From: Minisyncoccia bacterium
GTDB lineage: Bacteria; Patescibacteriota; Minisyncoccia; Phycocordibacterales; UBA9973
Direction of reading: 5' to 3'
Length of the DNA stretch: 53,716 nucleotides
Assembly: GCA_044229265.1 (NCBI GenBank)
Contig: JBGATK010000001.1
Location: 101,776 to 155,491, forward strand
The notes below the pieces were generated by a model that saw nothing but the letters and a program-made list of their open reading frames with translations, did not search any database and was not told where the DNA came from. The translations under genes were made by a program, and so were the position numbers. Shown here one piece after another: positions 1-53,716 of the stretch; the first letter of the stretch is position 1, and the number at the start of each line of letters is the position of its first letter.

Positions 1-741
1 CTCGGTAAGTTAAAAGAAAATATAGACGAGTTAAATAAGCAATATGGAGTTACGAAAGACAAGCCGACATCTAGCGACCCAGCATATGAAGAAAAATTAA
101 AACCATATATTTCAGAATTTGCCCTACTTTCAAAAAATTTAATTACGGGTGATGATGTAGCAGAAGTCGACAGCCTGATGAAAGAAGCACGTGAAGAAAT
201 AAAATACGTCTATGAGGATTTACTGACAGGTGAATATGGTTGCGAAAAAGATCTAGAATTACAAAGAAAAACTCTTGCTGTATTCGACAATAAAGACCTA
301 GGTAATGGTAATAGAAAAGCTCTTTGGACATTGCTTACCACACGAAGAGGTGAGTATCCATTTACTGTATGGTATGACTACAACTTACTAAAAGATGGAG
401 AGTCAATACCAGTGCCAGATGATTTGATAAATACTTATGGACTAAAAAAACCAACTAATAAAATGCCAATTTACCCAGGATTACCGGTAAATGGCGGTCC
501 TGGATTTTTGAGTAATGTTATTTTTGATAATTCAAATGATGTTGGTTGTGAATTCCAATTAAACAATCCCGCAACTGCGTATTGGCTGGATTGTTTGAAA
601 GTAAGTGATTTGTTTAACAATGTAGACAATTTTACCATTACAGTCGCTAGAAACTTTAAAAATTATCCAATAAAAACAGGTAATGATTGGGAAGATTTAT
701 GGAGAGGTTATAGTTTTGAACAAACAATTGGTATTTATTAA
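1..741 (+). CDS. hypothetical protein, 5' end outside window
   Basis: Frame 1 is open from base 1 through the listed ATG at 178 to TAA 739-741. The next gene starts 3 nt later on the same strand. No motif recognised. Confidence 0.5.
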   Translation, partial: LGKLKENIDELNKQYGVTKDKPTSSDPAYEEKLKPYISEFALLSKNLITGDDVAEVDSLMKEAREEIKYVYEDLLTGEYGCEKDLELQRKTLAVFDNKDLGNGNRKALWTLLTTRRGEYPFTVWYDYNLLKDGESIPVPDDLINTYGLKKPTNKMPIYPGLPVNGGPGFLSNVIFDNSNDVGCEFQLNNPATAYWLDCLKVSDLFNNVDNFTITVARNFKNYPIKTGNDWEDLWRGYSFEQTIGIY

Positions 742-744
742 AAA

Positions 745-3700
745 ATGAAAATAAGAAAAATTTACAAAAGCATAGTTTTATCATTAGTATTGTTAATGCT
801 TGTTCTTCCTTCTATAGCTATGGCAGGGTTTCTAGAAACTCGTCCAGCAGATCTTATAAAAAAAGACCAAGCGACTCTGCGCGGTTATTATTTCGATTCT
901 TCTGGTGGTTTTGGTGGTTATAATCAAAACATATTCTTATCTTTTAGTTATTCAAAAACAGAACCTAAAGATAATAAATGTGCAACTTTACATTATCAAA
1001 CAGATACCAAAAAAACTGCTCTTGTGCCTGCTAGCCCTACTAGAACTAATTATAGTAAATTAATTAATCTATTGGACCCAGAAACTAAATACTATTTTTG
1101 TTTTATTGCATATGTAGAAAATGCTGGGGGTTTTGGAGGATCTAAAACTTATACGCCTACTGAATATGGAAAAGTTTTAAACTTTCAAACATTAAAAGGT
1201 TTTAATATAAATAACAATACTAGTGGAACTAAAACGGGTGGGGTTTCGCCAAGAAAAACTCCACCGAATGAGATAGGTGATGTAGAAACATACCTAGCAA
1301 GCAGGACAACAGACACTGAAGCTTTGTTTTCTGGTTATGTAAATCGTCTCTCTGGAGAGGCTTATGCTTATTTCAGATATGCGACACTAGATAAACCTCC
1401 GGTTTTTTGTAATGACATCTATGGCTCAGCGCAGCGTTCAGCAGTAGCAGACAGGCCTAATCCTTATGGCAAAATAAGTAACAATGGCGGAGAAGCAGCA
1501 GCTAGATTGGCCTTGGAAGAAGCAAAAATAAATCTAGAAAATGTTAAAAAAACTCAAGACGCACTTGTAAAGGCAGCTTACTTTAAAATATTAAATACTA
1601 AGCCTTGGGCAATTATAAAAATAAGTGGCGACCCTAAAGCTCAAACACCAATATTACTAGGTGACTATACTAGATATGATCAAGGTGGTGAAATAGATAT
1701 ACAAGTAGGATCACCTTCAGGTGGCAATAAATTTCCAGATTACACATATAGTGGACTCGTAAGTGGAAAAGGGAATGTGGATTTCCCTCAAGATCTAGGT
1801 AATACTGGCCTCACTTTAGATTTTCCTTCTTTTACTTTTATTGCAAATTCAAAATGGAAAATTGTAATTCCAAATACAAACTCTACTGAATATCAAATAA
1901 ATGTAAATAATTACAATCAATCTATAAAAAATAAAGAGAAGGCTATAGCCGATGCAGAGGCTCTAATAAAACAAAGGGAATTTGAATTACAAAAAATCTT
2001 ACAAGGCATCTCTGGAGGATCTGGTTTTTCTACTGTAGTAAAAGGTCTTACAGAAAATACAATATATTATTATTGCGCGATAGTATCAAATAGCTCTGTG
2101 AATCCTACAGAAATAGAATACGGTCCAGTGCAAAGTTTTCGAACTCTTCCTTGTCAGTCTTGCCCAAAAACACATATAACTTCAGTTGGAGTTTCTAATG
2201 TTTCTTCAAATACAGCAAACTTGCAAGGGTCTTATGCTTCAATTCCTGAGGTAGATACATTTTTTGAATACAAAAAAGAATCAGACACGGAATGGAAAAA
2301 AACTTCCAGAGACAATCATGGGGCAAATACTTATGGCAGATTCAATCAAACTATTGCAAGTCTTTCTCCTTCGAGCTTGTATCAATTCCGTGCAGTAGGG
2401 GAAGTTACTACTACAGTAAAAACTAGTGGCGGAGCATCTACTAGTAAAATTTTCTTTGGTGATACACTTTCTTTCCGCACTGGATCTGGAAATCTTTTTG
2501 ATAAATATGGATGGACAGAAGAACCAGAAAAACCAGATCCGGGTGATAATGACACTACTATAGATCCAGAATATCCATACACTGGTGGAATTGACGGAAA
2601 TTGTTCAGATGGTATACAAAATGGAGATGAAACTGGTATAGATTTTGGTGGTAGGTGTGGCAAGAAAACAATTGATCCAGAAAATCCTTTCCCGAATAAT
2701 GGGAATTGCAATGATGGTATACAAAATGGAGATGAAACTGGTATAGATTTTGGTGGTAGGTGTCTAATACCACCACTGCCGACTTGCTTTGATGGCATAC
2801 AAAATAACAATGAGACAGGAATTGATACAGGTGGTTGGTGTGGTGATGGCACAAATGGTAATTGTTCAGATGGTATTAAAAATGGAGATGAAACTGGTGT
2901 AGACACAGGTGGTAGGTGTAGTAATGGTAACGGTAATGGCAATGGTGGTCCAATTATAGTTGTAGGCCCAGGAGGCACAGTAAAAAATAACGGCGGAACC
3001 ACAATTTCAAGTGGTGGCACGACTACTATTTCCGGGGGAACCATTACTACAAGTGGTGGCACGACTACTATTTCCGGGGGAACTACAAATATAAATGGTC
3101 AAAATACAAGTATAAATAATGGTATAGCTACAAATACTGGTGGCACAGCTAGCACTACAGGTGGAACTACTACCTTGCGTGGCGGAACAACTACTATTAC
3201 TTACAAAGATGCGAATGGAAATACTCAAACATTCATTACTAATAGTGAAGTAAAAATTACTAGAAATGGTAATACCAATGTAGTTACATTTAAAGATGTA
3301 AATGGCAATACTCAAACCATAGTTATTAAAGATGGCGAAGGACAAATTACCAATGTCGGCGGTGTGCGCACTACAGAAAATGGCAATACCGTTCTAACTG
3401 GTGGCAGAACAAATGTCCTAGACAATAGATCAGGTCCAAAACTAGGGGATAGATTAACTCCGCCATCTGATGCAATAGTGCGTTATCATGAAGGTATAGA
3501 AACAGTATTTACCAGACAAATAATGCGTAATTTGAGCTTTGCTAAGCTTTATGGTTATGACGATAGTATGAATCTACAAAATTTTGCTGATACCCTTTCT
3601 CATACTTTTGCTAAAGAATACTTTGGTTATATCGATGCCTCTGGCCTTGAAGTGCGTGTTTCCAAGCCAGATGTTTCTGCTTACGAACTGCGCCAAGTGG

Positions 3701-3816
3701 GTGGTGTGCTTACCGTATACGAATATTACGAAAATGTAATTGTAGACATTAGAAACACTACTACAATATTCAAAAATAAAAATCCGTACGAATATTATGA
3801 CAGAAGAAGGAGGTAG
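745..3816 (+). CDS. large secreted repeat protein (signal peptide, FN3-like modules, Cys-bounded DG-x-NGDETG modules, Gly/Thr-rich tract)
   Basis: 1023-aa ORF. N-terminal hydrophobic signal (LVLLMLVLPSIAMA). Recurring segments such as L-x-P-x-T-x-YYF resemble FN3-type modules. Five tandem C-x-DGI-x-NGDETG-x-D-x-GG-x-C units are followed by GGTTTISGG repeats. Confidence 0.75.
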   Translation: MKIRKIYKSIVLSLVLLMLVLPSIAMAGFLETRPADLIKKDQATLRGYYFDSSGGFGGYNQNIFLSFSYSKTEPKDNKCATLHYQTDTKKTALVPASPTRTNYSKLINLLDPETKYYFCFIAYVENAGGFGGSKTYTPTEYGKVLNFQTLKGFNINNNTSGTKTGGVSPRKTPPNEIGDVETYLASRTTDTEALFSGYVNRLSGEAYAYFRYATLDKPPVFCNDIYGSAQRSAVADRPNPYGKISNNGGEAAARLALEEAKINLENVKKTQDALVKAAYFKILNTKPWAIIKISGDPKAQTPILLGDYTRYDQGGEIDIQVGSPSGGNKFPDYTYSGLVSGKGNVDFPQDLGNTGLTLDFPSFTFIANSKWKIVIPNTNSTEYQINVNNYNQSIKNKEKAIADAEALIKQREFELQKILQGISGGSGFSTVVKGLTENTIYYYCAIVSNSSVNPTEIEYGPVQSFRTLPCQSCPKTHITSVGVSNVSSNTANLQGSYASIPEVDTFFEYKKESDTEWKKTSRDNHGANTYGRFNQTIASLSPSSLYQFRAVGEVTTTVKTSGGASTSKIFFGDTLSFRTGSGNLFDKYGWTEEPEKPDPGDNDTTIDPEYPYTGGIDGNCSDGIQNGDETGIDFGGRCGKKTIDPENPFPNNGNCNDGIQNGDETGIDFGGRCLIPPLPTCFDGIQNNNETGIDTGGWCGDGTNGNCSDGIKNGDETGVDTGGRCSNGNGNGNGGPIIVVGPGGTVKNNGGTTISSGGTTTISGGTITTSGGTTTISGGTTNINGQNTSINNGIATNTGGTASTTGGTTTLRGGTTTITYKDANGNTQTFITNSEVKITRNGNTNVVTFKDVNGNTQTIVIKDGEGQITNVGGVRTTENGNTVLTGGRTNVLDNRSGPKLGDRLTPPSDAIVRYHEGIETVFTRQIMRNLSFAKLYGYDDSMNLQNFADTLSHTFAKEYFGYIDASGLEVRVSKPDVSAYELRQVGGVLTVYEYYENVIVDIRNTTTIFKNKNPYEYYDRRRR
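2608..2763 (+). repeat. 51-bp perfect direct repeat (2608-2658 and 2713-2763) inside the coding Cys-bounded modules
   Basis: The string gatggtatacaaaatggagatgaaactggtatagattttggtggtaggtgt occurs twice. A second 30-bp perfect repeat lies at 3010-3039 and 3052-3081. Confidence 0.9.
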
Positions 3817-3873
3817 AATAGGAAAAAGCTTTGGTTTTTTGGTTTTGATTGGTAAAATTAAAGAATACATTAA

Positions 3874-6006
3874 ATGAGAAATATATTTTCAAAGATTTTA
3901 ATTAGTTTCTTCATGCTAGGCATTTTCCTCGTACCTATTTCTGCTAATTTAAATCTACAAAATGCTTTGAGTCCCTCAGTTGAAATTCAAACTAATACAG
4001 CGGAAGCTTGGTGGGGAGCTGCTGGTAATTTTAGTTTGTGGGATGCTATAGTAAAACCAATAGGTGAAGGAATAGGTTGGACTGTTGCTCAAGTTATAAA
4101 AGGATTCTTGTTCTTGATATTTCAAGCTCTTGCCTTATTAGCCAGCATGCTAGCCGATATTTTAGACTTCTTTATTTTTTATTCTATTGGAAGCGATGTA
4201 TATCGTAGCACTTTCGTAGAAGCTGCTTGGGGAACCGTGCGCGATGTAGCAAATATATTCTTTTTACTTGGACTTCTATATGTAGCTATACAAATAGTCT
4301 TAGATATCGGTGTTTCTGAAAAGAAAAAAATGATAGGCAATATCATAGTCATGGCATTACTTGTAAACTTTAGTTTATTTGCCACTCAAGTAGTTATAGA
4401 TGCTTCAAATATTGTAGCTAGAGTATTTTATAATCAAATAGAATCTGTCGACTCTACGGGTAAAAAACTCCCTGAAGGAAAATATTTACCAAAAGCAGTA
4501 ACCGTGAGCTTGGTTAGTACTTTTGATCCAAATAAAATTATCTCTGACCAATCTAGTGTGTATATGGATGTGCTGGCTTATCTGATAATGGTGGGTATTG
4601 TAGGGTATATGTGTTATTTATTCTTAGTCATGACCTTTTTGTTTGTGGGAAGAATAGTTTCACTCTGGGTAGCTATGATATTCGGACCAATTGCATTTAT
4701 GTCGCGAGCACTCGGAATAACGGCCTTGGAAGATTTATCTTGGAAAAATTGGCTCCACAATTTAATAAATTCTGCCATGATGGCACCATTGTTTATATTT
4801 TTCTTATACATAATTTTACTTTTAGGAAAATGGATTGAGACTTTAAAGAAAGACATAGTCATCTTCAGCGGGCAAGGTGATCCATTTATGGCTTTTATCA
4901 CTGTGCTCATACCGATGGCAATTATCTTCACTTTACTCACCAAAGCTAAAAGCTTAGCAATAAAATATTCTGGTGATATAGGTAAAAGCCTAAGTAGTGT
5001 CGGCCCAGCCTTAGCCGGCCTCGCACTCGGTGGAGCAGCGCTTGGAACTGCAGCACTTGGAAGGGGAACTTTTGGCGCAGTGGCTAAATATTCTAAAAAA
5101 GAAAATGATACTAGCCGTAATAAAGATAAAAATATAAGACAAAATATAAAAGATAAATGGAATAATTCTGCATGGTATCAAAAAGCAGGTCTTGTTGCTA
5201 GTAGTGTGTATGGTGGAGGGTTAGCTAAAATAGCTGGTAAAGGATTAGCAGCAAAAGTTGCCGAGAGTTTCACCACAAAAACAAGAGATGCAACTACTGG
5301 TGCTGTAACTCAAAGGACAGGCTTTGGTAATATGGTGGCTGATTACAAAACAAAAACCCATGATTCACAAATCATACAGAGTAAAATTTCTGAGAAAGCA
5401 GATGAATTACACATAGACAAAACTACGAAATGGGCAGATCTTACAGATGACCATAAAACAGAAATAAAGAAAAGTATTAATCAAGATATAATTTCAAAAG
5501 AGATTTATGGAAGAAAATTCAGTAGCCTAACTAACACAGATGAAATTAAAGCAATAAAAAATGCAAATATTACTGATTTGGGAGGAGGAAAAATGGATTA
5601 TAGAGTTACTGATAGCAAAGGATCATATTCCAGACAAAATCAAGACAACGCTGAACACATAGTTAGTGCAGCAAATAAAAATAATGGCTTTTCAGATATT
5701 GTTGGCGAGGCTACTTATTCTGGAGCAAAAGGTAGTTGGGATATTAGAAATATCTCCAAAGCTTCTTCTAAAGAATTAAAATCTGTAGTGGCACTGCTTG
5801 CAGGTATTGCTATACTCCTGCGAGGAGGCTTAAAGAAAAGTAATGTGGAACCTGGTGTAGGACAAAAAGATTTCTACAAAGATTTAACAGAAGTTATTAC
5901 TGGTGCAATGAAAACTGCTGGGGCTGGTGCTTTTGCTTCAGTGGCAAAAGAGGCTGCTCATAAAGCAGGGGGGCATGACGATCACGGTGGTGGAGGGCAT
6001 CATTAG
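3874..6006 (+). CDS. polytopic membrane protein, VirB6/TrbL/PrgH-like by topology and position
   Basis: Signal/TM start, then multiple hydrophobic helices over roughly aa 60-400, and a long Lys/Asp-rich hydrophilic tail ending HDDHGGGGHH. It sits upstream of the PrgI-like and VirB4-like genes, as in Gram-positive T4SS loci. Architecture and synteny only. Confidence 0.55.
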   Translation: MRNIFSKILISFFMLGIFLVPISANLNLQNALSPSVEIQTNTAEAWWGAAGNFSLWDAIVKPIGEGIGWTVAQVIKGFLFLIFQALALLASMLADILDFFIFYSIGSDVYRSTFVEAAWGTVRDVANIFFLLGLLYVAIQIVLDIGVSEKKKMIGNIIVMALLVNFSLFATQVVIDASNIVARVFYNQIESVDSTGKKLPEGKYLPKAVTVSLVSTFDPNKIISDQSSVYMDVLAYLIMVGIVGYMCYLFLVMTFLFVGRIVSLWVAMIFGPIAFMSRALGITALEDLSWKNWLHNLINSAMMAPLFIFFLYIILLLGKWIETLKKDIVIFSGQGDPFMAFITVLIPMAIIFTLLTKAKSLAIKYSGDIGKSLSSVGPALAGLALGGAALGTAALGRGTFGAVAKYSKKENDTSRNKDKNIRQNIKDKWNNSAWYQKAGLVASSVYGGGLAKIAGKGLAAKVAESFTTKTRDATTGAVTQRTGFGNMVADYKTKTHDSQIIQSKISEKADELHIDKTTKWADLTDDHKTEIKKSINQDIISKEIYGRKFSSLTNTDEIKAIKNANITDLGGGKMDYRVTDSKGSYSRQNQDNAEHIVSAANKNNGFSDIVGEATYSGAKGSWDIRNISKASSKELKSVVALLAGIAILLRGGLKKSNVEPGVGQKDFYKDLTEVITGAMKTAGAGAFASVAKEAAHKAGGHDDHGGGGHH

Positions 6007-6033
6007 TTTGGTTAGAAAAATAAAAAAAATATT

Positions 6034-7167
6034 ATGGACCAACAAGAATTACAAAAAACAATAGCCGAGTATTATCAAAAATTGCCACAAAATGCGCAAA
6101 GGGTATTTGCCGAAATGAAATGGCTCGCAGAATTACGCGCAATTAGCCAAAAATACTCTTTAAGCGAAGAACAAATACAAACTCTAGGCACTGAAACCAC
6201 ACTAGTATTACTAGGAGTAATACACCTCGAAGAATACGAAGAAATTCTCGCACGGGAATTAGGATTAGGAAGGGATAAATCTGATCAATTAACAGCAGAG
6301 ATAGATGAAAAAATATTGCGAAACATTCGTGGCGATTTAAATAATTCTTATTCTAATAATTTAGCAGACATTTTTGAAAAAGAAGTAAGTAAAGAAAGTA
6401 ATAATGAAGGCAGAGAGAATCAAGCAAATTCTGTAAACAAAATTGCAGTAAAAATAGAAAGTAAAATGAATCCAAAGTTTTCAAGTCTGCCAGCAAATGT
6501 TTTAGAGGCAGTAAAGAATTCAAATTATCAAGACGAACTTTATAAAATTTCAGAGGATAATGATTTGTCTATCGAACAAATGGGCTTGCTCGAAGAATCT
6601 ATCGCAGAAAGCTTTTTAGGGGAAATACAACCTGCAGAATTTGGTAAGGTTATAAAATCTCGCTTAAATTTAGCTCCAGACAAAGTGAACTTATTAGTTA
6701 ATCAAATCAATGAAAAAATTCTAAAAGAAATTCGCCGAAAAATAATGGGGAATAATAGCACTACCAACAAAACAGAATCTCCTCTCGAAATAAATACTAT
6801 AGAAAGAAATGTAATGCAAAATGCTGGTTTTACTTTATCACCACAAACAGAAAATAAAGTTAGAGACTTTAATGCAAATGATTACAAAGAAAGTTATATG
6901 AAAAATGCTGGTATAGCAGTCGAAAAAGAAAAAGTAGTAGAGCCGAAAAAAGAAATGCCTCAAAATAATAGGGAAATCATGCAAAAAGCAGGTATTAAAA
7001 TAGTAGACGCTCCTAAAAATATAAATATTTTTTCTTCAAAATTAAACACTGAAGTAAAAACAGAGGCAAAAGAAACTGACCATAGTTTCAAAAATTTATC
7101 AAATCAAAATAATAGTGCAATAAACATAAAGAAAAATACAGATCCTTATCGCACTCCAATAGAATAA
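6034..7167 (+). CDS. hypothetical acidic soluble protein
   Basis: 377-aa ORF with no TM segment, Glu/Asn/Lys-rich. Its stop overlaps the next start (TAATG at 7165-7169), implying translational coupling within the operon. Confidence 0.6.
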   Translation: MDQQELQKTIAEYYQKLPQNAQRVFAEMKWLAELRAISQKYSLSEEQIQTLGTETTLVLLGVIHLEEYEEILARELGLGRDKSDQLTAEIDEKILRNIRGDLNNSYSNNLADIFEKEVSKESNNEGRENQANSVNKIAVKIESKMNPKFSSLPANVLEAVKNSNYQDELYKISEDNDLSIEQMGLLEESIAESFLGEIQPAEFGKVIKSRLNLAPDKVNLLVNQINEKILKEIRRKIMGNNSTTNKTESPLEINTIERNVMQNAGFTLSPQTENKVRDFNANDYKESYMKNAGIAVEKEKVVEPKKEMPQNNREIMQKAGIKIVDAPKNINIFSSKLNTEVKTEAKETDHSFKNLSNQNNSAINIKKNTDPYRTPIE

Positions 7168-7577
7168 TGCGTTTTAAAGTTCCACAATTTTTAGATATAG
7201 AAGACAAAATTTTTGGGCCTTTTACTTTTTCCCAATTTATCTACCTTGCTGGCGGTGGGGCAATTTGTTTTGTTCTTTATAAATGGCTGGGGCTCACTAT
7301 TGGCTTTGTTCCTATACTACTTATCGGTGGTTTCTCAGCAGCACTAGTTTGGTATAAAATAAATGGCAAACCATTCATATACACAGTCGAAGCAGCAATA
7401 AAATATTTTTTTCAAACAAAATTATATATTTGGAAAAAAGCTGATGTCCAAAACAGAGCACAAAAAATAGAAATGGTTAGAAAAACTCCCACAGATGATA
7501 AAAATAAGGTAAAATTAGATAGTGGCAAGCTTCGTGATTTAGCTTGGTCGCTCGATGTGCTTGATTTAAAAAAATAA
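7167..7577 (+). CDS. PrgI/VirB3-like small membrane protein
   Basis: The N-terminus MRFKVPQFLDIEDKIFGPFTFSQFIYL followed by two TM helices matches the PrgI-family pattern. The gene lies shortly upstream of the VirB4-like ATPase. Confidence 0.6.
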   Translation: MRFKVPQFLDIEDKIFGPFTFSQFIYLAGGGAICFVLYKWLGLTIGFVPILLIGGFSAALVWYKINGKPFIYTVEAAIKYFFQTKLYIWKKADVQNRAQKIEMVRKTPTDDKNKVKLDSGKLRDLAWSLDVLDLKK

Positions 7578-7583
7578 TTTAAA

Positions 7584-8237
7584 ATGTCATTATTTGCAGA
7601 AAGAACTCAAGATTTTGTGCCCATCAAAGAAGTGCGTGATGGAATAATAGTCCTCAAAAATGGGGAACTACGTGCTGTTGTGCTTGCTAATTCTGTAAAC
7701 CTTTCACTTAAGTCCGAAGACGAACAACGTGCTACCATACTCCAATTCCAAAGTTTTTTAAATACTCTAGATTTTTATGTGCAAATATCCATTCAATCGC
7801 GCAGACTAGACATACGCCCATATCTAATACTGCTCGAAAATAGAATGAAGGTTCAAAATGAACCCCTTTTAAAACTTCAAACCAAAGAATATATTGATTT
7901 TATTAGAAATTTTACCGAATCAGTAAACATAATGACAAAAAACTTTTTTATTGTTGTTCCTTATAGTAATTTTTCTGGAAAACCAGGTGAAAGTGCTCTC
8001 AGTAAAATTTTCAAAAAAGAAAGTAAAGATATGAAAAAAGAATTCGAGCGTGCTAGTTTTGAAGAAAAACGTAGCCAACTCGAAGAACGTGTGTCTGTAG
8101 TCCAACAAGGACTGGCGCGCTGTGGTATCAAATCAGCCCAGCTTGGTTCTGCCGAAATAGTAGAAGTGTTTTACAAAGTTTTTAATCCAGGTGAACTAGA
8201 AGGTAAGATCGATTTAGATAAAATTAGCAATGTTTAA
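7584..8237 (+). CDS. hypothetical protein, resembles the N-terminal module of Gram-positive VirB4/TrsE proteins
   Basis: A segment (DFVPIKEVRDGIIVLKNGELRAVVLANSVNLSLKSEDEQ...FQSFLN) resembles the start of long VirB4-family proteins as I recall them. No NTPase motif. Confidence 0.45.
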   Translation: MSLFAERTQDFVPIKEVRDGIIVLKNGELRAVVLANSVNLSLKSEDEQRATILQFQSFLNTLDFYVQISIQSRRLDIRPYLILLENRMKVQNEPLLKLQTKEYIDFIRNFTESVNIMTKNFFIVVPYSNFSGKPGESALSKIFKKESKDMKKEFERASFEEKRSQLEERVSVVQQGLARCGIKSAQLGSAEIVEVFYKVFNPGELEGKIDLDKISNV

Positions 8238-8272
8238 TTGTTAATTCGCATACGATAACTTATAATTAAAAC

Positions 8273-10114
8273 ATGGGTCTTTTAGATACATTGCTAGGCA
8301 AAAAAAATGAAAACGCAAAGGAAGGTGATCCTTCTATTTTAGCTGTCTTACCGGAAGAAATTTACGAATCTGCAAAACTAGAATTGCAAGACGTCATAGC
8401 TCCTTCAGCTCTAAAGATTGGCTCCAAATCTATCGATCTTGGCGACAAGATTGCTCGTACTTTTTTTATCATATCTTATCCTCGTTATTTAGTAGACAAT
8501 TGGTTCTCGCCAATTATAAATTTAGATAAAATTTTTGATGTTTCTATTTTCGTGCACCCGGTAGATACCACGCTCGCACTTCGCCAATTTCAAAAAAAAG
8601 TTGCTGAAGTAGAGAGTCAAATAAATGAAAGTGAAAGCAAGGGCATGGTTCGTGACCCTATGCTAGACACAGCCTATCAAGACCTCGAAAGCCTGCGCGA
8701 CCAGTTAATACAAGCTCAAGAAAAAATGTTTGATGTGTCAGTCTATATCACTATCTACGCTGACAATGAAATGGAATTATTCAAAGTTGAAAATGAAGTA
8801 AAGTCTATCCTAGAATCAAAACTTATTTACATAAAACCAGCTCTTTTCCAACAAGAAGAAGGTTTCAAGAGTGTGATACCAATAGGCAATGATTTACTCG
8901 AAATAACTCAGAAATTAAATTCTGAACCACTTTCATCTATTTTCCCATTTATTTCTTTCGACTTAACCAGCGATAAAGGCATACTCTACGGTGTAAATCG
9001 CCATAATTCTTCACTAGTTATTTTTGATCGTTTTTCACTTGAAAATTACAATTCAGTTGTATTCGCAAAATCTGGCTCTGGTAAAAGTTATGCGATGAAA
9101 TTAGAAATCTTGCGTTCACTGATGTTCGATATAGATGTTATAGTTATTGACCCTGAACGTGAATACGAATATCTATCAGATGCAGTAGGGGGTAGATATT
9201 TTAACATTTCACTTTCTTCTGATCACCATATCAATCCTTTTGACCTGCCAATACCAAGAGAAGATGAAACGGCTGAAGATGTCTTACGTTCAAATATCAT
9301 AAACCTAGTAGGTCTTTTTCGTTTGATGCTAGGAGGACTTACTCCAGAAGAAGACTCACTGGTAGATCGCGCTATCTCAGAAACATATGCCATAAAAGAT
9401 ATCACCCCAGAATCAGACTTTTCAAATATTGAGCCTCCACTTCTTTCTGATTTTGAAATGGTCCTCTCAGGCATGCAAGGCTCAGAATCGGTAGTGCAGA
9501 GATTAGTGAAATACACCAAAGGGTCTTGGGCTACTTTCCTAAATCGACCTTCAAATGTGGATATAAATAAAAAATTCGTAGTTTTTTCAGTTCGTGATAT
9601 GGAAGACGAATTAAAACCAATAGCCATGTATATAGTCATGCACTATATATGGAATTCTGTGCGTAAAAACTTAAAGAAACGCCTATTAGTAGTGGATGAA
9701 GCTTGGTGGATGATGAAAAGTGAAGATACAGCTTCATTCTTATACTCTATGGCAAAACGCGGACGTAAATATTACTTGGGCCTAGCTACTATTACTCAAG
9801 ATGCTGCGGATTTTATGAAAAGCCCTTATGGCATACCTATTATTACAAACTCTTCTATTCAAATTCTCTTAAAACAATCACCGAGCACTATAGATATACT
9901 CCAAAAAACCTTCAACTTAACAGATGAAGAGAAATATTTATTACTAGAAAGTGGCGTAGGTGAAGGTATATTCTTTGCTGGGCTTAAACATGTGGCTATT
10001 AAGGTCATCTCATCTTATACCGAAGACCAAATAATTACTTCTGACCCCTCACAGATACTATCTATAAAAAAATCCAAAGAAGATTTTGAGAGTAGTGATT
10101 TGCAAAACAGTTAA
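8273..10114 (+). CDS. virB4: VirB4/TrsE-type type IV secretion ATPase
   Basis: Walker A AKSGSGKS, Walker B LLVVDEAWWMM, and the ATITQD segment typical of VirB4/TraG-type NTPases. Gene context is T4SS-like. Confidence 0.8.
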   Translation: MGLLDTLLGKKNENAKEGDPSILAVLPEEIYESAKLELQDVIAPSALKIGSKSIDLGDKIARTFFIISYPRYLVDNWFSPIINLDKIFDVSIFVHPVDTTLALRQFQKKVAEVESQINESESKGMVRDPMLDTAYQDLESLRDQLIQAQEKMFDVSVYITIYADNEMELFKVENEVKSILESKLIYIKPALFQQEEGFKSVIPIGNDLLEITQKLNSEPLSSIFPFISFDLTSDKGILYGVNRHNSSLVIFDRFSLENYNSVVFAKSGSGKSYAMKLEILRSLMFDIDVIVIDPEREYEYLSDAVGGRYFNISLSSDHHINPFDLPIPREDETAEDVLRSNIINLVGLFRLMLGGLTPEEDSLVDRAISETYAIKDITPESDFSNIEPPLLSDFEMVLSGMQGSESVVQRLVKYTKGSWATFLNRPSNVDINKKFVVFSVRDMEDELKPIAMYIVMHYIWNSVRKNLKKRLLVVDEAWWMMKSEDTASFLYSMAKRGRKYYLGLATITQDAADFMKSPYGIPIITNSSIQILLKQSPSTIDILQKTFNLTDEEKYLLLESGVGEGIFFAGLKHVAIKVISSYTEDQIITSDPSQILSIKKSKEDFESSDLQNS

Positions 10115-10142
10115 TATGTTATAATAGCAATATAATAAATAT

Positions 10143-11126
10143 ATGAATAAATTAGGAAAATTAAAAATTGTTTTTCTTTTGGCTTTAATATTTTCTCCAT
10201 TTTTTTCTTTTGCTCAGCTTCGTGTAGGTGATGTTGTTCTTACGATTTCACCTGAAAATCCAAAGGAAGGAGAGCAAATAACTGCGACACTTACTAGTTA
10301 TGCTACAAATTTAAATGTGGCTTATATTTCTTGGCTTACCAACGACAGCTTAGTTACTGAAGGGGTTGGTAAAAAAATCTTTTATTTTAATGCTGGGGAT
10401 TTAAATACTGACATAAATCTAACAGCACGCATAAATACCACAGAAGGTGATACTATTTTAAAAACTATCACCATATCTCCTACAGAGATAGATCTACTTT
10501 GGGAAGCTACTGATTCCTATGTGCCACCTTTTTACAAAGGCAAAGCTCTAATAGCACAAGAAGGAACATACAAAGTTGTAGCAATACCAAATGTATATTC
10601 TTTGGGTGGTAAAATAAATCCACTAAATCTCTCTTACACTTGGGTTAGAGACGGCACAGTATCGCAGAATTATTCTGGTTGGGGAAAAAATTATTATATT
10701 TTCAAAAATAGCTATCTAGAAAAAGAAAACGAAATAGAAGTAAGTGCAGTAGATATTTTAGGTAAAGTAAAACCTGTTGGCAAAACTACACTCGAAACAT
10801 TTACTCCTAAGGTAATTTTCTATAAAAAAAACCCAGAGTTTGGTTTGGATTTGAGTAAAGGCATACAAAATAACTATAATTTAGACAAAGAAGGTGAAAC
10901 CTTGGTAGCTGTACCTTATTTTTTCTCTCCTAAGAATCTAAATAAAGATGAATTAAAATTTGAGTGGACTATAGATGAGGATAGAATTTCAACTCCTACA
11001 AATAAAAACGAGATCAGTCTAAAAGGTGAAGAAGGGAATAGTGGAACATCTGTCATAAAACTTTTAATAAAAAATACTAAAACACTTTTTCAAGAGTTAG
11101 AAACAAGCATTAATGTCAATTTTTAA
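10143..11126 (+). CDS. secreted protein of unknown function
   Basis: Signal peptide (FLLALIFSPFFSFAQ) with beta-rich composition. Overlaps the next gene by 14 nt. Confidence 0.6.
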   Translation: MNKLGKLKIVFLLALIFSPFFSFAQLRVGDVVLTISPENPKEGEQITATLTSYATNLNVAYISWLTNDSLVTEGVGKKIFYFNAGDLNTDINLTARINTTEGDTILKTITISPTEIDLLWEATDSYVPPFYKGKALIAQEGTYKVVAIPNVYSLGGKINPLNLSYTWVRDGTVSQNYSGWGKNYYIFKNSYLEKENEIEVSAVDILGKVKPVGKTTLETFTPKVIFYKKNPEFGLDLSKGIQNNYNLDKEGETLVAVPYFFSPKNLNKDELKFEWTIDEDRISTPTNKNEISLKGEEGNSGTSVIKLLIKNTKTLFQELETSINVNF

Positions 11127-12045
11127 TAAAAAAAGAATAAGAAATATATTTCTAAGTATTATTATACTTTTTTCTATTACTTTTAGTTTTGCATATGCAC
11201 AAGAAAATGTTTTAAAAGGTAATAAAACTAAAGACACAAATGATACTTACAATTTACTTGCACCTTTTGGCGATAAACTAAAATCTTTCTCTACAGACAC
11301 AGAATGTGCCCTGACAGGTTATGTAAATATTATTTTTGATTTATTTATTGGCATTTGTGCAGTACTCGCTTTTGTAATGTTGGTAATAGGAGGAATTCAA
11401 TATATGGGTAGTGAGCTAATTTCCAGTAAAGAAGCCGCTAAAAGCCAAGCCACGAACGCTATATTAGGCCTCCTAGTCGCTTTTTCTGCTTGGCTAATAC
11501 TAAATACCATAAACCCAAAACTACTAGATTTTTGTTTAGATAAGAATTTACCGAATGTAGAAATCTCAGCAGAAACTCACGAAGAAACTCTAGGTGTTGA
11601 AGGTAAAAATGCCGTATTGTTTAATGGTCAAACTTTAACAGCTTGTAATCCTGCAGATATTACAAAAATAAATTTTATGGGTAAAGAAATAGAAGTAAAT
11701 AAAGCTGTAGCGTCTGAATTAAATGAAATAAATAAAGAGTGGCTTTTTACCGTAGATCCTGAAATAAAAAATTATAAAATAGACACTATTTATGGTTATG
11801 TTTGTAAACATGTTAAAGATCAACCTACTAAAACTTCAGCTCATTCATTTGGACTTGCTTTAGATATTAATCCTGGCCAAAATCCATACACAAAATCAGG
11901 ATGCCAAACAAACATGCCTCCTAGTTTTGTGAGATTATTTACATCCCGTGGTTGGGGTTGGGGAGGCAATTGGTCAAGCGTTAAAGATCCAATGCATTTT
12001 AGCAAATTAAGCACAGAAACAAGGGGTAATGCTCCTTGTCCATAA
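11113..12045 (+). CDS. fusion of a TrbC/VirB2-like pilin module and an M15-family peptidoglycan peptidase
   Basis: Signal peptide, then two hydrophobic helices flanking a short polar loop (AVLAFVMLVIGGIQYMGSE...ILGLLVAFSAWLILNTI), which is a VirB2-like layout. The C-terminal half carries SAHSFGLALDINP and WGWGGNW...DPMHF, the zinc-ligand motifs of M15 (VanY/endolysin-type) peptidases. Confidence 0.65.
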   Translation: MSIFNKKRIRNIFLSIIILFSITFSFAYAQENVLKGNKTKDTNDTYNLLAPFGDKLKSFSTDTECALTGYVNIIFDLFIGICAVLAFVMLVIGGIQYMGSELISSKEAAKSQATNAILGLLVAFSAWLILNTINPKLLDFCLDKNLPNVEISAETHEETLGVEGKNAVLFNGQTLTACNPADITKINFMGKEIEVNKAVASELNEINKEWLFTVDPEIKNYKIDTIYGYVCKHVKDQPTKTSAHSFGLALDINPGQNPYTKSGCQTNMPPSFVRLFTSRGWGWGGNWSSVKDPMHFSKLSTETRGNAPCP

Positions 12046-13412
12046 AATTTATGTCAAAAAATAAACTTATAGTTATAATAGTAATTTTTATTCTCTTAGC
12101 AGGAGGAGGCTTTTGGTATTTTAATATACAAAAAACTACAGGTGGAGAAAATAAAGGAAATTCTTTTACAAATTTTTTCGCCAGCTTTAATCCTTTTGCA
12201 AAAATCACAAACAAAGATGAAAATGGTGATGGAATAATAGATGTGAATGAGGGTGAAGAAAATGGGGAAGGTACTGTAAATAAAGCTCGTTTTTTTCGTC
12301 TATCAAGTAGTCCAATTTCTGGTTATACTGTTTTTCAAAAAGAACGCTATTTAGATTTATCTAAAGAAGCAGAAATACAAGATGGCCTAGAAGAAGAAAT
12401 AAAAAACCTAGATACTATTGACTCTAGTATTAATACTGATTCCGATCTATCTGCCCCTAGCACTGAATACGCTCCTTTTATTCGTTATGCTGAAAAATCA
12501 ACTGGTAATATTTATCAAACTTTTGCTGATAAAATCAGTGAGCGCAAATACTCAAGCACGATAGTCAAAGGTGTGCATGAAAGTATTTTTGGTGCTAATG
12601 GTGAAAATGTAATTATGCGTTATCTAAAAACAGATGGTCATACTATATCTTCTTATGTAGGAACACTACCAAAAGAAACACTTGGCGCGGATTCTATAAC
12701 TGCAAATGATTTAACTGGTGCTTTTCTGCCTGAAGGTGTGCTCGAAGCTACTTATTCTAATGATGGAACAAAAATGTTTTATATATTACCCTACAAAGAT
12801 GGAGTAGTGGGTATTAGTGCTTTTGCTGATAGTAGTCGAAAAAATCAAATATTTGAATCTGCTTTTAGCGAATGGCTTCTGGACTGGCCTAGTAAAGACA
12901 TAATAACCCTAACGACTAAACCAGCTTCAATTGCAGATGGTTTTATGTATACTTTAAATCCAAATACAAAATCTTTCGATAAAGTAATAGGCGGAATCAA
13001 GGGGCTGACAACTAAAATGAGTCCAAATGGAGCTTATGTCCTGTTTGCAGATAAAGACTTAACCCTAAGCATTTACAATACAGCAAAGAAGCAAAAAACT
13101 CAGCTTCCTATAAAAACTTTACCAGAAAAATGTGTTTGGGGTAGTAATAATGAAACTATTTACTGCGGTGTGCCTAAATATGTTGAAAAAAGTGATTATC
13201 CGGATTCTTGGTATCAAGGGTTAATAAGTTTTAATGATGATATTTGGAAGATAGATGTAATAAGTGGTAATGCTGATCTAGTATTAGAACCTGGCCAATA
13301 TTTAGAAAATACCAATCTAGATATGATAAATTTAAAAGTTGATGAAAATATGAATTATCTATTTTTAATGGATAGAAAGACCAATTATCTTTACGAATAT
13401 AAATTAATATAA
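12036..13412 (+). CDS. membrane-anchored protein, possibly beta-propeller (TolB/PD40-like repeats)
   Basis: N-terminal TM helix (LIVIIVIFILLAGGGFWYF). Later segments such as SPNGAYVLFADKD resemble PD40 repeats. Last gene of the operon and followed by a terminator. Confidence 0.55.
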   Translation: MSIKFMSKNKLIVIIVIFILLAGGGFWYFNIQKTTGGENKGNSFTNFFASFNPFAKITNKDENGDGIIDVNEGEENGEGTVNKARFFRLSSSPISGYTVFQKERYLDLSKEAEIQDGLEEEIKNLDTIDSSINTDSDLSAPSTEYAPFIRYAEKSTGNIYQTFADKISERKYSSTIVKGVHESIFGANGENVIMRYLKTDGHTISSYVGTLPKETLGADSITANDLTGAFLPEGVLEATYSNDGTKMFYILPYKDGVVGISAFADSSRKNQIFESAFSEWLLDWPSKDIITLTTKPASIADGFMYTLNPNTKSFDKVIGGIKGLTTKMSPNGAYVLFADKDLTLSIYNTAKKQKTQLPIKTLPEKCVWGSNNETIYCGVPKYVEKSDYPDSWYQGLISFNDDIWKIDVISGNADLVLEPGQYLENTNLDMINLKVDENMNYLFLMDRKTNYLYEYKLI

Positions 13413-13440
13413 AAAACTCCCCAATATATTGGGGAGTTTT
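13413..13440. terminator. bidirectional intrinsic terminator between convergent genes
   Basis: A 10-bp perfect stem (aaaactcccc / ggggagtttt) with an 8-nt loop, flanked by A-run and T-run. It overlaps the jag stop codon. Confidence 0.8.
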
Positions 13441-13921
13441 AAATATTGCCGATATATTTTATAACTACTCGACGATCTCTTCCGTATCCTTCAGATTCGG
13501 TTTTAAGATCAGTAGCATCTTGCAAGAATTCGTGTACTATTCTGCGTTCAAAAGGGGACATAGGGTCCACATCAATATTTGATTTAAAGTATCTAGCCCT
13601 CTCCGCCATCATATGTGCTACAGCTTTTATGTTTTCTACACGCTTTTTCTGAAAATCATTTATGTCTATCATTACTTCATACGGAAACTCTTCTCCTGTG
13701 CCATATTTATTTTCAAAAATTCTTTTAACTATATGGTTTAAAGCAACCAATGCTTCACCTTCACGCAAAATAAATAGGCCTGGGTCGTTTACCCGCACTT
13801 TATACCACAAATTTTTACCATTTGAACTTGTTTCATCTTCTTCCACCTCTAAGCCTTCAGCAAATACAAGACTATGAGTGAGTAAATCTTTTATTACTTT
13901 TTTAATAAAATCTTTTTCCAT
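13439..13921 (-). CDS. jag: Jag/KhpB RNA-binding protein (KH + R3H)
   Basis: R3H signature ERRIVHEFL...SEGYGRDRRVVI at the C-terminus. Canonical position downstream of yidC. Confidence 0.8.
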   Translation of the reverse strand: MEKDFIKKVIKDLLTHSLVFAEGLEVEEDETSSNGKNLWYKVRVNDPGLFILREGEALVALNHIVKRIFENKYGTGEEFPYEVMIDINDFQKKRVENIKAVAHMMAERARYFKSNIDVDPMSPFERRIVHEFLQDATDLKTESEGYGRDRRVVIKYIGNI

Positions 13922-13925
13922 ATAT

Positions 13926-14654
13926 TTATTTTGCCTCTAAATTCAAACTCTTAATGTGTTTATTTATATAAATTTGTTGTAGCATCGTAAAGATATTATT
14001 CGTAATCCAGTAAAGTGCTACTGCTCCAGAAATACGGTGCGCAATAAATATTACAATAAATGGAAAAACATATTTCATTTGCATTTGTAAACTCTTGTTT
14101 AGAGAGTCTTGAAAACCACCAGCTTTTACAACTTGATTTGTTGGTTTTGGCATATAAAAAGCTTGGAAGAACTGAGAAATTCCGGCTAAAATTGCTAAAA
14201 CCCAACTTTTTTCTGTAATATCAAGAAGTCCTAAGAAATTTGTAGTTATAACTGCTGGAACTTTTACAAACGAATAAAATATAGAAGTATCAAAATGCAG
14301 TCCTTTCAAGAAAACGTAATATAAAGCAAAAATTATAGGAATTTGGACTAAAACAAGCAAACAACCAGAGAAAGGATTTGCTTTGTGTTTTTTATATAAC
14401 TCAAAAGTAAGCCGTGCTTGTTCTTCTTTACTAGCTCCACTTTCTTTTATTTTATTTAGCTCAGGAGCTAGAATATTCATCCTAGCCTGTCCCTCAATAG
14501 ATTTTTTAGAAATAGGGTATAGTATGATTTTTACTAAAATAGTGAGTAGTATAACGGCTATACCCAAATCACCCCCAGGCACCACAGAGACTATTAGGGC
14601 TAAGATATTAGCAAGTGGTTCATATAAAACAGTGTTCCAAAGATTTATAAGCAT
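13926..14654 (-). CDS. yidC: membrane protein insertase YidC (short form)
   Basis: 242-aa polytopic protein in the rnpA-yidD-yidC-jag order, with a Lys/Arg-rich C-terminal tail. Confidence 0.85.
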   Translation of the reverse strand: MLINLWNTVLYEPLANILALIVSVVPGGDLGIAVILLTILVKIILYPISKKSIEGQARMNILAPELNKIKESGASKEEQARLTFELYKKHKANPFSGCLLVLVQIPIIFALYYVFLKGLHFDTSIFYSFVKVPAVITTNFLGLLDITEKSWVLAILAGISQFFQAFYMPKPTNQVVKAGGFQDSLNKSLQMQMKYVFPFIVIFIAHRISGAVALYWITNNIFTMLQQIYINKHIKSLNLEAK

Positions 14655-14692
14655 TTCCTTATTCTATATGAAAAAACACAAAAAATCCAATT

Positions 14693-14914
14693 TTAATTTA
14701 ATTTATCTATTCTAGGAGTATTAAAGGGATGACATTTAAAAATTCTCTTAAAACCCAAAAACATTCCCTTAAAGGCTCCGTATTTTATAACAGCCTCTTT
14801 TGTATACTCTGAGCAAGAAGGAAAAAATATACAGGTTGGCCTAAAATAATATTTACTTATGTATTTTTGATATGAATTTATTAAAAAAATAAGTATTTTT
14901 GACATTTTATTCAA
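14693..14914 (-). CDS. yidD: membrane protein insertion efficiency factor YidD
   Basis: The motif CIFFPSCSEYTKEAVIKYG matches the YidD signature (C-x-F-x-PSCS-x-Y). Positioned after rnpA. Confidence 0.85.
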   Translation of the reverse strand: MNKMSKILIFLINSYQKYISKYYFRPTCIFFPSCSEYTKEAVIKYGAFKGMFLGFKRIFKCHPFNTPRIDKLN

Positions 14915-14915
14915 T

Positions 14916-15275
14916 TTATAACTTAGAGATAAAGAAATTTATCTCTTCTTCTAGTTTTTTAAGAGACAAAATGCCTTTTTTACCACTTTCAGCAAAGATT
15001 TTAGTGCTATTTTTACCGAAAACAAATACTGCTTTTAATTTTTGAGGTAGGGAAGAGAGTTTTTTTTGAATTATTTGATAACCCCTGCGACGCAATCTAT
15101 TGCGAATTACTGCCTTTTTACTTACTGTTTTTGGCACAATAAAGGCCACTTTTGGTTCTTTTTCTGTAGAATTTACTAAAAATCGCAAGTTTAAATTAGG
15201 CGAAAATACAGAAGAGCCTTTTTTAAACATCTCTTCTATGTCTTTTTTTGTTACTCTATTTTTCTTTAAAAGCAT
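14916..15275 (-). CDS. rnpA: RNase P protein component
   Basis: RNR motif (VIRNRLRRRGY), basic 119-aa protein, immediately downstream of rpmH. Confidence 0.85.
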   Translation of the reverse strand: MLLKKNRVTKKDIEEMFKKGSSVFSPNLNLRFLVNSTEKEPKVAFIVPKTVSKKAVIRNRLRRRGYQIIQKKLSSLPQKLKAVFVFGKNSTKIFAESGKKGILSLKKLEEEINFFISKL

Positions 15276-15303
15276 AATATCCTTATAAATAAAGGATTAA
15301 ATC

Positions 15304-15438
15304 TTATACAGCTAATTTAGCTCGTCCCTTTTGGCGCCTACCAGCTATAACCTTCTTTCCATTAGAGGTCTTAGATCTGGACAAAAAGCCGTGAGTTCGT
15401 GCTCTTTTTCGTTTATTAGGTTTATATGTAAATGACAT
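15304..15438 (-). CDS. rpmH: 50S ribosomal protein L34
   Basis: Not in the ORF track because it is under 60 aa. My manual translation is [44 protein letters not shown], which matches the L34 consensus. Classic rpmH-rnpA arrangement divergent from dnaA. Confidence 0.9.
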
Positions 15439-15492
15439 AACCAGAGTATATATTATATTTTCTTTCAAGTCAAAAATTCTTTAAAATATAAG

Positions 15493-15521
15493 TAATCCAC
15501 ATTATCAACAGGTTATCAACA
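15493..15521 (+). promoter_or_regulatory. three tandem DnaA-box-like 9-mers
   Basis: taatccaca (15493-15501), ttatcaaca (15502-15510) and ttatcaaca (15513-15521), each one mismatch from TTATCCACA. Located in the rpmH-dnaA spacer. Confidence 0.6.
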
Positions 15522-15563
15522 TAATTGGAGTATAAATAAGATTTTAAAAAAGAGTTTAGATAG

Positions 15564-15569
15564 TATAAT
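15564..15569 (+). promoter_or_regulatory. -10 element (TATAAT) of dnaA, 7 nt before the ATG
   Basis: tagTATAATcataccaATG. The spacing implies a leaderless or near-leaderless transcript. Confidence 0.5.
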
Positions 15570-15576
15570 CATACCA

Positions 15577-16917
15577 ATGGATACAAAACAACTTTGGAAT
15601 AACTGTTTACAAGCATTTGAAGCAGAGGTATCTAAGGCAAATTTTAGCACTTGGTTTAAAAACACATCTATCGTGAAAGACGAAGAGGGGATAATACATA
15701 TCGGTGTACCAAATGAATTTGTTCGTGATTGGCTAAAGCATAAATATCATAAAATGATCACCAAGAATATTGCTGATTTGTATGAAAACATGCGTGCGGT
15801 AGAGTATGTGATAATAAAACTAGATCAAAATAAAGAAAATGTTGATAAAAAGGTTGAAAACTTTTCAAACGAAGAACTTCCACTAAAAGATCTATATATA
15901 AACCCAGATGATAATCTAAACCCTAGATATAGATTTGATACTTTTATCGTTGGTGGTTTCAACGAGCTCGCTTACGCAGCTACTCAAGCTATCATCGATT
16001 CTCCTGGCACTAAATACAATCCATTCTTTATTTATGGTGGCACAGGTCTTGGAAAAACCCACCTTATTCAGGCAGTAGGGAATGCTATAAAAGAAAGACA
16101 CCCAAACAAAAAAGTAAATTACATTACTTTAGAAAAATTTGCTACTGATTTTATAAATTCCCTTCAAGGAAATCGGGCTAACTCTTTCAAAGAGAAGTAT
16201 AGAAAGTACGACCTTCTAATAATTGACGATATTCAGTTCATAGGGAAGATGGAAAAAATACAAGAAGAACTTTTTCACACCTTTAATACTTTTTATGAAA
16301 ATAATAAGCAAATTATCTTTTCTTCTGATAAACACCCGAACCATATTCCAGAGCTCGCAGATCGTCTAAAATCACGTTTTGCTCAAGGAATGATAGTCGA
16401 CGTAGCTGAACCGGAATTTGAATCCAGGCTCGCAATTTTAAAGGTAAAAACCACAGAACAAGGTGTTTATTTAGATAAAGAAATTTTAGAATATATTGCA
16501 TCTGTAATTCGTGGCAACATAAGAGAACTTGAAGGAAGTTTAAATACAGTGGTTTGCCAATATAAACTCAAGAAGAATATATCTCTAAATGAAGTAAAAA
16601 ATATATTAAAAAATAATATCAAACCTAAAAAAACGGTTGCTATAAAAGATGTAGTAAAGACAGTTAGTGATTATTACAACATAGAAGAATCTTCAATATA
16701 TGATAAAACCAGAAGAAAAGAGATAGTAAAAGCTCGCCAAATAGTTATGTTTATCCTGCGAGAAGATTTTAATGTGTCTTATCCTCTCATAGGTCAAAAA
16801 CTAGGAGGAAAAGATCATACTACTGTTATCCACTCATACTTAAAAATAAAAGAAGATATGGCAGCAGACCCAGAGTTATCCCAAGAATTAGAACAAATAA
16901 GAATTATGTTTAAATAG
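15577..16917 (+). CDS. dnaA: chromosomal replication initiator DnaA
   Basis: Walker A GGTGLGKTHL, Walker B LLIIDDIQF, sensor and box VII region, and a C-terminal DNA-binding helix (GGKDHTTVIH). Confidence 0.97.
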   Translation: MDTKQLWNNCLQAFEAEVSKANFSTWFKNTSIVKDEEGIIHIGVPNEFVRDWLKHKYHKMITKNIADLYENMRAVEYVIIKLDQNKENVDKKVENFSNEELPLKDLYINPDDNLNPRYRFDTFIVGGFNELAYAATQAIIDSPGTKYNPFFIYGGTGLGKTHLIQAVGNAIKERHPNKKVNYITLEKFATDFINSLQGNRANSFKEKYRKYDLLIIDDIQFIGKMEKIQEELFHTFNTFYENNKQIIFSSDKHPNHIPELADRLKSRFAQGMIVDVAEPEFESRLAILKVKTTEQGVYLDKEILEYIASVIRGNIRELEGSLNTVVCQYKLKKNISLNEVKNILKNNIKPKKTVAIKDVVKTVSDYYNIEESSIYDKTRRKEIVKARQIVMFILREDFNVSYPLIGQKLGGKDHTTVIHSYLKIKEDMAADPELSQELEQIRIMFK

Positions 16918-17155
16918 CTGTGGATAAAGGTGTAAAAAACAAGTAAAAGTATTTAATAAAACTGTTTATAAATAAAAATAATTGTGTATAAAAAAATAGT
17001 AATAAATTATAGTGTGCATAAAAGTAAGTTTATTAACTTTTTTAAAAAAATAAAATATTAAAAAAACATTATTAAATAAGATTAAAAAAAGTTTTCCACT
17101 TATCAACAGGGCTAATAGTAGTAATAAATTATATATATAAATAATAAACAAAAAT
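16918..17155. other. candidate oriC / DNA-unwinding region (dnaA-dnaN spacer)
   Basis: Extremely AT-rich 238-bp spacer. Bounded by a perfect DnaA box (tgtggataa, 16919-16927, reverse orientation) and ttatcaaca at 17100-17108 next to ttttccact. Confidence 0.6.
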
Positions 17156-18253
17156 ATGAAACTAGAATGTGATGTAGAAAAAATTAAATATGCTATTAAT
17201 CAAGTAGAAAAAATTACAGGAAAAAATTTAACTCTACCTGTTTTAAACTCAATACTTATAATTGCAGGGAGTAAAGGTTTAAAATTACGTTCTATGAATT
17301 TATCTCTAGGGGTTGAGGTTGAAATACCAGCAAAAATAGAAAAAGAGGGTATTTTAGCTATTACAGGTAGTGTTCTTTCTCAAACATTTTCAAACATTTT
17401 TCAAAAGGATTCTATTTCGCTTGAAGGTGAAGATGGTAATTTAATTATTAAAACAAAAAGAAATAAAATAAAATTAAAAGGTCAGCCATGTGAAGATTTT
17501 CCAACTATACCTTCAGTAGAAGGGTCTTCTTTTGAAGTTGATGCAAAGAAATTCACAGAAGGTATAAAGTCGGTTTATTACAGTGCGGCTTCATCAGATA
17601 TAAAACCAGAGATTTCGAGTGTATGTATTTATTCTGGAGACAATGAATTAATTTTTGTTTCTACTGATTCATTTAGATTAGCTGAGAAAAAAATTAAGTT
17701 AAAAATTAACGAAGAAATTGGAAAAATTTTAATTCCATATAAAAATATTAGTGAAATAATTAGAATTTTTGGTGAAGTTAGTGGGGATTTAAAAATTTTT
17801 TATAATAAAAATCAAATTTCCATAACACACAATAATGTTTACTTAACCTCTAGGATTATAGATGGAGCTTTTCCAGATTATGGGCAAATAATTCCAAAGA
17901 CAAGTAATACTGAAGTTGTTGTTTTAAAACAAGATCTTTTAAATGCTTTAAAATTATCAAATATTTTTGCTGATAAGTTTAATCAAGTTAGTTTAAATAT
18001 TAATCCAAAAGAAAAAATATTTGAAATATCTTCTTTTAGTAATGAAATAGGTGAAAATAAAACAGCATTAGATGCTTCTATGAAGGGTGATAATGTAGAG
18101 CTTTCTTTTAATTATAAATATTTCTTTGATTGTTTTTCTTCTGTAAATACTGATAGCTTGTCTATAAAAATAAATGAACCAATAAAGCCTATAATAGTAA
18201 ACCCAGTAGGAGATAATTCTTTTATTTATCTTATTATGCCTATGAATAAATAG
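17156..18253 (+). CDS. dnaN: DNA polymerase III beta sliding clamp
   Basis: 365 aa, directly after dnaA. C-terminal YLIMPM motif typical of beta clamps. Confidence 0.92.
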   Translation: MKLECDVEKIKYAINQVEKITGKNLTLPVLNSILIIAGSKGLKLRSMNLSLGVEVEIPAKIEKEGILAITGSVLSQTFSNIFQKDSISLEGEDGNLIIKTKRNKIKLKGQPCEDFPTIPSVEGSSFEVDAKKFTEGIKSVYYSAASSDIKPEISSVCIYSGDNELIFVSTDSFRLAEKKIKLKINEEIGKILIPYKNISEIIRIFGEVSGDLKIFYNKNQISITHNNVYLTSRIIDGAFPDYGQIIPKTSNTEVVVLKQDLLNALKLSNIFADKFNQVSLNINPKEKIFEISSFSNEIGENKTALDASMKGDNVELSFNYKYFFDCFSSVNTDSLSIKINEPIKPIIVNPVGDNSFIYLIMPMNK

Positions 18254-18257
18254 TTTT

Positions 18258-18515
18258 ATGATTGAAATAAAAGACTTATTAAATTCTTTTAAAGAAGTTC
18301 TTCTGGGGGAAGAAATTCGTAAAGAAAAAATAGCTTTTATTATTGAAAGTGTAACAAAAATAAAAATAGAAACTAAAAACATAGAGGTTAAAAACAGTAA
18401 GGTTATTTTAGATATAAAGCCAATTTTTAAAAATGAGGTTTTTCTAAAAAAAGAAAAAATATTAGAAGAATTTAGGAATAATTTTTCCAAAAGAGTTCTA
18501 ACAGATATTCTTTAA
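18258..18515 (+). CDS. small hypothetical protein
   Basis: 85-aa Lys/Glu-rich ORF starting 5 nt after dnaN. No motif recognised, and coding status is not assured. Confidence 0.4.
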   Translation: MIEIKDLLNSFKEVLLGEEIRKEKIAFIIESVTKIKIETKNIEVKNSKVILDIKPIFKNEVFLKKEKILEEFRNNFSKRVLTDIL

Positions 18516-21050
18516 TTAATATACTTTAAATAAAATATTAGTTTCAGTTTTATTGTAAACACTGTCATATACTATTACACGTAAATCATTCTCATCTTTT
18601 AAATTATCTATATTTGATAAATTTATATTGTAATAAAGTGGTGTGTTTACGGTCTCTAAATATATACCATTTATAAATACATCCATTTTTGTAATTGGAA
18701 ATTTTCCACTAGCCTGCACATTTACGTTTATTGAACTATTTTTAGCGTAGGTTGAGTCTGTATTAGGTTCAATGATATTTACTGTGGGCTTGTTGTATTC
18801 TGTGTGAACATCATCATAACCAGTTGGTTTTTGTGATCCATCGTTTATATTGTATTTATATTTATTTTTTTCCCACCAGTCTTGAATAGGAGTATTCCAA
18901 TGTTCATACTGGGCATTGCTTGTAGGATTTGTGGGTGCTGGTCCGAGGATATTTTCTCTATCAACCCAATAAAGAATAGATTTTACATTTGTAATAGTTT
19001 TTTCTTCAAGTGTTTCTTTTGGTGTTAGTTCTGTGGCAAGTTTACCTGAAATTTTATCTATAAAATAACTTTCACCACCTTGCCATATGCCACGGATAGC
19101 TGGTTTTGTGTTTTTAATATCATTTACAAGATCTGGTTTTTCAAATTGTTCTTTTGGTACTACTTTTAAGGCTTCTTGCATGAATTTATTCCAAATAGGC
19201 CCAGCGAGAGCTGAACCACCTTTTTTCATTGGTTTATTATCATTGTTTCCAGCCCAAACACCGGCTACTATAGTAGGACTATAACCTATAATCCAAGCGT
19301 CTTTATTGTTGTTAGTGGTACCAGTTTTAGCTGCTACATCATAACCAGGTATATAAAGAGGGGAGTTCGCTCCAAAAGTAGGGATTCTGGCTTTATTATC
19401 ACTTAAAACGTCTGATACGGTTAGTGCTACATTTTTTGATAAAACCTCCTGTTCTTGTTGTTTGTATTCTTCTAAAATTTCACCGTTATTATTTTCAACT
19501 TGAAGTATGCCAGTATAAGGATTTTTAATTCCATTGTTTGCAAAAACACCATATGCCGAAGTCATTTCTATTAATTTAGCTTCACCACCTCCTATGACTA
19601 GCGTTAATCCATAACGACTACGATCTTTTAGTGTGGTAATACCTAAATCTTCAGCCATATTCATTGAGTCATTTGTGCCAGCAAGATAAAAAAGCTTAAC
19701 AGCTGGTATGTTTATAGATTGAGCGAGTGCATCACGTAAACTCATTGGACCACGAAAAGCATTATCATAATTATCTGGGCTATAGCAATCTTTCTGATTT
19801 TTACCAGGAAGTGCTTTGCCATAAACAGTACATCCAGTGTTAAATTCTGTTGGCACATCAAAAAGAACTGTGTCTGGAGTGAATCCCTTTTTAAAAGCAG
19901 TAGCATAAATAAATGGTTTAAAAGAAGATCCTGGCTGTCTGTCAGCTGTGGCTATATTAAAAGCACCATCAATTTCTTTATCAAAATAGTCGCGTGACCC
20001 TACCATTGTCAAAATTTGACCTGTTTTAGGGTCAATAGCGACAAGTGCAGCATTTGATCCACCCCAGTCTTTTTCATTTTTTAAAGCGCCTTCTTTCACT
20101 ATTGTTTCTGCTTTTTGCTGAAGTTCCGCATTAAGAGTTGTAATTACTTTTAATCCACCATTTTCAATAACTTCAACGCCGTATTTTTCTTCTAAGTATT
20201 CACGTATAAAAAATACAAAATGTGGAGCTTTAATCCCACTATTTGCAAGAGGTTGAAAGACAACATTTTCATTTCTAGCTTTTTCATATTCTTCAGTATT
20301 TATAATACCTAGCTCTTTCATTCTAGAAAGGACTAGATTTTTCCTTTCATCTAAGCGACCCTTATTTTTACCGTAAGGAGAAAGTACGGTTGGGGATTGT
20401 GGTATAGCAGCTAAATAAGCTGATTCACCAAGAGTTAAATCCGCTGCATTTTTATTAAAGTAAGTTTTACTTGCTTCTTCTACTCCATAAATATTTCCTC
20501 CATATGGAGCTTCATTTAAATAGAAAGCTAGTATTTCTTCTTTTGAAAAAACTTTTTCTATTTTTATGGCTAGAATCCATTCTTTTATTTTTCTAGTATA
20601 AGTCTTTTTCTGTGTTAATAGGGTATTTTTTACAAGCTGTTGGGTAATAGTTGAACCACCTTGAGTTTTACCCACACCAGTAATGTTTGCTAAAATAGCT
20701 CGTAGTATAGATAGAGGTCTAATTCCTTTGTGTTTATAAAATTCAGCGTCTTCTATAGCTATGGTTGCATTTTTTACATTATTATTGATTTTGTCAAAAG
20801 GAACAATTGTTCTTTTTATATCTTGATGTATATCAAAAAGTAATATTTCTCCTGTTCTGTCATATATTTTAGTAGAACTTGAGATTTTACGCTCTTCAAA
20901 AGAAGAAAAGTCAGGTATTTTTAATGTAGCTAGATAAATTAAGGTTAAAGCAATGAGTAAAATAGCACCTCCTGTCAAAAATAACATTAAATTTCTAAAG
21001 TAGTGTTTGTTGTTTTTTCTCTTTCCAAATACACGATGAATTTTTTTCAT
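18516..21050 (-). CDS. bifunctional class A penicillin-binding protein (glycosyltransferase + transpeptidase)
   Basis: GT51 motifs EDAEFYKHKGI, GGSTITQQL and RKIKE. Transpeptidase motifs SSFKP (SxxK), SIN (SxN) and KTGTT. N-terminal TM anchor. Confidence 0.9.
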   Translation of the reverse strand: MKKIHRVFGKRKNNKHYFRNLMLFLTGGAILLIALTLIYLATLKIPDFSSFEERKISSSTKIYDRTGEILLFDIHQDIKRTIVPFDKINNNVKNATIAIEDAEFYKHKGIRPLSILRAILANITGVGKTQGGSTITQQLVKNTLLTQKKTYTRKIKEWILAIKIEKVFSKEEILAFYLNEAPYGGNIYGVEEASKTYFNKNAADLTLGESAYLAAIPQSPTVLSPYGKNKGRLDERKNLVLSRMKELGIINTEEYEKARNENVVFQPLANSGIKAPHFVFFIREYLEEKYGVEVIENGGLKVITTLNAELQQKAETIVKEGALKNEKDWGGSNAALVAIDPKTGQILTMVGSRDYFDKEIDGAFNIATADRQPGSSFKPFIYATAFKKGFTPDTVLFDVPTEFNTGCTVYGKALPGKNQKDCYSPDNYDNAFRGPMSLRDALAQSINIPAVKLFYLAGTNDSMNMAEDLGITTLKDRSRYGLTLVIGGGEAKLIEMTSAYGVFANNGIKNPYTGILQVENNNGEILEEYKQQEQEVLSKNVALTVSDVLSDNKARIPTFGANSPLYIPGYDVAAKTGTTNNNKDAWIIGYSPTIVAGVWAGNNDNKPMKKGGSALAGPIWNKFMQEALKVVPKEQFEKPDLVNDIKNTKPAIRGIWQGGESYFIDKISGKLATELTPKETLEEKTITNVKSILYWVDRENILGPAPTNPTSNAQYEHWNTPIQDWWEKNKYKYNINDGSQKPTGYDDVHTEYNKPTVNIIEPNTDSTYAKNSSINVNVQASGKFPITKMDVFINGIYLETVNTPLYYNINLSNIDNLKDENDLRVIVYDSVYNKTETNILFKVY

Positions 21051-21083
21051 TACAACACAATTATAGCAAAAATAGCGGAAAAA

Positions 21084-21092
21084 TGATATTAT
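21084..21092 (+). promoter_or_regulatory. extended -10 (TGaTATTAT) of tyrS, 7 nt before the ATG
   Basis: aaaTGaTATTATtttttgtATG. Confidence 0.5.
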
Positions 21093-21099
21093 TTTTTGT

Positions 21100-22272
21100 A
21101 TGGTTATTGTAGATGAAAAGAAAATAGAAAGTCTTCTTTCTCGAGGGGTAGAGAATGTGCTCGTTAAAGAAGAGCTTCGAAAAAAATTACTTTCAGGTAA
21201 AAAACTTAAAGTTTATTTAGGTATTGATCCAACTGGGCCAACTTTACATATGGGGCATATGATTCCTATTTTGAAATTAAAAGAATTTCAAGATCTGGGG
21301 CATCAAGTAATACTTCTTATGGGCGATTTTACAGCAATGATAGGCGATCCTACAGACAAACTTGCAACACGTAAACCTCTTACAAAACAAGAAGTTAAAA
21401 ATAATTTAAAAAAATACAAAAAACAAGCAAGTAAGTTTTTAAAATTTACTGGTGCCAATAAAGCAGAATTTATGTTTAATTCAGCATGGCTTTCAAAAAT
21501 GTCTTTCTCTGAAGTTTTGTCTTTAGCGAGTCATATTACAGTAGACCAAATGCTAAAGCGTGACATGTTTGCTAAAAGACAAGAAGAAGGCAAGCCTATT
21601 TTTCTTCATGAGTTTATGTATCCGCTTATGCAAGGCTATGATTCTGTGGCTATGGATGTAGATGTAGAAGTAGGAGGCAATGACCAGACATTTAACATGC
21701 TTGTGGGGCGTGATTTGGTAAGTGAAATTTTAGGTAAAACAAAAGAAGTTATTTCTATGAAATTATTAGCTGATAATTCCGGTAAAAAAATGGGTAAAAC
21801 AGAAGGCAATATGATAGCTTTTGATGACACTCCAGAAAATATTTTTGGCAAAGTTATGAGTTTTCATGATTCACTTATCGATATTGGTTTTGAACTTTGC
21901 ACTAATGTAGAAAAAAATGATATACCAAAAGGTGACAATCCAAAAGATCGTAAAATGATTTTAGCCAGTTCTATTACAGCGATGTTTTTTGATGAAAAAA
22001 AAGCTAAAGATGCTAGATATGATTGGATTAAGAAGTTTGAGAAAAAAGAAATTCCAGACGAGCTTTTAGGGCTTGTTGGTTTAGGGAAAAGCTTGATGGA
22101 AATATTAGTTGATAATAAGATATTAGTGTCCAAGGGCTCTTATAGGCGTCTGGTAGAAGAGGGGGCAATATTGGATCTTAATACTAAGCAAAAAATTGTT
22201 GATTCTAGTTTCATCCCTCAAAAAGGACAAAAATTCAAAATAGGTAAAAAAATCTTTGTTGAAATAAAATAA
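21100..22272 (+). CDS. tyrS: tyrosyl-tRNA synthetase
   Basis: GIDPTGPTLHMGH (HIGH region) and KMGKT (KMSKS). C-terminal S4-like tail. The length and the class I TyrRS-style N-terminus distinguish it from TrpRS. Confidence 0.88.
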   Translation: MVIVDEKKIESLLSRGVENVLVKEELRKKLLSGKKLKVYLGIDPTGPTLHMGHMIPILKLKEFQDLGHQVILLMGDFTAMIGDPTDKLATRKPLTKQEVKNNLKKYKKQASKFLKFTGANKAEFMFNSAWLSKMSFSEVLSLASHITVDQMLKRDMFAKRQEEGKPIFLHEFMYPLMQGYDSVAMDVDVEVGGNDQTFNMLVGRDLVSEILGKTKEVISMKLLADNSGKKMGKTEGNMIAFDDTPENIFGKVMSFHDSLIDIGFELCTNVEKNDIPKGDNPKDRKMILASSITAMFFDEKKAKDARYDWIKKFEKKEIPDELLGLVGLGKSLMEILVDNKILVSKGSYRRLVEEGAILDLNTKQKIVDSSFIPQKGQKFKIGKKIFVEIK

Positions 22273-22307
22273 CCCCATTGCTCGAAAGCGACGGGGTTAT
22301 TTTATTT
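22271..22307 (+). terminator. intrinsic terminator of tyrS
   Basis: An aacccc ... ggggtt stem enclosing a 16-nt loop, followed by attttattt. Confidence 0.65.
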
Positions 22308-22579
22308 AAGTAAAATCATTATCTGGGTCATCACTATCGATGTCTTCAAAGTGCATGCCTTCCATTTCATCTTCTAGTGGGTCGAAGTCAGAACTATCTC
22401 CTCCAAAATCACTTCCACCCATTACATCATCATAACTCATTTGTTTAAAATTTTTATTTATATATTTTTAACGACCTTTAATTGTTTTTTTAAAAAATTA
22501 AAAATTAACTTTATATTGTTTATACTTTGTATCAAAATAAAAAATTCTATGCAAACTTTAAAATGTGGAAAACTGTTTT

Positions 22580-23056
22580 TTATTTTTTTAAATAAACACC
22601 TGCAGTTAAAGCTATAGCTATAGCATCTAGCTCGTCGTCGGAATTTTTATTTTTATCAATATCTACAAGCATTTTTATCATTTTATTTATTTCTTGTTTG
22701 CCAGAGTGTCCATATCCTGTGATGGCATTTTTTATTTGCGGTGGTGTAGCTTCAAAAATTTCTAATTTATTTTTCTCTGCTAAATATAAAATCATGCCAC
22801 GAACTTCGCTTACATGCATAGCAGTTTTTTGATTCGTGTTCAGAAAAAGGGTTTCAATGCTTAGTATTTCTGGTTTGTATTTTTTAATTATTTTTTTTAT
22901 TTCTTGGCCGAGTAATAATAAGCGTTGTGAAAAGGGTAGGTTTGCTTTGGTTTTAAAACAAGTAGAAAAAACAACAATATCTTTTTGTCCTTTTGTTTTT
23001 TCCGTAATAGCGATACCTAGACGTTCATAGCCAGGATCAATACCTAAGATTTTCAT
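22580..23056 (-). CDS. ruvC: Holliday junction resolvase RuvC
   Basis: The N-terminus MKILGIDPGYERLGIAI carries the catalytic Asp, and DELDAIAIA lies near the C-terminus. Confidence 0.9.
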   Translation of the reverse strand: MKILGIDPGYERLGIAITEKTKGQKDIVVFSTCFKTKANLPFSQRLLLLGQEIKKIIKKYKPEILSIETLFLNTNQKTAMHVSEVRGMILYLAEKNKLEIFEATPPQIKNAITGYGHSGKQEINKMIKMLVDIDKNKNSDDELDAIAIALTAGVYLKK

Positions 23057-23065
23057 AATTAAAAT

Positions 23066-23368
23066 TTATCCTTGCATTAGTTCCATTAGTGGCAACAGTT
23101 CCTCGCGGTATTTTGAAACTTCAGTTTTGTATTTACTCATGACAGCCATTATTGCATATTGGTCAGGCATGCCAGATTTTTTCTTTTCTTCTATTTCTTT
23201 TTGAATTTTATCCATTAATTCTTTCAACTCTTTATTTTCCTCCATTTTTTTCAAATTTTCAGCCAAGCCGGGATTTTTCTCGAGCTTCTCAATTATTTTT
23301 TCTGCTTGCTCACTACTAATTCCCTTCATTTGAAGGGTTTTCTTTAATAAAAATGATTTTATAGACAT
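23066..23368 (-). CDS. hypothetical Lys/Glu-rich helical protein
   Basis: 100-aa ORF between ruvB and ruvC on the same strand. No motif recognised. Confidence 0.5.
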   Translation of the reverse strand: MSIKSFLLKKTLQMKGISSEQAEKIIEKLEKNPGLAENLKKMEENKELKELMDKIQKEIEEKKKSGMPDQYAIMAVMSKYKTEVSKYREELLPLMELMQG

Positions 23369-23408
23369 AAGGTTAATATAACAAATTATTATTTTAAATC
23401 AAACCACT

Positions 23409-24437
23409 TCACTCGCGAGTGACGTGGTCAAAATCCATATGATTATATGCTTTATCTTGCGCTACTCGTCCACGGGGGTTGCGTTCAATGAGGCCTAGCT
23501 GAAGTAGGTAAGGCTCTATAACTTCTTCTATCGTGGCTTCTTCTTCACTCATAGCAGCTGCCATTGTTTTTAGTCCAACTGGCCCTCCACTGAATTTATC
23601 TATAAGAATTTCTAAATAACGACGATCATTTTGATTTAATCCTAGTTCATCTACAGCTAGCATGTTTAAAGATTTTTTTACTTGCTCTTTACTAATATTT
23701 TTTTTGCCTGCCCCGTGCCGAGCTTGCTCTGGTTCGGGGTTTACTTGAGCATAGTCGCGAGCTCTTTTTAAAAAGTAATTTGCTGTTCTCGGAGTACTTC
23801 TACTTCTTTTGGCTATTTCCATCAAAGCTTCTTCTTCAAGCTCTGTATTTAAAATTTTACTGGAGCGTTTTATTATATTTGCAATTTCTTCTTCTGTATA
23901 AAACTCAAGGCGGAATACTCCTCCGCCAAAACGTGAACGAAGTGGTGCAGATACCATAGACACTCTTGTCGTTGCAGCTATAAGTGTAAAAGGAGGGAGG
24001 TCGAGTTGTATGGTCCTGGCAGCTGGCCCTTTGCCTATAATTATATCTAATACACCAGACTCCATGGCTGGGTATAATATTTCCTCTACCATTTTATTCA
24101 AACGGTGGATTTCATCAATAAATAAAATATCTCCAGCAGAAAGGTTTGTAAGAATAGAAGCGAGGTCGCCAACTTTTTCTATAGCAGGACCAGAAGTTAT
24201 TTTCATCTGTCTACCAGTTTCTTTTGCTATTAGGTGGGCGAGAGTGGTCTTACCCAGGCCGGGTGGCCCATAAAATAGTATATGTTCAGGTATGTGGCCA
24301 CGTTCTTCTGCTGCTTTTAAGAGTATTAGCAGGTTGTCTTTGATGTGTTTTTGACCAATATATTCAGCCCAAGAAGATGGACGCAATGCTTGGTCTAAAA
24401 AAGTGTCTTTATTTTCTTGATTATTAGGTATTGACAT
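23409..24437 (-). CDS. ruvB: Holliday junction branch migration ATPase RuvB
   Basis: Walker A GPPGLGKTT, Walker B FIDEIHR, sensor and Arg-finger regions, and a C-terminal winged helix. Contains a ~10-aa G+C-rich insertion (see findings). Confidence 0.95.
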   Translation of the reverse strand: MSIPNNQENKDTFLDQALRPSSWAEYIGQKHIKDNLLILLKAAEERGHIPEHILFYGPPGLGKTTLAHLIAKETGRQMKITSGPAIEKVGDLASILTNLSAGDILFIDEIHRLNKMVEEILYPAMESGVLDIIIGKGPAARTIQLDLPPFTLIAATTRVSMVSAPLRSRFGGGVFRLEFYTEEEIANIIKRSSKILNTELEEEALMEIAKRSRSTPRTANYFLKRARDYAQVNPEPEQARHGAGKKNISKEQVKKSLNMLAVDELGLNQNDRRYLEILIDKFSGGPVGLKTMAAAMSEEEATIEEVIEPYLLQLGLIERNPRGRVAQDKAYNHMDFDHVTRE

Positions 24438-24459
24438 TTGTTTTTGTATATGCTATACT
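24431..24459 (+). promoter_or_regulatory. near-consensus sigma70-type promoter with no downstream ORF
   Basis: TTGACA (24431-24436), a 17-nt spacer including TG (24451-24452), then TATACT (24454-24459). It points into the 375-bp non-coding gap. The -35 overlaps the ruvB start codon on the other strand. Confidence 0.6.
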
Positions 24460-24511
24460 CTCCTAGTAAAGTTATTAACGGTTTTCAACATTATATCCAC
24501 ATTATAACATT

Positions 24512-24539
24512 TTGAAGTCGTTTTTTAAAATAGTATAAT
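24512..24539 (+). promoter_or_regulatory. second promoter-like element in the same gap
   Basis: TTGAAG (24512-24517), a 16-nt spacer, then TATAAT (24534-24539). Confidence 0.45.
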
Positions 24540-24612
24540 AATAAGTGTAAGGTTAGTATATTTTTCTATTTTTGTTTCTTGCTTTAGTTTACTTTTGCAA
24601 TTCAAAAAGAGG

Positions 24613-24762
24613 GCACTAATCTCTAAGCAATCAGCCTCTGGTTATACAATTTTGCGTGGGACGTTCTGGTAATTTTTTAAATTTTCTGGGGCTATCCTTC
24701 AAGGATTTGTTACTTTTTGGGCTAAAGTCCTCAAAGGATTGTTTAGAGATTAGTGCTTTTTT
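24613..24762 (+). ncRNA. candidate structured small RNA of unknown class
   Basis: A 20-bp closing stem (24613-24632 pairs with 24737-24756, one G-U) encloses ~100 nt with small internal hairpins and is followed by TTTTTT (24757-24762). Promoters lie upstream and there is no ORF. Strand is inferred from the promoters and the U-tract. Confidence 0.4.
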
Positions 24763-24774
24763 AATTTTTACTTG

Positions 24775-24808
24775 AAAAAATTATCCTGCGAAGCTTTAGC
24801 GTAGCAGG
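24775..24808 (-). terminator. intrinsic terminator of the LOG-family gene
   Basis: On the minus strand, a cctgc ... gcagg stem followed by ataattttttcaag. Confidence 0.55.
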
Positions 24809-24814
24809 GTTGGA

Positions 24815-25492
24815 TTATTTTAATTTATATTTTTCGTAATTTATACAAAAATCTTTTCCACCAACTTTGAAGCTCTTATGAGCTTCTTTTATTATTTTTA
24901 GAGCTTGTTTATGATTTTTTGCTAGGAATACTAGTCTATAATCAGCTTCTTCTAGATATTTTTTTGCTAGTGGTTCTTTTGCTATCCACCTTAGTAGCCC
25001 ACGATAATTGTCGCCCATTAGAATTATGGGGATATTACATAAATGTTTTACTTGAACCAATTGCCAAGTATAGAAAAGTTCTAGTAATGTGCCGAGACCT
25101 CCAGGTGCCACCACTACAGCATTTGATGACAGCATAAATTCATCTAGACGGCCTGAAAATCTTTGAAACATGGTTTTATATTCTACTGCATCATTGAATT
25201 TTTGTTCTTGAGGGAGTTTAATGCCGAGTCCTATGGTGTGTGTTGCTTCTTTGCCACTTTCTTCGCCACCTAATTTGTGCCCCTCACTCGCTGCACGCAT
25301 AATACCACCACCGCCACCAGTAATAAGATCTATGCCTGTTTTACCTAAGCCATAGCCTAATTTAAAAACTTCATCGTATTCTGCACCGTTTTCTACTCTG
25401 GCTGAGCCGAAAATCGTTACTTTAAAATGTTTTATATCTTCTGCTAAAAATTTCTCAAAATCTTCTAGTGTTTCTATTTCTCTTTTTTCCAT
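24815..25492 (-). CDS. LOG/TIGR00730-family Rossmann protein (nucleotide phosphoribohydrolase-like)
   Basis: Motifs TGGGGGIMRAASEG and VVAPGGLGTLLELF (PGGxGTxxE) are typical of the LOG / lysine-decarboxylase-like family. Confidence 0.75.
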   Translation of the reverse strand: MEKREIETLEDFEKFLAEDIKHFKVTIFGSARVENGAEYDEVFKLGYGLGKTGIDLITGGGGGIMRAASEGHKLGGEESGKEATHTIGLGIKLPQEQKFNDAVEYKTMFQRFSGRLDEFMLSSNAVVVAPGGLGTLLELFYTWQLVQVKHLCNIPIILMGDNYRGLLRWIAKEPLAKKYLEEADYRLVFLAKNHKQALKIIKEAHKSFKVGGKDFCINYEKYKLK

Positions 25493-25496
25493 AATT

Positions 25497-27194
25497 TTAT
25501 TCTTCGTATAAATCTACTACACTTTGCACTTCTTCGACTGAAGTAATTCCATTTAATATCTTTACTATACCATCCTCTCGCATTGAAAGTATACCTTGGG
25601 TTTTGGCTATTTTTTTTATCTCTCTTTCTGATGGGTTGATAGACATTATGTTTTCAATTTTTTCATCGGTTTTTATTGCTTCAAATATACCTATGCGTCC
25701 TTTGAAACCAGTTTGATTGCATTTGTCACAACCGGTGTGAGTGTATAGTTTTATAGGAGCATCTTTTGTAAGACCATATGTGGCTAAATCTTTATTTTGT
25801 TCAACCATGCCGGAAATAATTTCTTTTATAATTTCTATTTCTTTTCCCGGATTAATTTTTTCTGTTTTGCAATAATTGCAAAGTTTGCGTACTAGGCGCT
25901 GTGCAAGCGATAGGGAAAGTGCCGAGCCCATTATTTTTGGATTTACTTCGAGATCAATCAAGCGTGGAATAACTCCCGCAGCATTGTTTGTGTGTAAAGT
26001 AGAAAAAACAAGGTGCCCAGTCAGTGCTGATTGCACAGCTATTTTTGCAGTTTCTTTGTCGCGAATTTCTCCGACCATAATTACATCAGGATCTTGGCGA
26101 AGTGCAGCCCGCAGGCCCTCTAAGAATCCGTACTCTTCTTCGCCATCTACTTGAGTTTGAGTAATTCCACCAAGTCTATATTCCACTGGGTCTTCAATAG
26201 TAATTATATTTATTTCAGTCGAATATATTTTTCGTAGGAATGCATACAGTGTGGTAGTTTTACCAGAACCAGTAGGGCCAGTCACTAAGATAAGACCATT
26301 TGGTTTTTTTATTTCTTCTTCGATTATATTAAATAAATATTTTTCTATACCCATATCTTCTAATTTTATTTGAATAGATTTTGGATCGAGTATACGCATA
26401 ACTATAGCCTCGCCAAAAGATCCTGGTATAAGTGATGTACGAATACTTATCTCTTCATCACCTTCTTCTATGCTGAATCTACCATCTTGAGCATTTTCTG
26501 AAGTTAATTTCATGCCCGAGAGTAATTTGATGCGAGAGTTCAGTAAGCGATAAATTTGTGGAGTAAAAAAACACAAATCTTGCAGGACACCATCGAGGCG
26601 TAGACGAAGACGAGCGCGTTCTTTTTCAGCTTCGATATGTATATCTGAAGCACCGATAGATATTGCTCCCGCTAGTATTATTTCCAGTAGGCGAGTTAAT
26701 TTATGTACCTTTTCTTTATTTAAATTCTCATCGATAAGCACTTTTATATCTTGCATTTGTTTTATAGCTTTTGCTGTATCACGCAAAACTTCTGCTGATA
26801 TATCGATACCTCCGATTTTACTATTTTCTGCCATTGAGAGCTCGAGATATCTACCCCAAACTTTTTCTATTGAAGCACCTGATGCCATGTAAAATTTTGG
26901 TATTAAATTCGAGCGAGCCATCTCTTCGGTTAGTTTATCTTCTAAATCTTTGCTTGGGCTACGAAGAGCGATAAAAATGTTTTTTCCAGAAAGTTTAAAT
27001 GGAGCTACTTTTAAAGCGTGAGCATCTTTTTCATTTATATAGCGAAGGGCTTCGTTATCAATACCGAGGCGGTATAGGTCTACGTAGGGAAGGCCATATT
27101 TGCTTTCAGATAATACTGATACTAATTCTTCCTCCTCTTTTCTACGAAGTTCGTCTAATTGCTTATTTTGTTTGTCTTCATCAAAAGTGTGCAT
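25497..27194 (-). CDS. PilB/GspE-family secretion ATPase
   Basis: Walker A GPTGSGKTT, Asp box, Walker B VIMVGEIRD, His box TGHLVFSTLHTN, and a tetracysteine motif (CNYC...CDKC). The ATG at 27194 is preferred over the track's TTG at 27200. PilB cannot be separated from GspE by eye. Confidence 0.88.
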   Translation of the reverse strand: MHTFDEDKQNKQLDELRRKEEEELVSVLSESKYGLPYVDLYRLGIDNEALRYINEKDAHALKVAPFKLSGKNIFIALRSPSKDLEDKLTEEMARSNLIPKFYMASGASIEKVWGRYLELSMAENSKIGGIDISAEVLRDTAKAIKQMQDIKVLIDENLNKEKVHKLTRLLEIILAGAISIGASDIHIEAEKERARLRLRLDGVLQDLCFFTPQIYRLLNSRIKLLSGMKLTSENAQDGRFSIEEGDEEISIRTSLIPGSFGEAIVMRILDPKSIQIKLEDMGIEKYLFNIIEEEIKKPNGLILVTGPTGSGKTTTLYAFLRKIYSTEINIITIEDPVEYRLGGITQTQVDGEEEYGFLEGLRAALRQDPDVIMVGEIRDKETAKIAVQSALTGHLVFSTLHTNNAAGVIPRLIDLEVNPKIMGSALSLSLAQRLVRKLCNYCKTEKINPGKEIEIIKEIISGMVEQNKDLATYGLTKDAPIKLYTHTGCDKCNQTGFKGRIGIFEAIKTDEKIENIMSINPSEREIKKIAKTQGILSMREDGIVKILNGITSVEEVQSVVDLYEE

Positions 27195-27255
27195 TATCAA
27201 GTAATTATACTATATTAGAGGCCTTAAAATAAAGGATTTTTAAGCATTTTTACCC

Positions 27256-27284
27256 TTGACTTTTAGCATAAAATATGCTATACT
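27256..27284 (+). promoter_or_regulatory. consensus-like promoter for the 27345 gene
   Basis: TTGACT (27256-27261), a 17-nt spacer with TG at 27276-27277, then TATACT (27279-27284). Confidence 0.65.
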
Positions 27285-27344
27285 ATATAGGTAAACTGAT
27301 CTTTGTATTTTTTAACCGGTCTTTGTGCCACAAAATATTAAAAC

Positions 27345-28100
27345 ATGAAAAATTTAGTTTTTCTTTTCTCATTTATTTTTTCATCTTTTTCTTTTTTGGT
27401 GGCTCAGAGGTCACCAGTAATGCCATATGGCACCCATACACAGGAAGATATAATTTCTTTCCTGAACCGTGGGAGCGATACGGCAAAGGTATTCAAAAAA
27501 ATTCTTCTCTATAGAGTAAATAAACTTATAGGGAATAATTATAAACCTCTTACTTACGAGGCTATCCCTTGGATTTTGGAACATGTCTCCTCTGAAGAGA
27601 TAAGTTTCGAAGCTGGAGTTTATAAAAACTCTGGTTGGAACCAAAAGACAAAAGAGATAGAATCCTTTCCGGGTAAAAAATGGGAAGGGTTTGTGGGGGT
27701 TTTTAGATGGGAAGGATATGAATTGATTTTATATAAAGAGAATTGTTTAAATTTTCTTTATGTAGAAACAAGCTCAGTGCCTGCACCAAAAGCCGAAACC
27801 AAAGATGACGATCTTCCTTTTGATCCTCCGAAAGAGGAAGAGAAAAAAGATAATCGTATTCCCGTCGGCGCTACTATTTATAGCGGTGGCACTGAGTATC
27901 ATTTTACTGAATCTCAAGCTCGATTTTTTTATTTCGAGAATCAGGAGGATATGAGATTCAGAACATGGCGTCCTTCAGGAAGGAGTAAATCTTTCTGTTG
28001 CAATGGCGACAGATTAGATTACTCAAAGTTTGTTTTTGAGCCTAATGAGCCTCATGGTAAAGGCCACGGTGGCAAAAAAACATATTTTGGTCATAGATAA
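27345..28100 (+). CDS. secreted hypothetical protein
   Basis: Signal peptide MKNLVFLFSFIFSSFSFLVAQ and a His/Gly/Lys-rich C-terminus. No motif recognised. Confidence 0.6.
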   Translation: MKNLVFLFSFIFSSFSFLVAQRSPVMPYGTHTQEDIISFLNRGSDTAKVFKKILLYRVNKLIGNNYKPLTYEAIPWILEHVSSEEISFEAGVYKNSGWNQKTKEIESFPGKKWEGFVGVFRWEGYELILYKENCLNFLYVETSSVPAPKAETKDDDLPFDPPKEEEKKDNRIPVGATIYSGGTEYHFTESQARFFYFENQEDMRFRTWRPSGRSKSFCCNGDRLDYSKFVFEPNEPHGKGHGGKKTYFGHR

Positions 28101-28126
28101 TTAATTTTATTTTGACCAAAAATTAT

Positions 28127-28157
28127 AGGTCTTGCTTAAAGTAGCAAGGCCTTTTTT
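28127..28157 (+). terminator. intrinsic terminator
   Basis: aggtcttgct / agcaaggcct stem (one G-U), a 6-nt loop, then TTTTTT. Confidence 0.8.
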
Positions 28158-28186
28158 ATTTCTCTTTTTATGTTAGGATTTGTTTT

Positions 28187-28618
28187 ATGAAAATAAAAAC
28201 TCAGAATCTAAAAGAATTTAATGCTGTCGCACGCGACTTCACTAAAAAATATCTCTGTCAGGTGTCGAACACCCGACAGGCTTTTATTGTAGGCCTTTAT
28301 GGGGATTTGGGGGCAGGGAAAACTCATTTTGTAAAAGCTGTTGCGAAAGAGCTTGGTGTAAAAACAAAAGTAAATAGCCCAACTTTTGTAATAATGAAAA
28401 GATATAAATTAAAAAATAAAAATTTAATTCATATAGATGCGTATAGGCTTAAAAACGAGAAAGAAATTTTAAATTTGGGCTGGAAAGAAATGATTGGAAA
28501 TCCAGAAAATATTATTTTTCTCGAATGGCCTGAAAATATTAAAAAAGCTTTGCCTAAAAAATATTTTAAAGTAAAAATAAAACATTTAGAAGGGGAAGAG
28601 AGAGAAATTTCATACTAG
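28187..28618 (+). CDS. tsaE: tRNA t6A37 biosynthesis ATPase TsaE
   Basis: GDLGAGKTHFVKA P-loop followed by SPTF and H-x-D-x-YR (IHIDAYRL), the TsaE/YjeE signature. Confidence 0.8.
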   Translation: MKIKTQNLKEFNAVARDFTKKYLCQVSNTRQAFIVGLYGDLGAGKTHFVKAVAKELGVKTKVNSPTFVIMKRYKLKNKNLIHIDAYRLKNEKEILNLGWKEMIGNPENIIFLEWPENIKKALPKKYFKVKIKHLEGEEREISY

Positions 28619-28695
28619 TTGCTTTTCCCATCGTTCTATGGTGAAATAGGTTTAAATTTTCTTTTCTAATTTGTTAAACTTATAAATTCTAACTT

Positions 28696-29850
28696 ATGGA
28701 TAATAAAACTTGCGCGCAGGATATTCTGGCGCTAGCCGGAATGACCTTTAATGGTCCAAATGATTTCGACCCTCAAATTAATGACTCTCGTTTTTATGAC
28801 AGAGTTATGAGGCAGGGGAGTATTGGCCTCGGTGATTCTTATATTGAAGGCTGGTGGGACTCAGAAAATTTGCCGATTTTTTATGCTAAGCTTAATAGAG
28901 CAAAGGAAATTAAAAAATACCAAAAATTTGGTTTTTTTAATACTTTAAAATTTCTTGCTTTTAACTTGCAAAATAAGATTTTAGCGGAATTAAATGTCTC
29001 GAAGCACTATGATTTAGGTAACGAGCTTTATGAATCTTTTCTGGGGCCAATTATGGCTTATAGTTGTGGGTATTTTTTTCGAGCCGTTACTCTAAAACAG
29101 GCTCAACAAGATAAGCTTGATTTAATTGCTCTTAAATCTGGATTTCAGCCTGGTCAATCTGTCGCAGAAATTGGATGTGGTTGGGGTTATGGAGTTAAGA
29201 ATGCTGTTGAAAACTTTGGCGTTCATGCTGTAGGTATCACACTTTCAAAAGAGCAATATGTTTATGCAAAAAATCTTTGTGCTCATTTAGGCAGTAAAGC
29301 AGAGATTAGATTTCAAGATTATCGCGACATTCCAAGTAGTGAAAAATATGACCATATTTATTCTATCGGAATGTTTGAGCATGTGGGCAGTAAAAATTAT
29401 AGAGAGTATTTTGAAGTATGCAATCAGCATTTGTCTGATGATGAACACGCTGTGAATTTATTACACACTATTATTACTCACGGAGAAGAATCTCGCATAG
29501 ATCCCTGGATAGATAAACATATTTTCAGAGGAGCAGAAATTCCGAATTTGAAACAAATTTATAAAGCCTCTGAAGGTTTGTTTGCAACTGAGGACCAACA
29601 CACTTTTGGTTTGGATTATGCAAAAACTCTTAGAGAATGGAGACGGCGTTTTAATCTTAATGTTCCAAACTTAAGTGAAAAGTATAATAATCCACGTTTC
29701 ATTAGAATGTGGAATAATTATTTGGCTTGTTCCGAGGGCTCTTTCTTGTCTAGAACAAATGATTTAGCTCAAATAGTTTTTTCTAAAAAAGGATTTCTTG
29801 ATGGTTATGAACCAGTTAGGGACTTTTTTAGTCCCAAGGTGATTTTTTAA
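28696..29850 (+). CDS. cyclopropane-fatty-acyl-phospholipid synthase-like SAM methyltransferase
   Basis: HYDLGNELYESFLG (the CFA synthase-family HYD motif) and the SAM motif I VAEIGCGWGYG. Confidence 0.78.
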   Translation: MDNKTCAQDILALAGMTFNGPNDFDPQINDSRFYDRVMRQGSIGLGDSYIEGWWDSENLPIFYAKLNRAKEIKKYQKFGFFNTLKFLAFNLQNKILAELNVSKHYDLGNELYESFLGPIMAYSCGYFFRAVTLKQAQQDKLDLIALKSGFQPGQSVAEIGCGWGYGVKNAVENFGVHAVGITLSKEQYVYAKNLCAHLGSKAEIRFQDYRDIPSSEKYDHIYSIGMFEHVGSKNYREYFEVCNQHLSDDEHAVNLLHTIITHGEESRIDPWIDKHIFRGAEIPNLKQIYKASEGLFATEDQHTFGLDYAKTLREWRRRFNLNVPNLSEKYNNPRFIRMWNNYLACSEGSFLSRTNDLAQIVFSKKGFLDGYEPVRDFFSPKVIF

Positions 29851-29857
29851 AATATTT

Positions 29858-29900
29858 ACCGAATGTTTGCACGTAAAAAATGCAGGCATTCGGTTTTTTT
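29858..29900 (+). terminator. intrinsic terminator
   Basis: accgaatg / cattcggt stem followed by TTTTTTT. Confidence 0.75.
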
Positions 29901-29925
29901 ATTTACAAAATTTCAGGTCAAAAAA

Positions 29926-29934
29926 TGCTATACT
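29926..29934 (+). promoter_or_regulatory. extended -10 (TGcTATACT) of polA, 6 nt before the ATG
   Basis: aaaaaTGcTATACTatttttATG, which implies a leaderless transcript starting at or next to the ATG at 29941. Confidence 0.6.
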
Positions 29935-29940
29935 ATTTTT

Positions 29941-32385
29941 ATGAAAAAAGAGCTTAAAAATGAGGCAAAAAGGGTAGTCTTGCTAGACTCGCATGCGATA
30001 ATTCACAGAGCTTATCATGCACTGCCTGACTTTATGGCCTCAAATGGCGAGCCTACCGGAGCTCTTTATGGACTCTCAAATATGCTTATGAAGATAATTG
30101 GTGATTTAAAGCCCGACTATATCATCGCTTGTTATGACTTACCGCAAAAGACTTTTCGCCACGAAGCTTACGACAGTTATAAAGATGGGCGGGTAAAGGC
30201 CGATGAAGCTTTAATCTCACAAATTAAAAATTCACGTCTTATTTTTGACGCATTTAATATTCCTATTTATTCTGCTCCAGGTTTTGAGGCTGATGATTGT
30301 CTAGGAACTTTGGTGGAAATTTTAAATAAAAAAAATAAATTCCAGATAATTATCGCTTCAGGAGATATGGATACTATGCAATTAGTAGATGATAAAAAAG
30401 TCCAAGTTTATACTTTAAAAAAGGGAATAACTGATACTATTTTATACGACGAAGATGCTGTGGTGGCGCGTTATGGTTTCGCACCAAAACTTTTGCCAGA
30501 CTACAAAGGTCTGCGAGGCGACCCTTCTGACAATATTATTGGCATTAAAGGTATAGGAGAAAAAACTGCCACAACACTTATCGGTAATTTTGGCACTATA
30601 GAAAATATTTACAAAGAAATCAAAAAAACAGGTGCGCAAGATGAATTTAAAAAGCTAGGCATTACTGAAAGAATTTTCCTTTTATTAAAGGAAAATGAAG
30701 AAGAAGCTTTATTCTCAAAGACACTTGCTACGATAAGGCGAGATGCACCGATAGATTTTGTTTTGCCAGAGAAAAAGTTTTGGGAAAATCTTGAGCCAAA
30801 AAAAATCGAAAATGTATTTTTACGTTTCGAATTCCGTTCACTATTTTCTAGATTGAAAAACTTTATGTCAGATGGAAAAGGTGAGAACGAAGAGATTAAA
30901 AATTTTAATCCTAAAACAGAGTTAGACGAATTTGTAGATGGTATAAATGGTAAAAATGAAAATCAAATAAAAGAAAAAGAAATTGATGCACGGGAATTAC
31001 TCGAAACCTCTATAGCCTTATGGCTTATAAATTCTGAGATTTCTGTGCCAAATTTATCTGATATTTTAATGTTTAGTAAGACTCAAAATTTTGAGCAAGC
31101 GAAAGATTATGTATTTAAAACTCTTCAAGAAAAGAATCTCGAAAAAGTGTATCAAGAAATCGAAAAGCCAATAATAGATATTGTTAGCGATATGTCTAAA
31201 ACAGGAATTCTTATAGACAAAACATATTTTACAAATCTTTCGAAAGAATTTCATTTAGAGTTAGACAAGTTAACTAAAAAGATTTATGAGCAAGCAAACG
31301 AAGAATTTAATATAAATTCTCCAAAGCAACTTGGCATTATTTTGTTTGAAAAACTCGGTATTAAAACCAAAAAGAAAACTGCCGGTGGAGCACTCTCTAC
31401 TAAAGCCGAAGTTTTAGAAGAGCTTGCCGAAGAGTACCCAATAGTAAAAGATATTTTAGAATATCGTGAATTCCAAAAACTAACTTCTACATATATAGAT
31501 GTAATACCAAGTTTGACAGGTGAGGATGGTAGGTTGCACTCACGTTTTATTCAGCACGGTACTACTACAGGTAGGTTCGCTTCGCTCGATCCGAATTTGC
31601 AGAATTTACCTATAAAATCTGAACTTGGTCGAAAAATTAGGACTGGTTTTGTTGCAAAAAAAGGCTGTAGTTTGCTCGCTCTTGATTATAGTCAAATAGA
31701 ATTACGTGTGGGGGCTATACTTTCGGGTGATAAAAAAATGACTGAGATTTTTGTTAGTGGTAAAGATATTCATGCCGGAGTGGCGTCTTTTGTTTTCGGT
31801 GTGCCGATAGATGCTGTAGATAGTGAAATGCGCAGGCGAGCGAAAGTTATTAACTTCGGTATTATTTATGGCATGGGAGTTTCTTCGCTTCGAAAGAGTC
31901 TCGGAGGTACTCGCGAAGAAGCTCAGAAATTTTATGATAATTATTTCAATCAATTTTCAGGTATTCGAGATTATTTGGATAATGTAAAAATTCTCGCGGG
32001 TAAAAACGGATACACGGAGACTCTATTTGGACGTAGAAGATATTTTCCAAATATAAATTCTAGGATTCCATTTTTAAAAGCCATGGCCGAGCGCACGGCT
32101 ATAAATGCACCAATTCAAGGCACTGCAGCGGATGTAATCAAGCTCGCTATACGATATGTAGATGAAGATTTGAAAAAAAATGGCTTAAAAGAAAAAGCAT
32201 GTTTAGTAATGCAGATTCACGATGAGCTCGTATATGAAGTAGAAGATAGTGTGCTTCAAAAAACCGCTGAAATCATAAAACAATCTATGGAAGGAGTGCT
32301 CACTAGGTCTTTTGTAGCTTACGATGGGTTAATTCCTATGCTTGTATCCTGTGGCTGGGGCAAGAATTTCGGTGAAGTAAAGTAA
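29941..32385 (+). CDS. polA: DNA polymerase I (5' nuclease + polymerase; middle domain much reduced)
   Basis: The 5' nuclease N-terminus VVLLDSHAIIHRAYHA. Polymerase motif A LLALDYSQIELR, motif B RRRAKVINFGIIYG, motif C QIHDELV. The start is moved to ATG 29941 because the track start at 29863 lies inside the upstream terminator and ahead of the promoter. Confidence 0.92.
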   Translation: MKKELKNEAKRVVLLDSHAIIHRAYHALPDFMASNGEPTGALYGLSNMLMKIIGDLKPDYIIACYDLPQKTFRHEAYDSYKDGRVKADEALISQIKNSRLIFDAFNIPIYSAPGFEADDCLGTLVEILNKKNKFQIIIASGDMDTMQLVDDKKVQVYTLKKGITDTILYDEDAVVARYGFAPKLLPDYKGLRGDPSDNIIGIKGIGEKTATTLIGNFGTIENIYKEIKKTGAQDEFKKLGITERIFLLLKENEEEALFSKTLATIRRDAPIDFVLPEKKFWENLEPKKIENVFLRFEFRSLFSRLKNFMSDGKGENEEIKNFNPKTELDEFVDGINGKNENQIKEKEIDARELLETSIALWLINSEISVPNLSDILMFSKTQNFEQAKDYVFKTLQEKNLEKVYQEIEKPIIDIVSDMSKTGILIDKTYFTNLSKEFHLELDKLTKKIYEQANEEFNINSPKQLGIILFEKLGIKTKKKTAGGALSTKAEVLEELAEEYPIVKDILEYREFQKLTSTYIDVIPSLTGEDGRLHSRFIQHGTTTGRFASLDPNLQNLPIKSELGRKIRTGFVAKKGCSLLALDYSQIELRVGAILSGDKKMTEIFVSGKDIHAGVASFVFGVPIDAVDSEMRRRAKVINFGIIYGMGVSSLRKSLGGTREEAQKFYDNYFNQFSGIRDYLDNVKILAGKNGYTETLFGRRRYFPNINSRIPFLKAMAERTAINAPIQGTAADVIKLAIRYVDEDLKKNGLKEKACLVMQIHDELVYEVEDSVLQKTAEIIKQSMEGVLTRSFVAYDGLIPMLVSCGWGKNFGEVK

Positions 32386-32404
32386 TTTATTTATTTTTTT
32401 ATTG

Positions 32405-32413
32405 TGGTATAGT
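32405..32413 (+). promoter_or_regulatory. extended -10 (TGgTATAGT), 6 nt before the ATG at 32420
   Basis: atTGTGgTATAGTttagttATG. Confidence 0.5.
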
Positions 32414-32419
32414 TTAGTT

Positions 32420-32917
32420 ATGGATGAGAATAAAAAAGAAATTTGCGAGAACCCAGTATCTACTTATAAGGTGCACAGGATTTTAGCACATTCTTATTTT
32501 GCTTACCTTAGTTTATTCTTGGTGGGTGTAGTTTTGGATATATTTTTCCCAATAAAAATCTTTAAGGAAAAGCATGCTGATCCTATAGGCTTTTTTTTAT
32601 TATTTATCGGCACAGTATTAATTCTTTGGGCTCAATATTCTTCTCATAAACATCGTGAACATCGTAAAGATCCCAATAATGTTCCCGCTGGAGCTTTCCA
32701 TAAAGGGCCTTATAAGTATACTCGTATGCCGACACATTTCGGACTTTTTGCAATAATGTTTGGTTTTGGGTTTGTGATTAATGCTACTTTTATTATAACC
32801 ACAACCTTAATTTCTTTTTTGTTAACTAAATTTATTTTTTTGAATAAAGAAGAAAAGATACTTTCTCAAAAATACGGCGAAAAATATACTCAGTATAAAA
32901 AAGATGTAAAAATATAA
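32420..32917 (+). CDS. membrane methyltransferase-like protein (ICMT/PEMT-type)
   Basis: Four or five TM helices and GPYKYTRMPTHFG, which resembles the G-x-Y-x-x-x-R-H-P-x-Y-x-G motif of isoprenylcysteine/phospholipid methyltransferases. ATG 32420 is preferred over the track's TTG at 32402. Confidence 0.5.
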   Translation: MDENKKEICENPVSTYKVHRILAHSYFAYLSLFLVGVVLDIFFPIKIFKEKHADPIGFFLLFIGTVLILWAQYSSHKHREHRKDPNNVPAGAFHKGPYKYTRMPTHFGLFAIMFGFGFVINATFIITTTLISFLLTKFIFLNKEEKILSQKYGEKYTQYKKDVKI

Positions 32918-32918
32918 G

Positions 32919-33566
32919 ATGATTTATTTATTTGCTGGAGATGATTTTAAAAAAAAGTTAGCAAATTACGAGAATTTTTCTGCAAAAATATCTAAAGATG
33001 CAGAATTTTTTTCAATATCAAATAGTAATTTTGGAGAAAATATTTTCGAAAGTCTTCTTGGTGGGGCAGGGCTTTTTAATTCTAAAAAAATAATTTTCTT
33101 TTCAAATATCTTAGAAAAAGAAGAGAATGCCGAGGCGATACTAAATCGTCTATCTCAAATGGCTGATTCTGATGATAGTTTTATTTTTCTTGAAGGCAAG
33201 CTCGGTAAAGTAGTCTTGGACGCTTTCAAGAAAGCACGCGCAGAAATAAATTACTTTGAATTACCAAAAGAAAAAAAAGAGAAATTTAATAATTTTCTTT
33301 TAGCTGATGCACTGGCTGATCGTGATAAATTAAAACTTTGGATATACTTTAGGCAAGCCATAGACCTGGGTGTGTCGCTCGAAGAACTAGTGGGTGTACT
33401 CAGCTGGAAAGTGAAAGACATGCTACTTAAGAAAAATTTTTATAAAGTTAAAAAAGAAGAATTGCAAAAAACTGCTTTTGTATTGGCGACAATATTACCG
33501 AAAGCAAGAGGCGAGGGTAAAGACGATGAAGCAAGCCTAGAGAGATATTTTCTTGAGATTTTTTAG
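32919..33566 (+). CDS. hypothetical protein, possibly a short DNA polymerase III delta (HolA)-like subunit
   Basis: The MIYLFAGDD start and helical composition resemble HolA. Weak, motif-level impression only. Confidence 0.35.
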   Translation: MIYLFAGDDFKKKLANYENFSAKISKDAEFFSISNSNFGENIFESLLGGAGLFNSKKIIFFSNILEKEENAEAILNRLSQMADSDDSFIFLEGKLGKVVLDAFKKARAEINYFELPKEKKEKFNNFLLADALADRDKLKLWIYFRQAIDLGVSLEELVGVLSWKVKDMLLKKNFYKVKKEELQKTAFVLATILPKARGEGKDDEASLERYFLEIF

Positions 33567-33569
33567 CTG

Positions 33570-33642
33570 TGCGCCCAGTTGGAATCGAACCAACGACCTT
33601 ATCCTTAAAAGGGATCTGCTCTACCAGCTGAGCTATAGGCGC
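33570..33642 (-). tRNA. tRNA-Lys (anticodon UUU)
   Basis: Manual fold: acceptor GCGCCTA/TGGGCGC, D arm GCTC-AGCTGGTA-GAGC, anticodon loop CTTTTAA, T arm GTTGG-TTCGATT-CCAAC. No encoded CCA. Confidence 0.9.
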
Positions 33643-33978
33643 ATAATAATCTAACGACCTACCAAAACAGCGATAGGCGCGATAAGAGTAAATATAACTA
33701 AAATACGCTAAAAAATCAAGTTTTTTGACTTTTCCACATGGTATAGTTGTGGTACCTTTTAGGTAAGTTTATAATGTAAGTAATAGTTCTTTGGGGAATT
33801 GTTACAAAAAATAGAGTCGTATGCGACTCGCCAATATGGTTGTATTACAACCAAAAAACAAAACACCCCACCAAGCAATTTTTTGCACCAAAATTAAATA
33901 CCCATAAACATATCAAAGCCAGACTCCCAAAGTCTGGCTTAATTATTTGTCTAAATTTTTGTATTTAACTTTTTATTC

Positions 33979-33987
33979 TGTTATATT
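33979..33987 (+). promoter_or_regulatory. extended -10 (TGtTATATT) of uvrB, 6 nt before the ATG
   Basis: ttcTGtTATATTgagtttATG. Confidence 0.5.
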
Positions 33988-33993
33988 GAGTTT

Positions 33994-36168
33994 ATGTCAG
34001 AAAAGATTTTTAAAATAAAAAGCAATTTTACTCCAGCCGGCGATCAGCCTACTGCTATTTCATCTTTGCTTGATGGTTTAACCAAAGGTATGAAGAAGCA
34101 AACCCTCCTCGGCGCTACAGGTACAGGCAAGACCTTTACTATGGCCAATGTTATAGCCGAGCATAACAAGCCGACTCTAGTCATCGCTCATAACAAAACT
34201 CTGGCTGCTCAGCTTGCTCAAGAATTTCGAGAATTTTTCCCCGACGCAGCTGTGCATTATTTCGTGTCATATTATGACTATTATCAACCCGAGGCTTATA
34301 TGCCAGCCTCTGATACTTATATCGAAAAGGATGCAAGTATAAATAAAGAGATAGATAGACTTCGGCATGCCTCGACGCAAGCACTCCTTACTCGCAAAGA
34401 TGTGATCATAGTCGCCTCCGTGTCTTGTATATATGGTCTTGGTTCTCCTGAAGAATATGAGAAGGTGAATCTAAAACTCGAAGTGGGTATGAAGATGGAT
34501 AGGCTTACCCTCATGAAGAAGCTCATAGAGATACACTTTACTCGCACAAATGCAGATATACTTAGCGGACAATTTCGGGCTACTGGCGCGAAGATAGAAG
34601 TGATGCCTGTTTCAGATACTTTTGTATATCAAATAGAAATGGCAGGTGGTAAGATTTCCAGCATTATAAAGATGGACCCAGTTTCGGGGGTGATTTTAAA
34701 TGAGGAAAAAAACATATTTTTATTTCCAACGAAACATTTTATTACCGAAGACTCTTTGAAAAAGAAAGCGATAGTAGCAATACAAAAAGAACTAGACGCG
34801 CAATTAAAACATTTTAATAAAGAAGGTAAAATCCTTGAGGCAGATAGAATAAAACGCCGTACGAATTATGACCTCGCGATGATAAAAGAGATAGGTTATT
34901 GCAATGGAATAGAAAATTATTCTCGGCATCTGTCTGGTAAAGCTGAAGGCGAGCCACCAGAGACGCTACTAAGCTATTTTAAAAATAATTTTTTAACTAT
35001 TATAGATGAGAGTCATGTGACCCTACCACAACTCCGCGCTATGTATGCTGGTGACCAAGCTCGTAAGAAGACTCTGGTGGAGTACGGTTTTCGTTTGCCG
35101 AGTGCAAAGGATAACAGGCCACTTCGTTATGAAGAATTTGAGGAAAGAATAGGGCAAGTCATATATACTTCAGCAACGCCGAGTGATATAGAGCGAGCTG
35201 AAAGTGAGCACATAGTAGAGCAAATAATTCGCCCCACTGGATTAATTGATCCGGAATTGGTGGTAAGGTCAGTGAGTGCTACCTCACCCCTAACCCCTCT
35301 CCTGAAAGGCGAGGGGAAAAGCTCCTTCCCATTCCAGGGGAAGGCGGGGGATGAGGTTTACCCGGGCCAAATTCAAGACTTTATAGCTGAAACAGAAAAG
35401 ACTATAGCACGAGGTTTTCGCGTGCTTGCTACAACCCTTACGAAAAAGATGGCGGAGGATTTGTCTGTGTATTTGAAAGAAAAGAAAATCAAAGCAGAAT
35501 ATTTGCACTCAGATATTAAAACAATGGATAGAATAAAAATCCTAACCCAATTTCGAAAAGGGGATTTTGATGTGCTTGTGGGTGTGAACCTCCTTCGTGA
35601 AGGGCTCGACTTGCCGGAGGTAGCACTAATTGGGATTCTCGATGCTGATAAAGAAGGATTCCTGCGTAGCGAAACCTCACTTATTCAAACAATAGGTAGA
35701 GCCGCTCGTAATGCCGAAGGCAAGGTAATTCTTTATGCAGATAAAATTACAAATTCACTTGAATATGCCATAAAAGAAACTACTAGAAGGCGCAATACTC
35801 AAATAGCTTATAATAAAAAGCATGGCATCACTCCGAAAACAATTTTGAAAAATATAAAGGACATTACCGAGATTTTAGAAAGCGAACATGCCAAGGCAGT
35901 GAATGCCGAGCTCAACCTCGACATAGAGGTATTTAAAAAAGCTTATGAGAAAGAACTTAAAAGTGTAAATAAAGGCAAGGTGACGAAGAAGGATGGGGTC
36001 ACAAATGTTCAGCTTTATCTTTCGGACGAAGAGAGGAGCAATCTAGTGTATGAAAAAATAATAAAAATAAAAGAGAAGGAAATGAACAAAGCTGTCAAAG
36101 AACTCGACTTCGAAACCGCGGCTATACTTCGGGATGAAATTGGCGTGCTACGGGAGCGAATGAAATAA
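33994..36168 (+). CDS. uvrB: excinuclease ABC subunit B
   Basis: Walker A GATGTGKTF, beta-hairpin region YYDYYQPEAY, helicase motifs, and a C-terminal UVR domain (ELDFETAAILRDEI). Carries a ~29-aa in-frame insertion (see findings). Confidence 0.95.
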   Translation: MSEKIFKIKSNFTPAGDQPTAISSLLDGLTKGMKKQTLLGATGTGKTFTMANVIAEHNKPTLVIAHNKTLAAQLAQEFREFFPDAAVHYFVSYYDYYQPEAYMPASDTYIEKDASINKEIDRLRHASTQALLTRKDVIIVASVSCIYGLGSPEEYEKVNLKLEVGMKMDRLTLMKKLIEIHFTRTNADILSGQFRATGAKIEVMPVSDTFVYQIEMAGGKISSIIKMDPVSGVILNEEKNIFLFPTKHFITEDSLKKKAIVAIQKELDAQLKHFNKEGKILEADRIKRRTNYDLAMIKEIGYCNGIENYSRHLSGKAEGEPPETLLSYFKNNFLTIIDESHVTLPQLRAMYAGDQARKKTLVEYGFRLPSAKDNRPLRYEEFEERIGQVIYTSATPSDIERAESEHIVEQIIRPTGLIDPELVVRSVSATSPLTPLLKGEGKSSFPFQGKAGDEVYPGQIQDFIAETEKTIARGFRVLATTLTKKMAEDLSVYLKEKKIKAEYLHSDIKTMDRIKILTQFRKGDFDVLVGVNLLREGLDLPEVALIGILDADKEGFLRSETSLIQTIGRAARNAEGKVILYADKITNSLEYAIKETTRRRNTQIAYNKKHGITPKTILKNIKDITEILESEHAKAVNAELNLDIEVFKKAYEKELKSVNKGKVTKKDGVTNVQLYLSDEERSNLVYEKIIKIKEKEMNKAVKELDFETAAILRDEIGVLRERMK
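35281..35357 (+). repeat. 77-nt G+C-rich palindromic element inserted in-frame in uvrB
   Basis: Outer stem acctcacccc / ggggatgaggt encloses two hairpins (cccctc...gagggg and ccttccc...gggaagg). Its first 22 nt (acctcacccctaacccctctcc) match 39385-39406 at 21 of 22 positions. Confidence 0.75.
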
Positions 36169-36215
36169 AAAAAGGCTTGCAATAAATGCAAACCCTTTCT
36201 AACTCTTTTCTAGAA

Positions 36216-36506
36216 TTAATTGGCTTTTTTTAGCCAATACTCAACTTCATAGTGATGATATAAAAATCTACCATGCTCATCGGAAGTGTAAGTTTTAATT
36301 ATCCTTGCTCTAGTAAAGCGATAATTTCTTTCGTCTCCAACTTTTTCTAAAGCAATTTTTATTGCGTTTCTTTTTGAAGAGAGGTCTCTACGCAAATTTG
36401 CCCACCCTTTTATTCCTGTGCCTGGTTTAAAGACATAGTAGTTTCTGATTTTAACACAAACTACAAAAAGTACTAAAATAGTAAGTAAAAATATTACTAT
36501 ATTCAT
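36216..36506 (-). CDS. small membrane-anchored hypothetical protein
   Basis: 96-aa ORF with an N-terminal TM helix. No motif recognised. Confidence 0.45.
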   Translation of the reverse strand: MNIVIFLLTILVLFVVCVKIRNYYVFKPGTGIKGWANLRRDLSSKRNAIKIALEKVGDERNYRFTRARIIKTYTSDEHGRFLYHHYEVEYWLKKAN

Positions 36507-36565
36507 TTTTTTTGATTTAAAAGTTTAATAATGAATTTTCTTCAATCTACTACTTTGAGATAGTC

Positions 36566-36593
36566 TTGTCAAATGAAAGTTTCATGCTATACT
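36566..36593 (+). promoter_or_regulatory. promoter of uvrA
   Basis: TTGTCA (36566-36571), a 16-nt spacer with TG at 36585-36586, then TATACT (36588-36593). Confidence 0.6.
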
Positions 36594-36672
36594 TTTACTA
36601 GTTTAATAGAGATACACACCCCCTAGGAGCATAGTGGGGTGCGATTGTGGTATTAAGCCAATAAATAATAAA

Positions 36673-39381
36673 ATGACTAAAAAAAATACACACGCAGAGG
36701 AGATCGTAGTGAAAGGGGCACGGACTCATAACTTGAAGAATATAAGTGTAGAAATGCCACGGGACAAGATGGTGGTGATTACTGGCGTCTCAGGCTCGGG
36801 CAAAAGTTCACTCGCTTTCGATACTATTTTTGCAGAAGGGCAGAGGCGTTATGTAGAGAGTTTAAGTTCTTATGCACGGCAATTTTTGAACCAAATGCCA
36901 AAGCCAGATGTGGATGAGATTACAGGCCTCTCACCAGCAATTTCCATTGACCAAAAGTCTCGCTCGAACAACCCGCGCTCGACTGTGGCAACTATTACTG
37001 AGATATATGATTACCTGCGTGTGATGTATGCGCGCATTGGGCATCCGCATTGCCCAGAGTGCGGTGAGGAAATTAAAAAACTTTCTAATGAAGAAATCTT
37101 GAATTTTATTTTAGAGAAAGTAGAAAAATTAAAAAAAGAAAATAAAAATAAAAAAAGTGTGATGGGAATAAGTTGGGATGAAACAGAAATAAGTATTTTC
37201 GCCCCTATAGTTCGTGGACGTAAAGGCGAGTACTATCAGCTACTTTATGATTTACTCGGCAAAGGTTTTTCTGAAGTGCGCCTAGATGGTGTGATGAAAA
37301 AGCTTCGCGACAGGATAGATTTATCCAAAACTAAAAAGCATGACATAGATGTATTGGTAGATCATTTTGCTGTGCATGAATTCAAAGATGATCCCGAGGG
37401 AAGCAGAATGCGACTTTCGGAAGCACTCGAGCGAGCACTCCTCGAAGCTGATGGATTGGTTTCTATTAAGATTGGCGAAGAAGAATTCGTAATGTCGGCA
37501 AAGTTTGCTTGCAAGAATGATGGATTTTCTTTTCCGGAAGTAGAGCCAAGGCTTTTCTCTTTCAACTCTCCATACGGAGCTTGCCCTACTTGTAATGGCC
37601 TCGGCTCAAAATATTTCGGTGGTGATGAAGTTTGTGATGATTGTGGTGGTGCCCGCTTACGCAAGGAGGCACTGAATGTATTTATTACTTCAGATTTTTT
37701 TAAGAAAACTTCTGGTAATGCTCTCCGTCGTTCGCATTCTGTCCTGAATTCTCAAGATCTATCTGGTAGTAGCGAAGACTCCTCCAAGCATCACCAAAAG
37801 TTTTCTGATGGCCGCGTCAATATTTTAGACCTAACTTCACTCTCAATCGCCGACGCGTATGAATTTTTCAAAAATCTAAAACTAACAAATCAAGAAAAAG
37901 AAATCTCTTTGCCAGTGGTGAGGGAGATAGAGGACAGGCTAAAATTTATGCTCGACGTGGGCCTCGACTATTTGCAACTTTCTCGCAAAGCAAATACTCT
38001 CTCAGGAGGTGAAGCGCAGAGAATAAGACTTGCTTCACAGCTCGGTAGCAAGCTCGTTGGTGCACTTTATGTCCTCGATGAGCCGACTATCGGACTGCAC
38101 CAGAGGGACAATGATAGACTTATAAAAACCCTTCTAGATTTGCGAGATTTGGGCAACACTATCCTAGTGGTGGAGCACGATGAAGATACTATTTATGCTT
38201 CAGATTACATTGTGGACATAGGGCCGAAGGCTGGTGTACACGGAGGGCAAGTAGTGGCCAGTGGCTACTTAGAAGATTTGCTTACTGCAAAGAAAAATAA
38301 TTCTGGTTCTAGAACTTTGGGTTATTTACGCGAAGAATTAAAAATAGAAATTCCAGAGAAACGCAGGGAAGCAAAAGGTCACCTTAAAATAGTCGGCGCT
38401 AAAGTTTTTAATTTAAAAAATATAAATGTGGAAGTTCCTCTCGGCGTGATGACCTCTATCACTGGAGTTTCAGGCTCTGGCAAGAGTTCATTTATGTATG
38501 AAGTTTTGTATAAAAATCTGCAAGCAAGATATGAGAGGAAATACCGCACAGCCCAAGTATTTAACTGCGCATCATTTTCTGGTACAGAATATTTATCTCG
38601 CGCTATTTTGATAGACCAAAGCCCAATAGGCCGAACTCCTCGCTCAAATATTGCTACATACACAGGCACATTTACTCATATTCGGGATTTGTTTGCGACT
38701 ACAGACGAAGCGCGACTTCGCGGATGGAAAGCTAATAGATTTTCTTTCAATGTTAAAGGTGGACGTTGTGAAGCTTGCGAAGGCAATGGCGAGATAGCGG
38801 TGGAAATGCATTTCCTTCCGACAGTGTATGTGACTTGTGATGTCTGCCTTGGCAAAAGATTCGACAAAGAAACTCTGACAGTTAAATATAAAAAGAAAAA
38901 TATTTATGAAGTTTTGCGTATGACTGTGGAAGAAGGACTAACATTTTTCAAAGACATTCCAGCTATTTATGACAGAATGCAGACTCTGATGGATGTCGGG
39001 CTCGGATACCTTGAGCTCGGACAAAGTGCTACCACGCTCTCTGGTGGGGAAGCGCAAAGAGTGAAAATCTCTAGCGAGCTGTATCGTCCACATTTAGAAA
39101 AAACTATTTACCTCCTCGACGAGCCTACCGTAGGCCTACATTATGATGATGTCGCCAAGCTTCTAGAAGTGTTAAACAAACTCACAACTAAAGGCAATAC
39201 CGTAGTCCTCATCGAGCACAACTTAGACATTGTAAAATGCTCTGACTATATAATAGACATAGGACCTGAAGGTGGCATAAAAGGTGGTACGCTGGTTGCC
39301 AAAGGCACGCCAGAAGAGGTTGCGAATAATAAAAATTCTTTTACTGGGCAATATTTAAAAAAGGTGTTAAGGAAAAAATAA
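36673..39381 (+). CDS. uvrA: excinuclease ABC subunit A
   Basis: Two ABC modules (GVSGSGKSS twice, LSGGEAQR twice), zinc-finger Cys pairs, and the N-terminal [13 protein letters not shown] 36673 is preferred over the track's GTG at 36634. Confidence 0.95.
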
Positions 39382-39383
39382 TT

Positions 39384-39432
39384 CACCTCACCCCCAACCC
39401 CTCTCCAAAATATAAATTTTAGAGAGGGGAGA
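39384..39432 (+). repeat. second copy of the cctcacccc-N-aacccctctcc palindromic element, intergenic
   Basis: cacctcacccccaacccctctcc followed by an 8-bp hairpin (cccctctc 39398-39405 pairs with gagagggg 39422-39429). It starts 3 nt after the uvrA stop. Confidence 0.75.
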
Positions 39433-39443
39433 AATTCGGAAAT

Positions 39444-39470
39444 AAAAAAAGCCCGAACGCAATGTCGGGC
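39444..39470 (-). terminator. intrinsic terminator for minus-strand transcription
   Basis: gcccga / tcgggc stem. On the minus strand it is followed by TTTTTTT. Confidence 0.55.
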
Positions 39471-39575
39471 AAATTCCTGTTCTATCCTGTCTGATGTGTA
39501 TTGAGATTCCTTCCAGACTTAACCGGATTTTCAGGATTGTCTCCTTTTAAGATCAGGCGTGATTAATACCAGAAA

Positions 39576-39860
39576 TTAAGTTAATTTTTTTTCATCTTCT
39601 TTATCTATTATTGGATACCATTTACCAATCCATACAATTATAAATGTTAGAATTAAATCTAAAATTCCACAAATTTTTAGATAGGTATGTGTATTGGATT
39701 CTATTTGAATATGTTTACCAAACATAGTTAATCCAAAGGGTATTATTAGTACTGAAATCACAATAAATAAAATAAGAAAAACTTGTAATGAGCATAGTAA
39801 TCTTAAAAAGAATAAATCTTTTTTCGAGTTTAACGGTGTGTCGTAAAATCCTGAATGCAT
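39576..39860 (-). CDS. small integral membrane protein
   Basis: 94 aa with three hydrophobic helices. No motif recognised. Confidence 0.45.
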   Translation of the reverse strand: MHSGFYDTPLNSKKDLFFLRLLCSLQVFLILFIVISVLIIPFGLTMFGKHIQIESNTHTYLKICGILDLILTFIIVWIGKWYPIIDKEDEKKLT

Positions 39861-39905
39861 GATGTTTAAATTTTAAAAGTTACAAAATTGTTTTTATTCG
39901 TATTT

Positions 39906-39916
39906 TATACTATAGT
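39906..39916 (+). promoter_or_regulatory. overlapping -10 hexamers (TATACT/TATAGT) of uvrC, 6 nt before the ATG
   Basis: ttTATACTATAGTatttctATG. Confidence 0.45.
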
Positions 39917-39922
39917 ATTTCT

Positions 39923-41203
39923 ATGAAAAGTCAACAGCTCAAGAAAATAGCTTTGCCAGATAAGCCGGGGGTATATAGGTTTATGAAGGGGAGCGAAATC
40001 CTCTACATAGGCAAAGCGACTTCACTCAAAGACAGAGTCAAAAGCTATTTCAGCAGTGATCTTATTAAAACCAGAGGGATGCTACTTGTAGATATGGTAG
40101 CCCGGGCTGAGACGGTGAAATATATTGAAACAGATAGTGTGCTCGAAGCACTTATCTTAGAAGCGAATGAGATTAAAAAACATCAGCCGTATTACAATAC
40201 GAAAGAGAAAGATGATAAGAGTTTTAATTATGTTTGCATAACTCGTGAGGAATTGCCGAAGGTTATCACAAAAAGGGGTAAAGATTTAGATAAAAATAAA
40301 TACAAAAAAGTCTTTGGACCTTTTACTAGTGGTCCTCAGTTAAGAGAAGCTCTCAAGATAATAAGACGAGTATTTCCATTTATTGATGAAAAGACAAAAA
40401 ATTACTATGAATTTTATCGGCAATTAAATTTGGCTCCAAATTTAGAAAAAAAGAAAGAATATTTAAGAAACATAAAACACATAGTGCTATTTTTTGAAGG
40501 TAAGAAAAAAAGTCTGGTAAATAATTTGAAAAAAGAAATGAATGCTTTTGCAAAACTCCATCAATTTGAAAAAGCAGGGGAGGTAAAAAGGCAGATTTTT
40601 TCTATACAACACATCAACGATATTGCTCTAATCAAGGAGGAGCGGCTACAGCCGGAGCAAAATTCTTCGTCGCTTTACCCTCTCTACGGGGGCTCCGACA
40701 CGACAAAGAATTCTACTCCGACCTCCGCTTTTCGTATAGAAGCGTACGACATAGCCCATATGGGTGGCAAAAATATGGTGGGGGTTATGGTGGTAGTGGA
40801 GAATGGGGAAGTAAATAAGAGTGAATATAAGAAATTCAAAATCAGAACGCAGGATGGGGCAAATGATACTGGTGCACTTGCTGAAGTATTAGAACGAAGG
40901 CTGGCGCACAATGAATGGACTATGCCGAGCCTAATAGTAGTCGATGGAGGGAAAGCGCAGATAAATGTAGTAGAGAAAATTTTGAATAAATATGGTATAA
41001 AAATACCTGTAGTATCAGTATTAAAGGATGAACGGCATAAACCAAAAGATATAATAGGAGACAAAGCAACGGCACGAAAATATGAAAAAGAAATCTTACT
41101 TGCAAACTCCGAAGCGCACAGATTCGCAATAAATTATCACAAAAATATGAGGAATAAGAATTTTATTTCTACTTCGCTAAAGCTACGAAGGACAAGAAAA
41201 TGA
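39923..41203 (+). CDS. uvrC: excinuclease ABC subunit C, short form lacking the C-terminal (HhH)2 domain
   Basis: GIY-YIG N-terminus (GVYRFMKGSEILYIGKATSLKDRV), UVR domain (FEKAGEVKRQIFSIQ), and endonuclease-domain start RIEAYDIAHMGG. Only 426 aa. Confidence 0.85.
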   Translation: MKSQQLKKIALPDKPGVYRFMKGSEILYIGKATSLKDRVKSYFSSDLIKTRGMLLVDMVARAETVKYIETDSVLEALILEANEIKKHQPYYNTKEKDDKSFNYVCITREELPKVITKRGKDLDKNKYKKVFGPFTSGPQLREALKIIRRVFPFIDEKTKNYYEFYRQLNLAPNLEKKKEYLRNIKHIVLFFEGKKKSLVNNLKKEMNAFAKLHQFEKAGEVKRQIFSIQHINDIALIKEERLQPEQNSSSLYPLYGGSDTTKNSTPTSAFRIEAYDIAHMGGKNMVGVMVVVENGEVNKSEYKKFKIRTQDGANDTGALAEVLERRLAHNEWTMPSLIVVDGGKAQINVVEKILNKYGIKIPVVSVLKDERHKPKDIIGDKATARKYEKEILLANSEAHRFAINYHKNMRNKNFISTSLKLRRTRK

Positions 41204-41676
41204 ATAAACAAATAAACATATTAATACTTCCTGATATCAGATCCGCTGAGAATGTGGGAGCTATTTTTCGTACGGCTGATGCTGTAGGGATGGATAAAAT
41301 TTACTTGGTTGGGATTACGCCTGCGCCAGTGGATAGATTTGGGCGAGATAGAAATGATATTGCAAAGAGTGCTCTTGGGGCAGAAAAAACTATACTGTGG
41401 GAGCAAAGGGAGAATTTGGTAGAACTTATTTTAGAATTAAAAAATCAGGGTTATAAGATAATTGCTCTTGAGCAAGATGAGAAAAGTGTAGATTATAAAG
41501 AGGTAAAAATAGCAGAGAAAAATGCTTTCTTGCTTGGCACAGAGACGACAGGATTAACAAAAGAAATATTAGATATGTGCGACACTATAGCCGAGATACC
41601 AATGAAGGGTGAAAAAGAATCCCTGAATGTATCGGTAGCTTTCGGTGTAGCTATTTTTAGAATACTAAATATTTAG
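41200..41676 (+). CDS. SpoU/TrmH-family RNA 2'-O-methyltransferase
   Basis: Motifs ENVGAIFRTADAVG, LLGTETTGL and IPMKGEKESLNVSVAFGV. The start overlaps the uvrC stop (ATGA). Confidence 0.8.
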   Translation: MNKQINILILPDIRSAENVGAIFRTADAVGMDKIYLVGITPAPVDRFGRDRNDIAKSALGAEKTILWEQRENLVELILELKNQGYKIIALEQDEKSVDYKEVKIAEKNAFLLGTETTGLTKEILDMCDTIAEIPMKGEKESLNVSVAFGVAIFRILNI

Positions 41677-41683
41677 TTCAAGT

Positions 41684-41743
41684 AATTAGAAACATAACTT
41701 TTCTTCGGTCGCAAAACCCCTTCGAAAAGTTATGTTTCTAATT
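41684..41743. terminator. 19-bp perfect inverted repeat, probable bidirectional terminator
   Basis: aattagaaacataactttt (41684-41702) and its exact complement (41725-41743) flank a 22-nt G+C-richer spacer, between convergent genes. Confidence 0.6.
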
Positions 41744-41884
41744 TTCGTTATAATAACGAGTGTTGTAAAGCGGGTCGTGCAATAGGGGCTTTTGACGTTC
41801 GTCGTAGCGTTCTGGTCCACCGCCCAGGAACCATACAAACCATATTATTACTAGTATGAAAATTAAAGTTAAAAGTTCTTGCAT
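41738..41884 (-). CDS. possible small membrane protein
   Basis: From the internal ATG (41882-41884, just after the mutM stop) the ORF encodes a 48-aa product with one TM helix (LLTLIFILVIIWFVWFL). The longer track ORF would overlap mutM. Confidence 0.3.
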   Translation of the reverse strand: MQELLTLIFILVIIWFVWFLGGGPERYDERQKPLLHDPLYNTRYYNEN

Positions 41885-41885
41885 A

Positions 41886-42854
41886 TTATTTCTGACAATT
41901 TGGACAGAAAACTGTAGTTCTGCCACTAATTATTATTTTTTCTAAAGTATTTTTACATTTTACACATTTTTGCCCAGCTTTGCCATAGACTTTGTGCTCC
42001 CTCGCATAATTACCACGAGAATTGTCGATAAGCCGATATGTAGCTACTGATGAGCCTCCCACCGATATGGCTTTGTTAATTATTCTTATTATAGCTTTGC
42101 GAAGTTTCGCTATTTCGTTTTTTGTTAAGCTATTTGCAATTCTTTCTGGAGAAATGCCTGCCTCGAATAAACTTTCGTCTGCATAAATATTACCCACGCC
42201 GACTACTATATCTTGATTTAGTAAAACAGTTTTGATTTTACTTTTTTTATTTTCTAATGCTTTTATGAAATAGGGTAGGGTGAAATTTTTATCCTGTGGC
42301 TCGAGGCCGAGTTTTTTGAAATGATTTTCTTTTTCGAAGCTTTGTGTATTTGGATAATATAATACATAGCCGAACATGCGCGTGTCATTGTAATACAGAG
42401 TGCCATTTTGTAAGTGGAAAATTATATGCGTATGTTTGTTTGGAAGCTCTGTCTCTGAGATTTCTATAGGGTGCCCGCCTGCAAAAGCTACGCTATTAGC
42501 ATTGCGGGCAGGCCCACCGATTATCTTCGCATCTTTATTCTTAGATTTACCCTCCTTCGCCGAGGCTTCGAAGGGCAAGTATGCAAATTGCCCAGTCATT
42601 TTAAGATGAGAGAGAATGTGTTTATCATGAGTTAATTTAAAAATTAAATTTTTAGCTCTCCTCTCGACAGCCAAAAAACTCTCACCCACAAGCTCACTTT
42701 CAAATTCTACGACTTTAGATTTAGAGATTTTGCGTTTAGTGCTTTTACCAGAAACAAGTTTTGGCTTGTTTACTTTTATTTTTAGGATTTTTTTATTCTT
42801 TATATATTTTAAAAGCCCTAATCTTAAATTTTCTACTTCTGGTAATTCTGGCAT
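41886..42854 (-). CDS. mutM: formamidopyrimidine-DNA glycosylase
   Basis: N-terminal MPELPEVE (catalytic Pro2/Glu3), H2TH region, and a C-terminal zinc finger CVKC...CPNC. Carries a ~38-aa insertion (see findings). Confidence 0.9.
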   Translation of the reverse strand: MPELPEVENLRLGLLKYIKNKKILKIKVNKPKLVSGKSTKRKISKSKVVEFESELVGESFLAVERRAKNLIFKLTHDKHILSHLKMTGQFAYLPFEASAKEGKSKNKDAKIIGGPARNANSVAFAGGHPIEISETELPNKHTHIIFHLQNGTLYYNDTRMFGYVLYYPNTQSFEKENHFKKLGLEPQDKNFTLPYFIKALENKKSKIKTVLLNQDIVVGVGNIYADESLFEAGISPERIANSLTKNEIAKLRKAIIRIINKAISVGGSSVATYRLIDNSRGNYAREHKVYGKAGQKCVKCKNTLEKIIISGRTTVFCPNCQK

Positions 42855-42860
42855 AACAGA

Positions 42861-43424
42861 TTATTTTTTTCCTAAAACTTTTAAAGCCCCACGAATTTTT
42901 TGATTAGTATCTTTTATGTCAGCAACTTCTTTTAATGCTTCGAGTGCATCTTTTTGTGTGTAGCCTAAAGTTTTTAATGCTTCCAACGTATCCATTTCTT
43001 CAGAGAGGGAATTGTCGTTTGCCATTTTGCCAACCTTGTCTCGAAGTTCTATTACTATACGCTCGGCTGTTTTGCGCCCAATACCTGATATCTTGGTTAG
43101 GTAAACAATATCATTTTGTGATATAGCTTTTTTGAGAGTTTCAATAGAAGCGACAGAGAGTATGCCGAGCGCTGACTTCGGCCCAATGCCGGAGATAGAA
43201 AGTAGCATTTCAAAAAAGTTCATTTCTTTTTCTTCTAAAAATCCATATAAATCAAAAGCGTCTTCTCGAATATGAGTATAGATGTAAAAGAATACTTCAG
43301 CTTCTTTTTGGACTGGTAGTAGATTTTCTAGAAGGGTGTATACTTTATAACCAACACCATTTGCCTCCAATACTACGTATTTGTCTTTTTCAGCTGTAAT
43401 TTTTCCTCGTAAACTTGCTATCAT
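42861..43424 (-). CDS. ruvA: Holliday junction DNA helicase subunit RuvA
   Basis: MIASLRGKI start, NGVGYKVY, and two HhH motifs (ISGIGPKSA, ISGIGRKTAERI). ATG 43424 is preferred because the track's TTG start overlaps the -10 element. Confidence 0.9.
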   Translation of the reverse strand: MIASLRGKITAEKDKYVVLEANGVGYKVYTLLENLLPVQKEAEVFFYIYTHIREDAFDLYGFLEEKEMNFFEMLLSISGIGPKSALGILSVASIETLKKAISQNDIVYLTKISGIGRKTAERIVIELRDKVGKMANDNSLSEEMDTLEALKTLGYTQKDALEALKEVADIKDTNQKIRGALKVLGKK

Positions 43425-43432
43425 ATAGACCA

Positions 43433-43441
43433 ATTATAGCA
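43433..43441 (-). promoter_or_regulatory. extended -10 (TGcTATAAT) of ruvA, 8 nt before the ATG
   Basis: The minus strand reads atTGcTATAATtggtctatATG. Confidence 0.55.
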
Positions 43442-43472
43442 TAATTAAAAATTTGCGTTTTAATGGCTTTTC

Positions 43473-43481
43473 TGTTATAGT
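43473..43481 (+). promoter_or_regulatory. extended -10 (TGtTATAGT) of rpsT, 6 nt before the ATG
   Basis: tcTGtTATAGTatttttATG. Confidence 0.55.
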
Positions 43482-43487
43482 ATTTTT

Positions 43488-43739
43488 ATGCCAATAACAC
43501 AATCAGCAAAAAAAGCTATACGAGGTTCTGCTCGAAAAAAGTCTGTAAATGACCGACGCAAGAAGGCCATGAAAGAAACTATAAAGAAATTTGAGAAGAT
43601 CATAAAAACAGATAAAAATAAGGGGGTAGAAATGCTTCCAGTTGCTTATCAAGCTATCGATAAAGCAGCTAAAATAGGCGTTATTAAGAAAAATAATGCT
43701 TCTCGAAAAAAATCCAGACTTTCAAAACTTTTAAAATAG
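43488..43739 (+). CDS. rpsT: 30S ribosomal protein S20
   Basis: A basic 83-aa protein. The MPITQSAKKAIRGSARKKSVNDRRK start matches the S20 pattern. Confidence 0.9.
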   Translation: MPITQSAKKAIRGSARKKSVNDRRKKAMKETIKKFEKIIKTDKNKGVEMLPVAYQAIDKAAKIGVIKKNNASRKKSRLSKLLK

Positions 43740-43750
43740 TTAATAAACAA

Positions 43751-43782
43751 AAACCAACTTTTATGAAAGTTGGTTTTTGTTT
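43751..43782 (+). terminator. intrinsic terminator of rpsT
   Basis: An 11-bp perfect stem (aaaccaacttt / aaagttggttt), a 4-nt loop, and a T-rich tail. Confidence 0.8.
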
Positions 43783-43783
43783 A

Positions 43784-43792
43784 TGATATAAT
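43784..43792 (+). promoter_or_regulatory. extended -10 (TGaTATAAT), 7 nt before the ATG at 43800
   Basis: ttaTGaTATAATatttcgcATG. Confidence 0.55.
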
Positions 43793-43799
43793 ATTTCGC

Positions 43800-44078
43800 A
43801 TGAGTAAATTATATGAATTTTATGGAGAGGAATGTCCACATTGTATAAAAATGCATGATTTGGTGGAGAAATTAGAAAAAGAAGAAGGTATAAAAGTGGA
43901 AGCACTAGAAATTTGGCACAATGAAGAGAATGAAAAAAAGATGAATGAAATAGATAAAGATATGTGCGGGGGAGTACCATTTTTTTATAATGAAAATACA
44001 AAAAAATATATTTGCGGTGAAGCTGATTACGACACTGTAAAGAAATGGGCTAGGGGTGAAGAATTCTCGCAGGATTAA
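43800..44078 (+). CDS. thioredoxin-fold protein (glutaredoxin-like, CPHC active site)
   Basis: YGEECPHCIKM near the N-terminus and GVPFF later fit a glutaredoxin/thioredoxin-like fold. ATG 43800 is preferred because the track's TTG start lies inside the rpsT terminator. Confidence 0.7.
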   Translation: MSKLYEFYGEECPHCIKMHDLVEKLEKEEGIKVEALEIWHNEENEKKMNEIDKDMCGGVPFFYNENTKKYICGEADYDTVKKWARGEEFSQD

Positions 44079-44090
44079 TAACGTAAAATA

Positions 44091-44118
44091 AAAACCTCTC
44101 AAATTTTGAGAGGTTTTT
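44091..44118. terminator. bidirectional terminator between convergent genes
   Basis: aaaacctctc ... gagaggtttt hairpin with A and T runs on both sides. Confidence 0.8.
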
Positions 44119-44139
44119 ATTTTAGATCATAATTTTAAA

Positions 44140-47100
44140 TTAATGATGAAATGTGGTTGTAGTATGACCAGTGTTTGTATTAGTAGTAATAGTTTTTGCT
44201 GGGAAAATTCTGCCGTAGATTAGTCTTATTACTAATAATATAAGTAGTATTAAGAGTAGTAAGATTAACCATCCGAACAAAGAGTCTGGCCAGAATCCTG
44301 CACCAAATAATGCATTACCAGTAAGATTCACTCCGCGATTATCCTCGATGTTGTTTTTTGAATAAGCGAATACTTCTTCTTGAGATCCGTCTTCATTTAT
44401 AGTGTAAGCTATGTTTGCAGTTATTACTGTAATTTTACCAATTTCTGCATTTCTGGTTACTAGAGCACTTACTCGTACACTGCCTTCTTCACCAGGGAAT
44501 AGGGAACCTATATTTACTACTACATTGTTATTCTCTTCAGACCAGTATCCTCGTGAAGAAGATATGAATGAGAGTTCTTTTGGCAGAGCTACACGTAAAA
44601 CTACATCACGTAAATCTTTTGTGGATACGTTTTTGTAGTAAATATTGTAAGTAATCTCTTCTCCTATATTTATCACTTCTCCGTTTTTGTCTATTGTTAA
44701 GAATACAAGTGAAGGTTTGGAAAGCCCAACGCCAGTGTTTGTATTAGTTACAACTGTTCTTGTTGTGTTTATGACACGAGTAGTATTATTGTTATTTATA
44801 ATCAAATTATTTGTACGGAATGTTTGTATGTCTCCACGAGAAACTCCGTATTGAGTAGATACAACTGCACGGTAATAGTAGATAGTATTAGGAGCTAAAG
44901 AATAAATACTTGCATTGAATGAGTTAGAATTTATGCTTCCGATTACAGTGGAAATTGTAGTTTGTCCCAAGTTTTGTGATAAGCCATATTCAAAGTATCC
45001 TGTCATGGTTACATTTGTATCTTGAACACCTAGACCATTTAATCTAGCAGAGTTAGTTCCAGTATTTGTAGCAATTGTAGTTATCGCTTGAGGAGCGCAA
45101 TTTCCATAAGTAGAACAATTATTGTAATAGTTTTGAGTTGTAGTAGTAAAGCTCATTACATTACCATAAGCTGTGCCATTATTGTTTTGAGCTACTGCAC
45201 GGAAATAATAAGTTGTATTTGGAGAAAGAGCACTTATTCTTTCAGAGAAGTTTCCGTAATTTCCAGCTTGACTGTAATGATTTGTTGAATTGTATAAAGC
45301 TCCATAATTGGTGCCATATTCAAACCAACGAGTAGTATTAGAGCCATTGTTATTATCTACATAACCATTTAGAGTTGCAGAATTTTCACGAATGTCTGTA
45401 GCAGAATAAGTAGTTACACTTGGGCGATCGTAGTTGTTTCCACCGCAATTATATGTACATCCGCCACCATTACTATTTGTTCGGAAAGTTCTTACTTGAC
45501 CATAAACTGTATCACCATTTTCATTTTCTGCGATTGCTTGAAATGAATATGAAGTATTTTCTTGTAAGCCTGTTAAATAATAGCTTAGAGTTGCATTACT
45601 ATTGTAAGTATTAAGCGCAGTTAGATTTGTAAGATTAGAGCCTACACCCCATACGAATCCACTTACAACATCAGTATTACCATTTACATTTAAGTACCCA
45701 TTAAGTGTAGCAGAGTTTGCGGAAATATTTGTAGCACTATTTGTTTCTACAGTAGGGTCTTGGTTGGATTGATTGTCAACATAGATACTTATAGTATCAG
45801 TTGCTGAGCCAGAATTATTTGTACAAGTTAGAGTGTAAGTTTTTGTGCCAGATGAAAGTGAGCCAGTGTAAAATGATCCACCTGAAGTATTTTTGTTTCC
45901 AGACCAATTATTTGTGCCACCTGATGCAGTGCATGATGTAGCATTGGATACTGACCAGCGTAAATATGTGCCTTGTCCATAAGAAAGACTTGTTTGGTCT
46001 GCTGTAAGATTTACAGTTGGTTTTTGAACTGGTTGTGCGTCTACGGCTACAGTTACAGAATCTTCAACTTGACCGTATGAGTTATAACAAATTATTTTAT
46101 AAGTTGCATTTTGAGTCATTTGTCCAGAGAAGAATGATCCACCATTTATAGCTTTTGAACCAGCCCAGCCATTTGCTCCACCGTATGCTTGGCAGGCTGT
46201 AGCATTTGTCGGATACCATCTGATATAAGTAGTGCCGTTGTAAGGTAAGAAAATTTGATCTGCAGAAATAGTTACAGAAGGAAGGGGATTCTGATTTGGA
46301 CCACTGACTACATTTACTGTTACAGAATCAGTTGCTGATCCAGTAGCGTTTGTACAGGTAATAGTATAGATAGTTGTAGCGTAAAGAGAACTTACAAAGA
46401 AGCTACCACCATTTGGGTTTTTTACACCTGCCCAGCCAGTAGATCCACCTGATGCATTACATGATGTAGCATTTGTAGTATTCCACATTATATTTGTCGC
46501 AGAACCAGTAGATAAGCTAGATGGACTCGCTGAAATATTTACAGTTGGATTTTGAACTGGAGGATTGTAGGGTTGAACATTGACTGTAGCGTAGCCAGTA
46601 GCAGATTGACCTGTAGCGCTATAACAAGTTATTGAATATGTTGTAGTTGTAGTTGGATATACATTTATAGAACCTGAAGTTGAACTTGCTCCCCAATTAG
46701 AAGAACAATAAGTCGCATTTGTAGAATTCCAAGAAAGATTTGATAGGTTTCCAGAATTTATACTAGAAGGGTTTGCTGTAAGATTTACAGTTGGATTTTG
46801 TTGTGGGGGATTGTTTGTTTGCACATTTACAGTTGTACTCATAGGAGTAGAGCCATACATGTTTGTACATGTGATAGTATAAGTAGTCGTAGAAGTGAGT
46901 GAAGATGCATTAAAGCTACCAGAAGTTGCTTTATTGCCATACCAACCAAGAGAACCACCACTAGCATAACAAGTAGATGCACCAGTCGAGTTCCAAGTAA
47001 TAGTACTTGAACCATTGTAATTTACCCAAGTTGGACTAGCTGAAATACTTACAGTTGGAGCATTTTGATTTCCACCGCCACCACCACCACCGTTACCATT

Positions 47101-47421
47101 TACGACTACTGTTACAGACTTGGTCATAGAACCATAGCTGTTTGTACAAGTAAGTACATATGTAGTAGTTGCAGTTAGGGGAGTAGTGTAAAGAGCTCCA
47201 CCATTGGTAGATTTTGCACCAGACCAACCAAGAGATCCCATAGATCCTTGGCAAGCTGTAGCACCAGTCACCGTGTACGAAATAGTAGTGGTGCCATTGT
47301 AAGCAACACTAGTTGGACTAGCACTTATTGTAATATATGGAGCATTTTGCGCTGAAGCAAAAGGTACGCCAAAAGCCAAAGTGGCCAAGAAAACAAAACT
47401 AAAAATTAAATATTTTTTCAT
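44140..47421 (-). CDS. giant cell-surface repeat protein with C-terminal membrane anchor
   Basis: Signal peptide (MKKYLIFSFVFLATLAFGVPFASA from ATG 47421), about nine ~95-aa two-cysteine Ig-like modules, three or four FN3-like modules, a DUF11-like segment, and a final TM helix (LFGWLILLLLILLILLVI). Confidence 0.8.
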   Translation of the reverse strand: MKKYLIFSFVFLATLAFGVPFASAQNAPYITISASPTSVAYNGTTTISYTVTGATACQGSMGSLGWSGAKSTNGGALYTTPLTATTTYVLTCTNSYGSMTKSVTVVVNGNGGGGGGGNQNAPTVSISASPTWVNYNGSSTITWNSTGASTCYASGGSLGWYGNKATSGSFNASSLTSTTTYTITCTNMYGSTPMSTTVNVQTNNPPQQNPTVNLTANPSSINSGNLSNLSWNSTNATYCSSNWGASSTSGSINVYPTTTTTYSITCYSATGQSATGYATVNVQPYNPPVQNPTVNISASPSSLSTGSATNIMWNTTNATSCNASGGSTGWAGVKNPNGGSFFVSSLYATTIYTITCTNATGSATDSVTVNVVSGPNQNPLPSVTISADQIFLPYNGTTYIRWYPTNATACQAYGGANGWAGSKAINGGSFFSGQMTQNATYKIICYNSYGQVEDSVTVAVDAQPVQKPTVNLTADQTSLSYGQGTYLRWSVSNATSCTASGGTNNWSGNKNTSGGSFYTGSLSSGTKTYTLTCTNNSGSATDTISIYVDNQSNQDPTVETNSATNISANSATLNGYLNVNGNTDVVSGFVWGVGSNLTNLTALNTYNSNATLSYYLTGLQENTSYSFQAIAENENGDTVYGQVRTFRTNSNGGGCTYNCGGNNYDRPSVTTYSATDIRENSATLNGYVDNNNGSNTTRWFEYGTNYGALYNSTNHYSQAGNYGNFSERISALSPNTTYYFRAVAQNNNGTAYGNVMSFTTTTQNYYNNCSTYGNCAPQAITTIATNTGTNSARLNGLGVQDTNVTMTGYFEYGLSQNLGQTTISTVIGSINSNSFNASIYSLAPNTIYYYRAVVSTQYGVSRGDIQTFRTNNLIINNNNTTRVINTTRTVVTNTNTGVGLSKPSLVFLTIDKNGEVINIGEEITYNIYYKNVSTKDLRDVVLRVALPKELSFISSSRGYWSEENNNVVVNIGSLFPGEEGSVRVSALVTRNAEIGKITVITANIAYTINEDGSQEEVFAYSKNNIEDNRGVNLTGNALFGAGFWPDSLFGWLILLLLILLILLVIRLIYGRIFPAKTITTNTNTGHTTTTFHH

Positions 47422-47615
47422 ATATTTTTTGATTAAAACCCACGCCAAAGGCGGGGTAAATTGCTAATAAACTTTGATTTATAAAGTTGAAATAGTAAAA
47501 CTCACTTCCACTTATTTCCCAGGGAGTATATCATTTTTTGTTAAAAAAGTCAAGACCTAGCTCAAAAATATAATATCTTAGATATTTATAGTGTATTTGG
47601 AATTTTTGCACAATG

Positions 47616-47687
47616 TGCTCTCGGCAGGAATCGAACCTGCATCATAACTTCCGCAAAGTTACGTCCTATCCATTGAACGACGAGAGC
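47616..47687 (-). tRNA. tRNA-Arg (anticodon GCG)
   Basis: Manual fold: acceptor GCTCTCG/CGAGAGC, D arm GTTC-AATGGATA-GGAC, anticodon stem TAACT/AGTTA with loop TTGCGGA, T arm GCAGG-TTCGATT-CCTGC. Confidence 0.85.
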
Positions 47688-47690
47688 ATG

Positions 47691-47930
47691 TTAATGTATT
47701 TTATTTTTTAAATATCTTCTACCTGCTGCACTTTTCCAATACCTTTCTTTTTTTACTGCCTCATCTCTTTCTTCACATATCTCATAATATATTATTTTAA
47801 AAGGAATGAAAGCTTTGTTCGATTTTGTTATACCCCTATTGTGTTGCTCTAAACGTATTTCCAAATTCTCACAAAACCCTTTGTAATAAAAGTCTGCAAC
47901 TGTGCTTTTTAATACATAAACATAATACAT
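47691..47930 (-). CDS. small GIY-YIG nuclease-family protein
   Basis: MYYVYVLKS...YKGFCENLEIRLEQHN fits the GIY-YIG pattern (Y-x-YVL ... Y-x-G). ATG 47930 is preferred because the upstream 18 codons of the track ORF read through a tRNA-derived repeat and hairpin. Confidence 0.78.
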   Translation of the reverse strand: MYYVYVLKSTVADFYYKGFCENLEIRLEQHNRGITKSNKAFIPFKIIYYEICEERDEAVKKERYWKSAAGRRYLKNKIH

Positions 47931-47935
47931 GTGTT

Positions 47936-47998
47936 GCGTCCTATCCCCGCCCGAACGACTGACATCGTTCAGTCGGGCGGGCATTGAACGACAAGAGC
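47936..47998 (-). pseudogene. partial duplicate of the tRNA-Arg 5' segment, split by a 35-nt G+C-rich hairpin
   Basis: 47937-47946 plus 47982-47998 match tRNA positions 1-27 (47661-47687) at 26 of 27 nt. The insert 47947-47981 folds into a stem of up to 9 bp (cccgcccga / tcgggcggg). Confidence 0.8.
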
Positions 47999-48037
47999 AA
48001 TATTAAAGAGAATAGCAATTTGTAGGAAAAAGTAAAG

Positions 48038-48508
48038 TTATATACCTAGGAACCTTACTATTTTGTCAGCAGTGTGCTCAGTAAATTTTCCTTCTTTTAC
48101 TTTATGTTCTGTAAAGATTTTTTTTATATTCTCCTCTTCGCCTATAGGAAAGGCCATTGAGATGAGAGGAAAGAGCATTCTTTCTGATCTGACTATTAAC
48201 ACTGGTCGGTCTTCGAGTATTGAAAACTCGCTAATGGTTTCGTATAAATATAAAGAATTTTTTATTTTTAATCCTTTGTCATTTAATTCGTAATTAAGCA
48301 TTTCTGGTTTTAAATTTACAGTTTTGCTTAGCATTATTCCGCCTAAAACTAAAATTCCAGCTAAAAAGTAATTTTTAAAAATTATTGCGATTACGCTTCC
48401 AGAGATTACAATAATAGCAAGAGCCCAAAACCAATCAGTTGTTTTTATGTCTTCTTTGTATTCTAAAGATTCCCATGAAATTATTGAGTTTGTATTCATG
48501 TAATACAA
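48038..48508 (-). CDS. membrane protein with two TM helices and a soluble C-terminal domain
   Basis: 156-aa ORF with hydrophobic helices at aa ~27-62. No motif recognised. Confidence 0.5.
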   Translation of the reverse strand: MYYMNTNSIISWESLEYKEDIKTTDWFWALAIIVISGSVIAIIFKNYFLAGILVLGGIMLSKTVNLKPEMLNYELNDKGLKIKNSLYLYETISEFSILEDRPVLIVRSERMLFPLISMAFPIGEEENIKKIFTEHKVKEGKFTEHTADKIVRFLGI

Positions 48509-48546
48509 TTATATAAGAATAAAAAAAGTATGTCTATACTCTTCTT

Positions 48547-48897
48547 TTACCAAGACACAACAATTATTGTAAATAAAAGTAAAATTGCTACAAAATAACT
48601 AGTTTGTTTATTTTTTATTTTTTCTTTTGTGTGTTTTACAAATAAATCTCCGGAAATTCCAATGAGTCCGAGGATGCTGGCTATTCCTAGGATTGGTATC
48701 AACCATTTATTTAAAGGGTTAGAAGGAAATTCCGAATAAAATAAAGTAAAGATAGCTAAAAAAATATAGAGTAAAATTATTATCTCACTTAATATTAAAG
48801 AAAATCCACTGATTCTGTGGAGTATTTTTCTGCCGTGCTTGTTTTTGAGCATAATCAGAATAGCAACAATTGATAGTATTATGTAGATGAAAATCAT
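48547..48897 (-). CDS. small four-helix membrane protein
   Basis: 116 aa, almost entirely hydrophobic helices. Confidence 0.5.
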   Translation of the reverse strand: MIFIYIILSIVAILIMLKNKHGRKILHRISGFSLILSEIIILLYIFLAIFTLFYSEFPSNPLNKWLIPILGIASILGLIGISGDLFVKHTKEKIKNKQTSYFVAILLLFTIIVVSW

Positions 48898-49070
48898 GGG
48901 TCTGTCTTAAGGATGTCTATAATTTTTATTTTTTGTTATATCTGACTATAATTTATGTCAGGTTTTCTGCGGTGTGTATTGGACGAAGTTCGAATGTATT
49001 TCGGACAAAATCCGCAGGATTTTGACGAATGATGCGGACTGCGCCTCGCACGCTCGCTCCGCTCGCGATC

Positions 49071-49174
49071 CCAAAACCAAAAATTTCCTTACAATTCCTC
49101 TTTCGGCGGGGGGTGTGGGGGGAGCCGGCAAAAAATGGAAAGGAAAATTTTTGGTTTTGGTTCCGACGCTTCAT
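49071..49174 (+). repeat. left copy of a ~100-nt palindromic element (G-run on the plus strand)
   Basis: Arms ccaaaaccaaaaatttcctt (49071-49090) and aaggaaaatttttggttttgg (49140-49160) flank ggggggtgtgggggg. The core 49117-49174 is the reverse complement of 53603-53660 at 57 of 58 nt. Confidence 0.9.
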
Positions 49175-49480
49175 TCCTCCAGAAAGGACTTGTATTTATA
49201 TTCTAGCATTGTGGCGATATTTTGTCCGTCCTTTCCTCCGTCATTCGCATCGGTGCGAGGCGCTCTCCGTATCCGCGTCTTGTGGTAGTTCTAGAGTCCG
49301 CTCACACTTCGTAACCACCTCGCATAGGCCGTTCGCATTCGCTCACGATGCCTACTCGGTGTTTGCTTCGTGTTTGCTCTGTGACTTCGTCCGAGCTTGT
49401 CGTAACTCTAAAAAGCGGATTGTGCTGAGGCACAAACAAGTTTATATATGTGCTTGCCCCACCCACCCAATGCGCGCACA

Positions 49481-49505
49481 GAAAACCACCCGCTAACGCG
49501 AGTGG
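49481..49505 (-). terminator. intrinsic terminator of the TM-TIR operon
   Basis: An 8-bp stem (ccacccgc / gcgagtgg, one mismatch), a 4-nt loop, and on the minus strand a following TTTT. It begins 6 nt after the TIR gene stop. Confidence 0.55.
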
Positions 49506-49510
49506 CTCCC

Positions 49511-50179
49511 TTACACCTCTTTTGCTATCTCAAAGTGATCAAGATTGCTTTGATGTTCAGCAACATGATCTAAATGACTATTTATATTCTCAATGAAATC
49601 ACTCCACTTGACTGGGTGAATGTATGAATGATCACCGCCTGTATGGTGTGTTCCTCCACAAGTTGAACAACGAATCAAATTCTTATTATTTCTATTAAAC
49701 ATATTATCACCAAGAATCTTGAAGAGTGAACCAGTATTCCAACTGGTAACACAATTATAGTGATTAACGATATATGAGTAACTACCATTTTCGTCTGGCA
49801 GTGCGACTGCCAACATAGCATTGGTTCCACTCGTTCTGCCATCTCTGGTTATTTCTTTAAGAGAATATGAAATTTCCCATGGAATCCATTGATCATCTTC
49901 GGGCGTTAAAGGATCTCTCATTCCTTTAGAAATCAAAACTATCGTGGTCGAACTATCCCAAATTTTGTCTCTTAAATTTGATGCAATTGTCTCATCCTTG
50001 AAGTTACTCATATCTTCTCCGTCATCCTCACCTTTGTTTATATGATCATTTACATCTAAAAGTGCTTGCAAGGCATCAACATAATGTCGTGCAGTTGTCG
50101 TGTTTAACAAACCAACATTTTGCAATCTTTGTACTTGTGAATCACCGTATTTATAGCTAATAAAAATCTTTCTTGCCAT
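49511..50179 (-). CDS. ThsB-like TIR-domain protein (DUF1863-type)
   Basis: RKIFISYKYGD start, TTIVLIS strand, and WIPWEISYS with a candidate catalytic Glu102. This layout parallels Bacillus ThsB (KRVFFSFHYQD ... RWVRYEI). The C-terminal part carries C-x2-C and a His cluster. Confidence 0.78.
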   Translation of the reverse strand: MARKIFISYKYGDSQVQRLQNVGLLNTTTARHYVDALQALLDVNDHINKGEDDGEDMSNFKDETIASNLRDKIWDSSTTIVLISKGMRDPLTPEDDQWIPWEISYSLKEITRDGRTSGTNAMLAVALPDENGSYSYIVNHYNCVTSWNTGSLFKILGDNMFNRNNKNLIRCSTCGGTHHTGGDHSYIHPVKWSDFIENINSHLDHVAEHQSNLDHFEIAKEV

Positions 50180-50183
50180 ATAT

Positions 50184-50573
50184 TTATAGTATTAAAATAA
50201 TAATATGAACTGCTAATAGTCCACCATAAAATGCGACTAAGGTTCCAGAAGTAGCACAACTAAACCAATTACCGCCATCATTACACGCTTTAGTTTTCAT
50301 TAAAAAATCAATCTCATTTTCAGATTTTTCTGCTGTGCGTTCGTAAAGCTCTCGAAATCTTTTTTCTTGGTCGAGATAGTATCCATCAAGTAACCAGAAG
50401 AGAGTCAAAATTAAAAAAGAGATTAAGACAAAACGGCAATCGAGTTCTTTGAAACTAAATGCGAGTAATGCACCAACAACGGTTATAGCCCATCCTTTTA
50501 AAAGGAAAGAGTTATTTGCCATTCTGTTAATGGCTGTTTGTATAAATTCAAGATGTTTTAATTTTGCTTCCAT
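50184..50573 (-). CDS. 129-aa three-TM membrane protein, candidate effector partner of the TIR protein
   Basis: N-terminal amphipathic helix (LEFIQTAINRMANNSFLLKGW), then helices AITVVGALLAFSF, FVLISFLILTLFWLL and LVAFYGGLLAVHIIILIL. It ends 4 nt before the TIR gene start. Confidence 0.65.
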   Translation of the reverse strand: MEAKLKHLEFIQTAINRMANNSFLLKGWAITVVGALLAFSFKELDCRFVLISFLILTLFWLLDGYYLDQEKRFRELYERTAEKSENEIDFLMKTKACNDGGNWFSCATSGTLVAFYGGLLAVHIIILIL

Positions 50574-50596
50574 AATTTCTGTGGATAATCTATGCT

Positions 50597-50625
50597 TTGC
50601 TTTTCGGCTTTTATTCGGTTATACT
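50597..50625 (+). promoter_or_regulatory. promoter of the LexA-methyltransferase gene in the divergent control region
   Basis: TTGCTT (50597-50602), a 17-nt spacer, then TATACT (50620-50625). This leaves a ~27-nt leader, unlike the leaderless core genes. Confidence 0.5.
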
Positions 50626-50658
50626 AAAATTGTAGCGCAAATAGATTTTTAAAGCAAT

Positions 50659-52239
50659 ATGTCAAACCTTACGAAAAAGCAAAAAGAAGTCTTTGACTTT
50701 ATAAACTCCTACTTATCAGAGAATGGTATCGCTCCAACCATCGAGGAAATACGAAAAAAGCTGAAATTAAAGGCGGTTTCCACTGTTCATGAGCATATCA
50801 ATTCCCTGAGAGAAAAAGGGTATCTTTCAAAATCAGATAATTCAGCAAGAAACCTAACGCCTAAGAAAGAAATTAAATCCGTTATTGAGATTCCTATACT
50901 CGGAAGTATTAAAGCGGGATATCCGTTGCCAGCAATAGAAGAGAGAGACGGTTTTGTTTCTGTTATAAATCCACAAATCAAAACTGCAAACGGACACTAC
51001 GCTCTTCGTGTTGTTGGAGATTCAATGATTGATGACGGCATATTTGACGGAGACATTGTTGTTATTAAACATCAATCAGTTGCAGAAAATGGACAAACTG
51101 TTGTCGCGATAATTGATGACAACGAAGCAACTTTAAAAAGGTTATATAGAAAAGGAAAAGGTTTTGAACTTGTTCCAAGAAATCCTAATATGCCAACCTT
51201 GTTCAGAACTGATGTTGAAGTTAGGGGTGTTGTTGTTCAAGTAATAAGCAATCCTACAAATGAACCGACACAGGAAATTAAAAAGAACAAGACAAAACAT
51301 GGATTTAGGACAATAGATCTTTTTGCCGGTGTTGGTGGTATTCGCATAGGTTTTGAGAATGCAGGTTTTAAGACTGTTTTTGCTAATGACTTTGAGGCTT
51401 TGTGTCGTGATACTTATGATTTGAATTTTCGTGATTCAAAGTTAGTTGTTGAAGATATTAGAAAAATAGGAATTGACGATCTTCCTGAATTTGATTTTCT
51501 TTTAGGAGGCTTTCCGTGCCAAGCGTTTTCAATCGCTGGTTATAGACAAGGATTTAATGATGAGAAAGGAAGAGGAAATCTGTTTTTTGATGTCGCACGA
51601 ATTATAGACAAAAGAAAACCGGAAGGTTTTTTGCTAGAAAATGTAAAAAATTTAAAAAGTCACGATGGCGGAAAAACCTTCAGAATTATTGAAGAAACAT
51701 TGAGAGATCTTGGATACCATGTAAAGACAAAAGTTTTAAACACAATGGAGTATGGCAATGTTCCGCAAAATCGTGAGCGTATTTATATTGTCGGGTTCAG
51801 AAATAAGCTTTACCATGACAGATTTGAGTTTCCAACACCAGTAAAATTAAATGTAAAAATCACAGATTTACTTGAGGAAAATGTGCCTGAAAAATACTAT
51901 TACAATGGGAAGCCTTTGTTCGAAAAATTAAAGGGTTCAGTAAAAGAATATGGGAAAGTTTATCAATGGCGCAGACAATATGTTCGTGAGAATAAAAGTG
52001 GCGTCTGTCCGACATTAACGGCAAATATGGGAATGGGTGGACACAATGTTCCAATTATTAAAGATAAAAAAGGTATAAGAAAATTAACTCCTTTAGAGTG
52101 TTTTAGAATTCAAGGCTTTCCCAAAAATTACAAGCTTCCAAAAATTTCTGATTCTGCACTATACAAACAAGCAGGTAACTCGGTGAGTGTTCCTGTTATT
52201 GAAGCGGTTGCAAAGGAAATGATGAAAGCAATGCAATAA
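50659..52239 (+). CDS. fusion protein: full LexA-type repressor (wHTH + S24 peptidase) joined to a C5 DNA cytosine methyltransferase
   Basis: LexA part: wHTH APTIEEIRKKLKLKAVSTVHEHINSLREKGYL, cleavage site Ala86-Gly87 (GSIKAGYPL), Ser122 (VVGDSM), Lys160 (ATLKRL). MTase part: motif I DLFAGVGG, IV GGFPCQAFS, VI ENVKNL, VIII QNRERIYIVG, IX RKLTPLECFRIQGFP, X GNSVSVPV. One ORF with no internal stop. Confidence 0.85.
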   Translation: MSNLTKKQKEVFDFINSYLSENGIAPTIEEIRKKLKLKAVSTVHEHINSLREKGYLSKSDNSARNLTPKKEIKSVIEIPILGSIKAGYPLPAIEERDGFVSVINPQIKTANGHYALRVVGDSMIDDGIFDGDIVVIKHQSVAENGQTVVAIIDDNEATLKRLYRKGKGFELVPRNPNMPTLFRTDVEVRGVVVQVISNPTNEPTQEIKKNKTKHGFRTIDLFAGVGGIRIGFENAGFKTVFANDFEALCRDTYDLNFRDSKLVVEDIRKIGIDDLPEFDFLLGGFPCQAFSIAGYRQGFNDEKGRGNLFFDVARIIDKRKPEGFLLENVKNLKSHDGGKTFRIIEETLRDLGYHVKTKVLNTMEYGNVPQNRERIYIVGFRNKLYHDRFEFPTPVKLNVKITDLLEENVPEKYYYNGKPLFEKLKGSVKEYGKVYQWRRQYVRENKSGVCPTLTANMGMGGHNVPIIKDKKGIRKLTPLECFRIQGFPKNYKLPKISDSALYKQAGNSVSVPVIEAVAKEMMKAMQ

Positions 52240-53322
52240 CTATTTTATGTATTGCTTTATAGACTCCAACATGACGTCCTCTTTACTAGGTATTCTATCG
52301 ATAACGGACTTATGCATAAAATACTCCTCACCATTATTTGAAGAACGATCTAATAGTTGGAACTTAATAATATAGGTTTTATTTGCTTCCAGAACCACAT
52401 TATTTATAGTGGCTCTACCTGTTGTTGTTATGGTAATAGAGCTTTTACTATTTTTTACAAAATGAATATTTTGAATGTCGTCAATATAAACATCTAGTAT
52501 TTTGTGTTTGTTATTTTTGTCTAACAAATTATTATTCCAACTGTATAAATTGTTACTATTTTTTGTTAGATAATTAGATAAGGGTGTTGTAACTGTGGTG
52601 GTTCTTGCAGTTCTAGTTTCATTTACTTCTTTTACATAAATTGGACTTTCATTTGAGGAGCAAAGAGTTGAAAAAGACATAAAATCTTTTGCTGAACAAA
52701 CTGTTATGAGTTTTAGTGAGCCTAAATCCGTATTCTTTCTATTAATTTTTGTAACGGAAGATAAGTCATTGTTAGCATTAGATTTTATAAAAATACTATC
52801 GTCCATTTTAAGTTTGTTATAAACATCTTCACTGAAGACTGTTTGTTCAAAAAAAGGCAATAAGTAATCGCTATCAAGATTTGTTTCAACCATGACAAGA
52901 TATTTATTGTCGTATCCTTGGTTCCTTAAACTAACCATGTACTGCGCTTTTTTGAAGGATTTTACCTCAATTTGCGGTGCATTATTCAATGCTTGCCATT
53001 TATTTACATATTCAACAAAGGGCTTAGCATCTTGACCAGCTCTTATACCAAGTACATCAGGGGCTATGCCTGATTTCTTTGGGTCATACTCATAATAGTC
53101 AGAAATGACAGATAGATTATTTGCTATTTTGGGCAAAAAATATTTGTTGAAAATTACACTTTCGGGAATTATATTTATCCAACGATCAAAAACCCCTCCA
53201 ATATAATCACTTTTTCCACTAAGACCCCCATACATCCTACCTCGTTGAGCCATTGAGCACACAAAATAGATGTACGGAACAACATCTTGCTTAGTAATTA
53301 TAATTTCGTGGTTATGATTCAT
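52240..53322 (-). CDS. putative type II restriction endonuclease (PD-ExK)
   Basis: APDVLGI ... QIEVKSFK gives a PD-(x)n-E-x-K arrangement. The gene is convergent and abutting the methyltransferase gene (the stops are adjacent), and is preceded by a C-protein gene with a 1-nt gap. Confidence 0.6.
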   Translation of the reverse strand: MNHNHEIIITKQDVVPYIYFVCSMAQRGRMYGGLSGKSDYIGGVFDRWINIIPESVIFNKYFLPKIANNLSVISDYYEYDPKKSGIAPDVLGIRAGQDAKPFVEYVNKWQALNNAPQIEVKSFKKAQYMVSLRNQGYDNKYLVMVETNLDSDYLLPFFEQTVFSEDVYNKLKMDDSIFIKSNANNDLSSVTKINRKNTDLGSLKLITVCSAKDFMSFSTLCSSNESPIYVKEVNETRTARTTTVTTPLSNYLTKNSNNLYSWNNNLLDKNNKHKILDVYIDDIQNIHFVKNSKSSITITTTGRATINNVVLEANKTYIIKFQLLDRSSNNGEEYFMHKSVIDRIPSKEDVMLESIKQYIK

Positions 53323-53323
53323 G

Positions 53324-53545
53324 TTATTTCACGAAAAAATCCAAGGATTTTTTATAAAGTTTCGCAAACTCTTTGAGTTGCAAAACATCAAAGCGCCGTT
53401 GTCCCGATTCAATCTTTGAGACATACGACTGAGTTCTACCAAGTTTCTCAGCAACTTCAACCTGCCCAAGACCAACCTCAAGACGCGCTTGTTTCAAGCG
53501 CTCAACGATCTTTTTGTGGTCATTTTGGTAAATTGCTCTCGGCAT
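53324..53545 (-). CDS. XRE-type HTH controller (C) protein
   Basis: From ATG 53545: a 73-aa protein with LGLGQVEVAEKLGRTQSYVSKIESGQR (HTH_3/XRE pattern), immediately upstream of the endonuclease gene. The track's longer ORF reads through the poly-C tract and the repeat, and I reject it. Confidence 0.75.
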   Translation of the reverse strand: MPRAIYQNDHKKIVERLKQARLEVGLGQVEVAEKLGRTQSYVSKIESGQRRFDVLQLKEFAKLYKKSLDFFVK

Positions 53546-53602
53546 ATATTTATATGATAATATTCCATTGTGTATTATTCCAAATTGCCATATAATGTAT
53601 TT

Positions 53603-53713
53603 ATGAAGCGTCGGAACCAAAACCAAAAATTTTCCTTTCCTTTTTTTGCCGGCTCCCCCCCCCCCCCCCCCCCCCCACAATGACACGTAAAGAAAATTTG
53701 TTTTTTTGTTTGG
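53603..53713 (-). repeat. right copy of the palindromic element (C-run on the plus strand), inverted relative to the left copy
   Basis: The core 53603-53660 is the reverse complement of 49117-49174 (57/58). Arms at 53617-53638 and 53689-53713 pair with each other across the poly-C tract. Confidence 0.9.
53655..53676. repeat. 22-nt homopolymeric C tract
   Basis: Counted directly. The left copy has GGGGGGTGTGGGGGG at the equivalent position. Confidence 0.95.
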
Positions 53714-53716
53714 TGT

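Follow-up and report, generated by a model that had tools for sequence, protein, structure and literature searches.

The densely packed genes at positions 1-13412 of the window (the whole stretch of DNA analysed, 53,716 nt) very probably belong to the chromosomal T4SS of the Patescibacteria clade, derived from the conjugation machinery of monoderm MPF-FATA systems, with the link to DNA processing lost. We give this reading a probability of ca. 85%. The genome is a 640-kb, 97% complete MAG of Nomurabacteria/Paceibacteria, and its relatives go by the names Nomurabacteria or Paceibacterota. The system, its missing relaxase and its position near dnaA are already known, having appeared in print between 2023 and 2025 (PMC12102498; PMC10633639; PMC12857230). 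A survey of 3,035 genomes (Quinonero-Coronel et al., 2025, PMC12102498) and a review (PMC12857230) cover it, and it is among the few machines that almost all Patescibacteria have in common. In the one species tested, the Saccharibacterium S. epibionticum, the T4SS (SEML1_0006-0019) is required for growth as an epibiont (Wang et al., 2023, Cell, PMC10633639). The window does not hold a new kind of system, but a clean and complete Paceibacteria example whose parts are defined, among them a three-Ig stalk modelled with confidence, and in which conservation declines from the cytoplasmic motor towards hypervariable parts at the surface. All the ORFs named in the initial annotation were found where it had placed them, on the + strand. 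The features are the following:

1..741, + strand, 3' end of a 975-aa envelope protein (whole gene at genome C3:99589-102516)
745..3816, + strand, secreted, highly variable surface protein, 1023 aa (sequence features)
3874..6006, + strand, VirB6-like polytopic membrane protein, 710 aa (TM scan, AF2, Foldseek)
6034..7167, + strand, acidic protein, 377 aa (no TM segment; two ~100-aa helical repeats)
7167..7577, + strand, PrgI/VirB3-like small membrane protein, 136 aa (PF12666, 30.3 bits, cut-off 27)
7584..8237, + strand, TrsD-like protein, the detached VirB4 N-terminal domain, 217 aa (profiles NF045975, NF045971 and NF041427)
8273..10114, + strand, VirB4 ATPase body, 613 aa (NF045971 CD1110 family, 378.5 bits, cut-off 325)
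10143..11126, + strand, membrane-anchored stalk protein, 327 aa (AF2 model)
11113..12045, + strand, VirB2-like pilin::M15 fusion (PF18895 and PF13539)
12036..13412, + strand, membrane-anchored protein with an N-terminal TM, 458 aa (family profile against PDB)
13413..13440, no strand, bidirectional intrinsic terminator, 12-bp palindromic stem AAAACTCCCCAA/TTGGGGAGTTTT with A-/T-runs on either side
15493..17108, no strand, replication origin region, dnaA flanked by DnaA-box clusters

The description of the locus as a run of genes with tiny or overlapping spacers, closed by a single terminator, was correct. The successive spacers measure 3, 57, 27, -1, 6, 35, 28, -14 and -10 nt (the prgI-like start overlaps the stop of the acidic-protein gene), and the hairpin at 13413-13440 sits between the last operon gene and the convergent jag gene, serving both. 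The locus also adjoins the replication origin, as had been claimed: ca. 2 kb away are the DnaA-box clusters (15493-15521 and 16919-17108) around dnaA (15577-16917), and dnaN is present as well. What did not hold was the equation of the operon with positions 1-13412, as the first ORF is the tail of the 975-aa gene and the operon begins not at base 1 but outside the window, 3.6 kb or more upstream. There, two further envelope genes after ksgA precede the 975-aa gene, and a search for a promoter or terminator marking the operon 5' end after ksgA found none. Short contigs from a wastewater metatranscriptome (98.5-100% identity) map to most of the operon genes, which lends weak support to transcription given their low depth (2-7) and the DNA that they may carry over.

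Profile searches above curated cut-offs bore out the PrgI and VirB4 assignments, and the proposed VirB4-N-like protein also stood, with matches to positions 103-281 of NF045975, positions 2-167 of NF045971 and the TrsD/TraD family NF041427 (E 1.5e-6). The 613-aa ATPase, whose NTP-binding motifs are intact (Walker A AKSGSGKS, Walker B LLVVDEAW), spans NF045975 positions 285-892, directly after the segment covered by its neighbour. The two ORFs tile one VirB4 model and make up a split VirB4. The TrsD-like protein is an ORF of its own in 77 related loci. Along similar lines, the N-domain of VirB4 is a separate protein, TrsD, in the Gram-positive plasmid pGO1 (TrsC-TrsD-TrsE). The NCBIfam family matched here also annotates PrgJ on the pCF10 record (PrgH-PrgI-PrgJ-PrgK-PrgL), although our VirB4 is only 26% identical to PrgJ (from residue 228 of PrgJ onward, E 6e-45). 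Similarity of the PrgI-like protein to pCF10 PrgI, and of the TrsD-like protein to the PrgJ N-terminus, was undetectable or weak by BLASTP, and only profiles detect it. Within the phylum, VirB4 homologues are present in 192 of 201 sampled genomes (96%), with identities of 45-74%, against the 26% to PrgJ; this indirectly favours a place of our VirB4 within the Patescibacteria clade.

The 710-aa protein had been proposed to be VirB6/PrgH-like. Its leader, TM core of 6-7 helices (residues ~70-385), long hydrophilic disordered tail and final TM helix are the layout of an "extended VirB6". The AF2 core (pLDDT >85) found its best PDB folds in TrwI/VirB6 of R388 (Foldseek E 0.033, prob 1.0, TM 0.48-0.51). 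Sequence profiles, however, did not back the proposal: none of 58 homologues matched Pfam TrbL/VirB6, hhalign of the family against pCF10 PrgH was not significant, and the family profile drew only chance or coiled-coil matches among PDB sequences. From its topology, gene position and modelled fold the protein may be called VirB6-like. A VirB8-like component (PrgL/TraM, NTF2-fold) gave no profile match at the locus; the protein after VirB4 is Ig-like and not NTF2-like.

Could the locus be a decayed or cryptic integrated conjugative element, a relic whose relaxase, T4CP and integrase were lost or lie elsewhere? The families of its VirB4, PrgI and TrsD are named after conjugative elements, and the genome does contain three VirD4-like (T4CP-like) ATPases. 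All the operon ORFs are intact, however, and the G+C of the locus is that of the remaining genome. In relatives the locus is syntenic and vertically inherited, with 54 of the 57 loci that have all seven core genes colinear, dnaA a median of 2.1 kb downstream in 48 of the 57, and the same housekeeping genes on the flanks. VirB4 is even more conserved than DnaA (median identity 85% across 80 loci, against 77%), and the system occurs in nearly all of the sampled phylum genomes mentioned above. The predicted absence of a relaxase was confirmed for the five Pfam families searched throughout the 97% complete genome (PF03432, PF01076, PF02486, PF08751 and PF07514). Neither a relaxase nor an oriT linked to mating-pair genes was found at the locus, and the region just upstream of the window, where a relaxase or VirD4 was looked for, holds uvrD, ksgA and envelope genes instead. 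By synteny, conservation and the absence of these five relaxase families, a conjugative element, living or decayed, is very improbable and close to refuted. The same evidence, together with the core assignments, supports the original view that the chromosome here encodes a machine for secretion or cell contact which derives from a T4SS, is kin to the PrgH-PrgI-PrgJ-PrgK core and does not serve conjugation.

The claim that a coupling protein is missing stands for the locus, where profile searches found no membrane-anchored VirD4/TcpA, but not for the genome. The three VirD4-like ATPases are unlinked to the operon, conserved and, as read from their sequences, without an N-terminal membrane anchor, so that they are putatively soluble. 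Five tandem VirB2-like pilin genes (PF18895) lie on another contig (C4:75094-77242). The initial annotation had missed both these remote T4CP-like genes and the pilin array. Two of the ATPase genes adjoin dnaK and dnaJ, and a link with Hsp70 genes was suspected; it was dropped, since none of 11 orthologous loci in the class has DnaK on its flanks.

All this agrees with the Patescibacteria T4SS as published, in which VirB4 descends from MPF-FATA and has TrsD for a neighbour, PrgI/VirB3 occurs together with a divergent VirB6 and with VirB2-like pilins (a pilin array among them), the relaxase is missing, T4CP-like genes are far from virB4, and the chromosomal cluster lies beside dnaA, dnaN, rnpA and ksgA (for the placement in Paceibacteria see PMC12102498). 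There are differences too: the pilin array is unlinked here, the pilin within the cluster carries a fused wall hydrolase with a catalytic cassette that varies between close relatives, and there are accessory proteins specific to the clade, namely the three-Ig stalk, the TolB-like propeller, an anchored protein of 312 aa and the giant variable proteins. With the Gram-positive MPF-FATA systems (pCF10, pGO1 and CTn2 with CD1110) our locus shares the order polytopic protein, PrgI, VirB4, wall hydrolase, and a hydrolase that is membrane-anchored. Unlike them, our locus does not reside on a mobile element, it showed no relaxase of the five families searched and no oriT, in-cluster membrane T4CP, recognisable PrgL/VirB8-like protein or LPXTG adhesins, and it has VirB2-like pilins, which are absent from the Gram-positive systems. 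Mycoplasma ICEs provide another parallel, as our VirB4 reaches 269 bits against the Mbov_0397 VirB4 model and the pilin hairpin shows a weak match (E 0.005) to the family of the pilin-like Mbov_0395, both below the curated cut-offs. These matches suggest that a pilin-like hairpin beside VirB4 also occurs in another wall-less/monoderm branch of MPF-FATA, one whose members, in contrast, are mobile and carry DNA-processing genes.

Three bitopic or secreted envelope proteins complete the co-oriented set, the order of which is conserved beside oriC. Median identities fall from VirB4 to TrsD (70%), PrgI (54%, in 74 loci) and the envelope parts (29-38%), and the surface parts are non-homologous, a gradient that is expected of a host-contact machine. 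About half of the components had been said to have no recognisable motif, and indeed 5 of the 10 ORFs had no family match in the profile searches. The 975-aa envelope protein, with a signal peptide and a central triple hydrophobic segment, is conserved among relatives only around residues 176-400 and had no informative family or PDB match. The 1023-aa protein, with FN3-like segments, Cys-bounded Asp/Gly modules and Gly/Thr repeats, is present in only 14 of 80 related loci; all 14 have in common only the C-terminal ~150 aa, and up to 11 share residues ~400-575. The acidic protein, with its N-terminal half conserved in 43 loci, is probably cytoplasmic, as it has no TM segment. The 327-aa stalk protein, found in 74 loci, is modelled with a TM helix at its N-terminus and, after it, a row of three Ig/FN3-like beta-sandwich domains (AF2 pLDDT 93.9, pTM 0.82), for which the fold search returned generic Ig-domain matches only. 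The family profiles of the 312-aa, 327-aa, 975-aa and acidic proteins gave just chance or coiled-coil matches against PDB sequences. The 458-aa protein is probably a TolB-like beta-propeller, as suggested by a marginal TolB match of its family profile against PDB (E 0.022); among its 67 orthologues, PD40 repeats appear weakly in seven and PG_binding_1 in five.

The pilin-like::M15 hydrolase of the initial annotation proved to be just that, both domains being in one ORF (PF18895 T4SS_pilin, 35.7 bits, cut-off 26.6; PF13539 Peptidase_M15_4, 65.3 bits). Behind a signal peptide, residues ~46-137 form a VirB2-like pilin hairpin and residues ~176-310 a C-terminal M15 zinc peptidase, and by its domains the protein is predicted to be the VirB1/PrgK-type wall hydrolase of the system. 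The hairpin is conserved in 71 loci, and in relatives unrelated hydrolase cassettes replace the M15 tail. A tail of 155-280 aa follows the hairpin in 65 of the 71, belonging to at least 19 types that are BLAST-unrelated to one another. The VirB4 tree calls for 43 changes of tail type, compared with 46.6 +/- 1.7 when the labels are shuffled; that is, cassettes are exchanged among close relatives almost at random. A pilin::hydrolase fusion with a varying cassette was not found in two of the papers on Patescibacteria T4SS (PMC10633639; PMC12102498), and the detail that in this clade a wall-hydrolase cassette follows the hairpin at the C-terminus in nearly all cases, and is swapped among relatives, looks undescribed.

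How would such a machine work? VirB4/TrsD may dock on PrgI and the VirB6-like protein to form a membrane translocon, the hairpin-anchored hydrolase would open the peptidoglycan, and the three-Ig stalk and TolB-like propeller could serve as a scaffold where the machine crosses the wall. A pilus-like tube might come from the remote array of five pilin genes; it would contact the host bacterium of the epibiont and act as a conduit for macromolecules and not for conjugation. Tubular parasite-to-host structures have been observed by cryo-EM in another member (bioRxiv 10.64898/2026.06.21.733656). Whether the conduit exports or displays proteins (the hydrolase cassette included) or takes up host material is about equally likely either way.

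A variant of the main explanation with the direction set inward, a machine that is first of all an importer and brings host DNA or RNA into a cell unable to make nucleotides, is possible but somewhat doubtful. The H. pylori ComB and archaeal Ced systems, compared here by description, are likewise built around VirB4, do without a relaxase and have no coupling protein of their own in the cluster. Our system is found throughout a phylum without nucleotide synthesis (PMC12102498), and a 2026 preprint ties the monophyly of VirB4 to feeding on host RNA (10.64898/2026.06.21.733656). ComB itself is of the diderm VirB type. Against an importer, no nucleic-acid-binding component was recognised in our locus by any profile. 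In a passage of the review PMC12857230 (citing PMC10633639), deletion of comEC in S. epibionticum is said to have ended competence but not viability, which argues against dependence on ComEC and suggests that what makes the system essential there is something other than taking up DNA by the known route. Moreover, hydrolase cassettes and variable surface proteins fit an outward action at least equally well.

It is decidedly unlikely that the structure serves only the surface or wall, as an adhesion pilus or for remodelling of the cell's own wall, with VirB4 as assembly ATPase and no cargo moving to or from a host. VirB4 does have a role as pilus-assembly ATPase in diderm systems, and pilin genes, the wall hydrolase, the PG-binding propeller family and adhesin-like giant proteins dominate the locus. 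However, type IV pili already serve adhesion (PMC10633639; a PilB-like ATPase is encoded at 25497-27200 of the window), the VirB6-like channel protein is conserved together with the three T4CP-like ATPases, and the fast replacement of hydrolase cassettes is hard to explain if the sole target is the cell's own stable wall.

Within the T4SS reading, a rather unlikely extension is that hairpin and exchangeable cassette form a polymorphic T4SS-associated effector, displayed on or delivered by the pilus, that cuts host peptidoglycan. Its specificity would track the wall chemotype of the host and so help to set the host range. In favour of this extension is the spread of tail types described above, in 65 of the 71 relatives and with near-random exchange on the VirB4 tree. 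The bond specificities named for such an effector are LAS/M15, NlpC/P60, YkuD-fold, lytic transglycosylase and amidase. The changing pilin-anchored cassette offers a testable handle on how epibionts breach their own wall or that of the host.

The T4SS-like operon of the initial annotation comprises ten ORFs within window 1-13412, all on the + strand and separated by -14 to +57 nt. The features on which the analysis draws are listed below, C3, C4, C7, C8 and C9 being contigs of the source Minisyncoccia MAG (the window is C3:101776-155491).

Features of the operon, its borders and the unlinked components
C3:99589-102516, entire 975-aa gene at the upstream border
745-3816, +, variable surface protein of 1023 aa
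6034-7167, +, acidic 377-aa protein with two ca. 100-aa helical repeats
7167-7577, +, PrgI/VirB3 (PF12666, 30.3 bits, cut-off 27)
7584-8237, +, TrsD-like protein, VirB4 N-domain
8273-10114, +, VirB4 ATPase body (NCBIfam CD1110 equivalog, 378.5 bits, cut-off 325)
11113-12045, +, pilin::M15 fusion (T4SS_pilin, 35.7 bits, residues 71-133; Peptidase_M15_4, 65.3 bits, residues 239-297)
13413-13440, palindromic hairpin with A-/T-runs on its flanks
15493-15521 and 16919-17108, DnaA-box clusters
15577-16917, dnaA, followed by dnaN
C8:29066-31306, VirD4/TrwB-like ATPase, 746 aa, treble-clef zinc finger
C7:20171-21634, -, VirD4/TrwB-like ATPase, 487 aa
C9:8553-11306, VirD4/TrwB-like ATPase, 917 aa
C4:75094-77242, five tandem VirB2-like pilin genes

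The hairpin stands between the last operon gene and the convergent jag-yidC-rnpA block and, together with the ORF map, bears out the description of a tightly spaced, single-strand operon closed by one terminator. The positions of dnaA and of the DnaA-box clusters place the operon end ca. 2 kb from the replication origin, which the locus had been said to adjoin. The operon does not start at base 1, since the first window ORF comprises only the final 246 codons of the 975-aa gene, preceded in turn by genes for a 312-aa membrane-anchored and a 128-aa secreted protein directly 3' of uvrD-ksgA. Between ksgA and these genes we looked for a terminator and found none, nor any convincing promoter. Immediately 5' of uvrD, upstream of the operon, there is a 103-aa DUF5663 protein (C3:95003-95314), and a GC-rich palindrome with a 9-bp stem (AGCGCTCCA...TGGAGCGCT) lies at the 5' end of the uvrD coding region (C3:95356-95379; L001:11357-11380 in the fetched locus). 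The source assembly has 640 kb in 11 contigs, ca. 34.6% G+C and a completeness rating of 97%.

The PrgI and VirB4 assignments hold, with Pfam and NCBIfam matches above the cut-offs. The ATPase belongs to a family whose name is also given to PrgJ in the record of pCF10, and it aligns with PrgJ from residue 228 of the latter (26% identity, E 6e-45). The preceding 217-aa protein, annotated as VirB4-N-like, is indeed matched by TrsD/TraD and covers positions 103-281 of the Mbov_0397 VirB4 model, the ATPase covering 285-892; as these stretches adjoin, the two proteins tile one VirB4. A frameshift as the cause of the split was ruled out by the conservation of the two ORFs in 77 related loci, and VirB4 is likewise split in pGO1 (TrsD/TrsE; PMC12102498). 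Mycoplasma ICE families match both VirB4 (Mbov_0397, 269 bits) and the pilin hairpin (Mbov_0395 pilin-like, E 0.005), and the two are neighbours by locus tag; these sequence matches hint that MPF-FATA systems may have had the hairpin from early on, rather than borrowing it from diderm systems.

Searching with VirB4 recovered 80 loci (76-89% identity), nearly all from Candidatus Nomurabacteria, Paceibacterota or Parcubacteria MAGs. Gene order was colinear in 54 of the 57 that carried all seven core genes, and in the 48 of the 57 whose fetched stretch included dnaA, this gene was located downstream at a median distance of 2.1 kb. The median identity of relatives' proteins to those of the window was 85% for VirB4, 77% for DnaA, 70% for the TrsD-like protein, 64% for DnaN, 54% for PrgI and 29-38% for the envelope-exposed proteins. 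The giant proteins, like the pilin tail, were mostly non-homologous between relatives. Across the phylum, 192 of 201 sampled genomes (170 of the 174 high-quality ones) had a VirB4 homologue. Colinearity, VirB4 conservation, this phylum-wide presence and the unremarkable G+C of the operon lead us to reject an ICE, in agreement with the view that the locus is not an obvious mobile element: it is a vertically inherited core machine.

The 710-aa protein consists of a leader, 6-7 TM helices and a long hydrophilic tail, with a further TM helix at the end. In its AlphaFold model (58 orthologues) the TM core is confident (pLDDT >85, residues ca. 70-385), and the best matches among 350,542 PDB chains were several TrwI/VirB6 chains of the R388 T4SS (E 0.033-0.5, probability 0.77-1.0, TM 0.42-0.51), all others being of low probability. 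However, none of the 58 orthologues had a Pfam match, no PDB sequence matched, and hhalign against pCF10 PrgH (E 0.09) gave no support for homology. Of the proposed VirB6/PrgH-like identity we thus retain "VirB6-like", by predicted fold and operon position only, which agrees with the extreme divergence of VirB6 in Patescibacteria (PMC12102498).

The remaining five operon products had no Pfam or NCBIfam match, much as the "about half" without recognisable motif had anticipated. The 327-aa protein 3' of VirB4 is modelled with a TM helix and three Ig/FN3-like domains (pLDDT 93.9); its fold neighbours are generic only, and a VirB8-like identity was rejected. For the 458-aa product of the last gene, a propeller-like structure is plausible but not proven (marginal TolB profile match, E 0.022; weak PD40 repeats in 7/67 orthologues and PG_binding_1 in 5/67). 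The 1023-aa protein was found in only 14 of the 80 loci, its last ca. 150 residues common to all 14 and residues ca. 400-575 to at most 11. Its FN3-like segments recur at 27-32% identity in a DUF11 surface protein (1102 aa, 44140-47448, - strand) and in a gene 88 kb upstream (C3:13731-14207), which suggests a putative family of modular surface proteins.

No relaxase was detected in the whole genome with PF03432, PF01076, PF02486, PF08751 or PF07514, extending the reported local absence. A coupling protein is also absent from the locus, but three VirD4/TrwB-like ATPases are encoded elsewhere, all unlinked to the operon, one with a ca. 500-aa N-terminal extension and none with an N-terminal membrane anchor visible by eye; of 31 genomes sampled from the class, 30 had such paralogues. 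Here two of the three ATPases adjoin dnaK and dnaJ, an adjacency not kept in relatives. The five pilins (113-153 aa), all of which exceed the PF18895 cut-off, are likewise unlinked, and a divergent array of the same kind is reported to be essential in S. epibionticum. The picture of a "minimal" system has to be corrected by these remote components.

The initial observation is confirmed and its interpretation supported; this kind of system, and that reading of it, is correct and already published. The T4SS of a Saccharibacterium is an unusual Gram-positive-like one with pilins and without relaxase or coupling protein, and its genes (SEML1_0006-0019) are required for epibiotic growth (Wang et al., 2023, PMC10633639). 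A survey of 3,035 Patescibacteria genomes (Quinonero-Coronel et al., 2025, PMC12102498) described a monophyletic VirB4 clade within MPF-FATA, with TrsD, PrgI, VirB2-like pilins and arrays, rarely detectable VirB6, ca. two T4CP homologues per genome distant from virB4, almost no relaxases and, in Paceibacteria, proximity to dnaA, dnaN, rnpA and ksgA. A 2025 review restates this picture, with the pilus as a conduit as speculation (PMC12857230), and a 2026 preprint, in which tubular structures from parasite to host are shown, makes the case that host RNA serves as food (bioRxiv 10.64898/2026.06.21.733656). The interest of the locus is modest apart from the swapping of a hydrolase cassette, which deserves separate follow-up.

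The pilin-like::M15 hydrolase proved to be as described, both domains being matched by Pfam in one ORF. The hairpin is conserved in 71 loci, preceded by an extension of 28 to 478 aa (orthologues in L006-L085) and followed in 65 of the 71 by a C-terminal domain of 155-280 aa. Pfam assigned these tails to NlpC/P60 (11 loci), VanY (8), YkuD (5), Amidase_5 (5, at least 2 also matching NlpC/P60), M15_4 (4, including the source window), SLT or SLT_2 (3), Amidase_2 (1) and 3D (1), and several unassigned types carry, as read by eye, LAS-type HxnD...HxH or lytic-transglycosylase ES...GLFQ motifs. By BLAST the 65 tails (each at least 100 aa) fell into at least 19 unrelated types, requiring 43 changes on the VirB4 tree against a minimum of 18 and 46.6 +/- 1.7 with shuffled labels (a count this low arose in 19 of 500 shuffles); well-supported sister pairs differ in tail type. 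The wall-hydrolase cassette behind the hairpin is thus swapped for unrelated catalytic domains in close relatives. We found no mention of the fusion in the papers examined on Patescibacteria T4SS, and with its swapped cassette it seems to go beyond what they describe. In the straightforward interpretation the fusion is an analogue of VirB1/PrgK that the pilin-like hairpin anchors; in a bolder one it is a polymorphic effector directed at the host wall.

In four wastewater metatranscriptomes, short contigs (98.5-100% identity) fell on most operon genes, one bridging the junction of the acidic-protein gene and prgI (7014-7239); given their low depth, and since they may include carried-over DNA, they weakly support transcription of the operon.

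Elsewhere in the window, a 526-aa ORF (50659-52239, +) fuses a complete LexA (DNA-binding domain and S24 peptidase) to a C-5 cytosine DNA methyltransferase. The neighbouring stretches, both on the - strand, encode a 360-aa protein without family match, possibly a restriction enzyme (52240-53322), and a pair made up of a ThsB-like TIR protein and a small membrane protein (49511-50573). The whole resembles a small defence island in which an SOS-type self-cleaving regulator is joined to a methylase.

What the first reader, a model, noticed from the sequence alone, without database searches (positions are those of the whole stretch)
49511..50573. ThsB-like TIR protein co-transcribed with a bare 3-TM protein: a Thoeris-like pair with no known ThsA
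Two minus-strand genes sit 4 nt apart, with their own terminator and a divergent control region. The 222-aa product has the DUF1863/ThsB-type TIR layout: KIFISYKYGD start, TTIVLIS strand, and WIPWEIS with Glu102 at the position of the catalytic Glu. The 129-aa partner is only an amphipathic N-terminal helix plus three hydrophobic helices. Known Thoeris effectors (ThsA) contain SIR2-SLOG or TM+Macro ligand-sensing domains, and no SIR2, SLOG, Macro, nuclease or NADase-like gene is present in the island. The pair therefore looks like a TIR signal generator (or NAD-consuming TIR) coupled to a minimal membrane effector. That would be analogous to the TM effectors of CBASS/Pycsar, but in a TIR context. 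It lies next to an R-M system, as expected for a defence island.
Basis: partly seen in the sequence, partly recalled or inferred. Interest (0 to 1): 0.85.

Follow-up and report, generated by a model that had tools for sequence, protein, structure and literature searches.

The report
Type V Thoeris anti-phage gene pair
The two genes are a real TIR-plus-small-membrane-protein anti-phage pair, but the membrane protein is a clear homologue of ThsF, the effector of the "type V Thoeris" system described in a December 2025 preprint, so this is an ordinary new member of a known kind.

Summary
Two minus-strand genes lie 4 nt apart: a 129-aa three-helix membrane protein (50184-50573) and a 222-aa ThsB-type TIR protein (49511-50179) with Glu102 at the catalytic position.

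The claim of an unknown effector does not hold. The 129-aa protein is 43% identical over its full length (E 2e-37) to the gene next to the experimentally verified type V Thoeris ThsB of B. thuringiensis DAR 81934. That gene is ThsF, described by Yirmiya et al. (bioRxiv, December 2025). Both proteins hit the same PADLOC profile, PDC-M50A, at about 1e-46 to 1e-48. The window's TIR clade is listed in that paper's Table S1 with a "DUF2270 - Type V" partner.

The pairing is strongly conserved: 72 of 80 species genomes have a TIR-domain gene abutting the ThsF homologue.

Most likely mechanism, by homology: ThsB senses phage and makes a cyclic ADP-ribose isomer, probably 3'cADPR. An oligomer of ThsF in the membrane is then triggered to breach the membrane, aborting the infection.

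The less ordinary part lies around the pair. In this ThsF subclade it travels with an R-M system and a LexA/S24-type self-cleaving repressor, here fused to a Dcm methylase. These share a conserved divergent control region. I did not find that link in the type V Thoeris preprint or in one literature search.

The parts
50184..50573 (-). thsF: 129-aa, three-helix membrane effector of type V Thoeris (PADLOC PDC-M50A family)
   Evidence: ORF. PADLOC PDLC04686 2.8e-46 over the full length. 43% identity, E 2e-37, to the gene next to the verified B. thuringiensis type V ThsB. Three hydrophobic peaks. AF2 model pLDDT 86.
49511..50179 (-). thsB: 222-aa TIR-domain sensor and signal synthase, with catalytic Glu102
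   Evidence: Pfam PF08937 29.8 bits, above the 21.2 cut-off. PADLOC ThsB PDLC00428 9.6e-77. PDB 9vyl 1.5e-62. E102 lies in an invariant column with B. cereus ThsB E85.
50180..50183 (-). 4-nt spacer between the thsF stop and the thsB start, consistent with co-transcription and translational coupling
   Evidence: Read from the sequence. The same 3-12 nt spacing is seen in related loci such as L011, L014, L015, L016 and L017.
49410..49435 (-). Terminator-like hairpin plus T-run downstream of thsB (weak)
   Evidence: 6-bp stem with 3 GC pairs, followed by TCCGCTTTTT. The region has 2 such sites against 1.1 expected by chance.
50574..50658 (.). Divergent intergenic control region between thsF and lexA-dcm. 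It contains TTATCCACA at 50580-50588 (-) and the AACCGAA..AGCCGAA direct repeat.
   Evidence: Conserved nearly base for base in L012, L014 and L015. TTATCC[A/C]C upstream of thsF occurs only in the 5 loci with a divergent lexA, plus the window; it is absent from the 75 others, against a background of 0.003 per 60 nt.
50659..52239 (+). Associated gene: LexA DNA-binding domain + S24 self-cleaving peptidase + C5 cytosine methyltransferase fusion (526 aa)
   Evidence: Pfam LexA_DNA_bind 1.2e-18, Peptidase_S24 2.5e-28, DNA_methylase 3.7e-91. 36% identity to E. coli LexA, with A86-G87, S122 and K160 aligned to A84-G85, S119 and K156.
52240..53322 (-). Associated gene: 360-aa putative restriction endonuclease (inferred from position only)
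   Evidence: No Pfam or PADLOC hit. Convergent with and abutting the methylase gene. Collinear with L012 at about 75% nt identity.
53324..53545 (-). Associated gene: small HTH_3 (XRE/C-protein-like) regulator. The likely start is Met48 of the 53324..53686 ORF.
   Evidence: Pfam HTH_3 6e-12. PADLOC HTH_VI, capH and Control_protein hits. The start was read from the sequence.
49105..49174 (+). Left arm of a 70-nt inverted repeat that brackets the whole island
   Evidence: 94% complementary to 53603-53672. Only two copies in the window, with 0 expected by chance.
53603..53672 (-). Right arm of the 70-nt inverted repeat, preceded by a poly-G run

Best explanation
The pair is a type V Thoeris anti-phage system, thsF followed by thsB in one operon.

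Shown here by homology: the 222-aa protein is a ThsB-type TIR enzyme with its catalytic Glu intact. The 129-aa protein belongs to the ThsF effector family.

Inferred from published work on homologues: on phage infection, ThsB converts NAD+ into a cyclic ADP-ribose isomer. This is most probably 3'cADPR, because this TIR clade also serves SIR2-SLOG type I systems and the verified B. thuringiensis type V system uses 3'cADPR. ThsF sits in the membrane as a ring-shaped homo-oligomer. It would bind the signal in positively charged pockets, likely formed by its conserved N-terminal helix and the cytoplasmic segment after TM2. It would then disrupt the membrane, stopping phage replication by killing or arresting the infected cell.

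In this lineage the operon is embedded in a mobile-looking block together with a type II R-M system. That system's methylase carries a LexA-like self-cleaving repressor domain.
For: 1. ThsF identity. The window protein is 43% identical over its full length (E 2e-37) to the 141-aa gene immediately downstream of the ThsB that is 100% identical to IMG 2624526259. That is the verified B. thuringiensis DAR 81934 system, and its effector carries the consecutive ID 2624526260. Both proteins hit PADLOC PDC-M50A model PDLC04686, at 2.8e-46 and 1.8e-48. Small partners of related ThsBs on Terribacillus and Ligilactobacillus plasmids hit the same family.

2. ThsB identity and catalytic Glu.

3. The same TIR clade is catalogued as type V. 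Cluster 2742576382 in Table S1 carries the label 'DUF2270 - Type V'.

4. Adjacency. Under a strict rule, 61 of 72 scoreable loci have an abutting same-strand TIR gene. Under a looser rule the count is 70 of 80. Two more loci have TIR-APAZ, giving 72 of 80. PADLOC ThsB models hit the neighbours. At least 10 loci pair ThsF with the window's own TIR clade.

5. Signal. A 50%-identical TIR sits next to a SIR2 gene on a B. cereus plasmid. PDB 9vyl is named 'cyclic ADP-D-ribose synthase TIR1'. B. dafuensis TIR1 and TIR2 both make the ThsA-activating isomer. [quoted passage not shown]

6. Effector anatomy. There are three TM segments, as reported for ThsF. The invariant residues, many of them charged, cluster in the N-terminal helix.
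Against: No experiment exists for this TIR clade paired with ThsF. The verified type V systems use other ThsB clades (PADLOC 00430, and cluster 2612357774).

In the preprint, one type V system (V. cholerae) gave no defence. Another (Bacillus sp. 1NLA3E) was not made toxic by 3'cADPR, so the signal may differ between variants.

The 129-aa protein does not reach Pfam's DUF2270 threshold (14.7 bits against 25). However, the verified B. thuringiensis ThsF does not reach it either.

The oligomeric channel is an AlphaFold3 prediction from the preprint, not a solved structure, and I could not model multimers. No PDB structure resembles the monomer.

The identity of 9vyl as B. dafuensis TIR1 rests on my recollection of the naming, not on a tool result.
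Confidence: 0.85

Rival explanations
1. The architecture is the same, but the signal is not 3'cADPR. ThsB would make another ADPR derivative, such as 2'cADPR, canonical cADPR, or an unknown molecule, to which this ThsF subclade is tuned.
For: In the preprint, 3'cADPR did not trigger toxicity in the Bacillus sp. 1NLA3E type V variant. Several TIRs there produced no identified molecule. ThsF pairs with at least six different TIR clades. The window ThsF is only 43% identical to the 3'cADPR-responsive one.
Against: The window's TIR clade also partners SIR2-type ThsA, as on B. cereus plasmid L004. It is close to the PDB 'TIR1' protein. Type I effectors respond to 3'cADPR.
Confidence: 0.3
2. The TIR protein is itself the killing effector, an NAD+-depleting NADase. 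The small membrane protein would then be an anchor, a regulator or an immunity factor rather than the signal-activated effector.
For: Many bacterial TIRs act as NADase effectors in CBASS, Pycsar, SPARTA and AVAST. ThsF-like genes also precede SPARTA TIR-APAZ genes in L029 and L090. In those systems the TIR is regarded as the NADase.
Against: Exogenous 3'cADPR is toxic to cells carrying the homologous B. thuringiensis system, and a signal sponge abolishes its defence. That places ThsF downstream of a diffusible signal. The window's TIR clade works as the signal producer in type I systems.
Confidence: 0.07
3. The pair has no defence role. It could be a holin-like or stress membrane protein plus a TIR-fold protein, sitting next to an R-M system by chance.
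For: There is no direct experiment on this locus. The 129-aa protein has no curated Pfam or NCBIfam family.
Against: There is full-length homology to a verified defence effector. The pairing with TIR genes is conserved across phyla. The pair repeatedly co-localises with R-M, HicAB, Gabija-like or OLD-type genes.
Confidence: 0.03

Closest known systems
Type V Thoeris (ThsB + ThsF, 'DUF2270' effector). Verified in B. thuringiensis DAR 81934 and Bacillus sp. 1NLA3E; Yirmiya et al., bioRxiv 10.64898/2025.12.03.692087.
   Same: It is a two-gene operon of a TIR protein and a 130-140-aa membrane protein with three helices. The effector is homologous over its full length (43% identity, E 2e-37) and hits the same PADLOC profile. 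The window's TIR clade is listed with this effector class in Table S1.
   Different: ThsB belongs to a different clade: PADLOC 00428 / cluster 2742576382, rather than 00430 / 2734579397 or 2612357774. The gene order is thsF then thsB, whereas the B. thuringiensis locus has thsB then thsF. The host is probably a Patescibacteria/CPR organism. The pair is embedded with a LexA-fused R-M system. It is untested experimentally.
PADLOC candidate system PDC-M50 (A = small membrane protein, B = TIR-like; PADLOC-DB v2.0.0, unpublished candidate)
   Same: The 129-aa protein matches all four PDC-M50A models (best 2.8e-46). 39 of the 109 neighbours of family members match PDC-M50B.
   Different: The window's TIR matches PDC-M50B only weakly (2.5e-4). 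Its best match is the generic ThsB model 00428, so it is a different A/B combination from the one PADLOC modelled.
Type I Thoeris (ThsB + SIR2-SLOG ThsA), e.g. B. cereus MSX-D12 and B. dafuensis TIR1/TIR2
   Same: The ThsB is of the same clade as TIRs found next to SIR2 genes: 50% identity to the B. cereus plasmid copy, and 1.5e-62 to PDB 9vyl 'TIR1'. The catalytic Glu is conserved. The signal is probably the same, 3'cADPR.
   Different: There is no SIR2-SLOG effector. Killing would be by membrane damage rather than NAD+ depletion.
Type II Thoeris (TM + Macro effector, His-ADPR), type VII Thoeris (SLATT effector, cADPR), and the TM effectors of CBASS and Pycsar
   Same: The logic is the same: a nucleotide-derived signal activates an oligomerising membrane effector, leading to abortive infection.
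   Different: There is no Macro or SLATT domain and no sequence similarity. ThsF has no separate globular sensor domain.

Membership tests
Type V Thoeris (ThsB + ThsF) | A TIR-domain ThsB with the catalytic Glu | tested here: met
   PF08937 29.8 bits, above 21.2. PADLOC ThsB 9.6e-77. E102 is invariant with B. cereus E85 and with the verified type V ThsBs.
Type V Thoeris (ThsB + ThsF) | An effector homologous to an experimentally verified ThsF | tested here: met
   43% identity over the full length, E 2e-37, to the gene adjacent to the verified B. thuringiensis DAR 81934 ThsB. Same PADLOC model, PDLC04686.
Type V Thoeris (ThsB + ThsF) | An effector with three membrane-spanning helices | tested here: met
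   Kyte-Doolittle peaks near residues 31, 55 and 118. AF2 helices 2-43, 46-82 and 110-128, pLDDT 86.
Type V Thoeris (ThsB + ThsF) | An effector annotated as Pfam PF10028 (DUF2270) | tested here: inconclusive
   The window protein scores 14.7 bits against a cut-off of 25. 15 of 30 family members give sub-threshold hits. The verified B. thuringiensis ThsF gives no PF10028 hit by hmmscan either, so the label in the preprint must rest on more sensitive profile methods.
Type V Thoeris (ThsB + ThsF) | The two genes form a conserved operon | tested here: met
   4-nt spacing in the window. A TIR-domain gene abuts ThsF in 72 of 80 species genomes.
Type V Thoeris (ThsB + ThsF) | Protects against phage; infection-dependent 3'cADPR; effector toxicity triggered by the signal | not testable with these tools
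   This needs wet-lab assays. It is known only for homologues.
Type V Thoeris (ThsB + ThsF) | A homo-oligomeric, channel-like ThsF assembly with positively charged inter-protomer pockets | not testable with these tools
   Only monomer prediction is available here. The heptamer is an AF3 model in the preprint.
Type I Thoeris | A SIR2-SLOG ThsA effector next to thsB | tested here: not met
   None of the six neighbouring proteins has a SIR2 or SLOG hit. The partner is the 129-aa membrane protein.
Type II Thoeris | An effector with TM helices plus a Macro domain | tested here: not met
   The 129-aa protein has no Macro hit in Pfam or PADLOC, and it is too short to hold one.
PADLOC PDC-M50 | Both the A (membrane) and the B (TIR-like) models are matched | tested here: inconclusive
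   A matches at 2.8e-46. B matches only at 2.5e-4, while ThsB model 00428 matches at 9.6e-77. PADLOC itself was not run.
SLATT / CBASS-type TM effectors | A SLATT or Cap-type TM effector domain | tested here: not met
   No such Pfam or PADLOC hit at E up to 1.

The most novel reading that the evidence does not exclude
In this ThsF subclade, a LexA-type self-cleaving repressor is a third, conserved component. It is either free-standing or fused to the R-M methylase. It would wire a type II R-M system and type V Thoeris into one regulated unit. The repressor would sit on the conserved divergent promoter region, which includes the TTATCC[A/C]CA element, and hold the toxic thsF-thsB operon down. 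RecA*/ssDNA signals arising during phage replication or restriction damage would trigger cleavage at A86-G87 and derepress the abortive-infection layer.

Related to this, ThsF-like genes placed in front of SPARTA (TIR-APAZ + short pAgo) operons suggest that ThsF may read TIR products outside Thoeris.
Probability: 0.25. Interest if true: 0.55.

Novelty: new member of a known kind. Interest (0 to 1): 0.22.

Why it matters
As a Thoeris system, this adds little. It is another instance of type V, in a clade pairing already listed in the discovery paper's table. It does show that the system is common in small-genome Patescibacteria: about 15 of the 80 best species hits.

Two side observations could matter more.

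1. A LexA/S24 module recurs next to thsF-thsB in several phyla, fused or unfused to swapped R-M methylases. This offers a testable case of transcriptional coupling between a first-line defence (R-M) and a second-line defence (abortive infection).
2. ThsF-like genes are attached to SPARTA operons. This hints that the NADase products of pAgo-associated TIRs might also act as signals.

Tried and rejected
- **Pfam and NCBIfam on the 129-aa protein.** Only sub-threshold DUF3278 and DUF2270 hits were found, with nothing in NCBIfam. This was not usable for assignment.
- **Structure searches for the ThsF family.** A PDB sequence-profile search found 0 hits at E up to 10. Foldseek of the confident monomer model against the PDB gave only generic helical hairpins, all with E above 1.
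- **Literature search for 'PDC-M50'.** No papers hold the term. 'PDC-x' systems are only described as unpublished PADLOC candidates.
- **Reaching a genuine ThsF through plasmid relatives of the B. thuringiensis ThsB.** The first two hits (B. cereus, Priestia) had no ThsF next to the TIR. The Terribacillus, Ligilactobacillus and Klebsiella hits did.
- **Sigma-70 promoter scan.** It found no promoter in the divergent region, and counts were not above chance.
- **GC-rich flank 48950-49510.** An Rfam search at permissive threshold found nothing credible. No copy exists in L012. An assembly artefact is rejected, because the stretch is 99% identical in two independent metagenome contigs.
- **Taxonomic naming of the window through protein clusters.** No names were returned.
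- **TIR-ThsF fusion proteins as Rosetta-stone evidence.** None were found in the top 150 representatives. The N-terminal domain of the fusions that do exist (P0296, P0373) could not be identified.
- **Search for a paper on PDB 9vyl.** None was found.

Full report
**1. The observation**

One is 222 aa (49511..50179) and the other 129 aa (50184..50573), with four bases between them.

The larger product passes Pfam's own threshold for ThsB_TIR (29.8 bits against 21.2). It matches a PADLOC ThsB model end to end at 9.6e-77. It has a close relative with a solved structure, PDB 9vyl, 'Putative cyclic ADP-D-ribose synthase TIR1' (E 1.5e-62, residues 1-221).

I aligned it with B. cereus MSX-D12 ThsB, two verified type V ThsBs and other clades. 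Only four columns are invariant, and one is Glu102, which aligns with the Glu of WVRYEI (E85 by my count). ThsB E85Q is the mutant used in Ofir et al..

The smaller product has three hydrophobic peaks. A confident AlphaFold2 model (pLDDT 86, pTM 0.72) shows a long N-terminal helix running into TM1, then TM2 with a cytoplasmic helical extension, a loop, and TM3.

A weak terminator-like hairpin follows thsB, but this is not clearly above chance. The 85-nt divergent intergenic region is real.

**2. What the small protein is**

Curated libraries are nearly silent on it: sub-threshold DUF3278 and DUF2270 in Pfam, and nothing in NCBIfam. PADLOC, in contrast, matches it over its full length to all four models of 'PDC-M50A' (best 2.8e-46). 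PDC-M50A is the membrane component of an unpublished PADLOC candidate system whose B component is TIR-like.

A literature search led to Yirmiya et al. (bioRxiv, December 2025). That work enlarges Thoeris to 29 putative types and verifies types V to XI.

Type V pairs ThsB with ThsF. The preprint describes ThsF as follows:
- It is a protein with three membrane-spanning helices, labelled DUF2270.
- AlphaFold3 models it as a homo-heptameric, channel-like ring with basic inter-protomer pockets.
- In the B. thuringiensis DAR 81934 system, ThsB makes 3'cADPR on infection.
- Exogenous 3'cADPR is toxic to cells carrying that system, and the Tad1 sponge blocks defence.

**3. Linking the window to the verified system**

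I took the B. thuringiensis ThsB sequence from Table S1 and found the identical protein, P0121. I then fetched its locus.

The gene directly downstream is 141 aa. The IMG IDs for the TIR and the effector are consecutive, so I take this gene to be the verified ThsF. The window's 129-aa protein aligns to it over the full length at 43% identity, E 2e-37. It hits the same PADLOC model at 1.8e-48.

This B. thuringiensis ThsF also gives no hmmscan hit to PF10028. The window protein's failure to reach the Pfam cut-off is therefore not evidence against membership.

Small genes next to relatives of that ThsB on Terribacillus, Ligilactobacillus and Klebsiella plasmids belong to the same family.

Table S1 also lists full-length homologues of the window's TIR (cluster 2742576382) with the label 'DUF2270 - Type V'. 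This exact pairing is thus already catalogued, though untested.

**4. Neighbourhood conservation**

The family is large. There are more than 820 clusters at 90% identity and 5,119 representatives at 50% identity. At least 528 species genomes across many phyla encode a member. Almost all members are stand-alone proteins of 125-145 aa.

Among the 80 best species loci:
- 61 of 72 scoreable loci have an abutting same-strand gene hit by a TIR seed.
- 70 of 80 do under a looser rule.
- Two more loci carry a TIR-APAZ gene, giving 72 of 80.
- The neighbours match many different PADLOC ThsB models. Often one TIR gene lies on each side of thsF.
- At least 10 loci use the window's own TIR clade.

The same arrangement appears in metagenome contigs and in a Rhizomicrobium genome. 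The identical ThsF, with the identical ThsB neighbour, occurs in three other samples.

**5. Mechanism**

- **Shown:** the homology and the conserved operon structure.
- **Inferred from homologues:** ThsB senses infection and makes a cADPR isomer. ThsF oligomers bind it and breach the membrane.

I favour 3'cADPR as the signal for three reasons.
- A 50%-identical TIR sits beside a SIR2 gene on a B. cereus plasmid.
- The closest solved structure is named as a cADPR synthase, 'TIR1'. B. dafuensis TIR1 and TIR2 both generate the ThsA-activating isomer.
- The B. thuringiensis ThsF responds to 3'cADPR.

The signal remains uncertain, because another type V variant did not respond to 3'cADPR.

ThsF's invariant residues are concentrated in the N-terminal helix (K6 H7 L8 E9 F10 Q12 R17 M18 A19 S22 F23 L25 K26 G27 W28), with further invariant positions after TM2 (D63, E70, L76). 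These are my candidates for the ligand pocket. This is an inference only.

**6. Surroundings**

The divergent neighbour (50659-52239) is a fusion of a LexA DNA-binding domain, an S24 peptidase and a C5 methylase. Its N-terminal half is 36% identical to E. coli LexA, and the Ala-Gly cleavage site and the Ser/Lys dyad all align. For this comparison I supplied the E. coli sequence from memory.

A 360-aa gene with no profile hit follows, presumably the endonuclease, and then a small HTH controller.

The block of thsB, thsF, lexA-dcm and the endonuclease gene is collinear at about 75% nucleotide identity with a Saccharibacteria MAG.

Among the 26 closest ThsF relatives, 10 loci have a LexA/S24 gene immediately next to thsF. 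They fall into three layouts:
- fused to a methylase and divergent (L012, L014, L015);
- free-standing and divergent (L011, L013);
- free-standing and directly upstream on the same strand (L017, L024, L025, L030, L036).

L001 has the fused, divergent layout as well, but with an N6/N4 methylase.

These loci come from Patescibacteria, Gammaproteobacteria, Desulfobulbaceae, Acidobacteriota and Lentisphaeria. Methylases of different classes, and different nucleases, accompany them.

The divergent spacer is conserved. A TTATCC[A/C]C element 11-16 nt before the thsF start occurs only in the divergent-lexA loci.

The preprint does not mention LexA, and my search found no paper on such a link. I regard LexA-type control of thsF-thsB as plausible but unproven.

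**7. Verdict**

This is a genuine defence pair, correctly spotted. However, it is a member of type V Thoeris rather than a new kind of TIR system. Its novelty is limited to the untested ThsB clade and ThsF combination, the likely Patescibacteria host, and the LexA/R-M embedding.

Noticed in passing
window 50659-52239 (+); also L012 1890-3530, L014 934-2511, L015 3343-4938, L001 4272-5684: There is a fusion of a complete LexA-like repressor to a DNA methyltransferase. The repressor part has the DNA-binding domain, the S24 peptidase, the Ala-Gly site and the Ser/Lys dyad. The methylase is C5 in the window and N6/N4 in L001. The fusion recurs in several Patescibacteria contigs, always divergent from thsF-thsB.
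   Followed up: partly
L011, L013, L017, L024, L025, L030, L036 (coordinates in notebook entry 4): Free-standing LexA/S24 genes sit directly next to thsF-thsB in five phyla, usually with an adjacent methylase. L017 has MutH-like nuclease, Dcm, LexA, ThsF and ThsB all on one strand. The recurring unit is R-M + LexA + type V Thoeris, with the R-M enzymes swapped between loci.
   Followed up: partly
window 50580-50588 (-), within the spacer 50574-50658: TTATCCACA, which looks like a DnaA-box consensus, lies 7 nt (6 intervening bases) before the thsF start codon. The TTATCC[A/C]C core starts 11-16 nt upstream of thsF in all five loci with a divergent lexA. It is absent from the 75 other loci. AACCGAA/AGCCGAA direct repeats lie just upstream of it.
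   Followed up: partly
window 49105-49174 (+) and 53603-53672 (-): A 70-nt inverted repeat, 94% complementary, brackets the whole island from thsB to the HTH gene. Poly-G runs lie at its outer ends. It has only two copies in the window. It could mark a mobile cassette. The window ends 44 nt beyond the right arm, so the right flank cannot be seen.
   Followed up: partly
window 48950-49510: A stretch of 50-54% GC lies in a context of about 33% GC, immediately downstream of thsB. It holds only implausible Arg/Cys-rich ORFs and has no Rfam match. It is 99% identical in two independent metagenome contigs (L091, L093) and is absent from the collinear L012. Its function is unknown.
   Followed up: partly
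L090 5001-8410 (Hymenobacter sp. HSC-4F20); L029 5001-6561 (Cytophagales MAG): A ThsF-like gene directly precedes a SPARTA operon. In L090 the TIR-APAZ gene matches PDB 8qlo_A at 2e-62 and the short pAgo matches 8ifk_B at 2e-147. The Thoeris preprint deliberately excluded TIR-pAgo contexts, so a ThsF-SPARTA combination may be undescribed.
   Followed up: partly
P0296 (362 aa), P0373 (378 aa), P0305 (351 aa): Rare fusion proteins carry a C-terminal ThsF module. In P0296 and P0373 it follows an unidentified soluble domain of about 230 aa. In P0305 it follows an extra TM domain. No TIR-ThsF fusions were seen among the top 150 representatives.
   Followed up: partly
L004 4037-5726 (B. cereus plasmid NZ_CP053657.2): A 50%-identical homologue of the window's ThsB lies next to a SIR2-family gene, which is a type I Thoeris context. 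The same plasmid region holds two further TIR genes, one of which is a 53%-identical relative of the verified type V ThsB.
   Followed up: partly
window 47615-47984 (-): A tRNA-Arg(GCG) gene is immediately followed by a 97-aa GIY-YIG nuclease-domain ORF. Next come two small membrane-protein ORFs with no family (48038-48508 and 48547-48897), just outside the left inverted-repeat arm.
   Followed up: no
window 44140-47448 (-): A 1102-aa secreted or anchored protein is made of many Thr/Asn-rich repeats of about 100 aa. It has a DUF11 domain and a C-terminal hydrophobic anchor. This is typical of the large surface proteins of Patescibacteria.
   Followed up: no

Follow-up and report, generated by a model that had tools for sequence, protein, structure and literature searches.

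A LexA repressor fused to a C5 cytosine methyltransferase is the putative autoregulated M subunit of a mobile Type II restriction–modification module in Patescibacteria

A restriction–modification (R-M) system needs its methylase and nuclease in balance, and one recognised cost is that the cell may restrict its own DNA following repair or replication stress. In systems of the M.SsoII, M.Ecl18kI, M.EcoRII, M.MspI and M.ScrFIA type, the C5 cytosine methyltransferase (MTase) carries an N-terminal autoregulatory helix-turn-helix (HTH) that binds the R-M promoter region, and in systems of the PvuII, AhdI and Esp1396I type expression is controlled by a C protein. DNA damage alleviates Type I restriction through ClpXP-dependent proteolysis of the restriction subunit. 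RecA-responsive S24 repressors are also found on mobile elements, where the stand-alone proteins lambda CI and SXT SetR control lysogeny or transfer. No Type II system is known to us, or was found in the literature searched, whose methylase itself bears a signal-sensing, self-cleaving repressor.

In the stretch of DNA analysed here (the window, 53.7 kb), a + strand gene (50659..52239) encodes a 526-aa fusion of LexA and a C5 cytosine MTase. The preliminary description had proposed that a winged HTH, an S24 protease domain and a C5 MTase are joined in a single ORF, and this was borne out by the Pfam and NCBIfam matches and by an ATG-initiated frame with no internal stop in either the sequence or the ORF list. 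The protein also matches PDB sequences of both kinds (M.HhaI, 7e-62; LexA, 3e-30), and it belongs to a conserved family. The fusion (521–529 aa, 68–97% identity) occurs in at least 537 Patescibacteria species genomes, 80 genome loci have intact ORFs in the same size range, and among the protein clusters with the fusion, of which there are more than 120, the best 120 share an identical three-domain layout (525–561 aa, 78–94% identity). Continuity of the lexA/dcm join is therefore supported by conservation across relatives. On this comparative evidence, the fusion is genuine, intact and conserved. Database deposits name it either ‘transcriptional repressor LexA’ or ‘DNA (cytosine-5)-methyltransferase 1’. 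The earlier suggestion that the architecture is undescribed held in that the literature searched yielded no description or characterisation of a LexA/S24–methyltransferase fusion; the architecture is not rare, being abundant in Patescibacteria metagenomes.

The protein has all the features by which LexA domain membership is defined: the winged HTH, an S24 domain in which both the Ala-Gly site and the Ser/Lys dyad are intact, and an equivalog score above the cutoff. The winged-HTH DNA-binding domain (aa 1–64; 50659..50850, + strand) matches PF01726 over the full model (1.2e-18), and the S24 autoprotease and dimerisation domain (aa 79–193; 50893..51237, + strand) matches PF00717 (2.5e-28). The TIGR00498 lexA equivalog model of NCBIfam scores 178.4 bits, well above its cutoff of 110.95, covering model positions 1–201 of 203. 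Like canonical LexA, the fusion aligns over residues 2–198 with the structures from E. coli (1JHH/3JSO) and T. maritima (3K2Z) (E ∼1e-29 to 3e-31), with scissile bond and dyad in register. Residue-level alignment to these structures placed the A86-G87 scissile bond at 50914-50919, the Ser122 nucleophile at 51022-51024 and the Lys160 general base at 51136-51138 (all + strand), which correspond to A84-G85, S119 and K156 of E. coli LexA; the residue numbers first proposed for a complete LexA were thus correct. In 80 sequences with 68–97% identity, A86, S122 and K160 never vary, and at least 90% keep G87. The recognition-helix motif S41-T42-V-H44-E-H46 (STxHEH) is common to fusions and stand-alone Patescibacteria LexA proteins, with T42, H44 and H46 invariant across both. 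Self-cleavage, RecA responsiveness and DNA binding by the fusion are inferred from these sequence features.

Unlike canonical LexA, the protein continues into a 310-aa C-terminal MTase, so that cleavage would leave S24 and MTase as one fragment. The two halves are joined by a short linker (S197-G215, SNPTNEPTQEIKKNKTKHG; 51247..51303, + strand), which had been placed correctly from the outset and is variable: it is the lowest-conserved segment of the protein, with a mean column conservation of 0.56 against 0.80–0.92 in the domains. An AlphaFold2 model of the fusion, built from a 31-sequence alignment, was discarded (mean pLDDT 58.7; S24 region below 50).

The C5 MTase domain (aa 216–522; 51304..52224, + strand) matches PF00145 (3.7e-91, model positions 1–323 of 324) and TIGR00675 dcm of NCBIfam (337 bits against a cutoff of 101). 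The catalytic Cys287 (51517-51519, + strand) lies in a PCQ motif (286–288), and FAGxGG (222–227), ENV (327–329), QNRER (370–374) and GNSV (506–509) are likewise invariant in the family; motifs I, IV, VI, VIII and X are present in canonical order, as the preliminary description had stated. Invariance of A86, S122 and K160 together with PCQ, ENV, QNRER and GNSV at this level of divergence indicates purifying selection on both halves.

The target-recognition region (∼aa 401–470) is 92% conserved, and close relatives of the MTase half are fused to RE_Bsp6I. GCNGC is found 39 times in the window against 81 expected (observed/expected 0.48) and 879 times against 1560 expected (0.56) in the 853 kb of carrier loci, where it was the lowest of 19 palindromes tested on the pooled sequence; in the window alone, GTAC and the GCSGC subset were lower. 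Avoidance of the target in the host, as expected of a Type II R-M system, is thus met for GCNGC both in the window and in the pooled carrier loci. The MTase target is probably GCNGC, an assignment that is indirect, resting on this depletion, the RE_Bsp6I-fused relatives and the partner families described below, without methylome data. GCGC, the HhaI site and so that of the nearest solved structure, was ruled out as a target because it is not depleted (observed/expected 1.00).

We then considered how the fusion gene might be controlled. Its predicted promoter (50597..50625, + strand) consists of a -35 element TTGCTT, a 17-nt spacer and a -10 element TATACT, with the ATG 33 nt downstream. A generic sigma-70 scan of the window omits this promoter because its -35 element matches at only 3/6 positions, and the call rests on the family consensus from 78 distinct upstream regions (-35 TTGACT, -10 TATAAT). 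Exactly between the two elements lies a direct repeat, TTCGG-N6-TTCGG (TTCGGCTTTTATTCGG; 50603..50618, + strand), which fills the spacer and which we predict to be a LexA operator, without binding data. The repeat is present at the promoter in 73/80 loci and almost nowhere else in the 853 kb, and an operator position weight matrix scored this site at 28.7 bits, the second-highest score in the window being 8.4. An exact-pattern metagenome scan found the same box upstream of nine stand-alone LexA genes (197–208 aa) and one recA. Because it also precedes stand-alone lexA genes and a recA, we propose that TTCGG-N6-TTCGG is the LexA box of this Patescibacteria lineage, on the strength of co-occurrence only. 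Patescibacteria LexA regulons have reportedly been treated by Sanchez-Osuna et al. in 2017. With its 11-bp period, the direct repeat is unlike the E. coli palindrome and resembles the GTTC-N7-GTTC operator type of alphaproteobacterial LexA. Canonical LexA is autoregulated by a box in its own promoter; in the fusion, the conserved repeat is the putative counterpart of that box.

A perfect DnaA box (TGTGGATAA, reverse complement TTATCCACA; 50580..50588, + strand) lies 14 nt upstream of the operator (23 nt start to start). The window has only two perfect DnaA boxes, the second being at oriC. Such a box is found 19–23 nt from the repeat in 51/79 promoters, and stand-alone lexA promoters have one in the opposite orientation. 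Lying next to the operator, this conserved DnaA site could supply a further input, from replication status.

As in the M.SsoII-type enzymes, a Type II C5 MTase is preceded in the same chain by a DNA-binding module. Unlike the short, simple HTH of those enzymes, which has no protease, signal input or LexA homology, the module here is a full 197-aa LexA, and its predicted operator is the proposed SOS box of the lineage. The fusion is not a member of the M.SsoII-type family since its N-terminal 197 residues are LexA, and the resemblance is functional. The idea of a regulatory module comparable to the M.SsoII-type HTH extensions, raised in the preliminary description, is nevertheless strengthened by the R-M layout of the locus and the putative LexA box between -35 and -10.

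That layout is seen directly downstream, where a candidate restriction endonuclease gene (360 aa; 52240..53322, - strand) is convergent with the methylase gene, with zero intergenic bases and no terminator between the two in the window. The 360-aa protein has a PD...EVK motif whose residues D89, E119 and K121 are invariant in its family. Its 445 homologues are all annotated as ‘hypothetical’; it has no Pfam domain, and searches with Pfam and PADLOC gave no significant sequence match to a known nuclease. A fold search of its predicted structure (pLDDT 74) against the PDB returned no match at E ≤ 0.001, and weaker matches to the Hjc and EcoRV folds are suggestive at most. A tail-to-tail downstream gene, with a gap of ∼0–7 nt, is present at practically every locus whose sequence extends far enough. 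These partners come from at least eight unrelated families at the same position, so that a near-invariant methylase is combined with at least eight different kinds of partner; they include RE_Bsp6I (26 loci), RE_NgoFVII_C (10 loci), PDDEXK_5 (9 loci) and the PD..EVK family of the window (15 loci). With its RE_Bsp6I, RE_NgoFVII_C and PDDEXK_5 partners, the family taken together has the neighbouring cognate endonuclease gene expected of a Type II R-M system; for the window itself, the partner is a candidate only. In their RE_Bsp6I and RE_NgoFVII_C partners and in GCNGC depletion, the modules are like the Bsp6I (GCNGC) and NgoFVII (GCSGC) systems; unlike these, the window's own partner is from another, unannotated family.

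Directly upstream of the nuclease gene and co-oriented with it is a gene for a small protein with an HTH_3 domain (73 aa when read from the ATG at 53545; 53324..53545, - strand; PF01381, 6e-12), with a promoter-like site (TTGGAA-18-TATCAT, 53583-53554) near its start codon. Its PADLOC Control_protein matches are weak (1.5e-4), and an orthologue adjoins other partner genes at two loci. We regard it as a candidate controller (C) protein, with no C-box verified. The arrangement of an HTH_3 gene upstream of a co-oriented nuclease gene, with a promoter-like site near the start codon, is like that of C-protein R-M systems. Unlike in those systems, the M gene has its own, separate and predicted signal-responsive regulator, and the Control_protein match is weak.

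On the other side, divergent from the fusion, are genes for a PDC-M50A membrane protein (50184-50573; PADLOC, 2.8e-46) and a ThsB-like TIR protein (49511-50179; 9.6e-77), which together occupy 49511..50573 on the - strand and are a candidate defence system. An inverted repeat of 70 nt (94%) brackets the defence and R-M segment. Its left arm (49105..49174) lies within a longer GC-rich structured element (48955-49500) that had no Rfam match at the gathering threshold or at E ≤ 1, and its right arm (53603..53672), which stops 44 nt short of the end of the window, has a poly-C(21) tract behind it.

The surroundings of the fusion vary strongly between genomes. The same PDC-M50A/TIR pair is upstream of the fusion in two loci, and the upstream genes differ at almost every locus. 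Five loci have large serine recombinases next to the fusion, and at six, among them the window, the module lies between inverted repeats. A scan of viral contigs found MTase-only relatives and no fusions; therefore, the gene does not appear to be phage-borne. The best explanation of the gene content and neighbourhoods is that the fusion belongs to a horizontally mobile Type II R-M module, in which the 526-aa protein would be the M subunit and its N-terminus a complete Patescibacteria-type LexA.

We lean, with fair but not strong confidence, towards a model in which the fusion is the autorepressed M gene of this mobile module (target probably GCNGC) and is derepressed by RecA-stimulated self-cleavage, there being no biochemical evidence for cleavage, DNA binding, methylation or restriction. 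The fusion would dimerise through S24 and bind its own operator through the winged HTH, thereby fixing the level at which M is made. In a naive cell that the module has just entered, the M gene would be expressed without repression until the protein builds up. DNA damage, whether from other sources or from the nuclease of the module cutting unmethylated sites, would generate RecA filaments that stimulate cleavage at Ala86-Gly87, releasing the DNA-binding domain and opening the M promoter. Because in the window the nuclease gene lacks a LexA box and has a candidate HTH controller of its own, the M:R ratio would rise, giving an SOS-coupled alleviation of restriction, or a loop that guards against autoimmunity. 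Transcription that runs on from the derepressed M gene into the convergent R gene abutting it could reduce R further. In E. coli, the LexA fragments are degraded after cleavage; therefore, cleavage could also destabilise the S24–MTase body and lower methylation, and the physiological direction of the effect on methylation is uncertain.

The proposed outcome is like that of Type I alleviation, namely less self-restriction when repair yields unmodified DNA; unlike it, the module would act by transcriptional derepression of the methylase through self-cleavage. As with CI and SetR, a mobile element would sense host DNA damage via a LexA-like self-cleaving repressor, cleavage being inferred for the fusion. 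Unlike CI and SetR, the repressor here is covalently joined to the very enzyme whose synthesis it is proposed to control, and the element is an R-M cassette.

Since the N-terminal half scores as a LexA equivalog, the fusion might instead be the organism's only LexA, acting mainly as a global SOS repressor with the MTase as a passenger or secondary function. We consider this unlikely, though it partly overlaps with the autorepressed-module model: because the box is shared with stand-alone lexA genes and a recA, cross-talk between module and host SOS response is expected. The preliminary description had hinted at such a role, pointing to the uvrABC and ruvABC genes and to the absence of another lexA. 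Indeed, uvrB, uvrA, uvrC, ruvC, ruvB and ruvA are all present, and no second LexA-like gene was found in the 53.7-kb window. The operator matches the box of stand-alone lexA and recA genes in other Patescibacteria, and fusions are the commonest carriers of the exact promoter in metagenomes (at least 36 full-length fusions vs nine stand-alone genes). However, the window contains no second box despite having uvrA, uvrB, uvrC, ruvA, ruvB, ruvC, polA, dnaA and dnaN, which leaves the hint unsupported there. Nor was a further box found in the 853 kb around the 80 fusion genes, including beside ruvA, fpg and polA in one locus. Control of a DNA-repair regulon, which is expected of LexA, is thus not met in the window or the carrier loci, the rest of the genome being outside the scope of this analysis; unlike canonical LexA, the fusion has no detectable regulon around it and a restriction gene travels along. 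Further, a second, divergent and complete LexA-like gene lies within 6 kb of the fusion in two carrier loci, and only in those. Finally, the upstream neighbourhood is almost never kept and the downstream partner is swapped between families; therefore, a mobile cassette fits and a housekeeping regulator does not.

Fusions to other methyltransferases bear on whether the protease residues matter. LexA is also fused to D12 N6-adenine MTases (at least 120 clusters), and LexA fusions to N4/N6 MTases exist as well. Both have the same promoter, intact AG/S/K residues and a convergent partner as in the C5 fusion. One C5 fusion and one D12 fusion lie on contigs of equal length (17120), a coincidence, since the two contigs are distinct. 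In addition, ‘mini-LexA’ genes (121–128 aa), which adjoin other defence-type genes, have the same promoter and winged HTH without the Ala-Gly site and the Ser. The LexA module could therefore be no more than a dimeric DNA-binding autoregulator, like the M.SsoII HTH, with no cleavage in vivo and residues kept by ancestry: HTH-mediated autoregulation is enough for promoter control in known R-M systems, and the mini-LexA genes show that the DNA-binding part can work alone. We think this improbable, because A86, S122 and K160 are invariant, G87 is nearly so, and the residues are intact in the D12 and N4/N6 fusions. As mini-LexA readily lost the cleavage residues, their retention in the fusions points to selection for cleavage.

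Another possibility is that cleavage serves a damage-triggered suicide: degrons exposed on the S24–MTase fragment would cause methylase levels to fall, and the stable nuclease would kill the damaged or infected cell in the manner of abortive infection. The position of the module within a small defence island with the TIR/PDC-M50 pair and the degradation of E. coli LexA fragments are compatible with this, but we rate it as very unlikely. Cleavage would also derepress the M promoter, opposing methylase loss; no sequence evidence addresses fragment stability; and the residues before the scissile bond are ...IKA here compared with ...VAA in the E. coli degron. Lastly, a merger of neighbouring lexA and dcm genes by sequencing frameshift or assembly chimera has nothing in its favour and is refuted by the same unbroken ORF in the >120 independent clusters and 80 loci from many studies and assemblers, by a linker length kept across relatives and by an identical protein on a separate contig, in an independent 3-kb assembly.

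In a broader and more tentative proposal, for which we put the chances slightly below even, Patescibacteria have repeatedly fused LexA to the MTases of mobile R-M systems (C5, D12 and N4/N6) while keeping the LexA box on the M promoter. These would form an undescribed class of DNA-damage-sensing R-M systems, in which RecA-triggered cleavage retunes self-protection versus self-restriction and the shared box links the module to the host SOS network or lets the module hijack it. As LexA fusions involve three classes of methylase, and a single methylase is paired with at least eight unrelated nucleases, the family lends itself to the study of how modules are exchanged as R-M systems evolve. The analysis further predicts that TTCGG-N6-TTCGG is the LexA box of Patescibacteria and that lexA-type promoters have an unexpected DnaA box. 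If the autorepressed-module model is true, the fusion would couple the SOS signal, in the form of RecA filaments, directly to epigenetic self-marking at the molecular level, and would provide a compact damage-inducible switch in one polypeptide. It would also account for the tolerance of promiscuous R-M cassettes by CPR bacteria, which are streamlined and poor in repair functions.

A single unbroken, ATG-initiated ORF (50659–52239, plus strand) encodes a 526-aa protein in which LexA is joined to a C5 cytosine methyltransferase. Pfam assigns residues 1–64 to LexA_DNA_bind, residues 79–193 to Peptidase_S24 and residues 216–522 to a full-length C-5 DNA_methylase. The first 198 residues score 178 bits with the NCBIfam lexA equivalog model (curated cutoff, 111), and the rest of the protein scores 337 bits with the dcm model. 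Residues 2–198 align end to end with the E. coli and T. maritima LexA structures (E about 1e-29 to 3e-31), while M.HhaI, of solved structure, matches residues 209–520 (7e-62). The preliminary description had proposed such a fusion in one ORF, which was borne out by the lack of any interruption and by these domain assignments. In the alignments to solved structures, its coordinates, residue numbers and linker also proved correct, since A86–G87, S122 and K160 correspond to the scissile Ala84–Gly85, Ser119 and Lys156 of E. coli LexA. As judged by these features, the protein meets the sequence definition of LexA.

That the fusion is an artefact was ruled out: a search of protein databases for the S24–methylase architecture, as had been suggested, found all three domains throughout the best 120 clusters of a 5.8-billion-protein collection (525–561 aa, 78–94% identity), and searching a single genome for each species gave at least 537 relatives, of which the best 80 loci carry intact ORFs of 521–529 aa (68–97% identity). 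Almost all of these 80 loci come from Patescibacteria MAGs (Paceibacteria, Nomurabacteria, Moranbacteria, Uhrbacteria and others). Full-length fusions form one tight family, because they reduce to a single representative at 50% clustering (protein P0121, 64%); the closest unfused methylases have 55–60% identity. No fusion was found in the viral contigs scanned. Our literature search returned no publication describing a LexA–methyltransferase fusion; the proteins are already in public databases under generic names.

Both halves are under selection. In an alignment of 80 family members, A86, S122 and K160 are unchanged, at least 90% have G87, and the methylase motifs FAGxGG, PCQ, ENV, QNRER and GNSV are invariant. 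Conservation is highest in the target-recognition region (about residues 401–470; 0.92) and lowest in the 19-aa linker (0.56). A set of mini-LexA genes (loci L108, L122, L133 and L150; 121–128 aa) has the fusion-type promoter and wHTH with a truncated S24 domain from which Ala-Gly and Ser are gone. Their convergent partners are either a 657–673 aa Schlafen-group-3 helicase protein with a C-protein orthologue, or a 317-aa gene with a separate C5 methylase. These variants show that the catalytic residues decay when unneeded; that the fusions have strictly kept them is therefore evidence for selected self-cleavage, although self-cleavage itself is inferred.

Alignment of 78 distinct upstream regions gave a promoter consensus of TGTGGATAAC, about 12 nt, TTGACT (−35), TTCGG-N6-TTCGG-T (17-nt spacer), TATAAT (−10), about 30 nt and ATG. 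In the window, the −35 lies at 50597–50602, the repeat at 50603–50618 and the −10 at 50620–50625. Since the repeat sits between −35 and −10, a bound LexA dimer would be expected to block RNA polymerase. The repeat occurs at 73 of 80 fusion promoters, and beyond these the 853 kb of carrier loci contain only 13 matches, most of them degenerate; when the window was scanned with a position-weight matrix, the promoter repeat scored 28.7 bits and the next-best site 8.4 bits. An exact-pattern scan of metagenome contigs found at least 120 repeat sites. Among the matches listed, 79 LexA-type ORFs lie downstream of the repeat, including at least 36 full fusions and nine stand-alone LexA proteins (197–208 aa, 39–49% identical to the LexA half of the fusion), and one further box precedes a recA. 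The recognition-helix motif S-T-x-H-E-H is common to fusions and stand-alone LexA. In the absence of binding data, the most parsimonious interpretation makes TTCGG-N6-TTCGG the Patescibacteria LexA box, kept by the fusion as its ancestral autoregulatory operator.

A perfect DnaA box (TGTGGATAA; 50580–50588 in the window) lies upstream of the LexA box, at a start-to-start distance of 19–23 nt in 51 of 79 fusion promoters; the promoters compared for this box were those of the window and of loci L004–L083, L114, L116, L100 and L145. Stand-alone Patescibacteria lexA promoters have a DnaA box in the opposite orientation (TTATCCACA), and the recA promoter with a LexA box has none, which together suggest DnaA input into lexA-type promoters. 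The window's only other perfect DnaA box is at oriC. This origin region (15493–17108) has DnaA-box clusters on both sides of dnaA (15577–16917), followed by dnaN, and the window's most AT-rich stretch is 17000–19000 (GC 0.25). At three loci (L075, about 5923; L079, about 5965; L185, about 1042), the module of DnaA box, LexA box and −10 is inverted and faces away from the LexA-type gene, which could reflect divergent transcription from this promoter or inversion of the segment.

By its sequence context, the fusion is part of a mobile Type II restriction–modification cassette. At every locus extending far enough, a tail-to-tail gene follows with a gap of about 0–7 nt, and these partners belong to at least eight families with no detectable similarity between them: RE_Bsp6I-like (26 loci), the window's 360-aa family (15 loci), NgoFVII C-terminal domain (10 loci), PDDEXK_5 (9 loci) and four smaller, unannotated families. 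The gene upstream of the fusion differs at almost every locus, and large serine recombinases adjoin the module at five loci. Bsp6I cleaves GCNGC and NgoFVII cleaves GCSGC. By inference, the methylase target is GCNGC, because of these partner types, the fusion of RE_Bsp6I to close relatives of the methylase, and depletion of the site. GCNGC is the most depleted XXNXX palindrome in the window (39 observed, 81 expected) and the most depleted of 19 palindromes in the 853 kb of carrier loci (879 observed, 1560 expected), where GCSGC and GCWGC are both low and GCGC is at 1.00. In the window, GTAC also falls far below expectation (53 observed, 135 expected), but the pooled carrier loci show no such depletion (0.89), which hints at a second, strain-specific restriction pressure.

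The window's partner (52240–53322, minus strand) is a candidate nuclease with 445 homologues, all 'hypothetical', and carries an invariant PD(89)...E(119)-V-K(121) motif. Its predicted fold gave no significant match, with Hjc and EcoRV as weak hits only. Directly upstream, a 73-aa HTH_3 gene (53324–53545, minus strand) is placed like the controller protein of C-protein circuits. No terminator was found between the convergent methylase and partner genes in the window.

A 70-nt inverted repeat (94%; arms 49105–49174 and 53603–53672) bounds a 4.4-kb segment in which the fusion lies together with the candidate nuclease, the HTH gene and genes for a ThsB-like TIR protein and a PDC-M50A protein. The left arm belongs to a non-coding, GC-rich element (48955–49500, about 546 nt), of which 53603–53672 is a partial inverted copy. 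Inverted copies of its first 130–200 nt flank the module in the window and at five loci (L012, L018, L037, L138 and L147). The element is predicted to fold unusually well as RNA (z = −4.74) and matches nothing in Rfam; it may be a structured RNA or may supply the terminal repeats of a non-autonomous mobile element. A 21-C homopolymer (53655–53677; G on the minus strand), about 110 nt upstream of the HTH gene, borders the right arm on its outer side, where the left arm has G6TGTG6. This tract may be prone to slippage or may mark an assembly end; the window ends 39 nt beyond. Divergent from the fusion is a candidate two-gene defence system (49511–50573, minus strand) of a PDC-M50A membrane protein (2.8e-46) and a ThsB1-like TIR protein (9.6e-77), also found upstream at L007 and L021. 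Only 7 nt separate the start codon of this system from the DnaA box, which means that its promoter must overlap the region under LexA control. Further away, an 18-nt direct repeat of the tRNA-Arg(GCG) 5′ end (47671–47688 and 47982–47999, 17/18 identical; region 47615–47999), its second copy adjoining a GC-rich hairpin (47937–47990), may be a tRNA fragment left by an integration event. A type IV secretion-like set (7167–12045) encodes a PrgI-family protein, a TraG/VirB4-like ATPase and a T4SS pilin fused to an M15 peptidase, and is preceded by large ORFs without Pfam match (745–7167).

The fusion could instead be the housekeeping SOS regulator, which is not excluded because whole carrier genomes were beyond our data. 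As the preliminary description had noted, the window holds uvrABC and ruvABC and no second LexA. However, it has only one LexA box despite the presence of uvrB, uvrA, uvrC, ruvC, ruvB, ruvA, polA, fpg, dnaA and dnaN, two carrier loci have, less than 6 kb from the fusion, a second LexA-like gene that is complete but divergent, and the fusion's neighbourhood is variable. These observations favour a cassette-borne controller using the host's box; within the data available, the fusion lacks the regulon expected of a LexA. Since this box is shared, cross-talk between host and cassette is expected.

The LexA-box promoter also drives fusions of LexA to a D12-class N6-adenine methylase (L120:1374–2909, 511 aa; at least 120 clusters have this architecture), to an N6_N4 methylase (L130:3429–4961, minus strand, and L188; 510 aa) and to an additional HTH_17 (L145:4894–5760). 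All three retain Ala-Gly, Ser and Lys, and a convergent gene directly abuts the 3′ end of the D12 and N4/N6 fusions. A further LexA fusion (wHTH and intact S24) lies at L212:6670–8205. In a rough neighbour-joining tree without support values, C5- and D12-linked LexA domains are sister clades adjoining stand-alone LexA and the N4/N6-linked domain is placed elsewhere, suggesting at least two fusion events and domain exchange.

Architecture, conservation, restriction–modification context, operator position and distribution, and target depletion are demonstrated here at the level of sequence; the regulatory circuit is inferred. The S24 domain would dimerise the fusion, which would repress its own promoter and methylate GCNGC. 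RecA filaments would trigger cleavage at A86–G87, freeing residues 1–86 from the S24–methylase body and opening the methylase promoter, with the partner remaining under its own HTH and not derepressed. The methylase-to-partner ratio would rise, and read-through into the abutting partner may lower its expression further. The sign of this response is the least secure part of the model, since the methylase fragment could instead become unstable once cleaved. Functionally, the fusion resembles M.SsoII-type HTH-methylases and C-protein circuits, but it is not an M.SsoII-type member because its N-terminus is LexA; it is also like RecA-sensing S24 repressors of mobile elements, except that here the repressor and the enzyme under its control form a single protein. 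When the cassette enters a naive cell, a promoter free of repressor would allow early methylase expression. After damage, the outcome would be that new unmethylated DNA is guarded during repair and self-restriction is damped, and the wider LexA–methylase reading merits experimental follow-up.
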